Origin: a virus | Lineage: Duplodnaviria > Caudoviricetes | Virus record (IMG/VR): IMGVR_UViG_2563367162_000001 | Span: 1-64,000 of that record | Reading direction: 5' to 3' (one strand) | DNA length: 64,000 nt | Shown here: in pieces, positions 1-64,000 of the stretch | Numbering within the stretch: the stretch's first letter is position 1 | How the letters are laid out: each line of letters opens with the position of its first letter | Notes under the pieces: generated by a model | What the model saw: only the letters and a program-made list of their open reading frames with translations | Database searches by the model: none | What the model was told of the DNA's origin: nothing | Position numbers and translations under genes: made by a program

Positions 1-699
1 ATGAAACCCAAGAAATTAAGCCTCTTATTAACTATCTTGCCAATGATTATTGCAGCTACAGGTTGCCATTCCCGGCAAGAGTCTAAAGCAGACATCACTC
101 CTCATTGTATCAATCTTCAGGCAGACAGCCTCTACCAACAAGCAATAGCCCTGATGGAATCTTCCTATGATGTAGACTCCACCCGAAAATGCATCCGCTT
201 TCTGGACAAAGCTTTGGCAATCGACAGTTTAAATCCTGACTATTACGGCATGAAAGCCAAACTTTTATCTGAAATGGGAGAACTGGACTCCGCCCTATAC
301 ATACAAACACTTGCTATGGAGAAAAACGCAATTACCGGTGAGTATCTGTTCCAACTGGGACTACTTCAAGCTGCCAAAGATATGCACGCTGAAGCCCACG
401 AAAGCTTTGGAAAAAGCAAGGTTTTCCTTCAAGCAGTACTAAAACAATATCCCGACAGCTTGGGAGCTTTTATCCTGGCAGAAGCCGCCAATTCTCTCTA
501 CGAAAATAAAGATTCACTTTTCATGAGAAATATAGATGAAATCCGTAAACGCTTTCCCGAAAGGTTGCTGGAAATAGAGATGACCCGAAGGGTGAAACCG
601 CATTCATTGGTCAATCAAATAAGAAGGATTCAAATAGAAAAGGATTATAATATTGATTTTGATATGGATAGTCTCGTTGAGGCGACTGTAGCGAAATAA
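1..699 (+). CDS. TPR-repeat lipoprotein
   Basis: N-terminal signal with lipobox-like ATGC; helical TPR-like segments (KALAIDSLNPDYY, YLFQLGLLQA). Confidence 0.7.
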   Translation: MKPKKLSLLLTILPMIIAATGCHSRQESKADITPHCINLQADSLYQQAIALMESSYDVDSTRKCIRFLDKALAIDSLNPDYYGMKAKLLSEMGELDSALYIQTLAMEKNAITGEYLFQLGLLQAAKDMHAEAHESFGKSKVFLQAVLKQYPDSLGAFILAEAANSLYENKDSLFMRNIDEIRKRFPERLLEIEMTRRVKPHSLVNQIRRIQIEKDYNIDFDMDSLVEATVAK

Positions 700-842
700 C
701 TTTTTTCCAAATGAAAAATGACAGCACTTTTGCCCTCACGCTCTCATTCCCGCTTCAATCCCCCTATTCATCGGAGTTACAGCGATTAGAGATCCAATGG
801 TAGCAGCGTGAGAGCAACCGTTTGCCCTCACGTTGCTACCAA

Positions 843-2864
843 TCATTCTATTTTCAGCAAATGATAAAGTGTCCCCTTACCGGACTTCCGGCAGGGAATA
901 TTCAGCTTCTGAAGCGCACGGCCGAACACAGCTACCTTATTGATAGCCAACCTGTCCCGTGTCTTCGTCTGCAAATAATTCAGAATCTGCATGGACGTCA
1001 TCCATTCGCCTCCCTCCTCTTCTTCCGCCGGACGGAGATAACAATGGAACAACTGTTCCAACGGGCTCGCCTGCTCAAATTCACGGTTCGTCTGCTTCAA
1101 AATCTTTTCATCCTCATCATCCAGCCAGTAACGCTCACCCTTATAAATGGCTTCCATCGCCTGAGCATAAAGCTGTTTGTAATTGATGGTAGCATTGGTT
1201 TTGATAGGAGCTATCACCTCAATACAGATAAAACGACGGCTGCCACTGGGATCGGCAAGCAAATCTTTCTGATTGCTGGTGCCGATAAAGGAAGCATAAC
1301 GACGCATTTCACGAATAGTATTGCCATGAGGCTTGCGCAAGTTAGCAACAGGCTTTTGCAACAAATGCTTCAGAAACCCCTGCTGGCTGACATTGATCTG
1401 ATCAAACTCATCAATGTTGATCAGAAAAAAACGTCCTAAATAACGCTCCGCTTCCTGCTTACTCTTGAAATCGATACTGTCCGTATAGCCGAAACGCAAC
1501 TCAGGCGGCAGAATAATCCGGCAAAACGTTGACTTACGATACCCTTGCGGACCGACAAGCAAAGGTGACGTACTGTTTCCATGCTGCCGATCCACCCCTC
1601 TCCAATGCGCCACCATGCTCAGAAACCAACGATAAAACAACTCCTGCCAGTACGGATTCGTACAAGGAACCAATCCTGCCAATGCACGGATACGGTCTTT
1701 CCCGTCCCAACGGCCGACATCATAAAGATATTCTTCTACAGGATTGTGCAAAGGAACATATTCCGAATTCAGAAAACGGTCTACATCACGATCCCAGGCA
1801 TTGATGCCTTCTTTCAAGGCACAGATAGAGATACTGTTGCGCACACGTTTGTCCACGGGCTTAAAGTAAAAGTGGATGGAATCACGCTGGCGGTATTCCA
1901 GATCATCTAACACGGTGTTATAACGAAATTCATAACGACGGTTCATAAATTCTTCCAGCAGAAAAGCCGTCTCCTGCTCCCTTCCGATACTGTTTTTCTT
2001 GCCAAAACCCTTACATTCCTGATAAAGATTATGAATCGTCGAGCGTATGATTCGCTCATCCTCTTCCCGATAGTAATGAATGAGTGTCTGCCGGACCGCT
2101 TCTTCTTCGGGGATACCCGCTTTGAAACAATGCTCGGCAAGGTGTACAAGCAAAGGTTGCAAATCATCTCCACGCTTCCAGTCTTCCATTTCCTGAAATG
2201 CCCTGTTCAACGCCGCTTCATAAATCTTCGTGAAAGTTTTTGCAGACTCATATCCCGGTTTCAATCGCAACAACAGATTCTTTTCACCCTGCTTGCGCTG
2301 CCGGAAAGTTTCTTCACCGGGCATAGCGAGCGGTTGTTCCAGACAGAACGGCACTGCATCGGGATTGTAATATGGAGATTCGTCCAGTGTCATGCGACAC
2401 TTCTGTGTCAGCACCGGTGCTTGCAGATTAATATCATAAGGAAGCATCGGCTGGTAGCACTTTACCGCCAGCCAGTAGGCATGAGCATGAAATAATTCCG
2501 CTTCCGCTTCTTTTTCGGGCAGTCCTCTGTCATCCGGCAGGGCAAAACGCACCCATATCTTCACGCTACGGCCACTGGAACCACAGAATGCGGCGAAAGT
2601 CTGAGGCAAGAGTGCCGCCTGCCGTTTCACATATTCCATTTCGGACGGGCCTGCCAGCCGGTTCACTTCCAACTGCACCAGTCCGTTATATTGTTTCATT
2701 TTTCGTTCGCCTTCTTTAGTGCGGGTACATTCTACGGCAGAATAGATATATGGCAGTTTGTCTATATGTTCGTACTGGCTGTACGTACCTTCCAGCATCG
2801 GTATCAGGTTTCGCAAAGCCGTAATGTGTCCCGATTTTGTCTCCGTTTTCATTTTGTTGAATAA
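843..2864 (-). pseudogene. BT4734/BF3469-like VapE/VirE-domain ATPase, 5' end cut by the prophage terminus
   Basis: VirE_N-like region, Walker A GPQGYRKST, Walker B IDEFD, FIGTSN..D.SGSRRF; the first ~19 codons of the called ORF are prophage end sequence. Confidence 0.7.
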
Positions 2865-2914
2865 TGTATAATCGCGAAAACGAAACGTACAACTTTCTAA
2901 AACGAAACGTACAA
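2865..2914 (+). repeat. Prophage end with two tandem transposase-binding sites AAAACGAAACGTACAA
   Basis: Direct repeats at 2877-2892 and 2899-2914, matching inverted copies at 37771-37786 and 37862-37878. Confidence 0.85.
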
Positions 2915-3128
2915 TTTTCATTGTTTTTTCACCCCATCAAAGCAAAGGCATTTAATCACCATTTAAGCGGTAATTAAATGCCTTTTGAACATCTGCAAAA
3001 AGTGCGGAAAATGTTGCTTTTCAGAGGCATTTTGTCTGCACTTTATTTGCTCAATTCGTAGAAAATCACTATCTTTACATAGTAATTGAGAGGTTGTTTT
3101 GCATCGGTTTATCCCGTTCGCAAACCTT

Positions 3129-3881
3129 TCATGCAACCAGCTTATCAAGCAGGCAAATGATATTTGCCTTTATCTTGCGCCTGTCTCTTTCCCACTCTAT
3201 TTGTTCCATCCCTTTGTCATATTCAGGATAAGGCTTTTCTTTGCCAACGAACTGAAATTTCTTGCATAAGGGGAAAATATAACGGTAAGTTTTCACGCGG
3301 AAAACTTCGTAATCTCCCAACAAATAGCCAATGTTCTGACGCAAATAGCCTGCTTTCTGCACGCTGTTGGTAAATGTCTGTTCGTGCTTCATTTCCCCAG
3401 TTCGAACGTGCCGCAGAAAGCGTGTATAATGAAAGCCGTAATATTTGAAATTGGCCGCTTTGTAGATAGTTCCGCAACCTAAACGACCGTCGGCAAAACT
3501 TTGTACTGCCACGACATTGGCATCCGTCTTACGAATCAGTTTGATGCTGGCGGCAATCAACACAGTTTCTGCGTTCTTTCCGAGACAGTCATCAATCCAC
3601 AGCCGATTTAATTCACACATCCACGCTTTCGGGTTCGGATGGTGGAACAGTTTTGCATTCTGGTTCTTCATGTAACCGTAAACTGCAACGCCGAGGCATT
3701 TGTCTGGTTCATCGGCGCGGAAGATACCGAAATTAAACACTCCAAAACTGCCAAAATTCCATTTATGGGAATAGTGGTGTTCTATCACCATTTGGCGGGC
3801 AAGTTCCTTTTCCACGGGTTTGATAAGCAGGTCGCCGAGCGACGAGGTTTGTTTCAGGACAAACAGATTTTCTTTAATCAT
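3129..3881 (-). CDS. mom: Mom-like (GNAT-fold) DNA adenine modification protein
   Basis: HHYSH, ELNRLW and SFADGRLGCGTIYKAANFKYYG motifs; last gene at the genome end, as in phage Mu. Confidence 0.75.
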   Translation of the reverse strand: MIKENLFVLKQTSSLGDLLIKPVEKELARQMVIEHHYSHKWNFGSFGVFNFGIFRADEPDKCLGVAVYGYMKNQNAKLFHHPNPKAWMCELNRLWIDDCLGKNAETVLIAASIKLIRKTDANVVAVQSFADGRLGCGTIYKAANFKYYGFHYTRFLRHVRTGEMKHEQTFTNSVQKAGYLRQNIGYLLGDYEVFRVKTYRYIFPLCKKFQFVGKEKPYPEYDKGMEQIEWERDRRKIKANIICLLDKLVA

Positions 3882-3947
3882 TCAGCATACTAACAATGTT
3901 TTAATGGTTTATAAATATGGTTTGAGTTATTTTTCGTACTTTTGCAG

Positions 3948-4095
3948 TCCTACCACATACGAGCGGGCTTTCCGCATACACAAAAAAAGCGTCACAACGC
4001 GGTCAAAAGGCATATTAAGCCCCTGACTGTGCGTTGTGGCGCATCTTTGTGTTAGTATGTGGTAGGATACTACTAACAGGTCGGGGGCTTTTTCT
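3948..4095 (+). ncRNA. Candidate structured ncRNA (long stem plus pseudoknot), divergent from mom
   Basis: TACTTTTG -7 promoter box just upstream; TCCTACCACATAC/GTATGTGGTAGGA stem; AAGCCCCTGAC pairs with GTCGGGGGCTT; homolog at 52705. Confidence 0.6.
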
Positions 4096-4114
4096 TTCCC
4101 CCTCTTTCAGGTGT

Positions 4115-4489
4115 CTATCGGTTCAGCAGTTCGTCCACCTGCCGCTTGCATTCGGCGCGGTAGGCTTCAAACGTGCGCAGTTCCTCGGCGTGTTCGGCCG
4201 TGTTATCGCTGTTTGCCAGAATGGCAATCTGGTCGTCGATACTGTAACGCCTGCCGATAAGCCCTGCCACGAACTTGCCGCGGCGGTTTTCGTCGGTGAC
4301 GGTGCGGGCATCGACGGAAATGCGGGTAGAACCGTCGGTTTCCTCACCTGTGTAGGAGTAGCCGCGGGCGGTTTCGCCGCTTTCCTCGTCCACCACCACA
4401 TCGGCGGGGGCTTCGTTCAGATAAAGCAGGTAGCTGTCCGCGTCATACCTTACATACTTCTTTCTTTCAATGTAACTTACTGTGTTCAT
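4115..4489 (-). CDS. Hypothetical phage protein downstream of DGR RT
   Basis: 124-aa ORF in operon with RT. Confidence 0.7.
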   Translation of the reverse strand: MNTVSYIERKKYVRYDADSYLLYLNEAPADVVVDEESGETARGYSYTGEETDGSTRISVDARTVTDENRRGKFVAGLIGRRYSIDDQIAILANSDNTAEHAEELRTFEAYRAECKRQVDELLNR

Positions 4490-4498
4490 TACTCTTTT

Positions 4499-5842
4499 TT
4501 ATTGGTCGGGATCGACTATGCTGTAAAAGCAGCGTTTGCCGTCTGTCCCGATGGGTTGCTTGATTATTTTCGCTGCAACGGGTTCGGTCAGTTCCACGCC
4601 GTCAAGCTGGCGGATAAGGGCTTTTGACCCCGTGAAAGTGATGTGCTTTATCCAAGCCATGACGGGGTTGCCCTCGTCGTCTATCACTTTGCCCTGCTCG
4701 TCCTCCATCTGCTCGTAAATCTCATATTGCAACGTCAGCATTTCACCATCGTATTTCGATTGCGAAACGTCGAAAGCCGTTATATGGATTTCACGGTTCA
4801 GGATGGTGTCGATGTGGTATTTACCACCCGTTAATTTGCCCTGTTTGGGCTTAATGTCACTAAATTTTTTCATACCGAGTATTTTTAATAAATGATTGCT
4901 GTCGCAGTGTTTCATAAAGCCCATGCGTGAAGCCACGCGAAGCCTTATTTCTTCGTCAGGCAGTCCCTTTTTACGCAAAGCGGCCAGTTCCCTGCACAAC
5001 CCCTGTTTGTTGCGTTTGCGGGCAAGGCAGTGGGTGTGGTAGGTCACGTAACCGACGAAATCGATGCCCCGACTTTCCACGGGATAGATTTGGAAGTTGC
5101 TTTTCAGCGTGAGCAGGCGGCTTTCATTCAGGTAATGGTTGATATATACCAGAACGCCGCTTAAATACTCCTTGCTGTCGGAAAGCAGCACTATATCGTC
5201 GGCGTAACGGTAATAGTACCGCACCCCGACGTCTTCCTTTAACAGGTGGTCGAGTTCCGAAAGGTACAGGTTGGCGAAATATTGGGAAATGTAGTTGCCG
5301 ATAGGCACGCCGCTGGCCGAATCTATGATGCCGTCCAGAAGCCAAAGCACGTCGGGGTCTTTCAACTTGCGCCGAATGACCTGTTTGAGTATGCCGTGGT
5401 CGATGGAGGGATAGAACTTGCGCACGTCGATTTTAAGACAGTACCGCGTCCCGTCAGGGTCACGGCGCAGGTCGGTGCGCAACTGCCGAAGCAGCGAGTG
5501 AATACCGCGCCCGCGGATGCAGGCATGGGTGTTCGAGGTGAACTGTGGCGTCCAGACGGGTTCAAGCACCTGCATGATTGCCCACTGTACAACACGGTCA
5601 CGAAAAGGCAGCTTGTAGATTTCGCGGCGTTTAGGTTCGTATTTGACAAACACCTCGTAAGAGGAGGTCGTATAGGTTCGGGTCGTCAGTTCCGCCTGCA
5701 ACTGCCGCAGGTTAGCGTCTAAATCGGCCTCGAACCGTTTAACCTCGTCACGTTTCCTTTTGCCGTTGCTCGCATTGTGGAACGCCTGCAAAAGGTTTTC
5801 CATCGAGCGGATTTGCTCGAACAAGTAACCTTTTCGTTTCAT
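4499..5842 (-). CDS. DGR reverse transcriptase with C-terminal extension
   Basis: PKRREI..LPFRDRVVQ, LKIDVRKFYPSIDH, GVPIGNYISQ, YYRYADD, GIDFVGY; adjacent to a TR/VR pair. Confidence 0.95.
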   Translation of the reverse strand: MKRKGYLFEQIRSMENLLQAFHNASNGKRKRDEVKRFEADLDANLRQLQAELTTRTYTTSSYEVFVKYEPKRREIYKLPFRDRVVQWAIMQVLEPVWTPQFTSNTHACIRGRGIHSLLRQLRTDLRRDPDGTRYCLKIDVRKFYPSIDHGILKQVIRRKLKDPDVLWLLDGIIDSASGVPIGNYISQYFANLYLSELDHLLKEDVGVRYYYRYADDIVLLSDSKEYLSGVLVYINHYLNESRLLTLKSNFQIYPVESRGIDFVGYVTYHTHCLARKRNKQGLCRELAALRKKGLPDEEIRLRVASRMGFMKHCDSNHLLKILGMKKFSDIKPKQGKLTGGKYHIDTILNREIHITAFDVSQSKYDGEMLTLQYEIYEQMEDEQGKVIDDEGNPVMAWIKHITFTGSKALIRQLDGVELTEPVAAKIIKQPIGTDGKRCFYSIVDPDQ

Positions 5843-5993
5843 CGGGTCTTCGGGTCATGGGGTCTATGGGTCTTAAAATCTGCTTTGCATAATCGGGAGC
5901 GGTCGAGGCTTACGCCCTACTGACACCCTTTTTGGCCTGTCATCTTTTGCCGAGGGGCAAGGTTCATTTCCCTGTCGCTTTTGTTTCTTTTCC

Positions 5994-6117
5994 AAAGTAT
6001 AGGGGCGACGAGTAGTTCGCATTCGTAGTCGAAGCTGCGTTGTTCGCATTCGAGTTGGACGCACCTGCGTTCGTGCCATTGTTCACGTTACCGCCAGCAG
6101 CCTGAACGCGCAAACTA
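5994..6117 (-). repeat. DGR template repeat (TR)
   Basis: AAC-rich copy of the 3' end of the target gene; every difference from the VR is at a TR adenine. Confidence 0.95.
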
Positions 6118-6162
6118 ACCACCCACGGGAAATGCAACCTGCCTTTCACTTGAAAGACGATG

Positions 6163-6173
6163 CAAAATTAACA
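6163..6173 (-). promoter_or_regulatory. Bacteroidetes -7 promoter box (TAATTTTG) upstream of TR/RT
   Basis: Matches the TAnnTTTG consensus, about 45 bp upstream of TR. Confidence 0.5.
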
Positions 6174-6305
6174 CTTTAACACCACATGCCCAAAATTCCT
6201 AAAAAATTTCGCCCGCCTAACGGCGGGATTAAAGAAAACCCCGCCGCCATTATCAGCTACATTATTTCTCGGTATGAAAAAATTTCAAAGAACGATGTTT
6301 GTTTT

Positions 6306-6321
6306 CGGGGGCTTCGCCCCG
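6306..6321 (-). promoter_or_regulatory. DGR target-recognition hairpin (GGGGC-GAA-GCCCC) downstream of VR/IMH
   Basis: GC stem with GAA loop just after the natural stop of the target gene; a second hairpin at ~6212-6227. Confidence 0.7.
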
Positions 6322-6338
6322 TGTTCGTTTTTTTCGTC

Positions 6339-7807
6339 TTACCCGATTTGCGGGTCTTCCTCGAAAAAGCAGAGGGGCGACGAGCAGCCCGCATCCGTAG
6401 TCGAAGCCGCGTGGGCGCATACGAGCTGGACGCACCCGCGTCCGTGCCATTGTGCACGCTACCGCCAGCAGCCCGAACGCGCAAACCAGTCTGTGTAGCG
6501 GCGTTTGTCCAGAAATAGTCGCAGTAGTAGGTAGAGGCAGAACCGCCCACAGACGTAGGCATACAACACAGACCCTCGTAGGATTTCTTTATGATATACC
6601 CCTCGCGCTGCGGGCATTCGCACGTCTTACGCATACCCTCACCGATATTTGCAGGGTCGAAAGCAGCATACATGGACTTTGCCACGAACACCTCCGTCTT
6701 TTCGCCTGCCGTTTGTGAAATAGTCAGACCGCGCACCCAACGCCAGAGGTTACCAAAGCCAGCGTTTACGAGGCCGAAAAAAACGGGGACTTTACATTGG
6801 TACACGGCCACGCCGTCGGCGTTCGTCACGGAATAGTCCACAAGTCCTACACCGTCGCCCATTTCAAGCCCCACGCTGGTGGGAATGACGGGATACCAGC
6901 CGTTATAATTCCCCCAATCGGGCATGTTCGTAGCACCCGCGCCAAAACCGCCCTGACGCAGGCCGTTGGCATCAAGCTGGGCGTTGAAAGCGGCCTGCGA
7001 GTTGCGCGTGCCCATGATTATCTCGAAAAGGTATTCCACAACCGCACGGGCGACAAACCAGTTAGCCTCCCACCCCTCGCCGCGTTTGCGGGCATACGTT
7101 CCGAAAGCCGTTGTACTTAATGCCGTGGCGGGCATTCCCAGCATCGTTTTTTGCGGGGCATCGGCCGCCAGCGGGTAATTATCACCCAGTGCATTGCCGT
7201 TGCCGCCACGATAACGGGGGTCGGTGGATATGACGGAACACAGTTTTTGTTCGGTTCTGTCCATCACACCCGCATCAATCCACGAAATGCCGCCTGCGGG
7301 AACGTAGATGCTGTTCTTTCCTTTGATAGGTTGGAACGTGACGGTCTGGATGCGGCGGTTGCCCTCCGTCCAAGTGGTGAAGTAGTGGGCGTTCCAGCAC
7401 CACATGCACTGCCCCATAGTGCCGTCCAGCTTCGCGGGGCTGCCGTCATCAAAACGGGTGCTGTCCGCGGCATCCAGCTTGCGACGCTTGCGGTCGTCCG
7501 TAACCAGATAGCGGCCAAGACCCAATTTGGCAGGCAGTTCCTTTAAGGCCTGCAAAGAGCCGTAATACCCCGCGGCGGTGGGCGTAGCGGCCGTTTCGTC
7601 CCACCAGCGGCCTGCGATGGGGTTGCCTGCCGTCTGGACGGCCTCCTGCAAGTTCATGCGGCGCGTCTCGCCGCTCTCATCGACCACGGCAACCTGCATG
7701 TCCGACATGCTGCCCGTGGCGGCGTCAAGCTCGTTGATGCGCTTGCCGCTCTCAAAAGCCGTCAGAAGCTGGCGGACTTTTTCTTCTTCGTTTGCGTTTA
7801 ATGCCAT
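6339..7807 (-). CDS. DGR target protein (tail fibre/receptor-binding, CLec-like C-terminus) with a 1-nt frameshift in VR
   Basis: GNLWRWV motif; C-terminal VR matches TR; natural end SSPLCFFEEDPQIG* at 6339 lies in a shifted frame. Confidence 0.85.
6366..6488 (-). repeat. DGR variable repeat (VR)
   Basis: Aligns to TR with about 17 substitutions and 1 deletion, all at TR adenines (manual alignment). Confidence 0.95.
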
Positions 7808-7820
7808 TTGAATGATGGTT

Positions 7821-9077
7821 TTAAGTGAATAATAATACGTTTGCGCCAGCCAGCAGAAGCGAGGCATGGCCTGATTTTATCAAAGACGGCCTGACGACCT
7901 CGACCGTAACGGTCTGGTGCAACGCCGTGTTTTCGGTGGGGATGACGTGGACGCGGCTTTTGCCAAGACCCAGCACAACCACCTCGCCGTCGGGTTCGAC
8001 GTCCACGGACTTGCCGTCGGAAAGCCAGAGCACGTTTTGAACGGCAAACTGCGGCAACAGGCTGGCTTTGATGTACTGTTTCACGGGGTTGCCGTAGGTG
8101 ATGCGGCGCGGAGGTTCCACGGTCATGACAAGGGGAATGACGCGCCCCGCGCTGTCGGCCTGTATGGCAAAGATGGTCTGACGCACGGCCGCGATGTCCT
8201 GACGTATTTCCGCGTCGGACTGTTGCAATCCCGTTTTCGTGTCAGTGATACGTTTGCCGAGTACCGTTTCGGCCGCTTCCGCGCGCTGGCGTTCCCCGTC
8301 GATGTTCGTTTGCAGTGTGGCTTCCGCGCCCTTTGCCCTGTCGCTTTCCACCTTGACAGCGGCCGCAATGGCTCTGTCATAAGCAGCGGTGATGTCCTTT
8401 TCAAGCTGTTCAAGCAGTCCAGAAAGGGTTTCGGTGTCGGTGATGCCTTGCAAAAAGGTTTCGATTTCCTGCCAGCGGTTTATCGTGCTGTCCGCAGTAT
8501 CCTTTGCTTCCAGAAAGGTTTTAAGCGTGTTAGCCAAAGCCCACAAAGTGCTGTAATTCGCGCCAAGCGCGGAAAACGTGCTTTCCAGAGAGCCGAAAAC
8601 GGCTGTCGGGTGCAGACGCTTCCGCAGGTGTTCCAGATTGGCGTTGGCCGTGTCGATTTCAGCCTGCTGGTCGCTGTCCGTCTTATGTAGCGCGGCAATT
8701 TCCTTGTCCTGCGCGGCGTCTTTCTTATGGATGTTCTCCACCTCGGCCTCCAGAGCGTCGATTTCTTCCTGCTGCCGTTCGTCAGTGGCTTCCAGTTCCT
8801 CGATGTTCTCAGCGATGTTGTCAAACTGTTCGGCCGAAGACTGCTTGTGCGCGTCATAGTCGCTTTTCAATTCACGGTGCTGCCGTTCCAGCTCCTGCCC
8901 CGCGGTGGCAGCGTATTTGCCGTTTAGCTGTTCAGGCAGTTCCTCTACCTGCGCGATGGGGATTTTACTTTCCTCCTTATGGACGTAGCTGTCGAGCCAG
9001 TCGGCAAACTGTTCCTCCGTCGGATACTTGCCGCGACGGAACCACGCCTTTAACTGTGCGATGCTTCTTATTGGCAT
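7821..9077 (-). CDS. Tail fibre-associated coiled-coil protein with C-terminal Ig-like domain
   Basis: N-terminal LKAWFRRGKYPTEEQFADWLDS typical of Bacteroidetes phage tail proteins; coiled coil; position in tail module. Confidence 0.65.
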   Translation of the reverse strand: MPIRSIAQLKAWFRRGKYPTEEQFADWLDSYVHKEESKIPIAQVEELPEQLNGKYAATAGQELERQHRELKSDYDAHKQSSAEQFDNIAENIEELEATDERQQEEIDALEAEVENIHKKDAAQDKEIAALHKTDSDQQAEIDTANANLEHLRKRLHPTAVFGSLESTFSALGANYSTLWALANTLKTFLEAKDTADSTINRWQEIETFLQGITDTETLSGLLEQLEKDITAAYDRAIAAAVKVESDRAKGAEATLQTNIDGERQRAEAAETVLGKRITDTKTGLQQSDAEIRQDIAAVRQTIFAIQADSAGRVIPLVMTVEPPRRITYGNPVKQYIKASLLPQFAVQNVLWLSDGKSVDVEPDGEVVVLGLGKSRVHVIPTENTALHQTVTVEVVRPSLIKSGHASLLLAGANVLLFT

Positions 9078-9097
9078 TATAGTATTCTTTTATCGGG

Positions 9098-10057
9098 TTA
9101 TCGTACTTTCATGATGTAGGCAAGGGTATAATACGGCGGGCGGTTTTCATGCTGCGCACCCCCACCCGTGGCGTTCGTGTTTCCGAACTGTACCGTCCTG
9201 TCGTGATAAGAGGTAGATCGAGGCGAAGAATTGTTCCCGCCGCCTTTCCATTTGCCGCTGTCCTCCTGCCAAAGGTTCTGCGGGTGGGTGTGGCTCGGCA
9301 TTTCGTTGATGGTGAGGGCGTGTTTCTTCTCGCCGCCCGTGTTGCCGTATTTCTTGTATTCGTCATCGAGGTCGTTATAACCCACGATGAAACGACCGCG
9401 CAGGTCGGGAAGACGGAAGAAGCCGCTTTGCGTGGTGTATCGCGTGCCGTTGTAGTTCACACCTGCGTTGAAAGCTGTGCCGAGGGCTTTGTAAAGTTCG
9501 GGGTATTCGCTGGTCTTCAACATCGCGCCATCGCACAGGGCGTAATTTTCGGGGACTTTAACACCAGCCCACATCTTGACGATGCCCAGCGGCTCGCTGA
9601 CGGAATTTGCCGCGGCGTCAGACTGTTGTTTGGAGAGGTCGGCAATCAGCTTTTCAAGTTCGGCCGACGTCTTCGGTTTCTTGAAGTCCGTCCATTTGAA
9701 ATTTTCACTGCCCACGCCTGCGGCAAGCGTCCGACGCGTGTAGGCTTTCGGGTATTCATACCCCTGCGCGTTCACTGAAACGTCCTCCAGCTTCACGTAC
9801 ATGCCCCCTGAAATGTTGCCGCCCTCCCAGCGCAGAACCTCGCCGTGCGGATAGTCACGCGTCTTGACGAACACATAGCCCGCGGCACGCTGCGTGTCGT
9901 TGTTCGTCAGCTCGCAGCCTGTAAGAATAAGTTTGTCGCCCGCGATATTGCCCAGAGCGGCCACAAGTGCCGTGCCCGCCTGCAACATGTCGAGCGTGTC
10001 GCAGTCAAGCGGAAAATCCTTGTTCGGCTGAGTCAGGAAATTACCTATCGTTTCCAT
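9098..10057 (-). CDS. Tail fibre protein with tail-collar domain
   Basis: PLGIVKMWAG..P..YALCDG, FRLPDLRGRFIVG, HENRPPYYTLAYIMK. Confidence 0.85.
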   Translation of the reverse strand: METIGNFLTQPNKDFPLDCDTLDMLQAGTALVAALGNIAGDKLILTGCELTNNDTQRAAGYVFVKTRDYPHGEVLRWEGGNISGGMYVKLEDVSVNAQGYEYPKAYTRRTLAAGVGSENFKWTDFKKPKTSAELEKLIADLSKQQSDAAANSVSEPLGIVKMWAGVKVPENYALCDGAMLKTSEYPELYKALGTAFNAGVNYNGTRYTTQSGFFRLPDLRGRFIVGYNDLDDEYKKYGNTGGEKKHALTINEMPSHTHPQNLWQEDSGKWKGGGNNSSPRSTSYHDRTVQFGNTNATGGGAQHENRPPYYTLAYIMKVR

Positions 10058-10079
10058 TCTAAAAGTCTTTAATCAGTGT

Positions 10080-10571
10080 TTAATTATAATTTATCGTCCA
10101 ACGTTTGGAGGCAAGTTTGTAGGTGCTTACCACCGCGGCAAGGCGCGTCTCGTCGATTTTTCCCATAAGGGCATACGGGACGGACACCCAAAAGTCGAAG
10201 CCGCTCACACCGCCGTAGCCGCGGCGGTTGATGATGAAAGCCTTGCCGCCCCGCACGGGTAAAAGGATATGCCTGTCCATGTCCCGCGTAAAGAGGCGTG
10301 CGCCGCGAAGTCCACCGCTATCTTCGTCGTCCACGGTGATACGACGCTCCGTCTGGTCGAAAGTATCGTTCAGAACCGCGCGCAGGTGGCAGACCTGACC
10401 GTTATGCCAGAGCCTGTAATCCTTGTCGTCACGCCACCGCATGAACTCGCCGTGCAGCACGCTGCAACCCTGTACCGTGCTTTGCATGAAAGCCGCCACA
10501 AGGGGCTTGCGCAAAGCTGTGGGAAGCAGCAGGAGCGCAAGACGTTTTATCTTGACATCGTACACACTCAT
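10080..10571 (-). CDS. Baseplate wedge protein (gpI/gp48-like)
   Basis: Synteny after the baseplate J-like gene. Confidence 0.55.
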   Translation of the reverse strand: MSVYDVKIKRLALLLLPTALRKPLVAAFMQSTVQGCSVLHGEFMRWRDDKDYRLWHNGQVCHLRAVLNDTFDQTERRITVDDEDSGGLRGARLFTRDMDRHILLPVRGGKAFIINRRGYGGVSGFDFWVSVPYALMGKIDETRLAAVVSTYKLASKRWTINYN

Positions 10572-11407
10572 TTGTAAGATTTCATATTGACTGTTATGTT
10601 GCCCGCGGAAAAATAGCCCGCCGCGGGGGTAAAACGGGCGTCTATGTCGGTAGGGGTACTTTCACCGTCCACCTCCGTGGTCGCACCGCTCATCTCAACG
10701 ATGCGCACGCCCTCGATTTTCTGGAGTTCGTCCACAAGTGCCATGTTGCTGTACTCACCGTTGAAAGGCAGGTTTTCGATATAGTTACGTATCGTTTCCC
10801 TGCATTGCGTCTCGACGGTTTCAGGCAGCAGCATGGCGTCATAGTACACATCGACCTCGCAATGGAACACGTCGGCGGTCTGGTTCACGAGGTTCACGCG
10901 GACGCCCGCGTCTTTGATTTCACCGATATAGGCAAGAAGCTGGATTTCGGTATCGGCGTCAAGAGGCTGCCGAACACCGCCAGTTTCCCCCGCCACCTTG
11001 ATGGTAAGAATGGAAGCGTCTGCGTTCTCGCTGGCCGCGGCATATTTCACCACACGCGCAGCCTCGATGTCGCCGTCGTTCATGCCTGACGTGTCGTAGT
11101 GATCCGTGTCGGGAACGAGGGTCTTATCTTTCATGAAGCCCAGCACCTTGTCCCTGTACCATTTCGGACGGTGCGGGATGATGGACTCAATGCGCTGCTC
11201 GACATCGTGCCTGTGCTGGTCGAACAGGTTTTCAAGAACCCAGATCGCGCAGGCAACGATATAAAAAAGCAGGCTTTCAACGCTTACCTTGCTGAAATGC
11301 GAGGAAAAGGCCGCGCCCGTTTCAAACCCGTAGGCGCGCGCCACATCGGGATTGCGCATAAGGTCGGCCGTCATGCTGTCTTTGATTTCTGCGATTGTAC
11401 GTGCCAT
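10568..11407 (-). CDS. Baseplate J-like protein
   Basis: MARTIAEIK start; IKDAGVRV and LPFNG motifs; synteny. Confidence 0.65.
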   Translation of the reverse strand: MARTIAEIKDSMTADLMRNPDVARAYGFETGAAFSSHFSKVSVESLLFYIVACAIWVLENLFDQHRHDVEQRIESIIPHRPKWYRDKVLGFMKDKTLVPDTDHYDTSGMNDGDIEAARVVKYAAASENADASILTIKVAGETGGVRQPLDADTEIQLLAYIGEIKDAGVRVNLVNQTADVFHCEVDVYYDAMLLPETVETQCRETIRNYIENLPFNGEYSNMALVDELQKIEGVRIVEMSGATTEVDGESTPTDIDARFTPAAGYFSAGNITVNMKSYK

Positions 11408-11417
11408 TGTCTTATTT

Positions 11418-11711
11418 TTAACTTACTACAAAATCTATTTCAATACCCATGAAGTTGATGCCCTCCTGCGCGAGCGCGGCCATTTCTTCCTCGCTCAATG
11501 CCGTGGCGGGCTGGATGCCCTGAACGCTATAACGGCGTACCGTGTCCGCATTCTCGACAGCTATCGTGTCAAGTACCTGCCCGTCCGTAAGGGTGTCCGT
11601 AAGGCTCACACCGTTGGCAGCTGCAAGGCCGAAAGCAGCCTCCATGCTGCCAGCCGTCTGGACGGCCATGTCGAGCAGGCTCTGCCTGTCCTTTACTTTT
11701 ACCTCCATCAC
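11418..11711 (-). CDS. LysM-like / tail protein X
   Basis: QSLLDMAVQTAGS..LAAANG LysM-like pattern. Confidence 0.6.
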   Translation of the reverse strand: MMEVKVKDRQSLLDMAVQTAGSMEAAFGLAAANGVSLTDTLTDGQVLDTIAVENADTVRRYSVQGIQPATALSEEEMAALAQEGINFMGIEIDFVVS

Positions 11712-11986
11712 TCCACTGTTATAATGTTGTCTTCCGTTATGCTCACTTTCTCGACGTCAAGCCCGCAGGCTTCCAGCATTTTTTTGACCTGACCGCGCCA
11801 CATGACGTCCACCTCGCCGCCAAGCATCTTTTTCACCTCGCCGCCGATAAGCGGCCATTCTTTCCACTCGCCGCGCATGGCTACAAGGACACACTCGGCA
11901 ATCTGGCTGTCGGTGTCACCGATTACGACACTGCCGCGCTCTATCAGCAGGTCGCCACTTTCCGCGTCTATCAGTATGCCGTTCAT
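11708..11986 (-). CDS. Baseplate wedge gp25/gp46-like protein
   Basis: GEWKEWPLIG motif; synteny. Confidence 0.55.
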   Translation of the reverse strand: MNGILIDAESGDLLIERGSVVIGDTDSQIAECVLVAMRGEWKEWPLIGGEVKKMLGGEVDVMWRGQVKKMLEACGLDVEKVSITEDNIITVE

Positions 11987-12597
11987 CCGTGTTTCACTTT
12001 TTCGTTTTCATAATCACCCCGCTGTGTCAGTTCAAGCGGGGTCGCGCTCCATGCGGCAGCGGCGGCGGACAAGGCCGCGCCACCGTCCTGCGGGACGGCC
12101 ACCCACCCAGAAAACACGCTTTTCAGGTCGTTGATGTCCCGCTCTATGGCGTTGATTCGTTCGGTCAGCTGCCCGACCTTGACCGTGCCACCGAAGCCGC
12201 CGCCGTTCAGCGTTATGCCATCGTTCGTCAGTTCCGCGCTGGTATCGTCGCCCATCAGTACGCGCACGCCGTCTTTGTCGGCCGAAATTCGGGCGGTATC
12301 GTCACTGATTACCACCTCGACGCTTTCCACTTCATCGGTAAGCAGCACCACCCCCGCAGCACCGTCGGCCACAAAGCCCACCACCACGTAACTGCCCACT
12401 TTCGGAAATGCCACCACGCCGAACGTGCTTTCCTGATTGGCTTGCAGGTTCACGCCCAGAAGCGGCGCGCTTTCGTCCAACGGCGTGCAGTCCACCGTGC
12501 GCGCCGTCTTGTCCACGGCGTCCACAGTACAAACAAGGCTCACGCTCTGGCGGCCGCCCTGTGCCAACTGCCTGATGGTTTCTTTTATATTGTTCAT
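11983..12597 (-). CDS. Baseplate spike (gpV-like)
   Basis: OB-fold-like N-terminus (PKVGSYVVV), beta-rich C-terminus ending in KVKHG. Confidence 0.65.
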   Translation of the reverse strand: MNNIKETIRQLAQGGRQSVSLVCTVDAVDKTARTVDCTPLDESAPLLGVNLQANQESTFGVVAFPKVGSYVVVGFVADGAAGVVLLTDEVESVEVVISDDTARISADKDGVRVLMGDDTSAELTNDGITLNGGGFGGTVKVGQLTERINAIERDINDLKSVFSGWVAVPQDGGAALSAAAAAWSATPLELTQRGDYENEKVKHG

Positions 12598-13550
12598 TCT
12601 CCTATACGCTGGCCGAGCGTGATTTCCTGACGGAAGCCGCCCGTGCCGTATTTGATTATATTTTTCTTTACCTGATAGACGCCTTTTTTCTCACCGTCTA
12701 TCTTGATGCCGATGGCGTCCAGCTTGTCCGCCAGCCTGTAACCGAATGTCTTGAAACTGCCCGTGAGGCCGTCCCGTTTAAGACGTTTGATTTCCTGCTG
12801 CGCCCACGCTTTGAGTTCGGCTTCCTGCTTGTTGTAGGTATGGAGCGTGCGGTGTTCGCCGTCGGCGTCGCCCACTTCAACCCTGATTTTTTTATTGTTC
12901 GGCATAAGGCTGACCGCCTTGATGCGCAGGCGCATGTTTTCGGCCTTTTGCTGTTCGAGGCTCTGGTCGTCGATGATGTTCACCCCCGTGGCGAAGACCT
13001 GCGACGGGCGGCTGTCCCTCTCGAACAGGACACCGCAATAAAGCACGGGGCTGCCGTCCTCGTAACGGAAGAACGAGCGGACGCCGTTTTCCTGCAAATG
13101 GCCGAGAAGCGACGCCACGGTGTCCGCCGTGACACGGTACTGCCCGAGGTTCTGTTCACCCATCACGCGCAGCGGGTAGTTCAGGCCTTGTTCTTTCAGC
13201 AGGGTTTCAAGGTTCACGCTCTTGTAGGCTTTCTTCTTCGCTTCAATCTGCTTCAATTTGAACATTTCGTCCTCGCAGGTAATGACGACGGGCGTCTTAA
13301 AACCCACATCACGCACGTACCCCACAAAGGCAAGCTGCAAGTCACCGTCGTAGCCCAGCCACACTTTCACCACGTCGCCGCGCTGGACGGGTATCTCGGC
13401 CGCGCCGTCCCACTTGATTTTTTTGGGTAGCGTCAGGCGGCATTCGTCCGTCAGCTTTTCGGTGTCACGGGTGATTTCCACCTCCGTGACCTTTTCAAGC
13501 CGCCAAGACTTCGCGCCCATGATTTCTATTTTTGCCGTCAGCCTGTACAT
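12594..13550 (-). CDS. Baseplate hub (gpD/gp44-like)
   Basis: GDVVKVWLGYDG..F.GYV motif; synteny. Confidence 0.7.
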   Translation of the reverse strand: MYRLTAKIEIMGAKSWRLEKVTEVEITRDTEKLTDECRLTLPKKIKWDGAAEIPVQRGDVVKVWLGYDGDLQLAFVGYVRDVGFKTPVVITCEDEMFKLKQIEAKKKAYKSVNLETLLKEQGLNYPLRVMGEQNLGQYRVTADTVASLLGHLQENGVRSFFRYEDGSPVLYCGVLFERDSRPSQVFATGVNIIDDQSLEQQKAENMRLRIKAVSLMPNNKKIRVEVGDADGEHRTLHTYNKQEAELKAWAQQEIKRLKRDGLTGSFKTFGYRLADKLDAIGIKIDGEKKGVYQVKKNIIKYGTGGFRQEITLGQRIGE

Positions 13551-13575
13551 CGTTTGAATGCCGTTTAATTACTGT

Positions 13576-14178
13576 TTAATACTCCGTGCTGTACACGTTA
13601 TAATCTCCGTCGCTCATGGCCGAAATGCTCACGCTCTGGTAATTGCTGGCCGTGTCCTGCGATACGGAAAAGTTCTTTATCACGATACTGCCGATGTCGA
13701 ATATCTCCAGAAAGACGCTGTGCACGTCGATAGCCGCCTTTTCGTCGAAAAAGGCGCGAAGCTCGCGCAGCCCGTCTTCGGGGTATTCGTCCACGATGAC
13801 ACCGTTACGGACGGCGGCCACACCGACAACGATGTTTATCTGGTAGTCGCCCTCGTTGATGTATTCTTTCACCGTGCCGTCCATGCCTACCATCTGCGTG
13901 GTGACTATGTTTTTCGCGCGGCTGATGGCGCACACGGCGTCATTGATTACAAGCGTCTGGCCGTCCTGCTTGCGCAGCGTCAGTTCGCAAAGCACATAAC
14001 GCCCCTCCCAATAGCTTTTATCGGTTATCGGGCTGCTGACCTCGTGCGGGGTGATACCGCCGCCGTGACCGTCCCAGTTCGGGGCTTGACCCGTGCGCGA
14101 GGGCTGCATCCTGTACAGCAGCCCTTTCGCCTGTGTGGCCGCGCCTGCGGCTATGAACATGAAACTTATCGGTGTCAT
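13576..14178 (-). CDS. Tail tube initiator-like protein (DUF6046-like)
   Basis: KNIVTTQMVGMDGTVKEYI motif; follows the tape measure gene. Confidence 0.6.
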   Translation of the reverse strand: MTPISFMFIAAGAATQAKGLLYRMQPSRTGQAPNWDGHGGGITPHEVSSPITDKSYWEGRYVLCELTLRKQDGQTLVINDAVCAISRAKNIVTTQMVGMDGTVKEYINEGDYQINIVVGVAAVRNGVIVDEYPEDGLRELRAFFDEKAAIDVHSVFLEIFDIGSIVIKNFSVSQDTASNYQSVSISAMSDGDYNVYSTEY

Positions 14179-14179
14179 A

Positions 14180-16330
14180 CTACATTGCAAGATTTACGTC
14201 GTTAAGGGCTGACAGCAAGGCTTCGCCCACCATATCCTTGACCTTTCCCAAGTCCTCGGACAGGTTGGTGGTGTGTATCTCGAAACGCTCCACCAGCTTG
14301 TCCACATTGACCGTTATATTCCTGATTTTACCGCCGCCCTCGCTTTTGCCGCCGCCGACAGTTCCGAGGCTGCCCCCTGTCGGGTCGGGCGGCGTGACAG
14401 TCGGCACGTCCACCGTGGGGACTTCACCGCCCGCGGCGTTCGGGTCGGGCTTGCCTTTCTTTTTGGCCTCCTCCGCTTTCTTGCTGGCGGACATTTCGGC
14501 ATTGTAGGCGTCATTGAACGCCTTGCCGACGTTCGTGCCGAACTCCGAAAAGCCTCCTTTAAGCCTGTTTATGGCGTCTTTGATGCCCTGACCGTCAAGG
14601 GAGAAAGCGGCCTTTATCAAATCACCGATGCTGCCGAAGACGTTTTTAGCCAAATCCCAGATACCCTTGAATGTGGCGACAAAGGCCGCACCCAGACCTT
14701 TAAGGGTGGCGCGGAACTTCGCCGAAGTATTCCAAAAATAGACGCCCAGCGCGATAAGCCCCGCGATTGCTGCGGCTATCCACCCGATAATCGGGATGCT
14801 CATGATGGCCACGCTGACCGCACGGCAGGCGGCAGTGGCAGCCAGCTTGAAAGCACCAAAGGAAGCGGAAGCGATACCCGCGAAAGTGGCCGAGGCTGTC
14901 CCGCCCGTGACAAACGACAGAACCAATGCGCCCAGACCTTTCAGGGCTTGGAATATCCCCACTGTGGCAAACCGAAGCACCGCCAGCGTCGCGCGGGTGA
15001 TATTGACAAAAAAGCCGTTGGAGGCGAACTGCCCCGTAATAAGCTCTCGGTTCATGAACGCCATTTGCAGGCGGGCGGCATAGATGAAGCCCTGAACGCG
15101 CGACCACATGGCAGCCCACTGCAAGCCTTTTATCCATGCCATAAGGTTGCCCATGCCGATAAGCAGCGGCATAAGCTGCGAAAGCGGAACGAGCGCGCCC
15201 ATAAGCGTGGAAAGCCAGATGCCGAGGTCGCCCGTAGCCTGAAAAATAGTTATCTTGAAGTCCTCAAACTGCTGGTTTATACGTGCCTGACGCTCGGCGT
15301 AGCTGTCCATGATGATGGCCGCCTGTTCTTCCGCCGAGGCCGTGCCTGTGACGGCCTCGGTGAAGTCCTGCAAACTTTCAGTGCCGTTTATCAGGGCAAG
15401 GGCGGCGTTCGCGTTCTCACGGCCGAACAGGGCGGACAGCAGCGCGTCGTCTTTCAGCAGCGGTTTGAGCGTTTCCAGACGTTCTTTCAGCGGCTTCGTC
15501 TTATCGGTCAGCGAGGACACGTTGATGCCCGCCTTTTGCAGTTCCTCCTGCGTCTTTTCGGGCAGGAAACGGCCTGCGGCAAGGGTGGAAAGCACGTTGC
15601 GCAGGGCGACACCGCCCTCCGAACCTTTTTTGCCCGCCTTGTCGAGCACCTGAATGGCGGCGTTCGTTTCCTCAAAGCTGACGTTGGCGGCTTTCGCGGC
15701 CATACCGCACTGCTGCAACGCCACTTTGATGGCGGGGAGTTCCGCAGAACCCGCCTGACCCGCCGCAGCCATGACGTTCATCATGCGCGCCATTTCCGCG
15801 CTGGCTTTCATCGGGTCGTCAAGGCTGATGCCGTACTGGTTCATAGCGGTGGTCAGAACCTCGGCCGCCGCCACACCGTCACCACCCATCAGTTTGCTGG
15901 TGGTGGCGATACAGTTGCCCATCGCCTGCAAAGCCTCGGGGTATTTGCCGAGTTCGGGTGACAGCTGCGAAAGCAGCAACTTGTAACCCTCAACGGCCTG
16001 CGAGGCGTCGATACCGAAAGCCTTTGCACTGCTGCGGGCGTAGCCCTCAATCTGTTTCAGGCCGTCACCCACGACACCCGCGACGGCACTCAAATCGTGC
16101 ATCTGGCTGTCAAGCGATATGCCCGAAGACGAAAGGCCGACCAGCGTGTCGTTGAACTTGCTTACATAGTTACTTGCCAAATCCCAGACTGCAAGCGTCT
16201 GACCCAATTTGCCGAGCCAGCTGTGCGTACCCTCCACGGCGGCATTGAAACGGCCTGTACTCTCGGCCATTCCCTCCATCGTGGCGGTAAAATTGCCGCC
16301 GACATTAAATTGGTAGTCGAAATTTTGCAT
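14180..16330 (-). CDS. Tail tape measure protein (TP901-type core)
   Basis: Ala-rich helical; KGSEGGVALRN motif; hydrophobic segments. Confidence 0.9.
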   Translation of the reverse strand: MQNFDYQFNVGGNFTATMEGMAESTGRFNAAVEGTHSWLGKLGQTLAVWDLASNYVSKFNDTLVGLSSSGISLDSQMHDLSAVAGVVGDGLKQIEGYARSSAKAFGIDASQAVEGYKLLLSQLSPELGKYPEALQAMGNCIATTSKLMGGDGVAAAEVLTTAMNQYGISLDDPMKASAEMARMMNVMAAAGQAGSAELPAIKVALQQCGMAAKAANVSFEETNAAIQVLDKAGKKGSEGGVALRNVLSTLAAGRFLPEKTQEELQKAGINVSSLTDKTKPLKERLETLKPLLKDDALLSALFGRENANAALALINGTESLQDFTEAVTGTASAEEQAAIIMDSYAERQARINQQFEDFKITIFQATGDLGIWLSTLMGALVPLSQLMPLLIGMGNLMAWIKGLQWAAMWSRVQGFIYAARLQMAFMNRELITGQFASNGFFVNITRATLAVLRFATVGIFQALKGLGALVLSFVTGGTASATFAGIASASFGAFKLAATAACRAVSVAIMSIPIIGWIAAAIAGLIALGVYFWNTSAKFRATLKGLGAAFVATFKGIWDLAKNVFGSIGDLIKAAFSLDGQGIKDAINRLKGGFSEFGTNVGKAFNDAYNAEMSASKKAEEAKKKGKPDPNAAGGEVPTVDVPTVTPPDPTGGSLGTVGGGKSEGGGKIRNITVNVDKLVERFEIHTTNLSEDLGKVKDMVGEALLSALNDVNLAM

Positions 16331-16384
16331 AATCGGGTTGTTTTTACTATTTTAGCAACGTGTTACTTTTACACTGTTTTGAAT

Positions 16385-16549
16385 ATGGAAAGCATCTTGA
16401 TTTTTATCGGTAAATGGTTCGTAATGCTGCCTATCTGCATAGGTATCGTTATCATGCCATTTTATCTGCTCGGTGCTTTCGCCCGTGCCGCGTTCAAAGA
16501 TTTCAGGCGGGCGTCAAGGGCTGGCATTGCCCCCAAACATTCCCGATAG
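16385..16549 (+). CDS. Small antisense membrane protein (moron-like)
   Basis: 54-aa MESILIFIGKWFVMLPICIGIVIMPFYLLGAF..; AT-rich upstream region; opposite strand to the tail operon. Confidence 0.5.
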   Translation: MESILIFIGKWFVMLPICIGIVIMPFYLLGAFARAAFKDFRRASRAGIAPKHSR

Positions 16550-17076
16550 CATTTCTGCAAGGTTCCTGTTTCGGAACTTCTCCAGCCATAACGCCTCGGC
16601 GTAATGCGCCGCCCATTCTTCATAACTGCCGACCGTCGGGTCAAGGCCGAGGTTCGCGCGGATTAAGGCACACCCCTTTTGAAAACCGTCCTTATCGTCG
16701 TCATCAGAAAGCTGGTGCGCCTCTACAAGTTTTTTAGGCTACCGAGGCACGAGTTGAACATATTACCCAGCTGCGCGGTCGCCGCCATGAACAACAGCGC
16801 GTCTTCACGCATTTCCGTGTCACCGCCCAGAAAACAATTGTCATAAAGCACGGAGGCACTTTTCACCTCGTCGCTCTTGCCGACCTTTGTAACGGCCGAC
16901 ATGGTTTCCAGCGACGGGCGTTTGAAATAGGCCACATGCAGGTCTTCTCCGTCCGTTACGTCTATGCGGATAACGCGTTTGTGTACGGCTTTCCATTTGT
17001 TGATTTGTTCCTCGGTCACACCGCCGTCATAGGTCTTTCCCTGCGGCTGTTTCGTTTCGTTATTTTCCATGTTCAT
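16514..17076 (-). CDS. Tail assembly chaperone G (16723-17076) and -1 frameshift product GT
   Basis: A AAA AAC slippery heptamer at 16729-16735 before TAG; -1 frame open to 16514; lies between tube and tape measure genes. Confidence 0.8.
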
Positions 17077-17097
17077 ATACTGTTTAATGATTGGTTA

Positions 17098-17538
17098 CTA
17101 CTGCCCCCATTCGATATGCGACGGCACAAGTTCAAGTTCCACCTCCTGCCCCGTATCGCCCTCTTTCCACTTGCGGCTGTTACCCGAAAACTGCACGTTG
17201 CGGATTTTGTCCGTATGAATGATACCGCTGTCGGGCAGATAGGTGACAGTGATGTCAAAGGGCGCAAGGTCTTGAATACGCCCGTTAGGGGCTTGCGACT
17301 GGATGGCCTGCACTTCCTCCTGATACAGGATGATTTTTGCCGTCGGGGTGATGCGTCCTTTTGCTCGGCCGACTGGGTGGCGGCCTGCGCCGTACTTGTT
17401 TACCACGTCCTGATTGTCGGCGTACTCTATGCCGACGATACCTGTAACAGGTACGCCGCTGATGGCTGCCACGATGTCAGCCCACGAGCAAAGCATTCCG
17501 TTGATAAGGGGGATGCCGTTGTTGATTACACTTGCCAT
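17098..17538 (-). CDS. Tail tube protein
   Basis: 146 aa directly after the sheath gene. Confidence 0.75.
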   Translation of the reverse strand: MASVINNGIPLINGMLCSWADIVAAISGVPVTGIVGIEYADNQDVVNKYGAGRHPVGRAKGRITPTAKIILYQEEVQAIQSQAPNGRIQDLAPFDITVTYLPDSGIIHTDKIRNVQFSGNSRKWKEGDTGQEVELELVPSHIEWGQ

Positions 17539-17611
17539 TAGTTCCTGAATTTACGCTGCGCTCGGCAACACTCAAATAAATTTGGTGTTGCTCTCACTGG
17601 CAGCAAATTTG

Positions 17612-18784
17612 TTATACTGTTTTAGCAAATCCGATTTTTACTTTGATTTTACGCATGACGCCCACGGCCACCTGTCGGATAACGATTTCCACCTCGCTGG
17701 TGCTTAACACATCCTGTTCGGGGTCGATTTCCACCTTGTAGCCCGACAGTTCGCCCGCCTTTTCCATGTCTTCGAGGGCTTTGTTGGCCGTCGTTTCCAG
17801 ATGGCTGACGCTGTACGCCTGCATTTTGCCCGTGTCAGCGTCGATGTAGATGTTGCCGCCCAATTCGGGGATAAGGTAGGTGCGCACACCGCGCACGGCC
17901 TTGTCCATCGTGCGGACGCTTTCTATCATCGCGTAGTCGCTTATGGCACTGTCCATCGTATGACTGTCGTTCACGTAGCTGCCCGCCTGTCCCACATGGG
18001 TGACGAAGAACAGGTAACGCCCGCCGTCCAACTGCTCGACAAGTGCCTTGTCAAGGTCGCGGTAAAGCGTGCCGTCACCAAAGGCGGGTACATTCACGCC
18101 CGTGGGGAAATTCTTGACCCAGCCGATGGACTGATGCACGGCAGCCAAAGAGAGAAGCCCCAGCACCACGCCGATGGCCGACACGGTGTTTTTGGCCGTC
18201 TTGTTGGCCTCGGCCGCGTAGAGTTCCGCGCCCGTTCCGCTGCCTGCCTGTGCAATTACGACACTGACGCGGCACTGGTTCGCACCCGCAACGTCCGCGG
18301 GCATGTTACCCACGGCGGACACTTTCGGGGCATACAGCACGGAAAGCGGTGCGTTCTGGGTATCGAGCGCGTCGGCGACGCCCTGAATGGCGGTAACGTC
18401 GTCCGCGCTGAAAGCCTTGTCGCCGCACCAGATGGCTATCTGGCGGATGCGGCCGCTGGCGAAGTTCTGCACCGTCTTGATTTCGGTAAACTTGTAGCTG
18501 GTCGGTTTCGTGAAGATGCCCACGTAAAGCGAAATGCTCGGATTGACGCGGAAAATCTCCGAAAGCTGGTAATGCAGCACTTTCACGCTCCAGCTGGCGG
18601 ACTTGTCGGTGATGCCCAACGCCTCGGCGGCGTCAATGGTCGAAACGGCCTGCACGTGCGCTGTCTTGAAGCCGTCGGGGATTTCCGCGGCAGCCAGATA
18701 GGCGATGAAGCCGGACACATGGTCTTCGCCAGCCACGCTTTTGGGCACATTGCCGTTTTGTCTTTCTATTTTTAAGCTGTTCAT
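17612..18784 (-). CDS. Tail sheath protein (DUF2586-like)
   Basis: DYAMIESVRTMDKAVR and IDPEQDVLSTS motifs; size and synteny. Confidence 0.8.
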   Translation of the reverse strand: MNSLKIERQNGNVPKSVAGEDHVSGFIAYLAAAEIPDGFKTAHVQAVSTIDAAEALGITDKSASWSVKVLHYQLSEIFRVNPSISLYVGIFTKPTSYKFTEIKTVQNFASGRIRQIAIWCGDKAFSADDVTAIQGVADALDTQNAPLSVLYAPKVSAVGNMPADVAGANQCRVSVVIAQAGSGTGAELYAAEANKTAKNTVSAIGVVLGLLSLAAVHQSIGWVKNFPTGVNVPAFGDGTLYRDLDKALVEQLDGGRYLFFVTHVGQAGSYVNDSHTMDSAISDYAMIESVRTMDKAVRGVRTYLIPELGGNIYIDADTGKMQAYSVSHLETTANKALEDMEKAGELSGYKVEIDPEQDVLSTSEVEIVIRQVAVGVMRKIKVKIGFAKTV

Positions 18785-19128
18785 TACTCCGTCACTTTGA
18801 TGATTTCCTTACCTGCCAGATCGGCGGCGTGGTGCTGTGCGTCGGAGCGCAACGGGAACGCCTGACCGTCGGACGTTACGAATACTTCTTTGAAGCCGTG
18901 CCGCGCGATGGCGGCCTTGCCTGCCTTTTCCAGAACGCTGGCCGTGGGTTTCGGCTTCTTTTCCTCTTTGGCCGCAGCAGCCTTTTTGTCGGCCTTTTCA
19001 GTTTCAGGCGCGGGCACAACCGCGGCGGTCTTTTCCTCGGCGGGGGCGGCCTGTGCCGTCTGTGTTTCGGGGGTCGGGGCTGCCTGTGCGGCGGCCGCTT
19101 CTTTTTCCTTGTTCTTGTTCGTTGCCAT
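18784..19128 (-). CDS. Hypothetical Ala/Lys/Glu-rich phage protein
   Basis: ORF from MATNKNKEK; C-terminal VFVTSDGQAF. Confidence 0.6.
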   Translation of the reverse strand: MATNKNKEKEAAAAQAAPTPETQTAQAAPAEEKTAAVVPAPETEKADKKAAAAKEEKKPKPTASVLEKAGKAAIARHGFKEVFVTSDGQAFPLRSDAQHHAADLAGKEIIKVTE

Positions 19129-19132
19129 AATT

Positions 19133-19663
19133 TTAGCGTTTAATTCGTTTGTAAAATATCCAGATTGCAAAGACAGACACCGCCAGCAGGAACATGCCCG
19201 TACCAAGCCGCAGGATGCCTGTGCCCGCGCTCGGTTTCTGTTCGGAGGTCTGGACGCTGTCGGACTGCTGCGTGCTCTCCTCGACCGTGTCGGCCGTTAC
19301 CTGCGCCTCCGTCTGGACGTCGGTCTGCGCCGTCTCGCGGGTCTGCTGTTTCTGCCGATGTTCCTTGTGCAGCACCGCTTTCACGGGTGGCAGCCCTGTG
19401 CTATCGGCGGGCGGCTTGTCGGTGTCGTAAACCACCAAGTCCGTGACCGTTTCGCCCTCGCTGACGGTCAGACGTTCCAGCATCATGGCAACCTGTGCGC
19501 GCACAAGGCTGTCAAAATGCGCCTGCGCGCTCTCATCTATCCGCGTCTGCACCTCGGCGCGCGTCAGCCGCTTCTGCGGCGAGCAGCTCACGAGAAACAG
19601 GGCAGTTGTCAGCCATAGGGCATGACGGTATTTTCTCGACGGCTTTTCGGAATTTGTCCACAT
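19133..19663 (-). CDS. Putative unimolecular spanin-like lipoprotein
   Basis: Lipobox LFLVSC plus C-terminal TM helix followed by basic residues; in the lysis cassette; start uncertain. Confidence 0.55.
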   Translation of the reverse strand: MWTNSEKPSRKYRHALWLTTALFLVSCSPQKRLTRAEVQTRIDESAQAHFDSLVRAQVAMMLERLTVSEGETVTDLVVYDTDKPPADSTGLPPVKAVLHKEHRQKQQTRETAQTDVQTEAQVTADTVEESTQQSDSVQTSEQKPSAGTGILRLGTGMFLLAVSVFAIWIFYKRIKR

Positions 19664-19916
19664 CCTTGCGTAATGATTGGATTTCTTTTTCGAGCGGCTT
19701 CACTATATTTTCCATAAGTATGCCGCTCGCCTTGCGCACATTCTCCAGCTCGCTGTTCTCCACGTTCGTAAGCGTCTGTTTCATTTCAGCACGCAGTTTG
19801 TCGAGTTCAAGCTGGTATTTCTGCCGCAGTACCCTGCTGTTCACCCACGCGCCCAGCGGGGCGGACACGGCCGCCACAAGGGACGACACAATTATGGTTG
19901 TAAGTTCTGCGCTCAT
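19533..19916 (-). CDS. Holin-like/membrane-anchored coiled-coil lysis protein
   Basis: N-terminal TM segment, coiled coil, directly after the endolysin. Confidence 0.55.
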   Translation of the reverse strand: MSAELTTIIVSSLVAAVSAPLGAWVNSRVLRQKYQLELDKLRAEMKQTLTNVENSELENVRKASGILMENIVKPLEKEIQSLRKDVDKFRKAVEKIPSCPMADNCPVSRELLAAEAADARRGADADR

Positions 19917-19920
19917 TGTT

Positions 19921-20379
19921 TTACTGTTTGATACCTATTTCCAGAAGCCACGCCGCCACATCGAACGACGGGCAGGCTTTCGATGCGAGCTGGTTGTGCC
20001 CCACGATTTTAACGGAGGGGTGGCGCGCGTGGAAGTCAAGCACGTATTTCCTCAACGCCTCTTTCTGCCCCGCCGTGCGGGTGTCTTTCGGCTTCATGCC
20101 AGCATCGCAGCCGCCAGCGTAAACGATATGGCGGCTTATGCTGTTATAGCCCGCCGCACCGTTGGTAATTTCCCACGGATCGACATTCGCGTCCTCGTTG
20201 TTCGCAACCAGACGCTCCACACGGCCGTCGAGGTGGAACAGGTCGGTATAGCCTACCTGCTTCCAGCCGCGACCCGCAGGGGCGGGCGAAGTGTGCCAGC
20301 GACGGATGTCGGCCGCACTCACTTCGCGCCCCTCGGGGGTGGCCGTGCAATGGATAACCAGATATTTAAGTTTAGCCAT
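19921..20379 (-). CDS. Endolysin, N-acetylmuramoyl-L-alanine amidase (T7 lysozyme-like)
   Basis: IHCTAT, GWKQVGY, GHNQLASKACPSFDV. Confidence 0.92.
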   Translation of the reverse strand: MAKLKYLVIHCTATPEGREVSAADIRRWHTSPAPAGRGWKQVGYTDLFHLDGRVERLVANNEDANVDPWEITNGAAGYNSISRHIVYAGGCDAGMKPKDTRTAGQKEALRKYVLDFHARHPSVKIVGHNQLASKACPSFDVAAWLLEIGIKQ

Positions 20380-20388
20380 TACGTCGGG

Positions 20389-21468
20389 TTAGTTCGCGGT
20401 CTTCGCGCTGATGACGGCTGCCGTGCAGTTCTTGTCGGAAAGCGGCAGGCAGATGCCCCATTTGCGGAAGTTCACGAGGTTGCGATGATAAAGCGGGTCT
20501 TTCGACGCCTCGCTGTGGTAGAACTGTACCGAACCGTTGGCTTTCATCATGCGGCCGACATAGAATGCCACGGACGCCTGCATGTCGGTGTCGGCGGTAG
20601 CCGCGCCCCATGCGAGTTTTTTCTTCGTGGTGGCGTTGTAGTACGGCGTGCCGTCATACTCGTAGATGTCGAAACCGTACAGGCGGCAAATTTTGCCCTC
20701 GGTCTGGTTGATGTTGTAGTGGTCTTTGAACTTCTGGTCGGTTTCCAGCAGGTCGTTCACGTGGTCACTGCACATCACCAGCACACGGTCTTTCTTCGGT
20801 ATTCCCATACCGTCAAACTTGCGTTTCAGCGCGAGCAGGTCGGCCGTGGTGAACTTCTTGCGCGTGCCGTCGGAGGCTCCCGTAGTCACCAGCACGGGCG
20901 AAGTCGTCTTATTGTCGGCGGGCGCGATGGCATGGATGGCTTTCTGCATACACTTCTCTTTCAGTGCCTCGCGGTGGCGTTCCTGAACGCTCGCCATCTT
21001 GTCATAGCTGCAAGCGTGCAGTTCGTCGTCAGTTACAGGCGTGGCCGTAGTGTCGAAGTAATCCAGCGAAATGGGTTTGTCCGCGTCTTTGAGTTCCTGA
21101 ATGTTCAGCGGATAGGTGGTGTTGTTCACCAGCACATCGGGGTCGCCGCCCAGTTCGGTGAAGTGGATAACGTCATTATCGACGTACTGGTCGTAACTCT
21201 TGATGCGGTCATACCATCCGAGACTTTCGGCGGCCGTGCGGAACGCCTTAATCATTTCACCAGTCCAGATTTCGGTAAACACGGTGGCGTAGGCACACCC
21301 CTGCGGCAGGACGGCACTTGCAAGCAAGCCCGCCACGTTACCCGCCACCGCACCAGCGGCGGGGGAAAAGCCCGCCACACAGGCGAGCGTCGCACCCGCC
21401 GCACTGTTCAGGGCGACGGATGCAATCAAGGCCAGAACGGCCGTAAACAGATACTTAAAAAGTTTCAT
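20389..21468 (-). CDS. Major capsid protein (with hydrophobic N-terminal extension)
   Basis: Follows protease/scaffold; size and synteny typical of capsid genes. Confidence 0.7.
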   Translation of the reverse strand: MKLFKYLFTAVLALIASVALNSAAGATLACVAGFSPAAGAVAGNVAGLLASAVLPQGCAYATVFTEIWTGEMIKAFRTAAESLGWYDRIKSYDQYVDNDVIHFTELGGDPDVLVNNTTYPLNIQELKDADKPISLDYFDTTATPVTDDELHACSYDKMASVQERHREALKEKCMQKAIHAIAPADNKTTSPVLVTTGASDGTRKKFTTADLLALKRKFDGMGIPKKDRVLVMCSDHVNDLLETDQKFKDHYNINQTEGKICRLYGFDIYEYDGTPYYNATTKKKLAWGAATADTDMQASVAFYVGRMMKANGSVQFYHSEASKDPLYHRNLVNFRKWGICLPLSDKNCTAAVISAKTAN

Positions 21469-21488
21469 TGCTTTTGGTTGTTAATTGG

Positions 21489-22481
21489 TTATTTCTTGGG
21501 GATGTCATGCCCGTACTCGGCTTTGTACAGGCGTTCGTAATCCTGCGGCCGTTCCTCGCGCAGTTTCTCCAACTGGTCTGCGGGGACGTCCGACAGTTTG
21601 GCGTAGGTCTTCGGCTCGTCGTCACGCGGCTCGTCGGTCTGGTGGATTACCTCCGTGGGCTTCCTGACGGGCTGCATAAGCGAAAGGGTCGTGCGCAGGC
21701 TGTCGATACCTGCGGCCTTGCCGATGTTCACGAAATGCTCCTTTTTGTCGGCCGTGATGCGCTTCTCGGCGATTGCACCGTCCACGACGGCCGTAATGCT
21801 GGCAAGCTGGAGCGTTTCCACCTTGTCGGCCTTTTCTTTCAGCAGGCGGAGCGCGCCCACTGCCTCCTGCTCGGTAGCCGTTTCCGACAGGCCGAGCAAC
21901 TGCAAAATTTCTTTGTTCATGCTTTGAGTTGATTTTTTGGTTTGATTATTATCCTTGCCGTCGGGGGCAGTTCCCGACGGGTCGTCTTTCTTTTCGAGTG
22001 CAAGCAGGGGCAGCGCGTCGTTGTCCTCACCCGCGGCAAGTTTCAGCACTTTGCCGCTGCGGTCGTACAGTTGCAGGGCTTCGTCATTGCCGCCCATGTC
22101 CACGATACTGACCTCTTCCAGCCTGCAACGGGTGATAGTGCGCCGCGTCTGGCCTTGCAGCAGGTGTTCGGGCGCGTCGCTGGTCTCGATGATTTCGATA
22201 CCCGCAGAGGCCATGCGCAGAAAACCATTCTCCCACTTGCTTTCTATCTTTTTGGCGAACTCGTCGTTCTGGTCGAAAACGGGCGTGCCGATAAGGCGGT
22301 CGCCGTCCGTGCGCAGGTTGTCGATGCGCCCGATGGGCATGGCGTCGCGGTCGAAGCTGCGGCGGTGCATCCACAACAACAGCGGGTTTTTCTGAAACTG
22401 TGTCAGGTCGATGCCCGACGTCAGCACGCGGCCGCCGTAGCAGTTCAGGCCGCTGGTGCTTATGATTACTTCTTTTGCCAT
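21489..22481 (-). CDS. Prohead protease/scaffold
   Basis: NPLLLWMH, PIGR, GFLRMASAG, LEEVSIVD; scaffold-like C-terminus. Confidence 0.8.
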   Translation of the reverse strand: MAKEVIISTSGLNCYGGRVLTSGIDLTQFQKNPLLLWMHRRSFDRDAMPIGRIDNLRTDGDRLIGTPVFDQNDEFAKKIESKWENGFLRMASAGIEIIETSDAPEHLLQGQTRRTITRCRLEEVSIVDMGGNDEALQLYDRSGKVLKLAAGEDNDALPLLALEKKDDPSGTAPDGKDNNQTKKSTQSMNKEILQLLGLSETATEQEAVGALRLLKEKADKVETLQLASITAVVDGAIAEKRITADKKEHFVNIGKAAGIDSLRTTLSLMQPVRKPTEVIHQTDEPRDDEPKTYAKLSDVPADQLEKLREERPQDYERLYKAEYGHDIPKK

Positions 22482-22573
22482 TTGTCTGTCTTAAAAAGCG
22501 GGCGGCCTGCGTCGTTCATCACATCACCGCCGCCCGCAACTGAAACAATCGTCTTACCTTAAAAATACCATTG

Positions 22574-22647
22574 TAGCGGGGGCGGGACTCGAACCCGCGA
22601 CTTTGAGGGAATGAACCTCACGAGCTGGCCGTCTGCTCTACCCCGCG
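22574..22647 (-). tRNA. tRNA-Met(CAT), initiator-like, atypical anticodon loop, no encoded CCA
   Basis: CGCGGGGTAGAGCAG..AGCTCG-TGAGG-TTCATTC-CCTCA..GCGGGTTCGAGTCCCGC-CCCCGCTA cloverleaf. Confidence 0.75.
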
Positions 22648-22798
22648 ATGTTTGATGCTGCAAATTTTCATCTTTCCTACTGCACGGGCAAAAAGAGTGT
22701 AAAACTTTGCATATCTTTTTCTTGCAGTCGCCCGATAGTGCCACTTTTGCAGAAGCAAAAGCCCCGATACGGGGGAATGTTTAATACTTTATTTATGA

Positions 22799-23275
22799 AT
22801 GGCAACGAAAAAGGAACTCGAAGACAAAAGAGAGTATGCACGCCTGCTTTTCATGCAGGGGGAAACACAAAAGGTTATCGCGGAAAAGGTCGGGGTATCG
22901 GCCGTAACGATTAACAAGTGGGTGGCCGAAAACGGCTGGCAAGAACAACGCGCGGCGTCCAACATCACACGCCCCGAACTGGTGAACAAGCTGCTGCACA
23001 CCATCGACAAACTCATCAAGCAGGTAAACGAAAGCGACGACCCCGAAGCGATGGCAGGGCTGGGCGACAAGCTGGCGAAACTTTCAACGACCATCGAACG
23101 CCTCGACAAAAAGGCGTCCATCGTGGACGTGATAGAGGTATTCATGGCGTTCAGCAAGTGGATGCAGTTCCGCATGTCGTTCGACGACGGGATTACGCCC
23201 GAACTGCTCAAAACCATCAACAAGTATCACGACCTGTATATCAGCGAACTGTTACAGAACAAATTCAACCAGTAG
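22799..23275 (+). CDS. Terminase small subunit-like HTH protein
   Basis: N-terminal HTH (QKVIAEKVGVSAVTINKW); upstream of TerL. Confidence 0.75.
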   Translation: MATKKELEDKREYARLLFMQGETQKVIAEKVGVSAVTINKWVAENGWQEQRAASNITRPELVNKLLHTIDKLIKQVNESDDPEAMAGLGDKLAKLSTTIERLDKKASIVDVIEVFMAFSKWMQFRMSFDDGITPELLKTINKYHDLYISELLQNKFNQ

Positions 23276-23278
23276 CCT

Positions 23279-24823
23279 ATGGCTTCAAAAGCGGAATTAA
23301 GGGAAGCGGTCGAAAGGTGGCAGAAGCACTGCGAGACGGTGCAGCAGGCCACCGTGGTGAATACCGCGGAAACGGAAAGGGAGAAACTGGCACGTATCAG
23401 GCGTGTGCGTTCCGACTATGCCGCTTTCGTGGATTATTATTTCCCGCACTACACCGTGAACCCAGAAACGGGAAAACAGACGCCTTGCGCGCCGTTCCAT
23501 ATCAAGGCGGCGAACAAGGTGCTGAAAGAACGCAACCTGAAAGCGGCGTTCAAATGGCATCGCGGCGCGGCAAAGTCCACACATCTGGATATTTTCATAC
23601 CCATGTGGCTGAAATGTCAGGAAACGCGCCAGATTAACGTCATGGTGCTGGTGGGCAAAAGCGAGGACAACGCGAACACGCTGCTGGCCGACATACAGGC
23701 GGAATTACAGTTCAACCAGCGGTATATCCACGATTTCGGGCAGCAGTACAATAACGGTTCATGGGAGGAGGGCGAGTTCGTGACAAAGGACGGCACGGCA
23801 TTCTTCGCACGCGGACGCGGACAGTCACCGCGCGGTCTGCGTTACCGTAGCCACCGACCCGACTACATCGTCATAGACGACCTCGACGACGACGAACTGT
23901 GCGAAAGCCCCGCACGCGTCACCCGTCTTACAAATTGGGTGAAAGAGGCTCTGTTCGGCGCGCTGGACGGCGGACGCGGACGCTTTATCATGGTGGGCAA
24001 CCTCATTTCAAAGAACAGCGTGCTGGCCAACTTCTGCGCCATCGACGGGGTGCATGTGTCACAGGTGAACATCTGGGACAAGGACGGGGGCGTGTCATGG
24101 GCGGCCAAATGGACGCCCGAAGAAGTGAAAGCCATCGAGAGGTTTCAGGGGTATCGCTCGTTTCAAAAAGAGTACATGAACAACCCCATCACCGAGGGCG
24201 CGGTGTTCCGTCAGGACTGGATTAAATGGGCGACACGTCCCAAATGGAAAGAATTTGAAGAACTTATCCTGTACATCGACCCAGCGTGGAAAAGCAGCGT
24301 AAAGAACGACTACAAGGCGGCAAAACTGTGGGGAAAACGCAAAACGCAGCTGTGGCAGCTGCGCGCGTTCGTCAGACAGGCGACCATTCCCGAAATGGTG
24401 AGGTGGTGTTATGACCTGTTCGAGTGGGCGCAGGAAACGGGTATCGCGATAAAATTCTACATGGAGGCCAATTTCATGCAGGAGGAAATTCTAAAAGATT
24501 TCAAGACGGAGGGCGATTTGCGTGGCTACCAGCTGCCCATTCTGGGAGACAAGCGCAAGAAGCCCGACAAGTTCCTGCGTATCGAAAGCAGCGCGGCAAA
24601 TTGGGAACGAGGTTTTGTCTATTATGACGATAGCCAGAAGCAAGACCCCGACATGCTCGCAGGTCTGGAACAGACCCTCGCGTTCCAGAAAGGAATGCGG
24701 GGACACGACGACGCGCCCGACGCCGACGAGGGCGCAATATCACTGCTTCAAAAGCATTCACGGATTAGTAGTTTCACTCCGTCGTTCGGCAGGCGGAACA
24801 ATGCAAAAAATGTATCATGGTAA
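23279..24823 (+). CDS. Terminase large subunit
   Basis: RGAAKST, RPDYIVIDDLDD, YIDPAW, HDDAPDA. Confidence 0.9.
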   Translation: MASKAELREAVERWQKHCETVQQATVVNTAETEREKLARIRRVRSDYAAFVDYYFPHYTVNPETGKQTPCAPFHIKAANKVLKERNLKAAFKWHRGAAKSTHLDIFIPMWLKCQETRQINVMVLVGKSEDNANTLLADIQAELQFNQRYIHDFGQQYNNGSWEEGEFVTKDGTAFFARGRGQSPRGLRYRSHRPDYIVIDDLDDDELCESPARVTRLTNWVKEALFGALDGGRGRFIMVGNLISKNSVLANFCAIDGVHVSQVNIWDKDGGVSWAAKWTPEEVKAIERFQGYRSFQKEYMNNPITEGAVFRQDWIKWATRPKWKEFEELILYIDPAWKSSVKNDYKAAKLWGKRKTQLWQLRAFVRQATIPEMVRWCYDLFEWAQETGIAIKFYMEANFMQEEILKDFKTEGDLRGYQLPILGDKRKKPDKFLRIESSAANWERGFVYYDDSQKQDPDMLAGLEQTLAFQKGMRGHDDAPDADEGAISLLQKHSRISSFTPSFGRRNNAKNVSW

Positions 24824-25083
24824 GAAAGTATTTCAAAGCACTTGTGTTTGAATGGCGGCTGAAACGCGCCAAGAAAAAAGCGGCCAGCGACGCCGCACTG
24901 TACGGGAAAAAGTTTCTGGTGGTCGTGTTCGGCGAAAAGCCTGTCGTGGTTTCCATGCAGGGCATTAAAAAGCTGATACGGCAGCACCGTTTCGCAAAGG
25001 GGTTCACGGCCGAGAAAGCCGAAAAATGCGCGCTTTACGTCGCCATCCCTGACAACTCAAAAAAGCAGACGCCATGTTCCTGA
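24817..25083 (+). CDS. Hypothetical phage protein
   Basis: ORF overlapping both neighbours in the head operon. Confidence 0.6.
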   Translation: MVRKYFKALVFEWRLKRAKKKAASDAALYGKKFLVVVFGEKPVVVSMQGIKKLIRQHRFAKGFTAEKAEKCALYVAIPDNSKKQTPCS

Positions 25084-25493
25084 CGATTGAAGACTACAAA
25101 AGCGTGTGCGACAGTTTCGAGTTCGAGCAGGTGACAGCCTGCGAAGCGGAACGCCTCACGGCGGAACGGGCGGCAATGGAGCAGATTTGCAGCTACACCA
25201 GACACCGATACGACATGCGGCAGGCATTTGCCGCCGAGGGTGAGCAGCGCAACGCCATGCTGGTGCAGTGCATGGTGAACATCACCCTTTGGCTGATGAT
25301 TCACCGACTGCCGCAGAACATGGGACACGAAAGGCGCGAATGCCTGTACAATGATTCGGTGAAATGGCTGCGCGACGTCCAGAACTCCAAAGCGTCGCCA
25401 GACCTGCCGACATATACAGGCACGGACGGGGAAACGGATGCACACAACCCCGTCCGTTACGGCTCTATGCCCCCGAACAGATACGATTATTAA
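25074..25493 (+). CDS. Mu gp36/DUF1320-like head-tail adaptor
   Basis: ..LYNDSVKWLRDV motif; synteny. Confidence 0.75.
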   Translation: MFLTIEDYKSVCDSFEFEQVTACEAERLTAERAAMEQICSYTRHRYDMRQAFAAEGEQRNAMLVQCMVNITLWLMIHRLPQNMGHERRECLYNDSVKWLRDVQNSKASPDLPTYTGTDGETDAHNPVRYGSMPPNRYDY

Positions 25494-25515
25494 ACGGTAT
25501 TTAATCACTAATTAA

Positions 25516-26763
25516 ATGGACTTAATCAGTAGCATTAAACAGGCTTTCACGCGGCGCACATACACCGAGGCGGACATGGACAGGCTGATACGGTTTGCCA
25601 AAAGCAAACAGGGGCTTAAACTGACCGCGCAGCTGATGCAGCAGACCGACAGCCTGACAAAGAAAGACATTGCGACATGGCGGCAGGCATGGCAGGCCGC
25701 CATAAGCATAGACACGCCGAACCGCGCGCGGCTGTACGACATCTATACCGACTGCCTCGTGGATCTTCACCTGACGGGATGTATCGGACAGCGGAAAGGA
25801 AAGACGCTGCAAAAGGATTTCCGACTGGTGGGAAAGGACGGAAAGGAAAAGGCGGACGCCACCAAACTGCTGCAAAGGGAATGGTTCAACGATTTCTGCG
25901 ACCTCGCGCTGGACAGCCGTTTCTGGGGGCACAGCCTCATACAGCTGGGCGACATCGTGTCGGACGAGAACGGGATGCGCTTCGAGGGCGTGGAAATTGT
26001 GCCGCGCAAGCACGTGTGTCCTGAATACGGGGTAATTACACCAGAACCCGCCGCCGACTGGCGCACGGGCATACCGTACCGCAACGGGGATTTGTCCCTG
26101 TGGTGCGTGGAGGTGGGAAAGCCCAAAGATTTGGGGCTGCTCCTCAAATGCGCACCCTCCTGCATAAGCAAGAAAAACATGCTGGCGTTCTGGGACATGT
26201 TCGGCGAGATATTCGGCGCGCCCATGCGCGTGGCACGTACCAACACCACCGACGAGGCCGAACGCCGACGCATTGAGGGGTCGCTGGACAGAATGGGTGC
26301 GGCGTTCTGGGCGTTGTTCCCCGAGGGCACGGACATCGAAATTAAGGAAAGCAGCCGCGGGGATGCTTACAACGTCTATGACAAGCGCGTGGACAGGTGC
26401 AACAGCGAACTGTCCAAAGGCACGCTGATGCAGACAATGACCATCGACAGCGGTTCGTCCCTGTCACAGTCGGAAACGCACCTCGAAATTTTCGAGGACG
26501 TGGTAAAGGCCGATGCAAAGATGGTGGCGAACGTCGTAAACGACAAGCTGCTGCCACTTATGGCGCGGCACGGTTTCCCCGTGCAGGGGCTGACGTTCCA
26601 ATGGGACGACGCGGCATCGTTCAGCCCCGCCGAAAGGCGCGAGGAGGAACGCCTGCTGCTGGAATATTACGAGATTGACCCGCAGTATTTCGTCGATAAC
26701 TACAACATACCCATCACGGGCGTGCGGCAAGCAAAAACACAGCCTGACGCTTTTTTCGGGTAA
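25516..26763 (+). CDS. Portal protein (Mu gp29/DUF935)
   Basis: LGLL, FGEIFGAPMR, NSELSK..L.QTMT motifs. Confidence 0.88.
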   Translation: MDLISSIKQAFTRRTYTEADMDRLIRFAKSKQGLKLTAQLMQQTDSLTKKDIATWRQAWQAAISIDTPNRARLYDIYTDCLVDLHLTGCIGQRKGKTLQKDFRLVGKDGKEKADATKLLQREWFNDFCDLALDSRFWGHSLIQLGDIVSDENGMRFEGVEIVPRKHVCPEYGVITPEPAADWRTGIPYRNGDLSLWCVEVGKPKDLGLLLKCAPSCISKKNMLAFWDMFGEIFGAPMRVARTNTTDEAERRRIEGSLDRMGAAFWALFPEGTDIEIKESSRGDAYNVYDKRVDRCNSELSKGTLMQTMTIDSGSSLSQSETHLEIFEDVVKADAKMVANVVNDKLLPLMARHGFPVQGLTFQWDDAASFSPAERREEERLLLEYYEIDPQYFVDNYNIPITGVRQAKTQPDAFFG

Positions 26764-26774
26764 GCCCCACGGGT

Positions 26775-28316
26775 GTGGGGCTGCGCAGGGGGTACAAGGC
26801 TTTCAACGCAGCGTTGCGTTCGCTTTACGGGCGTGAACTGCTGACACTGGCCGAGGGCGGACGGCCATTTGACTTCGACGACGCGCTGTTTGACGAGGCG
26901 GCAAAAACGGTGTACCAGAACGGGGGATTTGATGTTTCATGCCTGACAGAACCGCAGGCGCAGGCTCTCATTAACGAGACGCTGCGCGTGATTGACATGG
27001 CCGTCGGCAACGCGCTGCCCCATGAAGTGCCCGACACCATACGTTACGCCCTCGAAAACAACGCTTTTGTGTTTTCGGGATTTAAGACATTCCACGCGCT
27101 GCGTGAAGTGGGGCTGTCCATGCTCACGGAAAAGGGCGACATCAAACCGTTCGGGGAGTTCCTGACGGACGTAAAGCGGATAAACGCGCAGTACAACCAC
27201 AATTACCTGTACGCGGAATACAACCACGCGCTCGGGGCGGCGCAGATGGCGGCCAAATGGCACGACTTCGAGCAGGACGGCGACCGTTACAACTTGCAGT
27301 ACCGCACGGCGGGCGACGACAAGGTGCGCGAGGAACACGCCATACTCAACGGCACGACACTGCCGCCGTCCGACCCGTTCTGGGACATGTTTCTGCCGCC
27401 AAACGGCTGGAACTGCCGATGCACGGCCGTACAGGTGCGAAAGAACAAATATCCCGCATCCGACCCAGAACTGGCCATGAAGCGCGGGCAGAACTGCACG
27501 GAGGGGGCGAAAAAGGCCATTTTCAGGTATAACGCTGGAAAGTCGCTGAAACTGTTCCCGCCAAAGCACCCGTATTTCAAGGCACCCGCAGAGGCAAAGC
27601 AGGTCATCGAACAGGTGACGCAGGAAGCCATCAGGGAGAAACGCATCCGCGACATGGTCGAGGAACTGCCCGACAACCTGACGCCTGAAGAAAAGCAGGC
27701 CATTGCCGCGCACAACCTTGAAATAGAAGAAGCCCTGAAAATAACAAAGGGAAAACCTATGACCGTCGAGCAGGCAGACCAGCAGCACGCCAATCCGAAC
27801 TATGGCAAAAAATACGAATACAGCATCAACTGCCAGACCTGCGCCCCCGCTTATGTATTGCGGCTGATGGGCTTTAACGTGACCGCAAAGGCAAACACCA
27901 AAAACTCGTTGTCGGAATACCTGTCACGCCAGCGTTCGTTCGAGGCATGGAAGAACACGGACGGGTCGCCAGCCGTGCCGACGCTGACATACGACTGGAT
28001 GATAGCAAAGGGATATAAACAGATGTCGAAAAAAAGATATGCTGAATATTTCGAGGAATGCTGCAAGGAGACGGGCGTATATATACTGACTATCGGCTGG
28101 AAAGGCGGAGGGGGACACGCAACTGTCCTGCAACGTTTTGAAGACGGTACATTGAAGTATATAGAACCGCAGGTTTACAGTGAGAGAAGTGGGGCGAAAA
28201 GGAGCATTGACGAACTGTGCGAAAGCGGGGCGACAAAACCCTACCCCAAAAGAGGCGTGCTGCGTGTTGATAACAAACTGTTCGACACTAAATTTGCATC
28301 AATCTTTGACAAGTAA
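26775..28316 (+). CDS. MuF (gp30) minor head protein with C-terminal papain-fold toxin domain
   Basis: YRTAGDDKVREEH and PPNGWNCRC MuF motifs; C-terminal NCQTC..GGGHAT..YIEPQ. Confidence 0.8.
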   Translation: MGLRRGYKAFNAALRSLYGRELLTLAEGGRPFDFDDALFDEAAKTVYQNGGFDVSCLTEPQAQALINETLRVIDMAVGNALPHEVPDTIRYALENNAFVFSGFKTFHALREVGLSMLTEKGDIKPFGEFLTDVKRINAQYNHNYLYAEYNHALGAAQMAAKWHDFEQDGDRYNLQYRTAGDDKVREEHAILNGTTLPPSDPFWDMFLPPNGWNCRCTAVQVRKNKYPASDPELAMKRGQNCTEGAKKAIFRYNAGKSLKLFPPKHPYFKAPAEAKQVIEQVTQEAIREKRIRDMVEELPDNLTPEEKQAIAAHNLEIEEALKITKGKPMTVEQADQQHANPNYGKKYEYSINCQTCAPAYVLRLMGFNVTAKANTKNSLSEYLSRQRSFEAWKNTDGSPAVPTLTYDWMIAKGYKQMSKKRYAEYFEECCKETGVYILTIGWKGGGGHATVLQRFEDGTLKYIEPQVYSERSGAKRSIDELCESGATKPYPKRGVLRVDNKLFDTKFASIFDK

Positions 28317-28526
28317 ACGGATAATGCCCAATGCTTCAAAGCCCGTTACTTCGGTGGCTTTGCCGTCTTTGAAAAGGTAGATGTAAGGGAAGCCCGTATC
28401 GGTGTCCTCTGGGAAACGGAACAAAAAAGCGTCTTTGCCCTTGTACTTACCGAGGTAGTCAAAGGCATCGCCGTAAAGGTCGATAAGACTTTTTGCGGCA
28501 CTCTTTATTTGTTCGGGCACTTTCAT
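28299..28526 (-). CDS. Small protein convergent with the MuF toxin; candidate immunity protein
   Basis: 75-aa MKVPEQIK..; TATTTTTG -7 box a few nt upstream of the ATG. Confidence 0.6.
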   Translation of the reverse strand: MKVPEQIKSAAKSLIDLYGDAFDYLGKYKGKDAFLFRFPEDTDTGFPYIYLFKDGKATEVTGFEALGIIRLLVKD

Positions 28527-28578
28527 ATCGGCAAAAATACGAATTATTTTTTGTTTAATTATAAAAATAACACCCAAA

Positions 28579-29037
28579 ATGATAGACGGGGAACAACTTA
28601 AAAGAAACATATTGGACGATATGCGCGTGGAACTCTTCGACGAGTTCGACAAGAACTTCGACCGAAAGGCGTTTTTTACAAAGAAATGGAAACGCCGAGC
28701 CAACCCCAACGCGAAAGGATCGCTGCTGATGGTTACGGGAACAATGCGCAGAAGCATCAAGGCGGAAGTAAGAGGAAACGGTGTGCGGTTCACGTCCGCC
28801 GTGCCATACGCAGCCATACACAACGAGGGCGGAACTGGAACAAAGCCTGTGCGGCAGCATACCCGAACCAGCAGAAAGGGAAAACAATACACGGTAAAGG
28901 CGCACACGCGGAAATTTACCATGCCGAAGCGTCAGTTTGTGGGCGACGGCAAACGGACGCAGGAAATAATAAAGGGCGTCATTGCCGATAACGTCGCGGA
29001 TTTCAACATGCAACTGTCTAAATTCATAAGGAAATGA
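28579..29037 (+). CDS. Phage virion morphogenesis protein (Mu gpG-like)
   Basis: PYAAIHNEGG and MPKRQFVG motifs. Confidence 0.8.
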   Translation: MIDGEQLKRNILDDMRVELFDEFDKNFDRKAFFTKKWKRRANPNAKGSLLMVTGTMRRSIKAEVRGNGVRFTSAVPYAAIHNEGGTGTKPVRQHTRTSRKGKQYTVKAHTRKFTMPKRQFVGDGKRTQEIIKGVIADNVADFNMQLSKFIRK

Positions 29038-29519
29038 GAAAACAGATTTTTCAGGCAATCTGCACACGTCTTACCGAGCGCGTGCCAGATATTCAGTTTA
29101 TAGACCTGTGGAACAACAACGTCCAAACGCTTAGCGGCGGCGCGGTATGGCCTTTGCCTGCCGTGTTCGTGGAGTTCGAGCCGATAGAGTGGCGGCAGCA
29201 GAACAACGGCGCACGGCGCGGCGACGTGGCAGTGCGCCTGCATCTGGTGACGCGAGCCGTCAGCACACACGGGGCGAAAGACCCGAAAATGTCCGACGCG
29301 CTGGGGTTTCTTGATTTGATAGACCAGATAAATGCCGCCATGCAGGGATTGCGGGGGGATAACTTTTCAGGCTTCCAGCTGACTACCTCGGCGACCAACC
29401 ACGACCACGCGGAACTGATGGAGAGCGTCGAGCGGTACACCACCAGCGCGCAGGACATCACGGCAGTGCCGAAAGCCGCGAAAGTGACGGGGATTGCCCC
29501 GACGCTGCGGAAAGGGTAA
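29034..29519 (+). CDS. Tail terminator-like protein (Mu gp37-like)
   Basis: IDLWNN and PAVFVEF motifs; synteny. Confidence 0.6.
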   Translation: MRKQIFQAICTRLTERVPDIQFIDLWNNNVQTLSGGAVWPLPAVFVEFEPIEWRQQNNGARRGDVAVRLHLVTRAVSTHGAKDPKMSDALGFLDLIDQINAAMQGLRGDNFSGFQLTTSATNHDHAELMESVERYTTSAQDITAVPKAAKVTGIAPTLRKG

Positions 29520-29521
29520 GA

Positions 29522-29551
29522 AAAAGCCCCGCGTTCAGGTCGCGGGGCTTT
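29522..29551. terminator. Bidirectional terminator between head and early operons
   Basis: AAAGCCCCGCG-ttcaggt-CGCGGGGCTTT. Confidence 0.7.
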
Positions 29552-29786
29552 CATTGAGTGCATCCCATAAAGTGAGTTGCTGCGGCTGCTGCACGGGCGG
29601 AGGCGTCGGTATGCCTAAATAATTCAGGTAGGTGCGATAGCAGATTTTGAACTTTGGAAAAATATGCTGCCGCCATACGGCCTTGTAACACCGCGCCTGA
29701 TTGCCGCTTTCATAGTGCTGCTCGGTAATGGCGCGAACCATCCTTACACGCTCTATGGTACTTTCGTGGTGTTTTCGTTTCTCCAT
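29535..29786 (-). CDS. Hypothetical phage protein (possible regulator)
   Basis: 83-aa basic ORF, last in the early operon. Confidence 0.6.
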   Translation of the reverse strand: MEKRKHHESTIERVRMVRAITEQHYESGNQARCYKAVWRQHIFPKFKICYRTYLNYLGIPTPPPVQQPQQLTLWDALNESPAT

Positions 29787-29883
29787 CTGCTTACTTTTTA
29801 CTACCTTTGCAAACGTCCTTTTACAAAGGCTTTGCGCTGGCTCGCTGTTGGTTAAGTTTGGCAGATGGAGCTGGCGCGGCTTT

Positions 29884-30537
29884 TTATTCCACGTCGGTCA
29901 TGCCGAGCGGAATATTCACCCAAGCACCCTTTTCGTTTTTGTATTCAGCACGAATGTATTTCTTTGTCGCGGTGGGCTGGTAGCTTTCCTCGATGATTTG
30001 CACACCCTCGATAAAACGCTCGTTGCCCGTTTCCTCGGCCATCTTACGAAGCTGGAGCACACGGCTGGCCTTGATGTTCCCGCTCTGGTCACGGGAAAGC
30101 AGACGCAGCACGGCATTCACAAGGGCTTTGCTCGTTTCGTCTTTGGCAAGGCTTTCAATGTATGCCTTGACCATTGCGATGCCGTCCTCCACCGTGTCAC
30201 GGTAGCCGTCGATGGTGTTCACGCCGAGGGTAAGACGCAGTTTGCTGTCGCTGGTGGTAAACGTGTGGCTGCGCTGGTCGTCTTTCGTAAGTCCCAGCAC
30301 CTCCGACTTCATTTTCAGAATGGCGTCAAAGTTGCCGAAAACGGTATTTTTAACCGTCTTGATTTGTTCGCTCAACTCTTGGAGGACGGGCAGCGTGGTA
30401 CGCAGTTCATCGTCCACCATTGAGGCGTAGTTCTCACGCTGCTGCTTGCGCTGTGCCGCAGCTTCTTTCTTTTGCTTTTCTGCGCGGTACGCCTCGAACT
30501 CTTGGCGTTCTTCCGCGGTCATTGTTACATTTTCCAT
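29884..30537 (-). CDS. DUF3164-like Mu-phage protein
   Basis: Helical; ends in YIRAEYKNEKGAWVNIPLGMT. Confidence 0.7.
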   Translation of the reverse strand: MENVTMTAEERQEFEAYRAEKQKKEAAAQRKQQRENYASMVDDELRTTLPVLQELSEQIKTVKNTVFGNFDAILKMKSEVLGLTKDDQRSHTFTTSDSKLRLTLGVNTIDGYRDTVEDGIAMVKAYIESLAKDETSKALVNAVLRLLSRDQSGNIKASRVLQLRKMAEETGNERFIEGVQIIEESYQPTATKKYIRAEYKNEKGAWVNIPLGMTDVE

Positions 30538-30580
30538 ATTAAACGGATTTTGAAGTTATTAAAAAGGGATTAAATGCTGT

Positions 30581-30751
30581 TTAATCGTTGTCAAAATGCT
30601 GGTAAATATCATCGGCGTATTCGGCCATGTCGGCCTGCGTTTGCGCCCATTCGGCAAGTTCCTGCATGAATGCCGCGTATTCCTCGCTTTCCATTTCGAC
30701 GGTGCGCTCCCTGATGGCGCGCTGAACGTCTTTCATTACTGTACTGCTCAT
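30581..30751 (-). CDS. Small acidic hypothetical protein
   Basis: 56-aa MSSTVMKDVQRAIRERTVEM..; below the ORF-track cutoff. Confidence 0.5.
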   Translation of the reverse strand: MSSTVMKDVQRAIRERTVEMESEEYAAFMQELAEWAQTQADMAEYADDIYQHFDND

Positions 30752-30884
30752 GTTTAATTTTTATTACTATATCATTGAATTGCTTTGCTGTCATGGCAAA
30801 AACACGACACGCCTGCGCGAACTCTGAAAGGGACGCCGCACACTCGCGGGCGGCTTTTGCGTCAATTTCCCATTGCCTCATAAA

Positions 30885-31115
30885 CTACAGCTTTGATGGT
30901 TTCCACTCGATTGTTATCACGGCATCGAGTTTACCGCTACCGTTACACACGGGGCAGTCTATTTTCACACGCTCCCGCTGTTGTTCACCCCAAAAGAAGC
31001 CGTTACCGTGGCAATACCCGCACGAATGGCCGTTGCTGGTAATGGTTTCTTTCATATTGCCGACCCCGACAAATTCAGAGGGCGTTATTTTAATAATATC
31101 GCATTTTGCACTCAT
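30885..31115 (-). CDS. DnaJ-type zinc finger protein
   Basis: Two CxxCxGxG motifs. Confidence 0.7.
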   Translation of the reverse strand: MSAKCDIIKITPSEFVGVGNMKETITSNGHSCGYCHGNGFFWGEQQRERVKIDCPVCNGSGKLDAVITIEWKPSKL

Positions 31116-31134
31116 GCTTATTTTGATTTGAAGA

Positions 31135-31530
31135 CTAACGATTGACTAAATCGAAACGAGGAAACCTTTCAACCACTTTAACATACAGTTCCTCGACGGG
31201 AATGATTTCACGTCCGCTTCTATCTTGTCTATGGCACGCATCTTTTAATATTTGGTCTGAGATAAAGCCCAATTGATTAGCCCTAAGAACTGCAATCATT
31301 TTAGAAGTATTCCTATCACAGATGTCATTCCATAACACATATATATTTGTCCCATAGATTTCCAGTGTATCTAAAGCAAGGATTTTCCCAAGTCCTCCCA
31401 TAAAGTCATCGGGGTCGACCTGTTTAGCACATTTAAGAATTTCCATAAGTGCTGTTATAGCTCCTGGATTACCTTCACACATTTTGATTACTGCTGACTT
31501 TGCATTGTCACATAAAGTTATTCTATTCAT
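31135..31530 (-). CDS. Hypothetical phage protein
   Basis: AT-rich 131-aa ORF with EGNPGA motif. Confidence 0.6.
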   Translation of the reverse strand: MNRITLCDNAKSAVIKMCEGNPGAITALMEILKCAKQVDPDDFMGGLGKILALDTLEIYGTNIYVLWNDICDRNTSKMIAVLRANQLGFISDQILKDACHRQDRSGREIIPVEELYVKVVERFPRFDLVNR

Positions 31531-31727
31531 AATTTAGTTGTTTGAAACATATTGTACTGAAAATCATATCCCAATGCCCGCAATCGTTTCTCCTGTACCG
31601 TACTGCGGTTATTGTCACTCTCTGGAAGCACGGCCACCCGTTGCTCGCGGTTGAACTGATAGCCTTTTTTCCGCATCTGGTAACGTAGGTTGCGTTCCTT
31701 ACGCATTTGCTTGTCTTCCGTTCCCAT
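31527..31727 (-). CDS. Hypothetical basic protein
   Basis: ORF coupled within the early operon. Confidence 0.5.
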   Translation of the reverse strand: MGTEDKQMRKERNLRYQMRKKGYQFNREQRVAVLPESDNNRSTVQEKRLRALGYDFQYNMFQTTKL

Positions 31728-32181
31728 GACCTAATAATGTTTGCATAAGCAGGGCGTCGGCTATATCATTCACCGCCTGCGCGTCTTTTACTTTGTTGTT
31801 GAACGCGGCCACCAGATTGCGCAACCTTTCACGCGGTATCTTGTTAAAATCCGTGTGCCCCGTGGCACGGCAGGCAATGCCTTTAATCACCGTGGCGTTG
31901 CTTTCTTTGCCCGTGGCTTTGAGGTAGCCACCAATGGCGGCCATTACACGCTTGCGCAGTTTGTCCATTTCACCCGCGCCCGTCTTTTCGTTCGCCTGTG
32001 CCGAAAGTTTGCCGCACACGTTTATCAAATCGTGGGTGTCCATGTCGCGACTGCTTTCAACCCCGTAACTTTCCACGATGGCGCGTTTCTCGGCATCGGT
32101 CAGTCCCAACACGCTGCAAAGAGTGTGGAACTTCTTCAAAATATCCCTGTGGATTTTATCCATCGTCTTGTTTTCTGCCAT
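31699..32181 (-). CDS. Mu GemA/gp16-like protein
   Basis: ..YGVESSRDM.. motif; early operon position. Confidence 0.55.
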   Translation of the reverse strand: MAENKTMDKIHRDILKKFHTLCSVLGLTDAEKRAIVESYGVESSRDMDTHDLINVCGKLSAQANEKTGAGEMDKLRKRVMAAIGGYLKATGKESNATVIKGIACRATGHTDFNKIPRERLRNLVAAFNNKVKDAQAVNDIADALLMQTLLGHGNGRQANA

Positions 32182-32187
32182 ATCCTT

Positions 32188-32826
32188 TTACATTTTATCA
32201 ATCCAATACTCCTGTGCGCCTGCCTCCCATATCACGAAGTCCGCGCCGCCCTCGCCGAGGTCGGCAACCTCGTAACGGGTAGTAACAAATGCCTTATAAC
32301 CCTCCACACGTATTTTTATCTCACTGTCATAGCGGATATTCTGTGCCATCATACCTTTGGGCTGGCCTGCCTTTTCATGACTGATGAAAATAAACAGCTT
32401 ATCGGGGAACTCGTCGCGCAAAGTCTGGTACTGATCCATATTAAAACGCCTTAAATAATGCACGCTGTCAATCACAATCACGTCAGGACTTTGTTTCTTC
32501 TTCAAACGGGTACGCAGTTCTTTCAACTGTTCTTTATTCAGCAGGATAATACGGTTGCCGACTTCCGCCATGCCCACACGTTCCCATGCCTTTTGCAATG
32601 ACAGACTTAAACCCTGTTCCAGACTGTTGTATGCCACGCGGCGAAAGCGGGTAAGGTACTTGCAGACCTGCATCACAAAGGTGGTTTTACCGCAACCGCT
32701 GCCGCCGTAGATTATCCACGCCCCCCGCAGTTCTGGCCGCCCGAAGCTGGCAAGAAACGCCCCGTCGAAGTCGGCCACCTCAAATTTTGCCGTCAGCACG
32801 TTTTTATTGCTTATCGCCCGTCCCAT
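32188..32826 (-). CDS. P-loop ATPase
   Basis: GGSGCGKTT, VIVIDSVH. Confidence 0.8.
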   Translation of the reverse strand: MGRAISNKNVLTAKFEVADFDGAFLASFGRPELRGAWIIYGGSGCGKTTFVMQVCKYLTRFRRVAYNSLEQGLSLSLQKAWERVGMAEVGNRIILLNKEQLKELRTRLKKKQSPDVIVIDSVHYLRRFNMDQYQTLRDEFPDKLFIFISHEKAGQPKGMMAQNIRYDSEIKIRVEGYKAFVTTRYEVADLGEGGADFVIWEAGAQEYWIDKM

Positions 32827-32831
32827 AGCTA

Positions 32832-33680
32832 TTATTTACCCTCCTTTTGTAAAGCCCAAATAGCGCGTTTTACACGGCGCAAATCACATTCGCAGTCCTC
32901 CACTATGCGGTTGATGGCGTTCGTGGCTGTAATGCCGTTTGCCACGCAAATGGCGGCTATATCTTCACTGTTCACCACCTGCAACTCCACGAACTTGCGC
33001 CCCATGCGGCTGTAAATTTCCTCGTACCCCTTGCGTTTGGTGCGCAGCCCTTTTTTAATGCGCTTCTCCAGAAAATTGGTGGCGCAAAGGATAATGCCGC
33101 AGTGTCCCTCCAGCTGGTTGTAAAGACTGATAAAGAAATAAAGCACCTGATCCGAAAGTTTGTCGGCTTCGTCAAGCACCACAAGCGGGTTTTCCTTGCG
33201 TTTGAGCGTGTCGATGATGTCGTCCATCATATCCGACACCGTGCTGCCCGTGAAGTCCACGCCCATACATTGCAGCAACTTGCCCATGAACGTGCGGCGG
33301 TTCCAATATTCAGAGCAGCAGAGGTGGTAAACATGGCGGTGCGTAGCGGCGTAGTTCTTTATGGCTTCCGTCTTACCACAACCAGCGTCACCCGTAACGG
33401 CCAGCACAAGGCTGTCCTCACGGGCATTGTCAAGCAGAAAGCCCATGCGGCTGTACGCGCGTGTTTCAGCGATGCGCCACGCTTTTGCCTCGTGCCCCGT
33501 CTGGGCGGCTATCGTGCGCCACATTTCCTCGCTGATGGTGTCCCAATCACCTGCCAGCACCTTGCTGACAGTGGCCGCGCTTACGCCGTTCATACTGTTG
33601 GCCGCCTTGTTCTGGCTGCCTTTCTGCACGCAGTAGTCTTTAAGACGTGCGGCAATCTGTTGTTTTTCGTCCTTTTGCAT
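32832..33680 (-). CDS. MuB-like AAA+ transposition ATPase
   Basis: N-terminal HTH, GDAGCGKT, VLDEADKL; follows the transposase. Confidence 0.88.
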   Translation of the reverse strand: MQKDEKQQIAARLKDYCVQKGSQNKAANSMNGVSAATVSKVLAGDWDTISEEMWRTIAAQTGHEAKAWRIAETRAYSRMGFLLDNAREDSLVLAVTGDAGCGKTEAIKNYAATHRHVYHLCCSEYWNRRTFMGKLLQCMGVDFTGSTVSDMMDDIIDTLKRKENPLVVLDEADKLSDQVLYFFISLYNQLEGHCGIILCATNFLEKRIKKGLRTKRKGYEEIYSRMGRKFVELQVVNSEDIAAICVANGITATNAINRIVEDCECDLRRVKRAIWALQKEGK

Positions 33681-33691
33681 CTTATTTCGTT

Positions 33692-35695
33692 TTAGAAAAT
33701 TGAATAATCGTCTTTATCCGAAGCGGCCGCGCCCTGCGGTATCAGGGGCACTTCCACCGTCTTGACCTCTACCGCCTCCACGTCAATGGCATTCAGGCGT
33801 TTCTGCGCTTTCGGCAGTTTGTGCTGCCCGCGGCTGTCACATATTAGCAGGCGGTTGAGGATATTGTCCTGTGCAATAACGGGCTGCGCCTTTTCATAAG
33901 CCAGCGCGAGGCGTTCCGTTACATGTTGTTCCAGATGCCTGTTGAAGTCCTGCACCTGTTGAAGTGCGGCCGCGTCGCCCTCCTTGCGGTCGGCAAGTGC
34001 CATCGGCTGCACGTATTTTTCTGTCAGCATGAAGCGCAGCGTGCCGTCTTCACTTACCGCCAGCACCTCATGCAGATTATCGGGGTCGTATTTCACCGTC
34101 CAGCGTCTGCCTGCATACTGACGGAAACGCACGTCAAAACAGTCATAATCGCGTTTCATGCCCAAAATAGTAGGCCGCAGGCCGCTGCCCTCAATGGCGT
34201 TCTTGTGGCCTGTTTCCGCACCGAAATTCAGCAGGTATTGTTCGCGGCTTAACGGCAGGCGGCGTTCCGCGGGCAGGTTCTCCATAAGTTTGCGGAACTG
34301 TTCTACCTTGCGCTGGCGTTCCATCTGCATGATGCGGTCTATCTGTTCACGCACACCCGCTTCGTCGGGGAAACTGTGCCGCAGCATGTTCAGGGCTTCA
34401 CTGTTTGGCTGCTTGCTGGGGTCGGTGGTTATGCCAAAGCCCGACCAGTTGTTGAACAGCTTGCAGTATGTCTTATTCAGGTAGCCGAAATAAGGCTCTA
34501 TCACTTTGGCCTTTGCATTCTTTACGCGGGCAGGCGTCAGTTTGTCGCCCATCACGTTATAAAGCGGGGTCATGGCTTTAATGCCGTAGTGGTCACACTG
34601 TATCTGGTTTGCCCGAAGCATGACCCCGAAAAGTTCCTCGCTGTGTTTGGCCGCGTTGCGCAGGGCTTCGGCTATAAGTTCGGGCGTTTCGTGTGTACCT
34701 ACGGCATAGCCTATCGGGTAATTTATACAGGGGTCAAGCACCACCTCCAGCGTCAGGCGGTTATGGTATGTCGTAACGCTGCGGCCTTTGCTGTCGGTTT
34801 TCGTTGTCTGGTAAAGCAGTTCCACGTCCCAACCGTCAAGCGTCCACATGAGGAACGGAGCAGTCGGTCTGGTGCGCTTCACCTGCATGGATTTCTTGTT
34901 GCGGAAATTCGTACTGCCCAAACGGCCTGCCGATGTTACCAAGTCCAATTTTTCACGCCATTTTGCCACCGTGCTGGGGGTTATCGCTTTCCAGCCCTGC
35001 TGCTTCGCCACGGCATTGTACAAATTGGCTATCGCCACATTGTCGAGGTTGTTGTGGTGGCCGATAAGCTGCACAAGCACGCTTTCTTTTACATCGTCGT
35101 CCACCTTTGCGGCGTTGATATTCTGGAACTTCTTGCTAATGAAACACACATACCCATCATGCAGGTATTCGTTAAACTTACGTTGCAGGCGGCGGTCGCT
35201 TTCAGGCAGGGAGTGCGGGAAACGGTCGGCCAGACGTGGCAGGGCTGCCGCGGCTTTGCGCCAGAACTCCGTCTTGTTCAGGCGCGGTTTACTCTGACGC
35301 AGGCGGTGGCTGTTGCTGGTTTCAATACACTGCCGAAAAGCGTTCATGATGGCGCAGTTGTTTGAATATTCCGCCTGCTTTTCGGTGGTGAGGTGGCGGC
35401 CGTCGGCCAGCACATAGTCCGCGTAAAACTGCATGGCCTGTCCGTCGGGGGTGATTGTGTCCATAAAAGGCTTGCTGTCGGCTTTTTCCTGTAAGTCGGG
35501 GTAACGGCGGTAAACCTCCGTGCGATATTTCAGTGGCAGGCTTTCAACGGCAAACAGCGCGGGTGTCCCATAGCAGGCACGTTGCACCTGCTTGATTTGC
35601 TTACGACGGCGCAGGTTTTTCACCGTGTCTTCCGTCATAATACCAGCAATCAGCTCGGTGTGACTTATACAAAGCGTGTTACCGTAATATTCCAT
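33692..35695 (-). CDS. MuA-like DDE transposase
   Basis: WTLDGWD, QCDHY, AKVIEPYF (D-D-E); 667 aa. Confidence 0.88.
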   Translation of the reverse strand: MEYYGNTLCISHTELIAGIMTEDTVKNLRRRKQIKQVQRACYGTPALFAVESLPLKYRTEVYRRYPDLQEKADSKPFMDTITPDGQAMQFYADYVLADGRHLTTEKQAEYSNNCAIMNAFRQCIETSNSHRLRQSKPRLNKTEFWRKAAAALPRLADRFPHSLPESDRRLQRKFNEYLHDGYVCFISKKFQNINAAKVDDDVKESVLVQLIGHHNNLDNVAIANLYNAVAKQQGWKAITPSTVAKWREKLDLVTSAGRLGSTNFRNKKSMQVKRTRPTAPFLMWTLDGWDVELLYQTTKTDSKGRSVTTYHNRLTLEVVLDPCINYPIGYAVGTHETPELIAEALRNAAKHSEELFGVMLRANQIQCDHYGIKAMTPLYNVMGDKLTPARVKNAKAKVIEPYFGYLNKTYCKLFNNWSGFGITTDPSKQPNSEALNMLRHSFPDEAGVREQIDRIMQMERQRKVEQFRKLMENLPAERRLPLSREQYLLNFGAETGHKNAIEGSGLRPTILGMKRDYDCFDVRFRQYAGRRWTVKYDPDNLHEVLAVSEDGTLRFMLTEKYVQPMALADRKEGDAAALQQVQDFNRHLEQHVTERLALAYEKAQPVIAQDNILNRLLICDSRGQHKLPKAQKRLNAIDVEAVEVKTVEVPLIPQGAAASDKDDYSIF

Positions 35696-35698
35696 ATT

Positions 35699-36067
35699 TT
35701 ACATTGATTGCGCTTCCGCCTGTATGGCGGGGAACTGGTCTAACATTACGTTTTTGTAGTTCTTGACAGACTGACCGTCTTTGATGATGTCCACACGTCC
35801 CGTATTTTTGTCACACTCCAGCATAACACCATTAGGGAAATACTGACGCATATAACCGTCAGCATCGTGCATCGTTTCAATTGCAGGTGTGGCAATCATT
35901 AAAATACCTCCGCGCTGCTGTGCCAGCTGACGGATTTTCCGCGCCCGTGGGCTATCGCCCCCACGTTCAACAAAAGTCAGTGCCCGCCATACCGCTATTT
36001 TAGTAGTCCTGAAAGTCTTAATCAGGAACTCGCGGTTTTCTTTCGTTACTGCTATGTACTTTTCCAT
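35699..36067 (-). CDS. Ner/Cro-like early DNA-binding protein
   Basis: HTH-like N-terminus (VWRAL..SPRARKIR) directly upstream of the transposase. Confidence 0.55.
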   Translation of the reverse strand: MEKYIAVTKENREFLIKTFRTTKIAVWRALTFVERGGDSPRARKIRQLAQQRGGILMIATPAIETMHDADGYMRQYFPNGVMLECDKNTGRVDIIKDGQSVKNYKNVMLDQFPAIQAEAQSM

Positions 36068-36075
36068 ATTACTAT

Positions 36076-36501
36076 TTATTTCAGGTTAGCATTGATATAC
36101 TGTACATCCTCTTCCCAAAGAGGAAGCCCCATTTTGATTTTTCTGGTTACAACTTCCTTTTGCCCGACTAATTTCACTGCCTTATTATAAAAATCAGTGT
36201 CGTTATACGCGCTGGCTTTACCTATAAGAAACTCTGCAAGCTCTTCCCGCTCTTTCTTTACAGCCTTTTTCAAAAAACTAAGCTCTGCATCCATGCCACC
36301 AACACGTCTGCCGACTTCTTTCAAACATTGGCGTAATTCGATATGATCGTTAGCTCCGTCATAGGCACACATGGCTTTCATTTCTTTACAGAACTCGTCC
36401 TTATCCATATTTCCAGCAGCTATGTAGAGATTCTCCACAAAATGATAATCTTCTGCCGTTATCAGTCTTCGTGTCCTGTCTTCAAATTCTTTCTGTGTCA
36501 T
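36076..36501 (-). CDS. Hypothetical early phage protein
   Basis: ORF from MTQKEFEDR. Confidence 0.6.
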   Translation of the reverse strand: MTQKEFEDRTRRLITAEDYHFVENLYIAAGNMDKDEFCKEMKAMCAYDGANDHIELRQCLKEVGRRVGGMDAELSFLKKAVKKEREELAEFLIGKASAYNDTDFYNKAVKLVGQKEVVTRKIKMGLPLWEEDVQYINANLK

Positions 36502-36591
36502 TGTCCTTTTACTTTTAGGGTTTAACATTCTGCCGCCTCGGCTTTTTTTCGTACCTTTGGCGGCTGTGTTATAAGTTTCACGCTGCAAATA

Positions 36592-36637
36592 TCGTGATTT
36601 CTCACGAATATACAAATAAAATGCGTGAGAAATTTCG
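36592..36637. promoter_or_regulatory. Putative repressor operators
   Basis: TCGTGATTTCTCACGA palindrome and CGTGAGAAATTTCG between divergent genes; a third copy at 36814-36829. Confidence 0.55.
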
Positions 36638-36659
36638 ATTTTCTATAAATTATACATGT

Positions 36660-37094
36660 ATGGACGAAACAATTCACGATAGGATAGGGGCATTAGTCCA
36701 AGAATATGGAGATGGCAAAAACACTGTATTTGCCAATAAAATAGGCATAAGTGAGGGAAATATACGTGGTTATATCAAAGGCATCATGCCAAAGGCTGAT
36801 GTTCTTGAAAAAATCGTGAGAACTCTCGATGTAAATGCAATGTGGTTACTCACGGGAATAGGACACATGCGCGTAAGCAATTTAGATATAAATGCACCTG
36901 TACTTGTTTCTGACAATGACAGGCTTGCTCCTATATTGCAACAATTCGATGTATTTATTCAAAAAAAAGACGCACAGATTGTACAGCAAGCAGAAGAAAT
37001 TGGGCGGTTAAAAGAACGAGTTTCTCAACTTGAACGGGGAAAGGGAAAAAATGCCTCGGATGTCCCGACTTCTGGCGTTGCAAATGTCGGATAA
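36660..37094 (+). CDS. Phage repressor (XRE HTH)
   Basis: FANKIGISEGNIRGY..P.ADVLEKI..VNAMWLLTG; divergent from the early operon. Confidence 0.85.
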   Translation: MDETIHDRIGALVQEYGDGKNTVFANKIGISEGNIRGYIKGIMPKADVLEKIVRTLDVNAMWLLTGIGHMRVSNLDINAPVLVSDNDRLAPILQQFDVFIQKKDAQIVQQAEEIGRLKERVSQLERGKGKNASDVPTSGVANVG

Positions 37095-37348
37095 CAGTGA
37101 TAAATATCTTGCGCCGCTGATATGCCCCTTTATATGCCCCATATATGGGTACTTTCTTATGAATCATGCTGTTTTTTCATTTTTTCGAGGAAAAATACGC
37201 ATTAAACGGTTATAATCAACAACTTAAATAGATTATAGCCGCTATTTTTCCTATATACAAAAAGGAATTAAAGGGGTAGATTTTCACGAAAAAGCCGCTT
37301 TTATATAGTCGTTTTTGCTCTTTTGGGGGAGTATTCACCATACACGCA

Positions 37349-37383
37349 GACACCCCAACTGACACCCCAACTGACACCCCAAC
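37349..37383 (+). repeat. Tandem 12-bp repeat GACACCCCAACT (about 3 copies)
   Basis: Seen directly, adjacent to an internal transposase-site copy at 37395-37407. Confidence 0.8.
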
Positions 37384-37770
37384 CTCGTTTTTTCAAACGA
37401 AACGTACCGTTTTACCTCCTACCCTACCCGACCATTTACACCTCAATTCTACCATTTCCAAAAGTCCATTTAACTGGTGATAAAACGCCCGTTAAAGGGT
37501 ATTTTTCCGCTTTGCTGCCTCGCCACTACCCTACCCTCCCCATCGCCCCAAAAACAACAGACGACACGGCTAAAAGCCCCATTTCACGCCGTTATTGCTC
37601 GTTTGCAGTGGTGTACTCACCAGACAAAAGAAAGCGGCCAGAAAGCCCCCAAAAGCCATCTGACCGCCTATGCGATTAAAGCAAATTAAACCTGATGCAA
37701 AGCCGCATTAAACACCTGCTTAAACACTTTGCCCTCGTTCTTAAAGCAAAACTAAACCAACTTAAACCTT

Positions 37771-37890
37771 TTGTGCGTTTCGTTTTCCACCCCTCCACCC
37801 TACTACCATCACCTACTTACCGAATTATCAAAGGTTTACACATTCAAACGCTCTTCATACTGTTGTACGCTTCGTTTTCATGCCCATACT
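37771..37890 (-). repeat. Prophage repressor-side end with transposase-binding sites
   Basis: TTGTGCGTTTCGTTTT and GTTGTACGCTTCGTTTT, inverted relative to the other end. Confidence 0.8.
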
Positions 37891-38364
37891 ATCATGATAC
37901 CAGAACAGATAAATGGAGATAGCTGCCAAGTATCTATAAAAAGTAAAACAAGAGAGATAACTAATGCATGGCTTACAGTTACAGCTCTCAACAGTAATGA
38001 AGTGGCAGTAGCATCTGAAGACAAAAAGCTGGAACATCCGGAATGGACGGATAATGTACTATCATTAAAATTGACGGACGGGAAATATAAAGCCCAAGCA
38101 TTACGAATTAATATCTTTTATTTTGGAAATAGTAATCCGGATCAACAAATATGTTTAAGTGACCTGCAAATCAATATTGATGGAAAAGATCTGGGGAAAC
38201 AATCTATTGAAGATCAAACTGTCATTAACACAAACATTCACAAAAGACTTATCAAAAATAAGATTATAAAATTATCTCATGACAATGATAGTACTCTGCT
38301 TACGCGAATAAATGAATTGAAAGATAAAAAAATCATAGGATTAGGAGAATGTACTCATGGTTCG
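37891..38364 (+). pseudogene. Internal fragment of an erythromycin-esterase-family gene
   Basis: KKIIGLGECTHGS motif, cut by the prophage at 5' and by IS21 at 3'. Confidence 0.65.
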
Positions 38365-38453
38365 TGTACCTTGCAAATTTGGATACCACATTTTTATGTA
38401 ATTTAATATATCCCACTTTTGTTGTATTGGTAGTTTACAGACATTAACTCTTT

Positions 38454-39227
38454 TTACGTCCCTATATCCTGTTCATGATTGCTAAAAATTGTTTTCCTGT
38501 TCTCCATCCGGTAACTTGTTCCCGACAGCCTTATTATCTCACAGCAATAGAGCAGCCTGTCAAGCAGTGCTGCCGTGACCGCTTCATCCTCCAAAGGTTC
38601 CAGCCACTGTACGAGTGCCTTGTTTGCCGTGATGACAAGTGATGTCCTTTCCTGGAACTCATTCACCAGTTTGAAAAGCAAAAGAGCGTCTTCTCTTTTC
38701 AGGGGAAAGAGTGTGGCATCGTCAATGGCCAGCAGCTGTGCCTTCATTATGCGTTTGTAAGTTTTCATGGCATGGCGGGAGAGATCCTTTGTCTTCAAGC
38801 AGGTGAGCAGCTCCTCCAGTGTCACCATGTATGCCTTGTACCCCGCCTTCACGGCTTCATGGACAAGCCCGGCGGCAATGAAGGTCTTGCCTGTTCCGGA
38901 ACCGCCTGTCAGAAGAATGTTGTATGCCTGTCCCACCCATACCAGCTCACGCAATTCGCGCAGCCTCCTTGCGTCCATGCCGTCCGTCCTTTCAAAGTCA
39001 TATGTGTCCAGGTCATACCTTGGGGGAAGTCCCGCCGCCTTGAGCCGGCACAGGTAATTTTTTCTCTCCCTGTCGCGGACCTCCCGTTCCAGACATGCAA
39101 GCAGGAACTCCGGATAAGTCGGCTGCTTTTCCTGCGCCTCGTGAAGTATCGCTCCCATGTGTTCCGCCAGGTTCGGCAGCTTCAGGCGCCTTGCATATTC
39201 CACCAGTTCCTTCCTACGCTTTGTCAT
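38454..39227 (-). CDS. istB: IS21 helper ATPase
   Basis: [26 protein letters not shown]. Confidence 0.93.
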
Positions 39228-40776
39228 GGCCCGCAAAGATTTCGTTATACGACCGCATCGCCCCTGACTGTGCCCCCGGATAACCGTCCGGATATGCCGT
39301 TCCCTTATCCTGTCCCCGGCTCCCGCACACATGCTCACACAGGCTCCTGACAGACTCGCCGTTGTAGATGCCCTTGTCAAGACATATCCGCACAGCCTCT
39401 ATCAGGGTACTTTTGTCAAATCCCGGAATGATCCGCAGGATCACTTCCAGATTGTCCTTGTAATAGCGCTCCTTCCTTCTTTTGAGATTCTCCATCCATA
39501 AGGCGACCTCCCGGTTTCCGGACACATAAATAAGGATGCGTTCTGCCAGCTTGCCGGCTCCGGTATTTCTCGGTTTCCTGTGCCCTTCGTCATAGACCGT
39601 CTTTCCTTTCCTGGTGCAGAGCTCGTGCCTGCCCACCAGCTTCCCCGTGCTTTTGCTGTAAAGCTCCACATGCCCGTCAGCCTCCTGAAGCCAGAGCGTC
39701 GTCTCCCCGCTGCGGTAGGTTCCGCACGGAACGCTGTAGTAATTCCCCCGGTATTGCACGGTATTGTCCTTGCGCACATGGTATTCCCTCATCTCCTCCT
39801 GTGGCGGCTTCGGGATGCCATGGTAAGGCGTGAGATACCCCTGTTCCATCGCGAACTCCTCACTCGGGACCAGATGTGTCGTTCCGTGCACCTTTCCGTT
39901 CCCCGTCCTTTCAAGCCACAGGAGGGCCTGCCCGTTCAGCGTGTCCGCATCGTGGTACACGCGGGCCGCCAGAAAGTTCTCCTTCACGTATTTCACGACA
40001 TTCTCGACCTTCCCCTTCGACTCGGGATCGGCCTTGTGGCAGAACACCGGCTGGAAATGCTGCTCCCTGACGAATGCCTGGAACTTTCTGGTCAGTATCA
40101 GGTCGCCCAGGTTCTCCCGCGCTATGAGCACCCTGTCCTGGTCATAGACGATCTTTTCGGGCTTGCCCCCGAAATACGCGAATGCCAGCTCGTGCGCATA
40201 CACCGCCAGCTCCGTGTCGAAGGGCCTGCGGCTGAAATGCACAAACTTGTAGCGTGAACGTGCCAGCACGATGGCGAAAAAATACACCTTCGTGCTTCCG
40301 CCGTTCCGTGCCGGCATCCATTTTTCACCGAAATCCGCCTGGGCGTACTCCCCGTAAGGGGTGTCCGGCAGCTTCTCATAATCACGGCGTATGCGCGCCT
40401 CCGACTTTTTCCCGATTCCGTACTTCAGGCGTACCCTCTCCACAAAATTGAATACGGTCTTGTCACACACAACCGGAAAATCCGGATAACACTCCCTGAG
40501 CCAGTCATGCATCCGGGCGGATGAGATGTACGGGTATTCTTCCAGCATGCCCCGTACGTATTCCTCATACTTTCCCAGTTTCAGCTCGTACTTGCGGTGC
40601 GCACTCTGCTTTCTGACGAACTCTTCCCGGCTCATCTGCAGATACCTCCGTACGGTGCTCCGGTCCACACCCAGATATTTTCCGGTCTGTGTCTTGTTGA
40701 GTCCTTTGGACTGAAGTTCTCTTACCTTGTACCACATATACAGTTTGTCTTTAAAAAATCGGCTCATTGTTTCCAT
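39214..40776 (-). CDS. istA: IS21 transposase
   Basis: N-terminal [24 protein letters not shown]. Confidence 0.93.
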
Positions 40777-40937
40777 TACGATGTCGGTTTCTTTGTTGAG
40801 CCGGCAAAGATACGGACATTTTTACAGTGTGGGACAGTGCCGCCGTCTCCCGTGGAGGTGCGACATCGGCCTTTCCATTTTTCCACCGGTAAAGTTACAA
40901 TTCACATGCCTTGCCGGACTTCCCCATGGCCGCAGTA

Positions 40938-41165
40938 TTATGGTACGTTTTCTCTTCCGCCCCTGCCGGCACGGAGAAGTCTTCCGATCCTGATGACGGC
41001 CCTGGATGTCGTGTGGACTGACGTGTCCTTCCAGCGTACATTCCGGAGCGTGTTGTAGCTGGCTCCGACCCGCTGCGCGTCCAGATGGTCATAAATGGCG
41101 GCTATGCTGCCGAAAAAATAATCCTTCTTCTCAAAAATCAGATGTACATAAACCACTTTGTCCAT
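40938..41165 (-). CDS. Hypothetical protein
   Basis: 75 aa; YFFGSIAAIY motif common in Bacteroides mobile elements. Confidence 0.6.
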   Translation of the reverse strand: MDKVVYVHLIFEKKDYFFGSIAAIYDHLDAQRVGASYNTLRNVRWKDTSVHTTSRAVIRIGRLLRAGRGGRENVP

Positions 41166-41432
41166 ATTTCATTGTTCTTTTTTACAAATATATGCATATA
41201 TATGGTATATGCATATATTCTTATCCTGTTCATGCAAATAATAAGTATATGCATTTTTTCAAACGAATCTCTTATATTATACTTATAAAGTAACTTACTT
41301 AAATATACATAAAAGTATTTCTCGCATTCAAGTACCATACAGAGTCTTCCCCGTCACCCATAGGAACAAAAAAATCCCCATTCCCTTGAAAGGAGAATGG
41401 GGACACGGTAATAATAAAGGAGATGCCATCCG

Positions 41433-41690
41433 TTATATTTCCTTGGCATATCCAGTCCGGATGAGATCGGAAAGGAAATGTTCCGGAGTATCGGTGGCAA
41501 TCCTCACCCCGGCCTCTATCACATAACGTTCGGCAAAATTGCACATGTACTGTTCGTCTGTACAGTCGGAATCCATCCAGCTGCCCGTGCGGAGCTCATG
41601 CACAAACTCTTTGGCGTCACCGGCGACGATACGCTCGTCGCCCGGTAACATATATGTCTTCTTGTTCACATTATTCATACTGTCGTTCAT
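41433..41690 (-). CDS. Hypothetical protein coupled to the amidoligase
   Basis: ATG overlaps the amidoligase stop. Confidence 0.6.
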   Translation of the reverse strand: MNDSMNNVNKKTYMLPGDERIVAGDAKEFVHELRTGSWMDSDCTDEQYMCNFAERYVIEAGVRIATDTPEHFLSDLIRTGYAKEI

Positions 41691-42628
41691 ATTGCTAATT
41701 TTTTTGTTCTTAATTTGTAATACAACTTTTGTTTCTCTCCCAGGAAAGGAAAATTTTCCAGTCTGATTCCTGCAGGCAGAGAACCCACGGATGCAAAGGT
41801 AATCATTCTGTCGAGAAAACACACCCAATTTTCAATTTTTGTAAAACTGATGGTTCCCGAATGCTGTCTGAACTCCACCGTCCTGTGGCGTGAATAGGCT
41901 TGAAGGTTCACTTTCATATACCTGTTTGGAAACAGGCTCTGAAGCTCCCTGATATTCCGTGCCGAGCGTATCCGCTCATCGGGGAAGCGTGTGAGGGAGG
42001 CGCAGTAGGTGTTCGCGCTGCCCCTGCGTGAGGCTGGCATGAACCTGTCTATTTCCGCTTCGGCATGCTTGTAGGAAAGCAGCAGGTTCCGCCATGTGGT
42101 GATGTTGAAGTCCTCCGCATTCATGTGCACGTGCAATCCGCAGCTTCCATTAATCTTGACATTGCAGGAGTCCAGCACCCAGCAGACTCTCTCCAGTTCC
42201 TCCAGTCCGTCCTCTCCCTCCAGTATGGGACTTACGAGCTCGAATGTGTCATTCCCGTTCAGGCTGCTGTCCGTTACCAGTTTCCAGTGCGGACGGAGGT
42301 CATGGTTGTAGCTTTCCGAGGCCACCTGGATTCCCGCTTCCGCCAACTCGCGTACGAGCCGCTGGCATGTACAGTTATAGGCTTCTATCTCAACACCGAA
42401 CCTTCTTCTGAAAGAATAATCAGGTTCGGGTGTGGCGATGGTGGTTCCTGCGGATGCGATCAGCCCCTCGTCCCTCATTCTCTTGTAGACGTTCCATACA
42501 AACCCGCGGTTTCCACGGGTCACAAGGTCGGCGATCTCACGGTGGGTGAATCCGAGCAGAAGAAGTTTCCGTATCTTCGAAGTCTTTGTGCCGTTTTCCG
42601 CCAAAATGTTTCTAACTTGTTCATTCAT
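41687..42628 (-). CDS. Putative amidoligase (COOH-NH2 ligase) family protein
   Basis: FGVEIE, DSSL, ELVSPIL, SCGLHVH, TVEFRQH. Confidence 0.85.
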   Translation of the reverse strand: MNEQVRNILAENGTKTSKIRKLLLLGFTHREIADLVTRGNRGFVWNVYKRMRDEGLIASAGTTIATPEPDYSFRRRFGVEIEAYNCTCQRLVRELAEAGIQVASESYNHDLRPHWKLVTDSSLNGNDTFELVSPILEGEDGLEELERVCWVLDSCNVKINGSCGLHVHMNAEDFNITTWRNLLLSYKHAEAEIDRFMPASRRGSANTYCASLTRFPDERIRSARNIRELQSLFPNRYMKVNLQAYSRHRTVEFRQHSGTISFTKIENWVCFLDRMITFASVGSLPAGIRLENFPFLGEKQKLYYKLRTKKLAI

Positions 42629-43245
42629 AAAATGTTATCTCCTTTATTATTATATTTCAAAGGTAACGATTTTTCTTCACTTGTCCAAATATCAGCACGC
42701 TCTTTATCAGCATGTTAGCTTACTTTTGCTTCTGCTAAAAGTTGTATCCGTATGCCTCATGTTCCGGATTTTACTCCTTTTCATGGGGGATTTTACGTGG
42801 AGTCCGCAGTTTTCCACATCCGCACATGTCCTTTCTTTTCATAGGGGGAACCTCCGGGATGCGCTGTCCCTTTGCCGGAATATCCGGACCCTCGCCGCCC
42901 GTGGAGCTAAGGGGGGCTTCCCCCCCTTAGTGAATTCCTGATAAGGAAGAGCAAGAGGAGTTCCCGCACCCGGGAACATAAATCGACGCAAAGCGTTGAT
43001 AATCACATATATAAATGTATATGACGTTACATACCACGCATACATTTGTATGCACATTCTATTCTTTATGGCTGAAAAACAGCCGGATAGGCTGTAAGCA
43101 TGTGTGTATGCTGCCGCGGCATTTTGCTAATTTTCAACAAGTTATATTATTTTATGCCCCTCACGTGGTGTTACGCTTTGTTCGTGTTTTTTTCTTAACT
43201 AACTTCGCCACCGCATTTTAAGCAGCTTACAAAAACATATACAGG

Positions 43246-43788
43246 ATGAAAGAACACTCTGTCAAAATGGTCAGACTGACTCCCAGCGTGAAGGCCAGAC
43301 TGGATGTCTTCAAAGGGAGTGACACGACCAGTGTCTGTGTGGACCGGATGATCAGTTTTTTTGAAATAACCGGCTTCAATCCACGCTATGCTTCCAAGAA
43401 CCCGACGGCACTGCTGGAAAAGAGAATGGAGGACCTTATCAGGATAGTCAAGTCCCAGGAACGGGATATATTCAAGCCCCTCCTTGAGAGGACTGCCGGC
43501 TCGGCCGGCAGTATTCGGGACTCCCCGGACTATGCCAGGATGATGAACGAGATGCGCGACCTGCAGGAAAAGAACAGGCAGCTCAGGCAGCAGGTCGCGG
43601 ACCTCGGACAGGCTCCCGCCATGGATGTGGAGAAGGAACGGGACAAGCTCCGCAGGCTGGCCGACCTGGTGAAATACCAGCTTGATCCGGAGAAGTTTCC
43701 CCGGGTGAAGTTCAGTGACGAGGTGAAGGTTCCCGTCTCCACCCTCCAGCTGCTCATCAAGAGGATCAATGAGGAATATGTACTGTAA
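43246..43788 (+). CDS. BfmA/BtgA-like mobilization protein
   Basis: MISFFE..GFNP, IVKSQERDI motifs; coupled to the relaxase-like gene. Confidence 0.7.
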   Translation: MKEHSVKMVRLTPSVKARLDVFKGSDTTSVCVDRMISFFEITGFNPRYASKNPTALLEKRMEDLIRIVKSQERDIFKPLLERTAGSAGSIRDSPDYARMMNEMRDLQEKNRQLRQQVADLGQAPAMDVEKERDKLRRLADLVKYQLDPEKFPRVKFSDEVKVPVSTLQLLIKRINEEYVL

Positions 43789-44728
43789 GACGCACCGTCC
43801 GGTGAACACCCCGGGGGTGTCTGACAACAAGGGAAAGTGTGTCCAGCTGGTGGAATATCTCAGCAAGGAATCGCAGGACGAGCGTCCCTATTATGATAAT
43901 TTTTTCTCACAAAAAGAGGATTTCGTCACCCCGCAGACTGTCAGGCTCCATATAGACAACAACCACAGGACTCTGAAAAGGAGGGATGACAAGTTCTACA
44001 TGCTCTCCGTCAATCCGTCCGGTGAGGAACAGGCACATCTGATAGAGAGGGTGACGGGTAGGAAGGTCGGGGAGTTCTCCGAACTCTCCCCCCGTGAGCA
44101 GGAGGACGTGCTGGCGGAGATGAAAAGGTTCGCCAGGGATTGTATGGATGAGTACGCCCGGAATTTTTATCGTGAGAGGATCACCTCGGGCGCCGATCTG
44201 GTATGGTACGGGCGCGTGGAAACGGAACGGCATTACAAGAATGACGATCCCGATGTCAGGGAAGGAAAGGCGAAGGCCGGTGACAGGAAGCCGGGATTGC
44301 AGCTGCATGTGCATGTCGTGGTCTCCCGCATGGACAGGACACAGACCATATCCCTTTCCCCGCTTTCCAAGAGCAGGGGCAACCGGCAGATACTTGACGG
44401 GCAGGAGGTACTGGTAGGCTTCGACAGGTCGCAATGGTCCGCCCGGTGCGCCTCGCGGTTCAACCAGCGGTATGACTACTTTCCTTATTGCCGGTCGGAC
44501 AACAGGGAGCTGAGGGAATATTCCGAGAACTGGAGGATAAGAAACGAGATGCGGAACGAGGCGGTGTCAAAAATCAAACAGGAGCTCCTGCATGGGGAGC
44601 TCCGGGAGGAAAGGCGGATGTACATGGGTGTCTGCCGCCTTTACCGGTTTGTGGTGAATCCCCGGAAAGCGATCATCCGGGAGCTGGAAAGACTGGGAAC
44701 GGACCTTCTTACCGGAAAGGGAAGATGA
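43769..44728 (+). CDS. Relaxase-like mobilization protein (DUF5712/MobB-like)
   Basis: LVEYLSKE, KFYMLSVNPS, KPGLQLHVHVVVSR (HUH motif). Confidence 0.8.
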   Translation: MRNMYCKTHRPVNTPGVSDNKGKCVQLVEYLSKESQDERPYYDNFFSQKEDFVTPQTVRLHIDNNHRTLKRRDDKFYMLSVNPSGEEQAHLIERVTGRKVGEFSELSPREQEDVLAEMKRFARDCMDEYARNFYRERITSGADLVWYGRVETERHYKNDDPDVREGKAKAGDRKPGLQLHVHVVVSRMDRTQTISLSPLSKSRGNRQILDGQEVLVGFDRSQWSARCASRFNQRYDYFPYCRSDNRELREYSENWRIRNEMRNEAVSKIKQELLHGELREERRMYMGVCRLYRFVVNPRKAIIRELERLGTDLLTGKGR

Positions 44729-44739
44729 CCGTCCGCCGG

Positions 44740-46344
44740 TCATTCACACGGGAACAGACTGCGTACCTCTTCAAGTATCCGCGCGAAGTTCCTGCTGACC
44801 TCCCCCGGCTCAAGGACCCTGACATCCGGCAGTGCTGTTTCCCGGCTGTCATCATACATGGCAAGTCTCACCCTGAAGTATCCGGCATTGGCGCGGGTGG
44901 CCGAACCGATGAACTCTCCCGGCTCCAGGTCGGTAAAGTCCTTTCCCTGGTAGATGTCCTCCTTTTGGGAGGACACCGTCACGCTCCGGTTCATGCTCCC
45001 CCCGCTTTTCCCCGTACTCCGGGATTTTCTCTCCTTCTCCTCCTTTCCGAAGATCAGCGGGTAATACTTCAGGGCTTCCACATCCTTCGTGCGCCCGAAG
45101 AACTGGTTCCCGAAATTGGCTTCCACGGATGACCTGTCAAGCTTCCCGTACAGGTTCTCCAGTTTGGATCCCGACTGTGTGAGCAGGACAAAGGCGGCCT
45201 TGTACTCACGCAGGACCGACGGCAGTGTCTCGAAGTTCCTTATGTTGACCGTCGTCATCTCGTCCAGGAAATAGACGAAGGGCACCTTGTTCTGCATGGT
45301 GAACTGCCGGGAGGATATGCTCATTAGCATGCCTATCACCGGGGCGTAGACCGAATTCTTGGAGAAGTTGTTGCTGACGGCGAACATTTTCGGCTCCTGC
45401 GGGTCAATCAGGTTGAAATCGAAGTCGTCCCCCGAGAGGATGTATGCGATCTCCTCGTTCTGGGAGATGGTGGCCAGGTTGTTGCATAGTGTGGAGAGGT
45501 AGGAGGCCTGCGTCTTCTCGGATCCTTCCGCCTTCAGGTATGCGCCGGCCAGCATTTCCGACACGAGATTCTGCTGCAGGAACATGGAGAGCTGCCGGGT
45601 GGACGCGGTCATGATGAAGGCCATGATATGCGGCAGCGTGCAGAATTCCGGAAACTCATCCCAGAAACGGAAGGCCACCCCGCGCAGGATTCCCAGACCT
45701 CCGGACACCCATTCGTTCTGCTGCTCCTTCTTGGGGAGGAGCGCGAGCAGGATGTCCTCCATCAGCTGGATCAGCTCGGTACGGTCCCTCACCACCTTGA
45801 GGGGGTTGAAGCGGTACGAGCGTTCCGGCTTGTCGAAACTGACATAATACAGCTTGTGGGGATAGCCGTGCTTTTTGATCAGATTATAGGCCGTCTGTGT
45901 ATAGTCCGTGTCCTTGAAGTCATAGATGAACCCGGCGAATCCGAGTCTGACATATTCCTCCAGCAGCCATTTGCCTATGCTTTTTGTCTTTCCGGAACCG
46001 GCGCCGCCATATACGAGGAAGTTTGCGAAATGGTAATGGAATTCCAGGTGGGTGTGCGGAATCCCCGAGATCACCGGCAGCCGGACCGGTTTTCCGCCCC
46101 CTCCTTTTACTGCGGCCCCGGCATGCTCCCATATCCACAGAAAGGCTGCCACGGCCAGTGAGACGGCGGCGGGAAAGAACATGTACCGGGGAAAGAACAG
46201 GCGTGCCAGAAAGGTTTCCGCCGCCATGCAGCCGAGAAATACGGGCAGGTTTACGTACCATTTCCGGCTCAGTGTCGAAACCCCTGTCATCAGGGAGACT
46301 ATGGCCAGAAGAACCAGCTTGATGTAAATGATGTAATGTTCCAT
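44740..46344 (-). CDS. Type IV coupling protein (VirD4/TraG-like)
   Basis: N-terminal TMs, GGAGSGKT, IYDFK, FLDE, LLTQS. Confidence 0.85.
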   Translation of the reverse strand: MEHYIIYIKLVLLAIVSLMTGVSTLSRKWYVNLPVFLGCMAAETFLARLFFPRYMFFPAAVSLAVAAFLWIWEHAGAAVKGGGGKPVRLPVISGIPHTHLEFHYHFANFLVYGGAGSGKTKSIGKWLLEEYVRLGFAGFIYDFKDTDYTQTAYNLIKKHGYPHKLYYVSFDKPERSYRFNPLKVVRDRTELIQLMEDILLALLPKKEQQNEWVSGGLGILRGVAFRFWDEFPEFCTLPHIMAFIMTASTRQLSMFLQQNLVSEMLAGAYLKAEGSEKTQASYLSTLCNNLATISQNEEIAYILSGDDFDFNLIDPQEPKMFAVSNNFSKNSVYAPVIGMLMSISSRQFTMQNKVPFVYFLDEMTTVNIRNFETLPSVLREYKAAFVLLTQSGSKLENLYGKLDRSSVEANFGNQFFGRTKDVEALKYYPLIFGKEEKERKSRSTGKSGGSMNRSVTVSSQKEDIYQGKDFTDLEPGEFIGSATRANAGYFRVRLAMYDDSRETALPDVRVLEPGEVSRNFARILEEVRSLFPCE

Positions 46345-46361
46345 TGTGATGATTTGCTTGA

Positions 46362-46739
46362 TTACTTGATTCTGTTCTTTACTTTTTTAAGTATGACAAG
46401 AGATATGCTTCTTGTTCCGGGCTGCAACGTCACAGGGTGCGGCTCACCTTTCCGGCCGGACGGGGTTCCGGCCATGACAAACATTTTGTCACAGCCGGGA
46501 AGGACGGTAGGGCATCCCCGGAGCAGGGAGATCCATCTGGCCGGGGAGATTCCCCTCACCCTCACACCGGCATGGCGGAGCGCATCCAGCACCGGCTCCA
46601 TATCATATGACACGCCGGCCACATGCAGGGTGGTCCTTTCCCCGCAGAACCGGAGCTCCCTGCCCGCCCAGGAGAAGGAACGGAGTCCGGCGGCTTCCTC
46701 CCGGCGGACGGTCTTGTCGAAAGGGTCATTCATGTCCAT
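46362..46739 (-). CDS. Hypothetical protein consisting of the shared C-terminal domain
   Basis: DM..VL..LR.AGV....I....W..LL.G pattern also at the ends of the two upstream proteins. Confidence 0.6.
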   Translation of the reverse strand: MDMNDPFDKTVRREEAAGLRSFSWAGRELRFCGERTTLHVAGVSYDMEPVLDALRHAGVRVRGISPARWISLLRGCPTVLPGCDKMFVMAGTPSGRKGEPHPVTLQPGTRSISLVILKKVKNRIK

Positions 46740-46743
46740 AGGC

Positions 46744-49365
46744 TTATATTTCCATTTCCGCCGTCTTCAGACTGCGGGCGTCCATGCCGGATATTCTTAT
46801 CCCGTATCCCGCCGGCTCCTTCACGGCCATAAGTGTCCGCCCGTCCGGCAGCATCATGCCTTTTCCACTGAAGACGGCCTTCCACCCGTCTCCGTCCAGG
46901 GAGGCCGGCTCGACTCCCGCCTCCCTCATGCGCACCAGCAGGGAGGTCACGTCCGTCCCGCCGCCTTTCTCCCTGAGAAGCGCACGGGCGTACCCGGGTG
47001 AGAGCTCGAGCCCGCCCTTTGCCGTGAGGATACTTTCCGGAACCGCGACAGCGGCCGTTCTCCCGAGATTCGCGCCGCTGGCCGCCAGCATGCTCCTGAG
47101 CTCCCTTCCGTCGATATCGACAGTGAAGCCCAGGTTCCGCAGAAGTTTCCGGAAGGCGTTCGAGATCCTGTCCCACAGGGAAAGGTCCGTTCCGTCTTCG
47201 GCCATACGCGCCAGATATTCCTCCGTGGCTGTGCGTATGTCCATTCCCGTACCGGCCAGCCGGTCGATCCCGTCCCTTGTCCTCCCGTCGCACCCGGCGT
47301 AGACGTCATCCAGAAACGTGTCCATGTGTCCGTCGCCCGCCAGTTTCCGCAGGCCGTAATGGGCGATCCCCTCATGCAGCAGCGTGCGCTCGATGTCCTC
47401 CTTCCCCCTGGCGGCGGGAAGATACAGGCAGACATGGTCCGAGGTGATATCATACCAGCCCCTTATGTCCTTTCCTCCCAGGATCCTGTCACGTATCCCG
47501 GGAGAGCCGACCTCGTTGATTGAACGGATGACCCTGACGGGTATGTGCCGCTTTTCCGCCAGGGATGAAGCATATTCGGAGAGGGCGGCCATCCGGTCAT
47601 CCCCTGAAAGGGAGAAATCTCCCCCGTGTGCCACCTCCCGGCTGCCGGCCAGACGGAACCGCACGCCTTTGACATCGCATGCCCTCTTCAACGCCCCGTT
47701 TCTGGAATCCCTGTCCCCCTCATTGTAAGTGAATACTTTCAGGCCCGCCTTGTCCATGGCGCCGGTTATCCTCGGGGACGTCCCTTCAGGAACCACGGCC
47801 GCCGCAAACTCCTCCAGATAGACGGGACGTTCAAACTTGGTCTCAAAATACATGGCGGGATATTCATTACGTATCGCCCCGATCATCTCCCGCAGTCTGG
47901 CAACATCGGTGTCGGAGAAGTCGATTCCGTATTCCTCCTTCACGTACTTTTTCGGGTTCCCGCTCTTCGCCGCCTCCATGAGCCTCGCCAGCCCGTAATC
48001 GTCATAGCCGGTGGCACCCGGCTGCAGCTTCATGCCCAGGTCGAAGAACACGTCGGACCATTTGTCCCTGAAGGCGTCCACGTCCTCCTGGCTTGTTGTC
48101 AGCTTGCCTTTCTCCCGGCGTATGCCGTCCAGCGAGCCGTGCGCTTTCAGCATGCCGGCGGCAAAATTGCTGAAGGACACGCCCAGTCCCGTGGCGGCGT
48201 TCCTTCCCAGCCTGGTCATGAACCGGGACGCGTTCTCAAGGGTGTTGGGAATGTATTTCCTCATTCCGGAAGGGGTGAAGCCGTCAAAGATGACCTCCTT
48301 CACCTCATAGCGCTCGTTGAGACCGTCAAGCCAGCGGTCAAAATCCTTTTTCAACCCGTTCATTTCGATATATTCCCGGGCTTTGAGCGTGGTGCCCGCG
48401 TCATCCGCGCAGCCGGCATGCGCGGCATCATTCAAGACGTTCTCCGTAAAATCGGCAAGCTCCCTGTAGTCATATCCCGTTTCACGTAACGCGTCCAGCC
48501 TCTCCCTGGCACGTCTTACGACCAGCGAGTCCGGATTGGCCCGGGAACTGATCTTCTCCTCCAGGCGGATCATCTTCCCCTGAAGCTCTTTCCCGTATGC
48601 CGTCCTGTCCCCGGAAAAGTTCTCACGGATATAAAGCCCCAGCAGCTCCGACCGTTTCCCGGCACTGACGTCATACAGGGCGGAGTTGTCCCCCATGATA
48701 TCCCTTACCGCATTGTGGAGCGATTCCGGATACCTGGCCTCCCGGCGCACCAGCCCGGGCGCTTTTCCCTGTTCATGCAGATACAGGTATGCCAGCCGGT
48801 CGGCGGAACGCCCGTCCATCCATGAGTTGATGCCCCGTCTTGTCTCGTTCCGCATTTCTTCGGGTACGGACATGATGTCACCGGACGCCCTGTCACCGCC
48901 CGTGCCCCCGAACTGTCTCTCTATCTGAGGGTAGACGGGAGTCCATGCGTCCTGGCTCCATGTTCCGGCATTGCGTCCGCTATGCCTGTCTATCATGGAG
49001 GCGGGCAGTACCAGTGAGATCTCCCCGTATCCCTCGTGGGTCTGTCTGCTGATATCGATCACCGCCGCGCTCGGGTTGGCGAATCCGCCCAGCCTCAGGG
49101 CTTTTAAAAGACGCTCCTCGCTGATGTTGTGCAGTCCTACCAGGGATTTCTCCCCACCGCTTTCCCCGGCCTCGCGGAAAAGTATGTCACCGGTCTCTTC
49201 CCGGACCAGCTCCACCACTTTCTCCCGGGCGGCCTCCAGAACGGGGGTGTCCCCGGTCCGGACGGTTTCCGTTCCCGCACTCTTGTGACCGGCGGAAGGC
49301 TCCGTCCTATAGAAAGGGAAAAGACCAGTTTCCCCCTCCATGAAATATTTGTCAGAAATGTTCAT
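46744..49365 (-). CDS. Large polyvalent-type protein with zincin-like metallopeptidase motif
   Basis: LVGLHNI..GG.ANPS.AV domain; TLLHEGIAHYGLR..TEEYLA. Confidence 0.65.
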   Translation of the reverse strand: MNISDKYFMEGETGLFPFYRTEPSAGHKSAGTETVRTGDTPVLEAAREKVVELVREETGDILFREAGESGGEKSLVGLHNISEERLLKALRLGGFANPSAAVIDISRQTHEGYGEISLVLPASMIDRHSGRNAGTWSQDAWTPVYPQIERQFGGTGGDRASGDIMSVPEEMRNETRRGINSWMDGRSADRLAYLYLHEQGKAPGLVRREARYPESLHNAVRDIMGDNSALYDVSAGKRSELLGLYIRENFSGDRTAYGKELQGKMIRLEEKISSRANPDSLVVRRARERLDALRETGYDYRELADFTENVLNDAAHAGCADDAGTTLKAREYIEMNGLKKDFDRWLDGLNERYEVKEVIFDGFTPSGMRKYIPNTLENASRFMTRLGRNAATGLGVSFSNFAAGMLKAHGSLDGIRREKGKLTTSQEDVDAFRDKWSDVFFDLGMKLQPGATGYDDYGLARLMEAAKSGNPKKYVKEEYGIDFSDTDVARLREMIGAIRNEYPAMYFETKFERPVYLEEFAAAVVPEGTSPRITGAMDKAGLKVFTYNEGDRDSRNGALKRACDVKGVRFRLAGSREVAHGGDFSLSGDDRMAALSEYASSLAEKRHIPVRVIRSINEVGSPGIRDRILGGKDIRGWYDITSDHVCLYLPAARGKEDIERTLLHEGIAHYGLRKLAGDGHMDTFLDDVYAGCDGRTRDGIDRLAGTGMDIRTATEEYLARMAEDGTDLSLWDRISNAFRKLLRNLGFTVDIDGRELRSMLAASGANLGRTAAVAVPESILTAKGGLELSPGYARALLREKGGGTDVTSLLVRMREAGVEPASLDGDGWKAVFSGKGMMLPDGRTLMAVKEPAGYGIRISGMDARSLKTAEMEI

Positions 49366-49500
49366 ATGCCTTTTGAATTTATAATCGGGTTATGTCATTG
49401 GTTTGCAACCTGCCGGAAATGTCATTAAAGAGATATTACTTGTTTACTTGAAAAATAAGTCAAGCAAACAAGTAATATTCATGTAATGCACATTTTACTT

Positions 49501-50868
49501 CTACATGTCCGCGCCGGCCTGGCGGCTGATGCTGTTTATCGAGTTCACGGCTTTCAGCGTATAGCCGGCGGGAGTCTTGGAGAGCATCAGCGCGCTTCCT
49601 TTCCCGGCCATGCCGGTGACGGTCGGCGGCTTAACGGCCTTTCCCTGCATGAGCGTGTTCCATTGCTCGGCCTTCATGCTCTCCACGGCGACACCTTTGG
49701 CACGCAGTTCCCGGATGATGTTTCCCATATCGCATCCTTTCTTGTCCGGGACAGCGGACGAGTTGAATTTTTCACAGGCCCCGGCGAGTTTTCTCTCCCT
49801 GCGCTCGCCGGCCTCCTCAAGTTCCCGGGCGCGTTCCACGCCGCTGCCCGAGTACTGTGCCTCAAGGCCGGCCTCGTAATACTCCCTGTTAATTTCCTGA
49901 ATCTCCCTGTCCAGTTTCTCAACGGCCTCCTTTACCTGTCCGGCCGACGGCTTCTTTCCTGCGGCCTCCCCGGCCTTTTTCGCGGCCGTGCGTTTTGCCG
50001 GGGCGGCGGAACTCCCGTGTGTGCGGGCCTCCTTCGTTTTCTTCCCGGCATCCTTCCCGAGCTCCAGTCCGTACAGGCTTGCGGCCTGCTTCTTCACCTC
50101 CTCTGCCGGGGAGCTGATGAGCGTCGCGGCAGTCCTGTCGGCATGCAGGACAGAAAGCTGCACCTTCTCCGTGGGATTCTCGATGTGGCGGATGTTACGG
50201 GGATCGCTTCTGACGGCGGCGAGCTGGACGGCCTCCGGAGGATCCGCCAGATACATGACGGTCTCCCCCCTGGCCTGCACGGCCGCGAGCTGCACGCTTT
50301 CCGCAGGGGATTTTATGTGACGCAGAGCATCCGGATTCCTCTGTATGGCCATGTGCTGCACCTTTTCCGCGGGTTCCTCGATGTGGCGGATGTATTCCGG
50401 CTCCTTCTGTACCGCCGCCAGCTGCACCTTCATGGCAGGTTCCCGGATGGAGGCGATGTGCTGCGGATCCTTCAGCACGGCCATCAGTTGCACCCTCTCC
50501 GCCGGCTTCCGTATCAGGGCGACACATTCGGGTCTTCTCTCGACAGCCGCCAGCTGCACCTTCTCCGAAGGATCGGGTATGAAGCCGATGTAGGACGGTC
50601 TGGCACGTATGACGGACAACTGGACCCGCTCGCCTGGCGAGGCGATGAAATGAATGTTGTGCGGCGCGTTCCTGACTGCGGCAAGCTGCACTTTCTCCAC
50701 GGGTTTGTCGATGAAGCAGATGACACTCCTGTCCCTGCGGACCGCCGCCATCTGGACACGTGCGGAAGGGTTGGCAAGCATGCTGATGGCGCGGGGATTG
50801 CGGAGTACGGTTCTCATGTCCCGGCTGAACAATGCCGCCAGGCGTTCTGAAATGGTAGGCATGGGCAT
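49501..50868 (-). CDS. Helical repeat protein (~21-aa 'P.EKVQLAAV' repeats, DUF4116-like)
   Basis: About 11 tandem repeats visible in the protein. Confidence 0.75.
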   Translation of the reverse strand: MPMPTISERLAALFSRDMRTVLRNPRAISMLANPSARVQMAAVRRDRSVICFIDKPVEKVQLAAVRNAPHNIHFIASPGERVQLSVIRARPSYIGFIPDPSEKVQLAAVERRPECVALIRKPAERVQLMAVLKDPQHIASIREPAMKVQLAAVQKEPEYIRHIEEPAEKVQHMAIQRNPDALRHIKSPAESVQLAAVQARGETVMYLADPPEAVQLAAVRSDPRNIRHIENPTEKVQLSVLHADRTAATLISSPAEEVKKQAASLYGLELGKDAGKKTKEARTHGSSAAPAKRTAAKKAGEAAGKKPSAGQVKEAVEKLDREIQEINREYYEAGLEAQYSGSGVERARELEEAGERRERKLAGACEKFNSSAVPDKKGCDMGNIIRELRAKGVAVESMKAEQWNTLMQGKAVKPPTVTGMAGKGSALMLSKTPAGYTLKAVNSINSISRQAGADM

Positions 50869-51272
50869 CAGTTTTTATAAGGTTTGACTTCGGTCAGGAA
50901 CTCCTCTATGGCCGCCGTGTCCGGCTTTCCCTCATTCCTGTCACTTTTCATCCGCAGGACCAGTCTCTCGGCCGCGTCCAGCACATTCTCTTCAGGAAGG
51001 AGGTCCAGGCCCAGCATTTTCTCCACGGCCATGAAGCAGGTCCTCCGCGAGGGGGCGTGCATGAGCAGGACGCTCTCCGCAGAGCGGAGAACCGCCACGA
51101 GCTGCACCTTTTCCGTGGCCGAGGGCAGGTGCCCTATCAGCTCCGGTTTTCTCTGTACCGCCGCCATCTGGGCCTTCTCGGACGGCGTCTTGAATTGCAG
51201 GATCATGTCCGGATCGGCCAGGACCGCTGCGAGCCGGGCATTCTCCGGCATCATCTTGTTTTCGGTTGACAT
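50868..51272 (-). CDS. Short paralog with the same helical repeats
   Basis: PSEKAQMAAV, ATEKVQLVAV. Confidence 0.65.
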   Translation of the reverse strand: MSTENKMMPENARLAAVLADPDMILQFKTPSEKAQMAAVQRKPELIGHLPSATEKVQLVAVLRSAESVLLMHAPSRRTCFMAVEKMLGLDLLPEENVLDAAERLVLRMKSDRNEGKPDTAAIEEFLTEVKPYKN

Positions 51273-51427
51273 GGTTGTCTTGGTTTTAGTTATACATGAT
51301 GTTTGTGGAACACGCACTGTGCCGGTTCCGGAGTGCAAGGTACGGAGGTTCGTCGCAATCATGTTGCGACGTGCGGGATTTCGCGTCACGCACGCCGGCA
51401 ACGGGACCGGAATCCTGTAACAGAAAA

Positions 51428-51465
51428 CGCGGACAATCCGGAGGGGGGATCCGGTATTGTCCGCG
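51428..51465 (-). terminator. Hairpin downstream of the methylase
   Basis: CGCGGACAATCCGG..CCGGTATTGTCCGCG followed by TTTT on the minus strand. Confidence 0.55.
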
Positions 51466-51501
51466 GGAAAGAATTCAAGGTGGTGTGTGCGGTGATGTTT
51501 G

Positions 51502-52344
51502 TCAGGCGGCCCCGGGCATCTCCCTGTAGAGCATGATATCCGTATAGGACGAAGCGTAATTCATCCGTGCGGCGAACGTGGACCGGCCCGCCCCCCTGAA
51601 AGGATTGCCGCTTCCGGGATGCTCCTCCATCCAGCTGCAGAAATCCAGTATGGGCGACTTGGACGAGGTGAAATAGACAAACGGGTGTCCCTTCAGGACA
51701 AGCAGGACATCCAGATAGTCCTTCAGCTTCCAGTCCATTTGGTATGTGCTGGTGTCCGTGGCCATGTAGGGGGGATCGACAAGGAACACGACGTCCGGCG
51801 AGCAGCCGTATTTGTCCGCCAGCACCTTGTAATCGCAGCAGACCACTTCAAGGCCGTCAAGATAGCCCCCGCAGCGGTAGTCGGAAAGGCGCAGGTTGTT
51901 GTAGAAGCTCTGCTTCCCGAGCTCCTCCAGGTTCAGGGCGTATTTCCCGGAAAACAGCAGGGAGGATGAGAGGGTGATGTAATCCACCGCTCCTGTTTGT
52001 TCCTCCTGCCGGATGCGTTCGAGAAATGCCGCACGCAGGCTTCCGGTTATCATCTTATGGCGGGGATGTTCCCGTGCCATATCCCGCAGGTCCGCCAGCA
52101 GACGGTTGGTCCGGCCGATATTCTCCAGACGCCCGCGGTAGTTGTCGTGGTCATTGTAAATGACCGTCGCGTCAGGGCGTTCCCGTTTGGTGATGTGCGC
52201 CAGCAGGCCGGAACCGCCGAACAGGTCGACAAAGACCGTCTTGTCACCGAAACGTTCCAGTACCTTTCTGAATTCTGACGCGAACATGCGTTTCTGCCCC
52301 ACGAAAGGAAGCGGGGCCTGGCTGTAAATGTTAGTCTTTTCCAT
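51502..52344 (-). CDS. D12-class N6-adenine DNA methyltransferase (orphan)
   Basis: PLPFVGQKR, VDLFGGSG, DPPY. Confidence 0.88.
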   Translation of the reverse strand: MEKTNIYSQAPLPFVGQKRMFASEFRKVLERFGDKTVFVDLFGGSGLLAHITKRERPDATVIYNDHDNYRGRLENIGRTNRLLADLRDMAREHPRHKMITGSLRAAFLERIRQEEQTGAVDYITLSSSLLFSGKYALNLEELGKQSFYNNLRLSDYRCGGYLDGLEVVCCDYKVLADKYGCSPDVVFLVDPPYMATDTSTYQMDWKLKDYLDVLLVLKGHPFVYFTSSKSPILDFCSWMEEHPGSGNPFRGAGRSTFAARMNYASSYTDIMLYREMPGAA

Positions 52345-52435
52345 TATATAATCAGTTTGTCGTGAGATATAAGTGTTTGTATTTCCGGCACAAAGTTCCG
52401 CACTTCCTGCCATGAAAGCAAAAAACAGGCGCCAC

Positions 52436-52678
52436 TTATACTGCATGGAGCGTACACTCCTTCTTGAAACGTCCGATAATCTCGTAGATTTTCCGTTCCG
52501 AAACACCATGCCTCACCGACAGGGCGGCGACGCAGTAGGTGACCTTGTCACCCTGAAGCCGCATACGTTCATACTCCTTGTACAGGTCGAGATACCTGCA
52601 GTCATCCGGCTTGAAACCCATCGCCCTCAGGCGTTCAAGAACCTCCCTGTTAAAATTTAGAATCTCAAATAATGTCAT
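52436..52678 (-). CDS. Small HTH protein upstream of the methylase
   Basis: ..HGVSERKIYEII HTH-like. Confidence 0.65.
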   Translation of the reverse strand: MTLFEILNFNREVLERLRAMGFKPDDCRYLDLYKEYERMRLQGDKVTYCVAALSVRHGVSERKIYEIIGRFKKECTLHAV

Positions 52679-52704
52679 AACGAATATTTTCTTAACTTTG
52701 CAAA

Positions 52705-52827
52705 GCCAATCATTTTTGTAACATAAAAAAAGCAGAACCGCAACAGAGGGTATTTGCCCCCGGTTGCGCGGTTCTGCGTAGTGTTACAAAGTGATTGGCG
52801 TTACTTTTAACAGGCCGGGGGCTTTTA
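52705..52827 (+). ncRNA. Candidate structured ncRNA homologous to 3948-4095
   Basis: TAACTTTG -7 box upstream; nested stems GCCAATCA/TGATTGGC, TTTGTAACA/TGTTACAAA, GCAGAACCGC/GCGGTTCTGC; GCCCCCGG/CCGGGGGC pseudoknot. Confidence 0.6.
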
Positions 52828-53145
52828 TTATCTTCATAACGTCCCCGGCAAGATCCCTGACTTTTTTAGTCTTATATGTACGGGCTTTATACCTTTAAGA
52901 CCGCAAGATATATTATGTGGTCGCATTTTTTTTGCGATATACCTTTCCCGTGAAAGAAATAGTTTTTCAATTTAAGTAAATTACTTCATTTATATTATTT
53001 ACTGATTAAGTGATTTATAATAAATACACATTCTACTATATAAGTATAATATGTGAAATATATTTAAAGTAAAATAGTATTTACGTAAAATGCTTGGCAA
53101 TCTGTGTGATATTTTGTATCTTTACACCGTAATAATCAAGGAGAT

Positions 53146-53967
53146 ATGAACATTATGAAGACAATTACGACAGCATGTGTCAATCACAAGGGTGGTGTCG
53201 CCAAGACGACCTCACTGTTGAATCTGGCTGCCGGAATCGCACGGCTGCACGGAAAGAAGGTATGTATTATCGATGCGGATCCGCAGGCGAATACGACGAT
53301 GGCGGCATTCGGGGAGGAAATGGCAAGTCTTTCCACGGAGGCCTTGCTTGAGAGCGTGCTGCAGGACTGCATGCAGGACAAGCCTCTGAATCTGAAGCCG
53401 CAAAAATGGCTGGAGAAGGTGGATATATTGCCGGCATCTCTGGACCTGGCGGCAACGGAGGTGGTGATGAACACCACGCCGGGAAGGGAGTTCCTTTTCA
53501 GGGAGATTATAAAGGTACTGGCGGAAAATTATGAGTATATACTTATAGACTGTCCGCCCTCGCTGGGAATCATTACGCAGAACGCGCTCATGGCAAGTGA
53601 CTTTGTCATCATACCCACGGACGGGAACTATTTCGCAATGAAGGGTATCGAGAAGATACATTATATCATCAGCCTGCTCAGAAGGAAGCTGGGCGCGCAG
53701 GTACGCATACTCGGATACTTCATGACCAGGTTCAATGCGAAAAGAAAGCTGGATGCGGATATAAGGGAGAGCCTGAAGGAGGCGCTGGGGGAAGGAATGT
53801 TTGAAACAACGATCCGCAACAACGTGGCCTTGGGAGAATCCCAGTACAACGCGCAAAGCATTTTTGATTATGCGCCCTCGTCAAACGGGGCTGAGGACTA
53901 CAGGAAGCTGACGGAGGAATTTGTCGGGAGAGTGAAAAGGATGAATAAACAAAATACTGGAAAATGA
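53146..53967 (+). CDS. parA: ParA family partition ATPase
   Basis: NHKGGVAKTT, IDADPQAN, IDCPPSLG. Confidence 0.92.
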   Translation: MNIMKTITTACVNHKGGVAKTTSLLNLAAGIARLHGKKVCIIDADPQANTTMAAFGEEMASLSTEALLESVLQDCMQDKPLNLKPQKWLEKVDILPASLDLAATEVVMNTTPGREFLFREIIKVLAENYEYILIDCPPSLGIITQNALMASDFVIIPTDGNYFAMKGIEKIHYIISLLRRKLGAQVRILGYFMTRFNAKRKLDADIRESLKEALGEGMFETTIRNNVALGESQYNAQSIFDYAPSSNGAEDYRKLTEEFVGRVKRMNKQNTGK

Positions 53968-54245
53968 AAGAGTTCAAGTCAAGAGGGATCTCACTGGAGA
54001 ACATGGTGGGGGAAAACACGGTGAAAGAAAAGGGCATGACTGGAAAGCCTGCGGGAAAAACATACAACCAGACTATCGCGCTGGCAGAGGATCTTGTGTG
54101 GGAATTGAGAACATTCGCCGCGGATCACCGGTACAGGGGCGTCAAAACGATACTTGAAGCGATGATAGGGTGCTTCCTCAAAGAGGACGGGACACTGGAC
54201 CGAGAAAAGCTGGAGGATTTCTGGAGAGAATATGTGGAGAAGTGA
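53964..54245 (+). CDS. Small ParA partner protein
   Basis: Overlaps the parA stop; 93 aa. Confidence 0.6.
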   Translation: MKEFKSRGISLENMVGENTVKEKGMTGKPAGKTYNQTIALAEDLVWELRTFAADHRYRGVKTILEAMIGCFLKEDGTLDREKLEDFWREYVEK

Positions 54246-54307
54246 AATATGGAAATTACTATAAAAGTAACAGTCGGATAAAAGTAAGATACTTAACTAA
54301 AAAAAAC

Positions 54308-56146
54308 ATGAAAAAGATATTCGGATACATATTGGCCGCCTCGCTTGCCTGTACGCTTGCATCATGTGAAAAGGACGAAATTTTGCCGGAGCCGGAACCG
54401 CCCGTGGTGAATCCCGGCGGAAGTCAGGAGGAGGAAGAAGAACCCGGAGAGGAACCGGAAAAAATACAGCTGGGCGTCACCGCCGCATTGCAGGGCATGC
54501 AACAGACAAGGGGGATCATTGAGGCGTTCGTGCCGGGACACGCCATGGGAGTGTTTGTCAATACGGACGGGACGGAAGCCGCAGGCCCGAAAAACGCCTC
54601 CTACGTCTTTGACGGGAAAGAATGGAACGCTGCCGGCGAGGTACCGGTGGAGGGGGATGCGGAGGTTGTCGCATATCTGCCGTATGACAACGCGGTGACT
54701 GACTGCAAGAATGTGCCGTTTGATCTGGCGGACCAGGATGACATCCTGTACGGATCCGCCAGGGTGACAAAAGACATGCCCACCGCCGACCTGATGATGC
54801 GGCACGCAATGACGCTTGTACGTGTGCGGCTGATGAAAAACGAGTACATCGGTGCGGGAGTGGTATCGGATATGACATTCTCGGAAATATATACCGCCGG
54901 AACGGTCGACGCCTTGTCCGGAACTGTGAAGATGGACTACAACAGGGGACGTGGTGCGGTCAGAGTCGGAGGGAACTACGCCCTGAATGATGCGGATCCG
55001 GTCGTTGTCGATGCGATTCTTATTCCAAGGGCATCATATGACCACCAGGCATGTGTCAGCTTTACCATTGACGGACAGAAGCACACTTATGCATTCCCGG
55101 TGCAGCATGAATGGAAGGCGGGCATGAAATACACCTATACGCTGAATATGACGGGGAATTACAACGCGCCGGTCAACAAGGAACAGGTGGATATTGATGT
55201 GGAATACTGGAGCCAGTACGGCAAGACCGATGAAATCATACTCAATCCTGATCCGGACGATTATCCTTTCAAGATATGGCCGAACTACACAGAATACGGA
55301 TACGACTGTTATCAAAACGAAGGCAAGGTGTTCGGGACATTCTATACGCCTTTCTGTGATGATGGCGAAGGGGAGATGAGATTTGTATTCATGAGGCAGG
55401 GTACCAATGAGATTGTGGAGAAGTTCCAGCCGATAGACATCAAGACCAATGGAGGATGGGACGGCAAGCGCATCCAGTGTTATGTCACCTCCGCACCGGG
55501 AACCTACCAGCTTGTCCCATTGTTCCGTAGGAAAGGAGAAACAATGTGGTGTAGGGCCGTTGGATATTCTTATGGAAGCACTGATCAGGAGTGGCTGTAT
55601 GAGGTGAAGGCGCCCGCATCAGAGAATTTGCCGGCATTGCGCATGATGGAGGTGGAAGGGCAGGGATATACTTCTATTCTTGCATATCCGGTGCCTGATG
55701 ACACTCCATGGAACCTGGTATATGTTTTGTCCAATAAAGGAGAAAAAGCATTGAGAGGCGAAATTAAAGCGGTCTGGGAGCGTGAGTTCAAGATGAATTC
55801 TAATTCATACAGACCAAGTATTAAAAGAAAAGGTGCGGTCAATGATGACGAATGGAGGGATGAGATTGGTACTGTGGCTGTTGATGTTCCGGCAGGAATA
55901 CGTTTCTGGAAAGGTATTATGGAGTGCCAGTTCCCGGTTAAACGATTGGATCCTAAATACGATGGAGTTGGTTATGCAACTCCTTTAGTTCATCTGTATT
56001 GGAAAGCGGAAGGTTCCAATGAATGGGTATTGCTTCGGTGTGATGCAGACTATCTCTTCAACCGCAACTATACGGACGGATATATTTGGGATGAGACAAC
56101 GAATTATATAAAAATACTTCCACAAAGTTGGAATAACAGAAATTGA
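54308..56146 (+). CDS. Fimbrillin-family (type V pilus-like) lipoprotein
   Basis: Lipobox LASC, QTRG propeptide site, AYLPY, DDILYG, H.MT.V, W.AGMKYTYTL; extra C-terminal domains. Confidence 0.8.
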   Translation: MKKIFGYILAASLACTLASCEKDEILPEPEPPVVNPGGSQEEEEEPGEEPEKIQLGVTAALQGMQQTRGIIEAFVPGHAMGVFVNTDGTEAAGPKNASYVFDGKEWNAAGEVPVEGDAEVVAYLPYDNAVTDCKNVPFDLADQDDILYGSARVTKDMPTADLMMRHAMTLVRVRLMKNEYIGAGVVSDMTFSEIYTAGTVDALSGTVKMDYNRGRGAVRVGGNYALNDADPVVVDAILIPRASYDHQACVSFTIDGQKHTYAFPVQHEWKAGMKYTYTLNMTGNYNAPVNKEQVDIDVEYWSQYGKTDEIILNPDPDDYPFKIWPNYTEYGYDCYQNEGKVFGTFYTPFCDDGEGEMRFVFMRQGTNEIVEKFQPIDIKTNGGWDGKRIQCYVTSAPGTYQLVPLFRRKGETMWCRAVGYSYGSTDQEWLYEVKAPASENLPALRMMEVEGQGYTSILAYPVPDDTPWNLVYVLSNKGEKALRGEIKAVWEREFKMNSNSYRPSIKRKGAVNDDEWRDEIGTVAVDVPAGIRFWKGIMECQFPVKRLDPKYDGVGYATPLVHLYWKAEGSNEWVLLRCDADYLFNRNYTDGYIWDETTNYIKILPQSWNNRN

Positions 56147-56147
56147 A

Positions 56148-56906
56148 ATGAATATATTTACCGATAAGCAATTACAGAAAGCCGAACAAATACTATGCTC
56201 TCCATTGGCAAAGTTGTCGGATCTGACATCTTCCGATATACGTAATTTGGCCGTGGTGTGGAGTTATTATTCGGGAAAGATCGAAGGGAATACATATACA
56301 TATGTGGAGACGGAAGCGCTTCTGAAAGACGGCATCACTTCTGAAAAAAGATATGAGGATGCAAAAATGTTGAAGAACCTGCATAACGTCTTTGTGTCGG
56401 AAATGGAATATATCCATAAAGGAGGTAATACGGAAATGATAGATGAACGTACATTGCTCCGGCTGCATTCCGGTTTGTCTTCCGGGTTGGTTTCCGATGA
56501 AGAAGCCGGACAGTTCAGGACACGCCCGGTACGGATCAGCGGGACGGAATATATACCTCCGCGTGATGTGTATGAGATCCGCTTCAAGTTAAGCGAGGTC
56601 CTGTATCGCCAGACTGAACTGGACAATCCTCTTGAACGTGCCGTATATTTACACTGTAACATTGCGAAAATACAACCGTTTATAGATTGTAACAAACGGA
56701 CCGCACGCCTTGTGGAAAGTATTGTAATGATGAATGCCGGACTGATCCCGGTATATTCGGCCAGAGAGGCTGATATCCTGAACTATCGAAAAGGACTGGT
56801 CAGCTTTTATGAAAACGGAGCATATGAACTGTATGCCGATTATTTTTTGGAAAGACAAATAAGCCGGATAAGAGAACTGACAGCTGATACCGGCATGGAG
56901 ATATAA
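56148..56906 (+). CDS. Fic family protein (non-canonical motif)
   Basis: S.KIEGNT; QPFIDCNKRTAR in place of HPFxDGNGRxxR. Confidence 0.85.
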   Translation: MNIFTDKQLQKAEQILCSPLAKLSDLTSSDIRNLAVVWSYYSGKIEGNTYTYVETEALLKDGITSEKRYEDAKMLKNLHNVFVSEMEYIHKGGNTEMIDERTLLRLHSGLSSGLVSDEEAGQFRTRPVRISGTEYIPPRDVYEIRFKLSEVLYRQTELDNPLERAVYLHCNIAKIQPFIDCNKRTARLVESIVMMNAGLIPVYSAREADILNYRKGLVSFYENGAYELYADYFLERQISRIRELTADTGMEI

Positions 56907-57036
56907 AATTCATTGGCATAAACAATTTGAATTTAAGGTGGAGAGGTCCTGTTGCAGTGATGCACCGGGACTTCATTTTTAAACGTAAACACATTAAAGA
57001 GATTCAAAAGAAAACAGCATAAGCTCCTATAAGAAT

Positions 57037-57909
57037 ATGCTTGGTATCTGTTCCAACAGTACTATTACAGCCAGATTTGAACAAGGTATATCTATTCCTG
57101 ATTACATTTTCGTAGGTGATAATGGTGTTATCTTTTCCCAAGAAAAAAAATATATATTGGGTGAAACGGATTGGTATTCAGTAGTACACGGTAATGGCAA
57201 ATATATAGCAGTCGGCAAACGTGGATATATGACCACTTCAACAGATGGCAGAACATGGACAGGACCGGACATCGTTGGATACTCGTCAGACTGGTATTCA
57301 ATAGTCTATGGAAACGGAAAATTTGTCGCTGCCGGTAATGGATATGTTGCAGTATCTACGGGCACCGGAGATTGGAACATTGTCAAGATCAGCAACACCA
57401 AGAACCGCACATGGAACAGCATACAATATTGCAATGGCCGGTTTATCGTTGTAGGCAATAACGGATATATGGCAACCTCCACAGACGGAAACGTCTGGCA
57501 GGAAACAAAAATTGGCTCCGGTGACTTAAAATCTGTAGCTTATGGAAATGGAATTTATGTCATTGCGGAAAAAAGTGGTTATATTAATCACTCGACAGAC
57601 CTGACAAACTGGAACAGGCTAAAAATCACAGTAACCAATTTGTATTCTTCAACATTCGGAAATAATAAATTTATTGTAAGTTCCTATGGATATATGCACT
57701 ATTCCATCGATGGGAAGAATTGGGTGGAGGTAGCCTTTGGGAATAATTCCTGGGAAAAAGTCATATTTGAAGATAATAGTTTTCTGGCTTTGGAAAACAA
57801 TGGTTATTTAGGAAAATCCACGGATGGAATTAATTGGAAATCTACCGGAATAATAGAAAGCGGAGACGTTCGGCTCAGCTTTCTCAATGGTTTTTGTCGC
57901 ATAAAATAA
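57037..57909 (+). CDS. Beta-propeller cassette A
   Basis: Repeats W.S..YGNGK..AVG..GY...S.DG..W; no signal peptide; begins at the 21-bp site. Confidence 0.8.
   Translation: MLGICSNSTITARFEQGISIPDYIFVGDNGVIFSQEKKYILGETDWYSVVHGNGKYIAVGKRGYMTTSTDGRTWTGPDIVGYSSDWYSIVYGNGKFVAAGNGYVAVSTGTGDWNIVKISNTKNRTWNSIQYCNGRFIVVGNNGYMATSTDGNVWQETKIGSGDLKSVAYGNGIYVIAEKSGYINHSTDLTNWNRLKITVTNLYSSTFGNNKFIVSSYGYMHYSIDGKNWVEVAFGNNSWEKVIFEDNSFLALENNGYLGKSTDGINWKSTGIIESGDVRLSFLNGFCRIK
57053..57073 (+). repeat. Cassette 5' site copy 1 (CCAACAGTACTATTACAGCCA)
   Basis: Identical 21-mers at 59785-59805 (-) and 61215-61235 (+). Confidence 0.9.
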
Positions 57910-57941
57910 AAAAATGGTTTTATTGAACTGACAGCATTAAG

Positions 57942-57972
57942 ATAGCGAAACCAATTCTCTCGGTTTCGCTAT
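57942..57972. terminator. Hairpin between convergent ORFs
   Basis: ATAGCGAAACC..GGTTTCGCTAT. Confidence 0.65.
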
Positions 57973-57996
57973 TAAATTTTGCATACAGTGCAAAAA

Positions 57997-58293
57997 CTAT
58001 AACAACTCTATTTCTTTTACGGATAATCCGGTAGCCTCCGAAATAATCTCAACCAACACACCCAGTTTCTTTAGATTAAAAGCATTTTCTTTTCTCTCTT
58101 TCAGACGGCCTTCAGCTTGCCCTTCTTCCCATCCTTTGGATTCTGCTGTAGCTATGGTGTTTTGCCAATCACGATAGACTTTTAGACTTTCTTCATAAGC
58201 TTCATACTGTTCTTTTGTGAATTTGGCTATTTCAACCGCTTCAAACAATTTATTAAACACTCTTTCCTGTAAAGCTTCCGGACGTTCCATCAA
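57997..58293 (-). pseudogene. C-terminal fragment of an Rpn / PD-(D/E)XK transposase-family protein
   Basis: F.KLFE..EIAKF..YEESLKVYRD..G.EEG..EG..IISEATGLS.KEI. Confidence 0.75.
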
Positions 58294-58739
58294 CCGATGG
58301 GGTGAACTGGACTACACCAAAGCAATTTGGTAGTAATACCTGGAATGCTGTAATATATGCTAATGGAAAGTTTGTGGCTGTTGGATCACATTGTTTCGCG
58401 GCTTTGTCGCTTAATGGTGAATTATGGCAGGAATCATATGATTTTCGGATAAATGGAGCGAGTGATATAATATATGCAAACGGTAAATATGTTGTGGTTG
58501 GAAACAAAGGCTTTACAAATACATCAACCAACGGTTCTGTCTGGGAACAGAAAGTATATGCAGGTAACATTAACTGGAAAGGCGTAGCTTACGCTGACGG
58601 AAAATATGTTGCCGTCGGAAGTAGTGGTTACATAACTTCATCGAATGACGGTGTGAGTTGGACTACTCCAAAACTAATAACAGATGAATCAGGAAATCCT
58701 ATTACAGCAACTCTAAATAGTATTTGCATCATGCCATAA
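58293..58739 (+). pseudogene. Beta-propeller cassette B (5'-truncated)
   Basis: Same repeats and C-terminus (DESGNPITATLNSIC); lacks the 5' half and the 21-bp site. Confidence 0.75.
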
Positions 58740-58789
58740 TAATATTCCCCGGAAATAATCGTTATGACAAGTGGTTCTCCGGAAGAGTA

Positions 58790-58826
58790 AGAAGGAGCTG
58801 TGTGATATTATTCATACAGCTCCTTC
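58790..58826. terminator. Hairpin between convergent cassettes B and C
   Basis: GAAGGAGCTGT..ACAGCTCCTTC. Confidence 0.65.
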
Positions 58827-58903
58827 ATTCTCCGGTTCTTCAGAATACCGTTTTACGTTCGCCTAAATCAGAATTGGGATATGACCGTTCTCACATCCGG
58901 TTG

Positions 58904-59818
58904 TTATTGTATAGCACAGAGAGCGTTCAGATTAATATTTAATGCATTTCCGGAAGCGTCTTTTACCTGCTCCGGATTTGACCAGACTATCCCGTCGGCA
59001 GACTGGGTTATCAGTCCATTGTCACCTATTGCGATAAATTTATTATTGAGATAAATGACATCGTTCCAGTTCTGTGTACCAATCTGTTTTGGGGAGTCCC
59101 AACCCTTGGATGAAACTATATACCCGTCTTTCCCAACGGCGACAATTGTTCCGTCATTGGAAACTGCAACCCGTGTAAAGGTCTTTGTAAGTGATATTTC
59201 CGCACTTTTGGACCAACCGAAATAACGGCTGAAAGCATAAACCTCACCCCATTCCCCAAGTGCTATGAATTTTTTGAGATCACCATTGAATGTTATATCT
59301 ATGGGGGTAATCCCTCCAATTACTTTTCTGGTCCATGTTGTGGAATAGTCGTCCATTGTATAACTATATCCATAACCGTCTTGTTTCCCTACCATAACGA
59401 ATGTTTTATCTCCATAAGCTACCGAATAAGGAATAAAGGTAGAATGTGGCTGACTGCCAGTAAAGTTCCAGTCGTTTGATACAAAGTATGTTGCTGTCGA
59501 ATAACTTGTAGAATATGATGTTATGAACTTGTCATTACCAAAAGCAACCCCAATCGGTTCATATCCTGTTCCCATCTTACTTGTCAGATTCCAATTCTCA
59601 CCATCGGATGAAGTCATATATGGAGCGGTAAAAGATGAGCCTTCCTCCATTTTGCCACTTACAAAGTATCTACCATTGCCATAGGCCACATACTTCCAAT
59701 CACACTGTCCTGTCTGTTGTGTTCCTAAAGGAGTGATCACATACCCATTGTTCCCTACAATTATGAACTTACTACTTATAAAATTGGCTGTAATAGTACT
59801 GTTGGAGCTAAGTAACAT
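58904..59818 (-). CDS. Beta-propeller cassette C
   Basis: Begins SNSTITANF; same repeats; ends DASGNALNINLNALC. Confidence 0.8.
   Translation of the reverse strand: MLLSSNSTITANFISSKFIIVGNNGYVITPLGTQQTGQCDWKYVAYGNGRYFVSGKMEEGSSFTAPYMTSSDGENWNLTSKMGTGYEPIGVAFGNDKFITSYSTSYSTATYFVSNDWNFTGSQPHSTFIPYSVAYGDKTFVMVGKQDGYGYSYTMDDYSTTWTRKVIGGITPIDITFNGDLKKFIALGEWGEVYAFSRYFGWSKSAEISLTKTFTRVAVSNDGTIVAVGKDGYIVSSKGWDSPKQIGTQNWNDVIYLNNKFIAIGDNGLITQSADGIVWSNPEQVKDASGNALNINLNALCAIQ
59785..59805 (-). repeat. Cassette 5' site copy 2 (inverted)
   Basis: TGGCTGTAATAGTACTGTTGG. Confidence 0.9.
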
Positions 59819-59888
59819 GGATAATGTACTTCTTTAAACATACAAACCTGTGTAATTGCGATAAATAGATTATTTTTGAAACTAAAAA

Positions 59889-61052
59889 ATGGAACAGCTG
59901 AATATATTGGCCACAAAATTACGCAACTGCATTACTAATTTTTTTACTCAGGCAGAAGCTGTCGGTGTAAAGGGAAACATATATCTTTTTCTGGAAGGAG
60001 AAGAACTCAGCTTTTCAATATCAGAGTTGCAAGGTACCTCTGATTTCGAAAAGCCGCTGAAAGAAAAAAAACTGGGCGGATACTATGATCAGGTTAGAAT
60101 CACTCTACCTGAGGGGGGGCCAGGCAAAAGTTACAACATGTTTACCGATTTCTTTTCCGACATATGTGCTGATATAAATATCAAGGACTCCACACGTAAA
60201 AACTATTTTCGGACTCTTGATACATTGAAAGAGTATGCTCCAAACGCACATTTGTCAGATATTGATTCCAGCTTTGTATGTGGTTATGAATTATTCCTTT
60301 CCTCTTTGAAGATGAAAGCCAATACTATAATCAAACATCTGAAACATTTAAAGAAGGCCTTTCACCAGGCTTGTCGGAAAGGCTTTATAAAACATTCTGT
60401 AGATGAACTGTTCAGCCTCTGTAATGTTAGACCAGAGAAAACCTTCAAAGAAAGCCTGACGACTAAGGAACTGGTCGTGCTCTATCAATACCTGCAAAAC
60501 AATTTTAATACACTGGAAAATAGAGAACGAGAGATTCTTGCCGGCTTTATATTCTCATGTCTGACCGGTCTGCGCTATTCCGATATCTGCAAAGTGGAAT
60601 ATTCAAATATTAAACGGATCAGGAACAAGCGATGGCTTTTCCTCACAATGAAGAAGACATCACAGAAAGTTTTTGTTCCCATTGAACAGATGTTTTCAGG
60701 AAAGGCACTCGAAGTGATAAGATTATTTCACCGTACACGGGGAAAACTCTTTTATATGCCGTCCAATGCAGTGTGCAATCGGGTTATAAAACGTGTTTAC
60801 AAGAAGCTCTTCCGCAGTAAAAAGAATATCTCTTTTCATACTGGGCGTCATACGGCAGCCACACTGCTGCTGTATCATAACACGCCACTCACAACTATAA
60901 AGGAAATTCTTGGCCATACCAATATTCGTACTACAGAAACATATGCGGATATAAATGAAGCGACAATTTACAATTCCATATCCAAAATAAAATTCAAGGA
61001 ACTGGAGAAGGTTGAACGGAGGGTGGCCAGAATCTTTTCTGATAAGTTCTGA
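59889..61052 (+). CDS. Tyrosine recombinase 1
   Basis: SAM-like domain; GLRYSD, KKT, HTGRHT, LGH, TETYA (complete catalytic set). Confidence 0.92.
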   Translation: MEQLNILATKLRNCITNFFTQAEAVGVKGNIYLFLEGEELSFSISELQGTSDFEKPLKEKKLGGYYDQVRITLPEGGPGKSYNMFTDFFSDICADINIKDSTRKNYFRTLDTLKEYAPNAHLSDIDSSFVCGYELFLSSLKMKANTIIKHLKHLKKAFHQACRKGFIKHSVDELFSLCNVRPEKTFKESLTTKELVVLYQYLQNNFNTLENREREILAGFIFSCLTGLRYSDICKVEYSNIKRIRNKRWLFLTMKKTSQKVFVPIEQMFSGKALEVIRLFHRTRGKLFYMPSNAVCNRVIKRVYKKLFRSKKNISFHTGRHTAATLLLYHNTPLTTIKEILGHTNIRTTETYADINEATIYNSISKIKFKELEKVERRVARIFSDKF

Positions 61053-61213
61053 AGACTACCAATAGGTAAACCGACTTCTGACAGCAGATCAAAATATTTG
61101 AAATAAGCTTCTGCTTAACGATGTATACAAGAAGTCGTCATTCCGTTTTATTTGATTTGTAGTGTATATTATATCGTATGAGGAAGAAAAAAGCTAATTA
61201 GGACAGCCTTCAT

Positions 61214-62179
61214 ACCAACAGTACTATTACAGCCAATTTCGAATCTCCGCTCTCCATTTCGGATTATGTGCTCACGGGAAATAATGGTGTCATTCTCTCC
61301 AGGGGAGAAAGTTATGTGATCGGTACTGCTGACTGGTATTCAATAGCCTACGGAAACGGCAAATATGTTGCGGTTGGAGCATCCAAAGGCAATAACGGGG
61401 CTTATAGCGGGTATATTACCAATTCGGCAGACGGAGTGAATTGGAGTACCCCTAAAAGGTTGGTTGTTTCTGGGAACGGCTCGACAACAAAATGTAAGAC
61501 AGTTATGTATGCGAGTGGAAAGTTTGTCGCAGCCGGATTAAGGGACGTTGATGATTTTGACCCCTATTCCTCCATTGCCATATCGAATGATGGGGATAAC
61601 TGGACATTTGCCTCTAAATTCAGCAACACCAGTTATTTCAATACGTATTATGGTGTAGCCCATGGCAATTGTAAATACGTCGCTGTGGGGAGTTACAGCA
61701 ACCGGAATTTGATATCGGCCGTCTCAACTGATGCGGTTTCATGGAGCGGATATGACGTGGCGGGTCCCGGAACAGGTATATTGAAAGGTATAATTTTCGC
61801 GCAGGATGTTTTCTGGGCATTCAAGAATGGCACGGTGTATAGGTCGGTAGATGGGATCACATGGACATCGCATTCCATGGGAGGACTGAAAACATGCAAT
61901 TCTATGGCTTTTGGAAACGGAGTATTTGTCGCTGTCGGAGATGATGGATATATCTCCACATCCACAAATGGAACAATCTGGGGAACTGCTTTCATGGCCG
62001 GAACGAGCAAATGGAAGTCCGTCATATATTCAGATGGAAAATTCGTTGTGGTCGGAGAAGACGGATATATCTCATTCTCTAATGACGGCATGTCGTGGAG
62101 CGAACCCATTCCGATAAGAGATAATTCGGGCAATAAGGTCAAGACAACCTTTAATTCCATTCTTAGACTGGCTGATTAA
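61214..62179 (+). CDS. Beta-propeller cassette D (no ATG before the site; probably silent)
   Basis: Frame reads TNSTITANFESPLSISDYVLTGNNG..; same repeats. Confidence 0.75.
   Translation, partial: TNSTITANFESPLSISDYVLTGNNGVILSRGESYVIGTADWYSIAYGNGKYVAVGASKGNNGAYSGYITNSADGVNWSTPKRLVVSGNGSTTKCKTVMYASGKFVAAGLRDVDDFDPYSSIAISNDGDNWTFASKFSNTSYFNTYYGVAHGNCKYVAVGSYSNRNLISAVSTDAVSWSGYDVAGPGTGILKGIIFAQDVFWAFKNGTVYRSVDGITWTSHSMGGLKTCNSMAFGNGVFVAVGDDGYISTSTNGTIWGTAFMAGTSKWKSVIYSDGKFVVVGEDGYISFSNDGMSWSEPIPIRDNSGNKVKTTFNSILRLAD
61215..61235 (+). repeat. Cassette 5' site copy 3
   Basis: CCAACAGTACTATTACAGCCA; in-frame TAG at 61199-61201 upstream. Confidence 0.9.
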
Positions 62180-62378
62180 AGTTTTCTTTCTCAAAGCAAG
62201 CCAACACGACAACAGGTACCGGAAAACTTCTAGTACCTGTTTCTTGCCCGTTTTTAGCCTCATACAGGACAAAACGATAACTCTCATTTCACAATCAGAA
62301 GACCGTAGAACGAATTTATGACCTGTCGGGATGTTTTTGTTGGAAACACGATAAATAGAATTATTTTTGTTTCTAAAA

Positions 62379-63541
62379 ATGGATTCATTAAATATTCTGG
62401 GCACCCGGCTGCGTGATTGTATAAAAAGCCACCTTCTCCAATTTGGGAAGGGTGATATCAAGGGAAACATATATATACTATTGGGAGGAAATGAATTCAC
62501 CCTCTCGATATCCGACCTATGTGAGGAGAACGAAGCCTCCCCCCCCAGAAAGAAAAATATTTGGGTGGGTATTATGACAAGGTCAAGGCAATGCTGCCTG
62601 AAGGGGAGACTGACAAGCACTATGTTGCCTTTGTCGATTTTTTCTCTGACGTATGTATGGAGACCGGCATCAGGGAGTCCACCCGAAAGAACTATCTCCG
62701 GACACTGGATACATTGGAAGAATATGCTCCGGAAGCGGCTTTCTGTGATATAGACAAAATATTCGTATGCGGGTACGAGCGCTTTCTTTGTTCCATGGGA
62801 ATGAAAGCCAACACGATTGTCAAGCATATGAAACATTTAAAAAAGGCACTCCGACAGGCTTGCCTGAAAGGGTATATCAAACATTCCATAGAGGAATTGT
62901 TTAGCCTTTGCAATGTGAAACCGGAGAAAACTTTCAGGGAAAGCCTGACGACTAAGGAACTGGTCGTGCTCTATCAATTTCAGGAAAACAATTTCGACAC
63001 GATGGAAGAAAAGGAGCGGGAGATTCTTTCCGGTTTTCTGTTCTCGTGTCTGACCGGTCTGCGCTATTCCGATATCTGCAAAGTGGAATATTCAAATATT
63101 AAACGGATCAGGAACAAGCGATGGCTTTTCCTCACAATGAAGAAGACATCACAGAAAGTTTTTGTTCCCATTGAACAGATGTTTTCAGGAAAGGCACTCG
63201 AAGTGATAAGATTATTTCACCGTACACGGGAAAAACTCTTTTATATGCCGTCCAATGCAGTGTGCAATCGGGTTATAAAACGTGTTTACAAGAAGCTTTT
63301 TCGCAGCCGGAAAAACATTTCTTTTCACGTTGCACACCATACGACTGCCACCCTTCTGCTTTATCATGACACGCCACTCACAACTATAAAGGAAATTCTG
63401 GGGCATACCAACATCCGCACTACGGAAATCTATGCGGACATAAACGAGGCGACAATCTACAATTCGATATCCAAGATCAAATTTAAGGAACTAGAAAAGG
63501 TTGAACGAAGGATAGCTAGGAGCTTTTCCAATAAAAGCTAA
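62379..63541 (+). pseudogene. Tyrosine recombinase 2, frameshifted at a C8 tract
   Basis: Paralog of 59889; adding one C at 62539-62546 restores a colinear ORF; HxxR reads HVAH. Confidence 0.8.
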
Positions 63542-63597
63542 AGATCCACTGCCAAGAGCTTTAGCTTCTGGTAGTGGACCGAAAAAAACTGTGGCAA

Positions 63598-64000
63598 CTA
63601 TAAGTCACCGATGATTACGGCACAAACGCCGTTGAGAGTTGCTGTAACTACTTTACCTGATTCATCTTTTATTTGTTCGGGCGTAGTCCAATTTTCACCA
63701 TCTGTTGAAGTGGTTACATATCCATTATCACTTATTACTACAAAATTTTCATTTGCGCAACAAACATGAGCCCCATATTTTACTCCACTTATTATTTTTT
63801 TGGGTGTAGTCCAATTTTCACCATCTGTTGAAGTGGTTACATATCCATCGTTATATCCTCTATCTCCTACAACCACAAATTTCCCATTTCCATAACAAAT
63901 ATTAGTCCAATCATGAAATATACTTCCTACAGTTATAGGTGTTGTCCAATTTACTCCGTTAGTGGAAGTAGTTATATTTCCATCATTTCCCACTGCCACA
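63598..64000 (-). CDS. Beta-propeller cassette E (3' part; runs off the window)
   Basis: Same repeats; ends DESGKVVTATLNGVC. Confidence 0.8.
   Translation of the reverse strand, partial: VAVGNDGNITTSTNGVNWTTPITVGSIFHDWTNICYGNGKFVVVGDRGYNDGYVTTSTDGENWTTPKKIISGVKYGAHVCCANENFVVISDNGYVTTSTDGENWTTPEQIKDESGKVVTATLNGVCAVIIGDL

Follow-up and report, generated by a model that had tools for sequence, protein, structure and literature searches.

A widespread, previously unannotated small-RNA gene in Hankyphage-like phages of gut Bacteroidales and in related mobile elements

FinP, the antisense RNA of F-like plasmids, lies opposite the traJ leader; it overlaps a leader that has been mapped, consists of two simple stem-loops and needs FinO. 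The OOP RNA of phage lambda overlaps the end of the cII coding region, and for attenuation in pT181 and pIP501 alternative leader folds have been mapped. Control of the mom gene of phage Mu involves C, Com and Dam/OxyR, that is, proteins and methylation-sensitive repression, and we know of no small RNA that takes part in it. Bacteroidales, to our knowledge, are without the classical RNA chaperones, and we know of few regulatory RNAs there whose functions have been established. Here we describe a small-RNA gene, previously unannotated, that is widespread in gut Bacteroidales phages of the Hankyphage type and in related mobile elements, and whose site is the right-end intergenic region of Hankyphage. 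Hankyphage is described as among the most widely distributed phages that infect Bacteroides of the human gut (PMC6199706, PMC12135933).

The window, that is, the whole stretch of 64,000 nucleotides that we analysed, holds two copies of the element (Table 1). Copy A lies in a Mu-like prophage and copy B in a conjugative element, so that the first-pass annotation was right to place them in unrelated elements. It had also described a promoter box, a long interrupted stem, complementarity between a loop and a downstream stretch, and a 3' tail, all of which are indeed present in both copies. Two points need correction: the element runs slightly further than had been proposed, to the C-run (4098-4102 in copy A, 52843-52846 in copy B), and the loop-tail pairing has competitors in the top of P3 and a small apical stem. 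The resemblance exceeds chance. Where 0.02 occurrences of the 19-nt tail motif would be expected in the window there are two, the folds of copies A and B have z-scores of -6.26 and -5.68, with 0 of 200 shuffles folding equally well, and a covariance model made without copy A gives copy A 69.7 bits and copy B 117.7 bits. As had been suspected, the copies are homologous and belong to a single structured-RNA family. The same model finds no further plus-strand match in the 64-kb window, and the P1 arms have no copies elsewhere in the window beyond the arms themselves. We are highly confident that each copy is a small-RNA gene complete in itself, about 125-150 nt long and made up of a -7 promoter, a P1-P2-P3 rod and a pseudoknot terminator with its U-run, in which base pairing joins the G-rich 3' tail to the C-rich apical loop of P3 and the side hairpin is optional. 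The promoter carries a TAnnTTTG box, which we take to be the Bacteroidetes -7 box of the Bacteroides promoter consensus; in copy B it is the sole strict TAnnTTTG in 3 kb, with both strands scanned. In copy A the final four As of the A-run (3985-3988) are unpaired.

Table 1. Features of the two copies and of their neighbours, in window coordinates.
Feature	Position	Strand	Basis or remark
Copy A, whole element	~3937-4102	+	sequence
Copy A, Bacteroidetes -7 promoter box TACTTTTG	3937-3944	+	sequence
Copy A, rod (P1-P2-P3 and side hairpin)	3947-4068	+	fold; family covariation
Copy A, P1	3947-3960 with 4055-4068 (14 bp)	+	fold
Copy A, small side hairpin P1a	3963-3975	+	fold
Copy A, P2	3978-3984 with 4046-4052	+	fold
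Copy A, A-run	3982-3988	+	overlaps 3' end of P2 5' strand
Copy A, P3	3989-4005 with 4024-4042	+	fold
Copy A, segment a (GGC)	4009-4011	+	local alternative partner of segment b
Copy A, apical loop segment b GCCCCTGACT	4019-4028	+	complements tail c; alternatively pairs a
Copy A, 3' tail c GGTCGGGGGC	4079-4088	+	complements loop b
Copy A, T-run	4089-4093	+	with tail c (4079-4093 together) forms pseudoknot-type terminator
Copy A, downstream C-run, segment d	4098-4102	+	sequence; C-run conserved in family
Mom-family DNA modification gene	3129-3881	-	Pfam Mom 5.3e-59; PHROG Mom-like
124-aa gene, no family match	4115-4489	-	convergent with copy A; ends late/DGR operon
DGR reverse transcriptase (RT)	4499-5842	-	RVT_1 6.8e-19
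DGR repeat pair near the RT of copy A	TR 5994-6115, VR 6366-6486		
Copy B, whole element	~52693-52848	+	sequence
Copy B, -7 box TAACTTTG	52693-52700	+	sequence
Copy B, rod (P1-P2-P3)	52705-52799	+	fold
Copy B, P1	52705-52716 with 52788-52799	+	fold
Copy B, P2	52718-52724 with 52781-52787	+	fold
Copy B, A-run	52725-52731	+	sequence
Copy B, P3	52732-52744 with 52763-52777	+	fold
Copy B, apical stem	52748-52751 with 52756-52759	+	fold
Copy B, apical loop segment b GCCCCCGGTT	52756-52765	+	complements tail c
Copy B, tail c GGCCGGGGGC	52813-52822	+	complements loop b
Copy B, T-run	52823-52826	+	directly after tail c
Copy B, segment d CCCCGG	52843-52848	+	C-run = 52843-52846
80-aa Mor-family HTH gene	52436-52678	-	phrog_17790 2.3e-24
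D12-class N6-adenine DNA methyltransferase	51502-52509	-	PF02086 3.7e-07; phrog_56
ParA-type ATPase	53146-53967	+	AAA_31 9.2e-45
T4SS coupling protein	44740-46344		conjugative-element context of copy B

At gathering thresholds Rfam 15, whose families include the D12-methyl, Bacteroidales and Bacteroides motifs, 6S and c4, finds tRNA alone in the whole window and no family at either copy; a D12-methyl or other Rfam match, which the first-pass annotation had in view, did not emerge. At E ≤ 10 the two 3-kb loci give five chance-level matches, none of them on the plus strand of the element, and the sole overlapping one, to a microRNA model on the minus strand, reaches 19.3 bits where the cut-off is 89. 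In 21 deposited phage records nothing is annotated at the RNA site, and megablast of positions 3100-6000 against deposited phages returns zero matches. The accessible parts of the Hankyphage literature (PMC6199706, PMC12135933) do not mention a small RNA, nor did we find this one in print in such parts of the literature as were available, including bioRxiv 10.1101/2024.11.15.621889. Table S1 of PMC8040213 lists 3161 candidate structured RNAs and may contain the motif.

Relatives were gathered from Bacteroidales phage and genome contigs and form 89 clusters at 94% identity. The 128 unique RNAs found by pattern, all of which have the -7 box before P1 by construction, include three (L124, L134, L141) that were later judged to be remnants or chance matches; these are excluded from the 89 clusters and included in the 73- and 76-locus neighbour counts given below. 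The alignment (A10) omits the most divergent members, L242, L243, L244 and L257, which fall below the E-value cut and were read by eye. Among 89 sequences 97.4% of the stem cells pair, as against 74.6% in shuffled and 39-45% in slid alignments, and compensatory changes are seen in 12 of 12 pairs of P1 and 13 of 13 pairs of P3, with the same outcome for 97 sequences. The different stem sequences of the two copies had been taken for covariation, for which the pair in the window is insufficient by itself; the family alignment proves it. The loop-tail pseudoknot that had been proposed is genuine too, with covariation at several positions across the family: in 97 sequences 99.5% of its cells pair, compensatory changes occur at 3 of the 10 pairs, and tails with CT are matched by CCCCCAG loops. 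Both sides are altered jointly in L242 (GCCTCCGCTG with CAGCGGAGGC), and they likewise change together in the divergent L243, L244 and L257, which were found by the model.

Which strand carries the RNA? Wobble pairs, which make up 294 of the 3241 alignment cells in the table of 97 sequences, and the promoter both favour the plus strand. The sense fold is the more stable one in 54 of 61 cases, with 230 G-U pairs in sense against 113, and a strict -7 box precedes the RNA in 24 of the 25 loci found by the model. On the opposite strand no strict -7 box is conserved, with at most 4 of 89 in any 10-nt bin, a count of consensus boxes that activator-dependent or non-consensus promoters would escape. 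Behind the tail, 91 of 93 distinct relatives have a run of at least four Ts; a stable GC-rich helix, here a long-range one, is thus followed by a U-run as at intrinsic terminators, and termination is predicted. At least four As precede P3 in 82 of the 93, and read on the opposite strand P3 followed by a T-run (the A-run of the RNA) looks like an intrinsic terminator. A 2-kb Hankyphage stretch is present in RNA libraries (four runs, in contigs that carry neither strand nor ends), and in a size-fractionated, unstranded library a contig covers most of the RNA at a word depth of 41, lower than the 163 and 430 of its neighbours, which speaks against the gate reading given below. In library X18 one contig ends at position 4344 of locus L007 and the next begins at 4408, which brackets the predicted RNA start at about 4361 and the Mor ATG at 4385; this gap fits an RNA 5' end or opposite-strand termination alike, and DNA carry-over is possible.

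In its genomic setting the RNA has the late/DGR operon on one side and, on the other, a divergent operon of Mor, ThyA and D12 methylase, or Mom. The right-end modification operon comes in several variants, with a Mor-like activator followed by ThyA and D12 methylase, with the methylase alone or with Mom, and there are divergent RNAs that directly adjoin the methylase (L243) or Mom (L244). The arrangement that the first-pass annotation had seen at both copies, divergent from DNA adenine-modification genes, turns out to hold family-wide, since 60 of the 73 pattern-found loci with enough flank, and 21 of the 25 found by the model, have a D12 methylase or Mom upstream. Most of the loci are related through one phage lineage, which means that these counts are not independent events and that the association may reflect shared descent. 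Two model-found loci (L242 and L256) have no phage-like neighbour.

The spacing on this side is tight. The first start codon of the modification operon generally stands about 15-24 nt from the -7 box: the Mor ATG is 23-24 nt past the end of the box among the loci listed, the methylase or Mom ATG is 21-24 nt from it in L240, L243, L244 and L259, and at copy B the ATG of the divergent Mor-family gene, which precedes the D12 methyltransferase as gene 2 of the operon, is 14 nt away. Of the homologues of the Mor-like protein, 26 of 27 touch Pfam Mor at E ≤ 1, the best at 2.9e-05. The geometry is not uniform throughout: at copy A the divergent Mom gene has its ATG 55 nt from the box rather than about 20. 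On the other side, a putative tail-fibre chaperone gene (our reading of DUF4376) stops about 23-30 nt past the RNA end, and the 124-aa gene at copy A has homologues similarly placed at 10 other loci. Copy B has no convergent gene; the ParA-type ATPase, which marks the conjugative-element setting, begins 320 nt downstream in the same direction. ParA and the other neighbours of copy B (fimbrillin, Fic, the PBECR5 protein and the coupling protein) are found beside 0 of the 127 other unique RNAs.

What could such a gene do for the element that carries it? It probably keeps the divergent DNA adenine-modification genes in check. How it might do so is less certain, and our leading, still tentative, reading is that the RNA gene could gate the modification operon by antisense action and promoter interference, and in phages might also cap the late/DGR operon. 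The gene stands at the entrance to the right-end modification operon, whose transcripts would run antisense through it and head-on through its promoter. This course is reached by exclusion: with the ATG about 15-24 nt from the -7 box and no consensus promoter on the opposite strand, modification transcripts would have to cross the RNA gene. It is the terminator-like P3 and T-run met on that strand that lead us to read the gene as a gate. Promoter occupancy, the opposite-strand terminator and a fully complementary RNA would together hold back potentially harmful modification genes, in phages the same three would also cap the late/DGR operon, and the lytic or transfer programme would override the hold. 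The gate builds on observed features, namely the anatomy, the covariation, the strand bias, the conserved geometry and the gene association, and from these we infer transcription as well as the direction and mechanism of regulation. The conserved C-run beyond the terminator is without explanation in the gate model.

Pairing in trans between the RNA and the Mor start region was also considered and rejected. The mean duplex energy is -16.3 kcal/mol in cognate pairs, -15.6 in non-cognate pairs and -15.1 (sd 3.8) after shuffling. Ranked among 56-300 control windows per locus, the 5' half of the RNA against the Mor start is in the best 1% at 10 of 95 loci and in the best 5% at 13, with a median percentile of 0.48, and a repeat of the 5' part of the RNA upstream of the promoter reaches z > 3 in 24 of 96 pairs only (median z 0.6). 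Pairing of the RNA with the Mor start thus belongs to one lineage, the p00 type (a 26-nt repeat), and does not characterise the family.

Alternatively, the RNA might be a trans-acting 'moron' small RNA, made by the prophage or element from its own promoter and directed at a host, competitor or protein target as a decoy or for anti-defence or exclusion, or it might be controlled by its Mor-like neighbour, the site being merely permissive. We consider this unlikely, though several observations speak for it: promoter and terminator make an autonomous cassette that faces against both flanking operons, the cassette is kept where the RT is missing and in the two orphan contexts, and P1 sequences group into a small number of conserved classes, which reassort with Mor types. 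Both ends of the RNA are buried in helices, which would give a stable RNA, and the Mor-controlled variant resembles divergent pairs of small RNA and regulator. However, the tight head-to-head spacing is kept whatever the first gene of the operon, which a permissive site would not need; besides the short UUAACAGG linker we saw no conserved long single-stranded seed, and we found no target.

A bistable terminator switch is another reading, in our view a rather improbable one. Here the a:b stem with full-length P3 would alternate with the b:c helix, and a factor would pick between a stop at the U-run, giving the short RNA, and read-through. In phages the longer transcript would enter the tail-fibre chaperone, RT and DGR genes in antisense, and in the conjugative element it would head for parA, with segment d pairing the tail in the read-through form. 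Mutually exclusive helices that covary are indeed found, as the top of P3 and the small apical stem compete with loop-tail pairing: covariation is strong for b:c, modest for a:b (93.8% of cells pair, and 3 of 4 pairs are changed on both sides, in 4 cells) and suggestive for c:d. Before a pseudoknot penalty the alternative folds are roughly equal in energy (-65.3 vs -75.0 for copy A, -51.3 vs -61.9 for copy B). Of the 89 representatives, 85 have the C-run d no more than 30 nt from the T-run, compared with 6% of random windows, and the base after it varies with tail position 2, being G for 68 of the 84 tails with CC and A for 5 of the 6 with CT, a covariation that perhaps comes from one clade and cannot distinguish the strands. 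Against the switch, a:b pairing has exceptions (L247, L248, L251, L256), we identified neither a conserved core resembling a ligand pocket nor a sensor, nor a candidate ligand, protein or translation event to select the fold, and segment d follows the U-run and thus cannot be a classical antiterminator. We give a similarly small chance to a broader proposal that joins such a switch to the gate: the RNA may represent a new RNA-gate class common to a globally frequent gut phage and to conjugative elements, a four-segment G5/C5 switch with GGG (a) and C5 (b) at the apex, G5 (c) in the tail and C5 (d) further downstream, whose two terminators would decide, on some signal, whether late or transfer transcription may pass into the anti-restriction (DNA adenine-modification) operon. 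If this were true, one RNA gene would time the self-protection of the element's DNA.

It is highly unlikely that the element is only a bidirectional terminator or insulator, set between convergent and divergent operons, with a functionless RNA. P3 with the A-run does make a hairpin followed by a T-run on the opposite strand, a T-run follows the tail on the plus strand, and in the phage the element sits exactly at the end of the late operon; however, a consensus promoter is conserved, P1 and P2, though outside both terminator hairpins, covary at every counted pair, the wobble pairs are specific to the plus strand, long-range loop-tail covariation would be superfluous, and copy B retains the element without a convergent gene. 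Finally, a DGR accessory RNA or retron-like template for the adjacent RT is hardly conceivable: the RT is downstream in 54 of the 76 loci with enough flank and is the second downstream gene in 44 of 50 viral loci, and 400 nt separate copy A from a DGR RT whose TR/VR pair is proven, yet we reject this reading because the two are convergent and the RNA does not lie upstream of the RT, and because the RT is absent in 22 of the 76 loci and at copy B (the whole 87.6-kb record has a single RT, and the conjugative element retains RNA, Mor and methylase without one), while the TR of the DGR already adjoins its RT. A retron msr-msd RNA would be co-directional with its RT and just upstream of it, and the RT here belongs to a DGR; as for a DGR template RNA, the direct-repeat families in 3900-9200 are TR/VR halves only, and none repeats the RNA element.

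How, then, does an RNA gene that may gate a modification operon compare with described systems? A strongly covarying RNA, fixed where the phage's module of thymidylate synthase, methylase and Mom is controlled and reused in a conjugative element, points to RNA-based anti-restriction control in Bacteroidales. In setting it recalls the D12-methyl and Bacteroidales motifs of Rfam, which are structured RNAs near D12 methylase genes in Bacteroidetes, although none of these reaches its gathering score here. The 3' end is like an intrinsic terminator in its GC-rich tail helix of 10 bp with the U-run directly after it (91 of 93), but unlike a simple one in that a 13-17 bp hairpin some 50-60 nt upstream supplies, with its apical loop, the 5' strand of the helix; the terminator helix is therefore a pseudoknot, an unusual architecture. 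With OOP, pT181 and pIP501 the RNA shares being short and convergent to the end of a phage operon or set against a terminator-bearing leader, with complementarity as the presumed mode; unlike in OOP there is no overlap with a coding end, as the chaperone gene stops beyond the RNA, and unlike in pT181 and pIP501 attenuation no alternative leader folds are mapped. FinP is likewise a small structured RNA with its own promoter, opposite the leader of an activator gene that heads a mobile-element operon, and presumably repressive; here, though, the overlap would follow from the predicted course of the transcripts, a long rod ending in a pseudoknot terminator takes the place of the stem-loops, and the two RNAs have no relation in sequence or in Rfam. 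The resemblance to Mu lies in a transposable phage of the Mu type with a specially controlled adenine-modification gene at the right end and a Mor/C-family activator nearby; unlike in Mu, the control region is filled by an RNA gene, which also stands beside D12 methylases and in a conjugative element.

Read directly and folded, both copies show the features that the first-pass annotation described; each has a -7 box, a rod of three helices (P1, P2 and P3), complementarity between the P3 apical loop and a G-rich 3' tail, and a T-run (Table). Fold z-scores are -6.26 for copy A and -5.68 for copy B. The copies share a 19-nt tail motif; the window contains it twice, where 0.02 occurrences would be expected, and the full 87.6-kb provirus record likewise contains two. 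The copies do lie in different elements, as had been proposed. Copy A belongs to a Mu-type prophage, whose genes include a tape-measure protein and whose diversity-generating retroelement (DGR) has its VR within the 3' part of a 536-aa tail protein gene. Then come an IS21 pair, which holds the record's only rve-domain gene, and the conjugative element that carries copy B and also encodes a PBECR5 protein, a fimbrillin and Fic. The neighbours of copy B were found beside no other family member examined. Between copy B and parA lies an AT-rich spacer in which words resembling AAAGGTATA recur and a small GC hairpin encloses an A8 run; it may be a partition or operator site.

Positions of features, in the window unless another record is named
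Feature	Position	Strand	Remarks
-7 box, copy A	3937-3944	+	Bacteroidetes-type, TACTTTTG; starts element
P1, copy A	3947-3960 with 4055-4068	+	sequence reading and folding
Small side hairpin, copy A	3963-3975	+	sequence reading and folding
P2, copy A	3978-3984 with 4046-4052	+	sequence reading and folding
A-run, copy A	3982-3988	+	overlaps P2 end, extends up to P3
P3, copy A	3989-4005 with 4024-4042	+	sequence reading and folding
Apical loop, C-rich 3' half, copy A	4019-4028	+	complementary to tail
G-rich tail, copy A	4079-4088	+	T-run directly 3'
C-run, copy A	4098-4102		also past T-run in gathered loci L003-L260
-7 box, copy B	52693-52700	+	Bacteroidetes-type, TAACTTTG; starts element
P1, copy B	52705-52716 with 52788-52799	+	sequence reading and folding
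P2, copy B	52718-52724 with 52781-52787	+	sequence reading and folding
P3, copy B	52732-52744 with 52763-52777	+	sequence reading and folding
Apical loop, C-rich 3' half, copy B	52756-52765	+	complementary to tail
G-rich tail, copy B	52813-52822	+	T-run directly 3'
C-run, copy B	52843-52848		as for copy A
Mom	3129-3881		Mu-type prophage
DGR reverse transcriptase (RT)	4499-5842		Mu-type prophage
DGR TR	5994-6115		coding strand of template is minus
DGR VR	6366-6486		differs from TR only at A of template's coding strand
tRNA gene	22574-22647	-	within prophage; window's only Rfam match
Portal_Mu	25516-26763		Mu-type prophage
MuF	26775-28316		fused to papain-fold glutamine-deamidase toxin domain (Pfam Gln_amidase 1.3e-19)
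MuB-like ATPase	32832-33680		Mu-type prophage
667-aa gene	33692-35695		adjoins MuB-like ATPase; no Pfam match
istA/istB pair, IS21-type	38454-40776		between Mu-like prophage and conjugative element
Coupling protein	44740-46344		conjugative element
Methylase	51502-52509		conjugative element
Mor-like gene	52436-52678		conjugative element
Copy B-parA spacer	52830-53146
ParA	53146-53967		conjugative element
RNA in phage p00	~40,553-40,688	-	between DUF4376 gene and 80-aa gene
26-nt near-repeat	L007:4362-4410 and L007:4330-4358		phage p00 ~40,690-40,740
RNA copies, G001 (Bacteroides finegoldii)	G001:C1:2054636-2054768 and 4776460-4776594
RNA copies, G002 (Segatella salivae)	G002:C1:2130754-2130876 and 2571377-2571506

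The rod is conserved as structure. When 89 sequences were aligned with the model, standard pairs made up 97.4% of 3101 cells; shuffling lowered this to 74.6%, and sliding the partners to 39-45%. Both sides change in every one of the 12 P1 pairs and 13 P3 pairs, and the covariation score (0.651 versus 0.213) was reached by none of 500 shuffles. A second alignment of 97 sequences (93 distinct) gave the same outcome. Fitting both alignments to a model built from relatives biases them towards structure, but the slid controls and a plain MAFFT alignment support the covariation as real. P2, which lies outside the formal pair count, forms in individual folds from differing sequences (ACACAAA/TTTGTGT, AACCAAAA/TTTTGGTT, ACGTATA/TATACGT). 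In three alignments of relatives (A2, A3, A9), P1 falls into few classes, of GCCAATCA, TCTCACTTA, CTCTTACCTAC and CCTACCACATAC types, which reassort with the Mor-like protein's two kinds of N terminus (MK[VI]IE... and MTLFE...), and P3 varies even among close relatives.

Which strand is the RNA? Sequence features point us to the + strand. In 54 of 61 sequences, copy A being an exception, the rod folds more stably on it, and G-U pairs number 230 on this strand and 113 on the opposite one; in the 97-sequence table wobble pairs sum to 294 of 3241 cells, for which the other strand would have A-C mismatches. Moreover, a strict -7 box lies immediately 5' of P1 in 24 of the 25 loci found through our covariance model R1, the four most divergent included, and a T-run of at least four follows the tail in 91 of 93 distinct relatives. 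RNA libraries from isolates and metatranscriptomes contain the Hankyphage stretch, as contigs that carry neither strand, ends nor level.

The terminator of this RNA appears to be an unusual pseudoknot. Its 10-bp loop-tail helix is paired in 99.5% of cells of the 97-sequence alignment, with compensatory changes at three pairs (two positions switch from G-C to A-U, each in 6 sequences, and a switch from C-G to U-A occurs once) and one-sided C-to-U changes preserving G-U at six. Since the harvest was tail-anchored, the best evidence comes from model-found members, in which loop GCCTCCGCTG accompanies tail CAGCGGAGGC (L242), GCCCTCGGC accompanies GCCGAGGGC (L243), GCCCTCAGT accompanies GCTGGGGGC (L244) and GTCCCCGGCC accompanies GGTCGGGGAC (L257). 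Six sequences with the loop CCCCCAG have the tail GGCTGGGGGC or AGCTGGGGGC; in L053 and L150 the loop change is present and the tail change absent. A 4-bp apical stem (GGGY with GCCC) needs the same C residues as the loop-tail helix; it is paired in 93.8% of cells, with several exceptions, and changes on both sides at 3 of its 4 pairs in only 4 cells. The top of P3 likewise competes with the last pseudoknot pairs. By rough energies the two alternative folds lie within ~10 kcal/mol before any pseudoknot penalty, and given this competition a bistable design is therefore possible.

Distant BLAST places the relatives of copy B in Bacteroides phage p00 (Hankyphage) and its kin. In p00 one side holds a 161-aa DUF4376 gene, which follows the DGR RT, and the other an 80-aa gene, then thymidylate synthase and an N6 methyltransferase at the right end of the phage. 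We class the 80-aa proteins as Mor-like, as the Pfam Mor family gives a hit at an E-value of 1 or less (best 2.9e-05) for 26 of 27. Pfam tallies over the window and 60 unique viral loci, among the matches listed, give DUF4376 as first downstream gene in 44 of 58 and RVT_1 as second in 44 of 50, while 121 upstream ORFs include 45 D12 methylases, 43 thymidylate synthases, 3 Mom, 3 amidases and 2 holins. We also ran home-made HMMs on all 128 unique loci among the matches listed. With at least 2.5 kb upstream (n=73), a Mor-like gene is found in 62 and methylase or Mom in 60; with at least 2.5 kb downstream (n=76), the RT is found in 54. In the 25 model-found loci, with flanks of 1.5 kb only, the counts are 21 for methylase or Mom, 18 for Mor and 11 for the RT, which is not a constant neighbour. 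The loci behind all these counts are phylogenetically non-independent. Where the Mor gene is missing, the RNA directly abuts a D12 methylase (L240, L243, L259) or Mom (L244). The modification gene is thus the most constant neighbour, and the link to adenine modification first noticed in the window extends across the family: the RNA keeps a conserved head-to-head arrangement with DNA adenine-modification operons.

How could such an arrangement matter? The Mor start codon and the end of the -7 box are 23-24 nt apart; in Mor-less loci the methylase or Mom start codon lies 21-24 nt from the box, and for the divergent gene of copy A the distance is 55 nt. The upstream promoter region of the RNA thus extends over the start of the divergent gene. 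On the other strand we found no conserved consensus -7 box inside the RNA gene or up to 200 nt past it (at most 4 of 89 per 10-nt bin), and in the 3-kb surroundings of copy B, both strands, the RNA's own box is the sole strict match. By exclusion, modification-gene transcripts would have to pass through the RNA gene in antisense and face its promoter head-on. P3 on that opposite strand is followed by the complement of the A-run, which has at least four A in 82 of 93 and at least five in 67 of 93, and the two together look like an intrinsic terminator. Antisense crossing and this terminator-like feature lead us to favour a gate model, in which the modification operon would be restrained jointly by promoter interference, the terminator on the opposite strand and a very stable RNA of full complementarity; in phages the same features would also cap the late/DGR operon. 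The effect of the RNA could equally be positive, its pairing preventing the opposite-strand terminator from forming. In either direction, a regulatory role is plausible. Owing to a 26-nt near-repeat, the 5' part of the RNA in the p00 lineage is complementary to positions of about -13 to +14 of the Mor gene (duplex about -24.7 kcal/mol). Most other lineages are without the near-repeat, and pairing of the RNA 5' half with the Mor start was rejected as a family trait.

One conserved feature does not fit the gate model. Of 89 representatives, 85 have a C-run (CCCCCG, often then A) 10-25 nt past the T-run, compared with 6% (106/1780) of random windows; it often forms the loop of a small hairpin, of ATCCCT-CCCCCGA-AGGGAT type, whose arms covary. 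The base 3' of it tracks tail position 2, being G in 68 of 84 CC tails with a C-run and A in 5 of 6 CT tails. This suggests a fourth partner of the G-rich tail, outside the predicted RNA, which may act in a read-through form or in an opposite-strand transcript.

The family is large. An exact tail-motif scan gave at least 105 stretches in viral contigs and at least 120 in species-representative genomes, and R1, built from 29 relatives, matches 77 of the first 100 genome loci listed at full length on the + strand with at least 64.8 bits. De-duplication left at least 128 unique RNAs with a promoter box (three later dropped as remnants), forming 89 clusters at 94% identity among the matches listed. 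In samples that were not motif-anchored, R1 found the RNA in 6 of 151 genomes sampled from the order and in 13 of 151 sampled from the family; both counts include the reference genome, itself with two copies. Named hosts, some contigs being probably misbinned, are Bacteroides, Phocaeicola, Prevotella, Segatella, Hoylesella, Alistipes, Parabacteroides, Butyricimonas, Muribaculaceae and others. Two diverged copies in one genome, as in the window, also occur in Bacteroides finegoldii and Segatella salivae records.

Rfam 15 at gathering thresholds returns only the tRNA over the whole window; with the limit relaxed to an E-value of 10, no hit lies on the strand of the element. By this comparison, which the first-pass annotation had proposed, the element matches no known family. 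The portions available to us of the literature on Hankyphage, Bacteroides DGRs and human-microbiome structured RNAs do not mention the RNA, which a survey's supplementary list may contain, and 21 deposited phage records carrying the sequence have no feature annotated at its site. The RNAs form a real, new and well-supported family of structured small RNAs, carried by Hankyphage-type phages and related elements.

What the first reader, a model, noticed from the sequence alone, without database searches (positions are those of the whole stretch)
57037..64000. Candidate multi-recombinase shufflon of beta-propeller cassettes sharing a 21-bp site
Seen: five paralogous but divergent ~300-aa beta-propeller ORFs in orientations +,+,-,+,-. 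All three with a visible intact 5' end start with the identical 21-mer CCAACAGTACTATTACAGCCA, in the same frame (NSTITA(N/R)F), and similarity stops abruptly upstream of it. The site contains an imperfect palindrome (AACAGTACTATT). None has a signal peptide, and cassette D has an in-frame stop just upstream. Two tyrosine recombinase paralogs are interleaved. Established: R64 pilV and Bacteroides hsdS/susC shufflons swap 3' ends by inversion at short sites, usually with one recombinase. Inference: these are interchangeable C-terminal heads for one expressed surface/adhesin gene whose constant 5' part lies outside the window. I do not recognise this family or the repeated recombinase-plus-cassette layout as described.
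Basis: partly seen in the sequence, partly recalled or inferred. Interest (0 to 1): 0.92.

Follow-up and report, generated by a model that had tools for sequence, protein, structure and literature searches.

The report
Head-swapping shufflon on a Bacteroidales conjugative element
A gut-bacterial conjugative element carries a DNA-inversion switch that puts one of several different beta-propeller heads onto a single surface lipoprotein, and public data show the switch in several positions.

Summary
The 21-mer CCAACAGTACTATTACAGCCA occurs exactly three times in the window (0 expected). A fourth copy lies 506 bases past the window end. That copy sits inside a 509-aa gene with a lipoprotein signal, two stalk domains and head E.

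Inversions at the sites are visible in public data. Contigs of two other runs carry opposite-strand joints at S1xS4 and S2xS3, with 21-25 shared letters. Database proteins match the predicted fusions constant::D (521/521 residues, 41 contigs) and constant::A (485/485, 34 contigs).

Only recombinase 1 is intact. Recombinase 2 is frameshifted and lacks a catalytic Arg, so "multi-recombinase" is not supported. Cassette B is a 5'-truncated remnant.

The gene always follows traN and an M23 peptidase gene in a Bacteroidales conjugative element (54/54 and 37/37 loci). The same 21-mer joins at least seven other head types in human-gut contigs, and the recombinase is found only where silent cassettes exist (9/17 vs 0/89 loci).

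Other first-stage notes of this scan on the same genome, none followed up, gave the same reading. My literature searches found no description. The protein's function is not known.

The parts
57053..57073 (+). Site S1, exact 21-mer at the 5' end of silent head A
   Evidence: breakpoint of the S1xS4 joint in run X19
57037..57909 (+). Head A, a silent beta-propeller cassette (284 aa from the site). No signal peptide; only 5 codons lie upstream of the site.
   Evidence: constant::A fusion P0268 is 485/485 identical
57997..58293 (-). C-terminal fragment of a PD-(D/E)XK (PDDEXK_2) transposase-like gene that abuts and truncates cassette B
   Evidence: Pfam PF12784, E 2.8e-9, profile positions 182-229 only
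58302..58739 (+). Cassette B, a 5'-truncated propeller remnant with no site
   Evidence: 43-48% identical to parts of A, D and E
58904..59818 (-). Head C, a silent beta-propeller cassette (299 aa from the site)
   Evidence: a partial constant::C-like protein (P0011, 95%) exists in a related element
59785..59805 (-). Site S2, exact 21-mer (25-26 bases shared with S3 and S4)
   Evidence: breakpoint of the S2xS3 joints in runs X19 and X20
59889..61052 (+). Recombinase 1, an intact 387-aa tyrosine recombinase lying inside the S2-S3 invertible segment
   Evidence: Pfam Phage_integrase 1.2e-18 and Phage_int_SAM_5 9.7e-16; HTGRH and TETY align with the catalytic HxxR and Y of XerA
61215..61235 (+). 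Site S3, exact 21-mer at the 5' end of silent head D
61202..62179 (+). Head D, a silent beta-propeller cassette (320 aa from the site) with an in-frame stop 6 codons upstream
   Evidence: constant::D fusion P0242 is 521/521 identical
62367..63541 (+). Recombinase 2, a disabled paralogue. It is frameshifted at a C8 run near 62540 and has HVAHH in place of HxxRH. It is 81% identical to recombinase 1 over 325 aa.
   Evidence: no insertion or deletion there in 4 runs laid
63598..64000 (-). 3' part of the gene expressed in this arrangement (head E). The rest lies beyond the window end, in contig coordinates that continue the window's. Head E runs on to 64505. Site S4, an exact 21-mer at 64506-64526 (-), codes residues 201-208, the last strand of the InlB B-repeat domain. 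The constant 5' part at 64527-65127 (-) comprises a lipoprotein signal (MKKVKFLFLTAFVAVFAGC), a linker, a small beta domain and a Flg_new_2 domain.
   Evidence: PF18998 E 5e-18 at residues 137-211; models; fold matches; S4 is a breakpoint of the S1xS4 joint

Best explanation
This is an active shufflon: a multiple-inversion system run by a tyrosine recombinase. It exchanges the C-terminal head of one lipoprotein encoded by a Bacteroidales integrative conjugative element.

The expressed gene (contig 63598-65127, minus strand) encodes:
- a lipoprotein signal;
- a constant stalk of about 200 aa, made of a small beta domain and an InlB B-repeat domain;
- a head of about 300 aa that is a beta-propeller.

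The 21-25-bp site codes the last strand of the stalk domain. It is repeated, in frame, in front of three complete silent heads (A, C, D) that have no signal peptide and no constant part.

The sites lie in the orientations +,-,+,-. Recombination between any + site and any - site inverts the DNA between them:
- S3xS4 puts head D behind the constant part.
- S1xS4 puts head A there.
- S1xS2 followed by S1xS4 would bring in head C.
- S2xS3 only flips the segment that carries recombinase 1.

Shown here: the sites, the read-through gene, the two kinds of inversion joint, and exact constant::A, constant::D and constant::E products in public data.

Inferred:
- Recombinase 1 is the enzyme.
- Switching is frequent within a clone.
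- The protein is surface-exposed and its head binds a ligand. My best guess is a glycan on another cell or on the host.
For: Sites and gene:
- Four exact sites, with 0 expected by chance.
- Same frame at every site, and unrelated upstream flanks.
- The constant gene has a lipobox and reads through S4.
- Pfam finds Flg_new_2 with E 5e-18. The AlphaFold model has mean pLDDT 85.5. The strand at residues 203-210 (203-208 in the constant-only model) is coded by the site.

Contig joints:
- 1052<->8526, opposite strands, 21 shared letters, in run X19. The reciprocal product is shown by a 9-letter loose end equal to the end of the constant part.
- 3780<->5239 in X19 and 3806<->5215 in X20, 25 shared letters each.

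Protein products:
- P0242, 521 aa, on 41 contigs, is 521/521 identical to constant + head D.
- P0268, 485 aa, on 34 contigs, is 485/485 identical to constant + head A.
- P0001, 509 aa, on 12 contigs, is constant + head E.

Association with the recombinase: homologues of recombinase 1 were found in 9 of 17 related loci that hold silent cassettes and in 0 of 89 loci that have only the expressed gene.

Other shufflons with the same site and other heads: L095, L096, L034, L102.
Against: - All runs laid were contigs, so no read-level measure of switching within one population exists. The contig breaks at S3 and S4 (run X1) and at S2, S3 and S4 (run X10) in isolate runs are only suggestive.
- No exact constant::C product was seen, only a partial relative at 95%.
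- The recombinase was not tested, and its gene was absent from the held DNA of 8 of 17 silent-cassette loci. Many of those loci are short, and one (L099) is really a frameshifted constant gene.
- The 89 loci with only the expressed gene are near-copies of one widespread element, so the association test (p = 7e-9) overstates independence.
- Surface exposure and ligand binding are not shown.
- The promoter scan was uninformative: 23 sites found against 23 expected.
Confidence: 0.88

Rival explanations
1. The rearrangements are rare, fixed differences between strains (old recombination events), not a programmed reversible switch working within a population.
For: Only consensus contigs were available. 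Each run shows one main arrangement. Recombinase 2 is decayed and cassette B is a remnant, which shows the locus also degenerates.
Against: Constant::A, constant::D and constant::E are each identical in every residue to this contig's parts, so the rearrangements happened with no divergence since. Reciprocal junctions are precise to the 21-25-bp site. An intact recombinase is kept. Contigs of two isolate runs break with 30-base overlaps exactly at S3/S4 and at S2/S3/S4. In a k=31 graph such a break needs both junction forms among the reads (my inference).
Confidence: 0.08
2. The cassettes are independent paralogous genes, each expressed alone, and the 21-mer is kept only because it codes a conserved peptide.
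For: A and C have an ATG 5 codons upstream of the site. The peptide NSTITANF is the conserved last strand of a domain.
Against: The 21 bases are identical at every synonymous position while the flanking coding DNA diverges. D has a stop 6 codons upstream and no nearby ATG. No cassette has a signal peptide. Inversion joints and fusion proteins exist.
Confidence: 0.02
3. Reading of function A: the lipoprotein is the element's mating adhesin. The head chooses which recipient surfaces the donor binds, as PilV does for plasmid R64.
For: The gene is the last one on the transfer-gene strand. It follows traN, an M23 peptidase gene and an HTH gene in 54/54 (M23) and 37/37 (TraN) related loci with enough upstream DNA. 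The stalk resembles adhesin stalk domains (best match Z 5.8; InlB B-repeat entry 2y5p Z 5.2). The element also carries fimbrillin-like genes next to its tra genes.
Against: In related Bacteroides conjugative elements, deleting a diversified pilus tip adhesin (bfrT) left transfer efficiency unchanged (bioRxiv 10.1101/2024.11.15.621889, section 7, read). That is a different protein and the matings were isogenic. I have no functional data for this protein. Position in an operon is weak evidence.
Confidence: 0.25
4. Reading of function B: the lipoprotein is cargo that serves the host cell, either for binding to host or dietary glycans, or to vary a surface antigen or phage receptor. It has no role in transfer.
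For: Bacteroides are known to vary surface proteins by inversion: susC/D and outer-membrane-protein shufflons (PMC3090145 and PMC5729914, passages read). Conjugative elements of Bacteroides carry diversified adhesins that are not needed for transfer (bioRxiv 10.1101/2024.11.15.621889, section 7). Next to the head, other elements hold cargo such as susC/susD (L005).
Against: The fixed place at the end of the transfer operon across the element family fits a backbone gene rather than free cargo. There is no direct evidence either way.
Confidence: 0.45

Closest known systems
R64 / IncI1 plasmid shufflon (Rci recombinase, sfx sites, pilV). Recalled from my own knowledge; also mentioned in PMC9881135 (passages read).
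   Same: Several short sites in both orientations. A tyrosine recombinase. A constant 5' part with exchangeable 3' ends of one surface protein. It sits on a conjugative element at the end of a transfer-related operon. The conserved part of the site is asymmetric: it lies on the cassette side only.
   Different: A different phylum and a different transfer system. The target is a lipoprotein with an InlB B-repeat stalk and whole folded heads of 130-320 aa, not a type IV pilin tip. The recombinase gene lies inside an invertible segment and is duplicated. Homology of recombinase 1 to Rci was not tested. A role in choosing recipients is unproven here.
Bacteroides fragilis shufflons: hsdS (BB) and susC/susD (EE, R/S). 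PMC3090145 and PMC5729914, passages read.
   Same: The same bacterial order. Inversions at short inverted repeats with an adjacent tyrosine integrase gene. Variation of specificity or surface proteins.
   Different: hsdS swaps DNA-recognition domains of a cytoplasmic enzyme. EE brings whole susC/D gene pairs behind a promoter. Here in-frame heads are swapped onto one lipoprotein, and the system rides in a fixed slot of a conjugative element.
DGR-diversified type V pilus tip adhesins on Bacteroides conjugative elements (bioRxiv 10.1101/2024.11.15.621889, section 7 and passages read)
   Same: A conjugative element of gut Bacteroidales that carries fimbrillin-type genes and a dedicated device for varying the ligand-binding end of a surface protein.
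   Different: The device there is mutagenic retrohoming, which gives point variation in one domain. Here whole domains are exchanged by inversion. The protein here gave no pilin family hit.
Gene-altering programmed inversions found by surveys (PMC9881135; PMC10028968, passages read)
   Same: The general class: a gene plus silent partial copies, inverted repeats and a nearby recombinase.
   Different: The main texts name no InlB B-repeat, propeller or Bacteroidales conjugative-element lipoprotein target.

Membership tests
Shufflon (multiple-inversion system that swaps 3' gene segments) | Three or more copies of a short site, in both orientations, within a few kb | tested here: met
   Four exact 21-mers in orientations +,-,+,- within 7.5 kb; 0 expected
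Shufflon (multiple-inversion system that swaps 3' gene segments) | One expressed gene whose constant 5' part reads through a site into one cassette | tested here: met
   A 509-aa ORF with a lipoprotein signal reads through S4 into head E
Shufflon (multiple-inversion system that swaps 3' gene segments) | Silent cassettes that begin at the site, in frame, without their own 5' part | tested here: met
   A, C and D start at the site in the same frame. A stop codon lies 6-14 codons upstream of the site (D 6, C 11, A 14). None has a signal peptide.
Shufflon (multiple-inversion system that swaps 3' gene segments) | Inversions observed with breakpoints in the sites | tested here: met
   Opposite-strand joints S1xS4 and S2xS3 in contigs of runs X19 and X20. 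Exact constant::D and constant::A proteins.
Shufflon (multiple-inversion system that swaps 3' gene segments) | A dedicated site-specific recombinase catalyses the inversions | not testable with these tools
   An intact tyrosine recombinase gene lies inside the locus and co-occurs with silent cassettes (9/17 vs 0/89 loci). Catalysis was not assayed.
Shufflon (multiple-inversion system that swaps 3' gene segments) | Switching within a clonal population | tested here: inconclusive
   Only contigs were available. They break at S3/S4 and at S2/S3/S4 in two isolate runs.
Tyrosine recombinase (Phage_integrase) | Catalytic domain with R...HxxR...Y | tested here: met
   Recombinase 1: PF00589 E 1.2e-18; HTGRH and TETY align with the HxxR and Y of XerA. 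Recombinase 2: HVAHH plus a frameshift, so not met for copy 2.
Rci / sfx family of IncI shufflons | Recombinase orthologous to Rci; sfx-type site | not tested
   No Rci sequence was at hand. The closest named relatives are 'site-specific integrase' of Bacteroides at about 33% identity.
InlB B-repeat (Flg_new_2) proteins | Match to PF18998 above its cut-off | tested here: met
   65.3 bits against a cut-off of 23.6, residues 137-211. Fold match to the InlB B-repeat entry 2y5p: Z 5.2, rmsd 2.4, 59 aligned.
Type V pilins (FimA/Mfa superfamily) | Pilin-family domain, or the two-domain pilin fold | tested here: inconclusive
   No Mfa or FimA family hit for P0001, although neighbouring genes do hit Mfa_like_1. 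No pilin appeared among the fold matches, but residues 36-133 were barely tested. A lipobox and a nearly invariant Arg55 after strand 39-45 leave the idea open.
Ycf48-like / BNR-type beta-propellers (DUF6242) | Propeller fold with repeated S-x-D-x-x-x-W blades | tested here: met
   Foldseek top hit Ycf48, E 1.9e-9, TM 0.62 by target. 5-6 such motifs in heads A, D and E, 2 in C. PF19755 at 29.1-32 bits against a cut-off of 29.

The most novel reading that the evidence does not exclude
The shufflon is the recipient-range switch of a Bacteroidales conjugative element. The exchangeable head of this last-in-operon lipoprotein decides which cell surfaces a donor attaches to, so a clonal donor population hedges across recipients with different capsules. 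That would be an R64-like solution evolved independently in another phylum with unrelated parts.

A further possibility follows from the exact 21-mer being kept even in elements that have a single head and no recombinase (89 loci). It could let co-resident elements trade heads through a recombinase supplied in trans.
Probability: 0.2. Interest if true: 0.85.

Novelty: new member of a known kind. Interest (0 to 1): 0.64.

Why it matters
Shufflons are few, and the best understood one (R64 pilV) sets the mating specificity of a plasmid.

This one has a new target: a lipoprotein in a fixed slot at the end of the transfer operon of a conjugative-element family. That family is common in mouse-gut and human-gut Bacteroidales. 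The exact site was found in 102 metagenome stretches, and one constant-region protein cluster has 2918 members.

The system swaps whole folded domains of unrelated folds (propellers and several small heads) at one 21-bp joint placed at a domain boundary. That makes it a natural domain-swapping device and a candidate tool for recombinase-driven protein display.

If the head sets recipient range or niche binding, it bears on how mobile elements spread in the gut. The locus is also easy to test, because locked strains can be made by deleting recombinase 1.

Tried and rejected
- The look-up of encoding contigs for the B. fragilis homologue P0008 was closed. I therefore could not see whether the B. 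fragilis 'InlB B-repeat-containing' genes sit in shufflons, or whether they are the 'shufflon CC' named in PMC3090145.
The scan of viral contigs for the 21-mer found nothing.
- The plasmid search with P0001 gave only distant propeller matches at 36% identity or less. The only match to the constant part was weak (H15, a Bacteroides fragilis plasmid, query residues 1-177, 35% identity).
- Promoter and terminator scans were at chance level: 23 found against 23.0 expected, and 10 against 7.3. The scan models sigma-70 promoters, not Bacteroides promoters.
- Foldseek with the constant part alone gave no match at E <= 0.001. The wide structural search gave only middling stalk-domain matches, Z <= 5.8. 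No pilin fold was seen, which excludes nothing.
- The depth differences in run X10 (22 against 52 across the S2-S3 segment) are per-contig word depths. I do not interpret them.
- I considered RecA-type recombination between the repeats and rejected it. The repeats are only 21-28 bp, the junctions are precise, and the rearranged loci go with a recombinase gene.
- I considered that the identical 21-mer merely reflects protein conservation and rejected it (see the rival explanations).
- Literature searches that found no description of this system: shufflon + Bacteroides + conjugative transposon (6 papers, none on this); shufflon + InlB B-repeat; shufflon + type V pilus; shufflon/Bacteroidales/lipoprotein/ICE (17 papers, none on this by title or abstract); InlB B-repeat + Bacteroides + inver (1 irrelevant paper).
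- Supplementary tables of PMC9881135 and PMC10028968 were closed and may list the locus.
- The lipoprotein export signal idea (acidic residues after the lipid-modified Cys, here CQSEEM) is recalled from the literature on Bacteroidota and was not tested.
I folded them into the text of the last part and sent the report again.

Full report
**Observation.** The 21-mer CCAACAGTACTATTACAGCCA is present exactly at 57053 (+), 59785-59805 (-) and 61215 (+). Even with three mismatches allowed there are no other matches, and none of 100 shuffles gave a match. The ORF list confirms propeller-like ORFs A (+), B (+), C (-), D (+) and E (-), with two recombinase paralogues between them. Pfam gives weak DUF6242 (propeller) hits for all five, and Phage_integrase plus Phage_int_SAM_5 for both recombinases. 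In all copies the site is in the frame (T)NSTITA(N/R)F. Upstream of it the sequences are unrelated, and D has a stop six codons upstream. The heads are 30-42% identical pairwise.

Three details need correcting. B is a 5'-truncated remnant of 145-160 codons that abuts a fragment of a PD-(D/E)XK transposase-like gene. Recombinase 2 is split by a frameshift at a C8 run. It also reads HVAHH where copy 1 has the catalytic HTGRH.

**Beyond the window.** The genome held is a single contig of 87,568 bases, and the window is its first 64,000. A fourth exact copy of the site lies at contig 64506-64526 (-). It sits inside an open frame, 63598-65148, whose product begins MKKVKFLFLTAFVAVFAGC. It has a lipoprotein signal and about 200 constant residues. 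The site then codes residues 201-208, and head E follows, of which the window holds only the 3' end.

Pfam finds a divergent InlB B-repeat domain at residues 137-211 (E 5e-18). An AlphaFold model built on 27 homologues (mean pLDDT 85.5) shows a disordered N-terminus, a short strand at 39-45, a small beta domain, the B-repeat domain and a propeller. The last strand of the B-repeat domain (residues 203-210, or 203-208 in the constant-only model) is the part coded by the site. The propeller's best solved relatives are Ycf48-type propellers (E 1.9e-9). The stalk resembles stalk domains of surface adhesins, including the InlB B-repeat itself, with middling scores (best Z 5.8, InlB B-repeat Z 5.2).

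**Geometry.** The sites have the orientations S1 +, S2 -, S3 +, S4 -, with heads A and D to the right of S1 and S3 and heads C and E to the left of S2 and S4. Any +/- pair is an inverted repeat:
- S3xS4 would put D behind the constant part.
- S1xS4 would put A there.
- S1xS2 followed by S1xS4 would put C there.
- S2xS3 would only flip the 1.4-kb segment that holds recombinase 1.

This follows directly from the coordinates.

**Evidence of inversion.** Twenty of the 24 listed public runs, from 11 studies, hold at least 0.86 of the sampled words of the stretch. They are mouse-gut metagenomes and coded isolates. I laid four of them, all as contigs.

Run X19 has a contig that joins the left flank of S1 to S4 plus head E on the opposite strand, with 21 shared letters. 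A second contig has head A preceded by nine letters that equal the end of the constant part. Together these are the two reciprocal products of S1xS4.

X19 and X20 each have a contig with an opposite-strand joint between S2 and S3 (25 shared letters). X20 also has a loose end equal to the reverse complement of the S3 left flank.

In the two isolate runs the reference arrangement is seen. However, contigs end with 30-base overlaps exactly at S3 and S4 (X1) and at S2, S3 and S4 (X10). In a k=31 graph that needs both junction forms among the reads. This is my inference, not a measurement.

Independent support comes from the protein collection. P0242 (521 aa, seen on 41 contigs) is identical in 521 of 521 residues to the constant part plus head D of this contig. 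P0268 (485 aa, 34 contigs) is identical in 485 of 485 residues to the constant part plus head A. P0001, the arrangement of this contig, is on 12 contigs. A constant::C product was seen only as a partial relative at 95% (P0011). So three of the four complete heads are documented in the expressed position with no sequence change.

**Context.** On the same strand upstream of the gene lie an HTH gene, an M23 peptidase gene, traN (DUF4138), traM, a TrbL/VirB6-like gene and traG. Further up lie three Mfa-like fimbrillin genes and a DUF3575 gene. On the other side of the shufflon lie Fic, a 658-aa fimbrillin-like gene and ParA. The element is therefore a Bacteroidales integrative conjugative element, although the record is filed as viral.

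**Relatives.** The constant part has thousands of relatives: 4330 hits at E <= 0.001 among the 8000 candidates scored. Many proteins of 320-353 aa share only the constant part. Full-length relatives are named 'InlB B-repeat-containing protein' in Bacteroides fragilis, Phocaeicola and others.

A scan of metagenome contigs for the exact 21-mer gave 102 stretches, most of those listed labelled human gut. Together with four genome loci this makes 106 loci with 113 site instances.
- In 89 loci the site lies only in an expressed gene, mostly with a 152-aa non-propeller head.
- In 17 loci there are silent cassettes. One of these, L099, is really a frameshifted expressed gene.

Homologues of recombinase 1 were found in 9 of the 17 and in 0 of the 89 (Fisher p = 7e-9). 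The 89 are near-copies of one element and many loci are short, so this overstates independence.

Loci L095, L096, L034 and L102 are shufflons of the same design with other heads of 126-229 aa (126-220 aa in L095, L096 and L034). L095 shows the whole layout from traN to the fimbrillin-like gene. At least seven non-propeller head types and several propellers are joined at the same 21 bases.

The gene's place is fixed. All 54 loci with at least 1300 bases upstream have the M23 gene, and all 37 with at least 2600 bases have traN. Recombinase 1 belongs to a small unnamed subfamily. About 35 clusters are at or above 41% identity (27 at 50% or more). The nearest named proteins are 'site-specific integrase' at about 33%.

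**Mechanism.** I take this to be a classical shufflon. One intact tyrosine recombinase acts on an asymmetric site whose conserved part lies on the cassette side. It inverts the DNA between oppositely oriented sites and thereby exchanges the 3' end of one gene.

The sites, the read-through gene, the junctions and the products are shown. Three things are inferred: the enzyme, the rate, and whether the disabled second copy plays any part. The second copy is probably a decaying duplicate, because the C8 run and HVAHH were the same in all four runs laid.

The joint is placed at a domain boundary, so that heads of unrelated folds can be attached.

**Function.** The protein looks like a surface lipoprotein with a stalk and a binding head, and propellers of this type often bind glycans. 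There are two readings.
- (a) A mating adhesin that sets recipient range, as PilV does for R64. This fits the fixed position at the end of the transfer operon.
- (b) Cargo that varies host or niche binding, or an antigen or phage receptor.

[quoted passage not shown] That cautions against (a) but concerns another protein. I give (b) about 0.45 and (a) about 0.25, with the rest unknown.

By fold it is untested for residues 36-133.

**Novelty.** Shufflons are known, in Bacteroides too: hsdS and susC/susD (PMC3090145 and PMC5729914, passages read). Five searches found no description.

I therefore class it as a new member of a known kind. It has an unusual context (the backbone slot of a conjugative element), an unusual breadth of heads, and direct evidence of activity in public data.

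Other first-stage notes of this scan on the same genome (listed as not followed up) reached the same reading. No other genome in the scan's notes shares the sequence.

Noticed in passing
whole contig (window 1-64000 and beyond): The record is treated as a virus record. However, the parts I looked at encode a Bacteroidales conjugative element: traG, traM, traN, an M23 peptidase, ParA, Fic and fimbrillin-like genes. I saw no phage gene among the ORFs scanned.
   Followed up: partly
window 62367-63541: Recombinase 2 is disabled twice: a frameshift at a C8 run near 62540, and HVAHH instead of HxxRH. It also shares long near-identical stretches with copy 1 (81% protein identity). The C8 run showed no length change in the contigs of 4 runs.
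   Followed up: partly
contig 63598-64505 (head E); L001 7669-7848: Two neighbouring blades of head E are 95% identical over 57 nt, 123 nt apart. Database variants of 468 aa (P0002, P0259) lack about 41 residues of E. This looks like the loss of one blade by recombination between blades.
   Followed up: partly
contig 74671-81665 (minus strand), L002 10671-17665: Upstream of the tra genes, on the same strand, lie three Mfa_like_1 fimbrillin-type genes (one with Flg_new_2 and BACON domains), a DUF5119-like gene, a TPR protein and a DUF3575 gene. This is a type V pilus-like set next to a type IV secretion operon.
   Followed up: partly
L003-L006 and 85 metagenome loci (e.g. L005 10602-10622): The exact 21-mer is kept in elements that have a single head and no recombinase in the DNA held, although their constant part is only about 70% identical in protein. 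Why the DNA is conserved there is unexplained. Possible reasons are past head exchange or use by a recombinase supplied in trans.
   Followed up: partly
L065 about 2193-2260; L090 about 790-835: Two copies of the site lie head to head, only 25 bases apart (one copy has one mismatch), in front of a silent 130-aa head.
   Followed up: no
L068 (4186-base human-gut contig): This contig has recombinase 1 at 99.5% identity and heads C, B remnant and A in the reference order. It begins and ends exactly at sites S3 and S1, as expected if the assembly graph branches at the sites.
   Followed up: partly
L102 5094-6029 and window 57997-58293: A PD-(D/E)XK (Rpn-like) transposase-type gene recurs inside these shufflons. 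It is whole in L102 (311 codons) and a fragment in the window, where it has cut off cassette B.
   Followed up: no
residue 55 of the constant part (contig about 64963-64965): An Arg that is nearly invariant among homologues follows a short N-terminal strand (residues 39-45). This recalls the protease site that matures type V pilins. Not tested.
   Followed up: no
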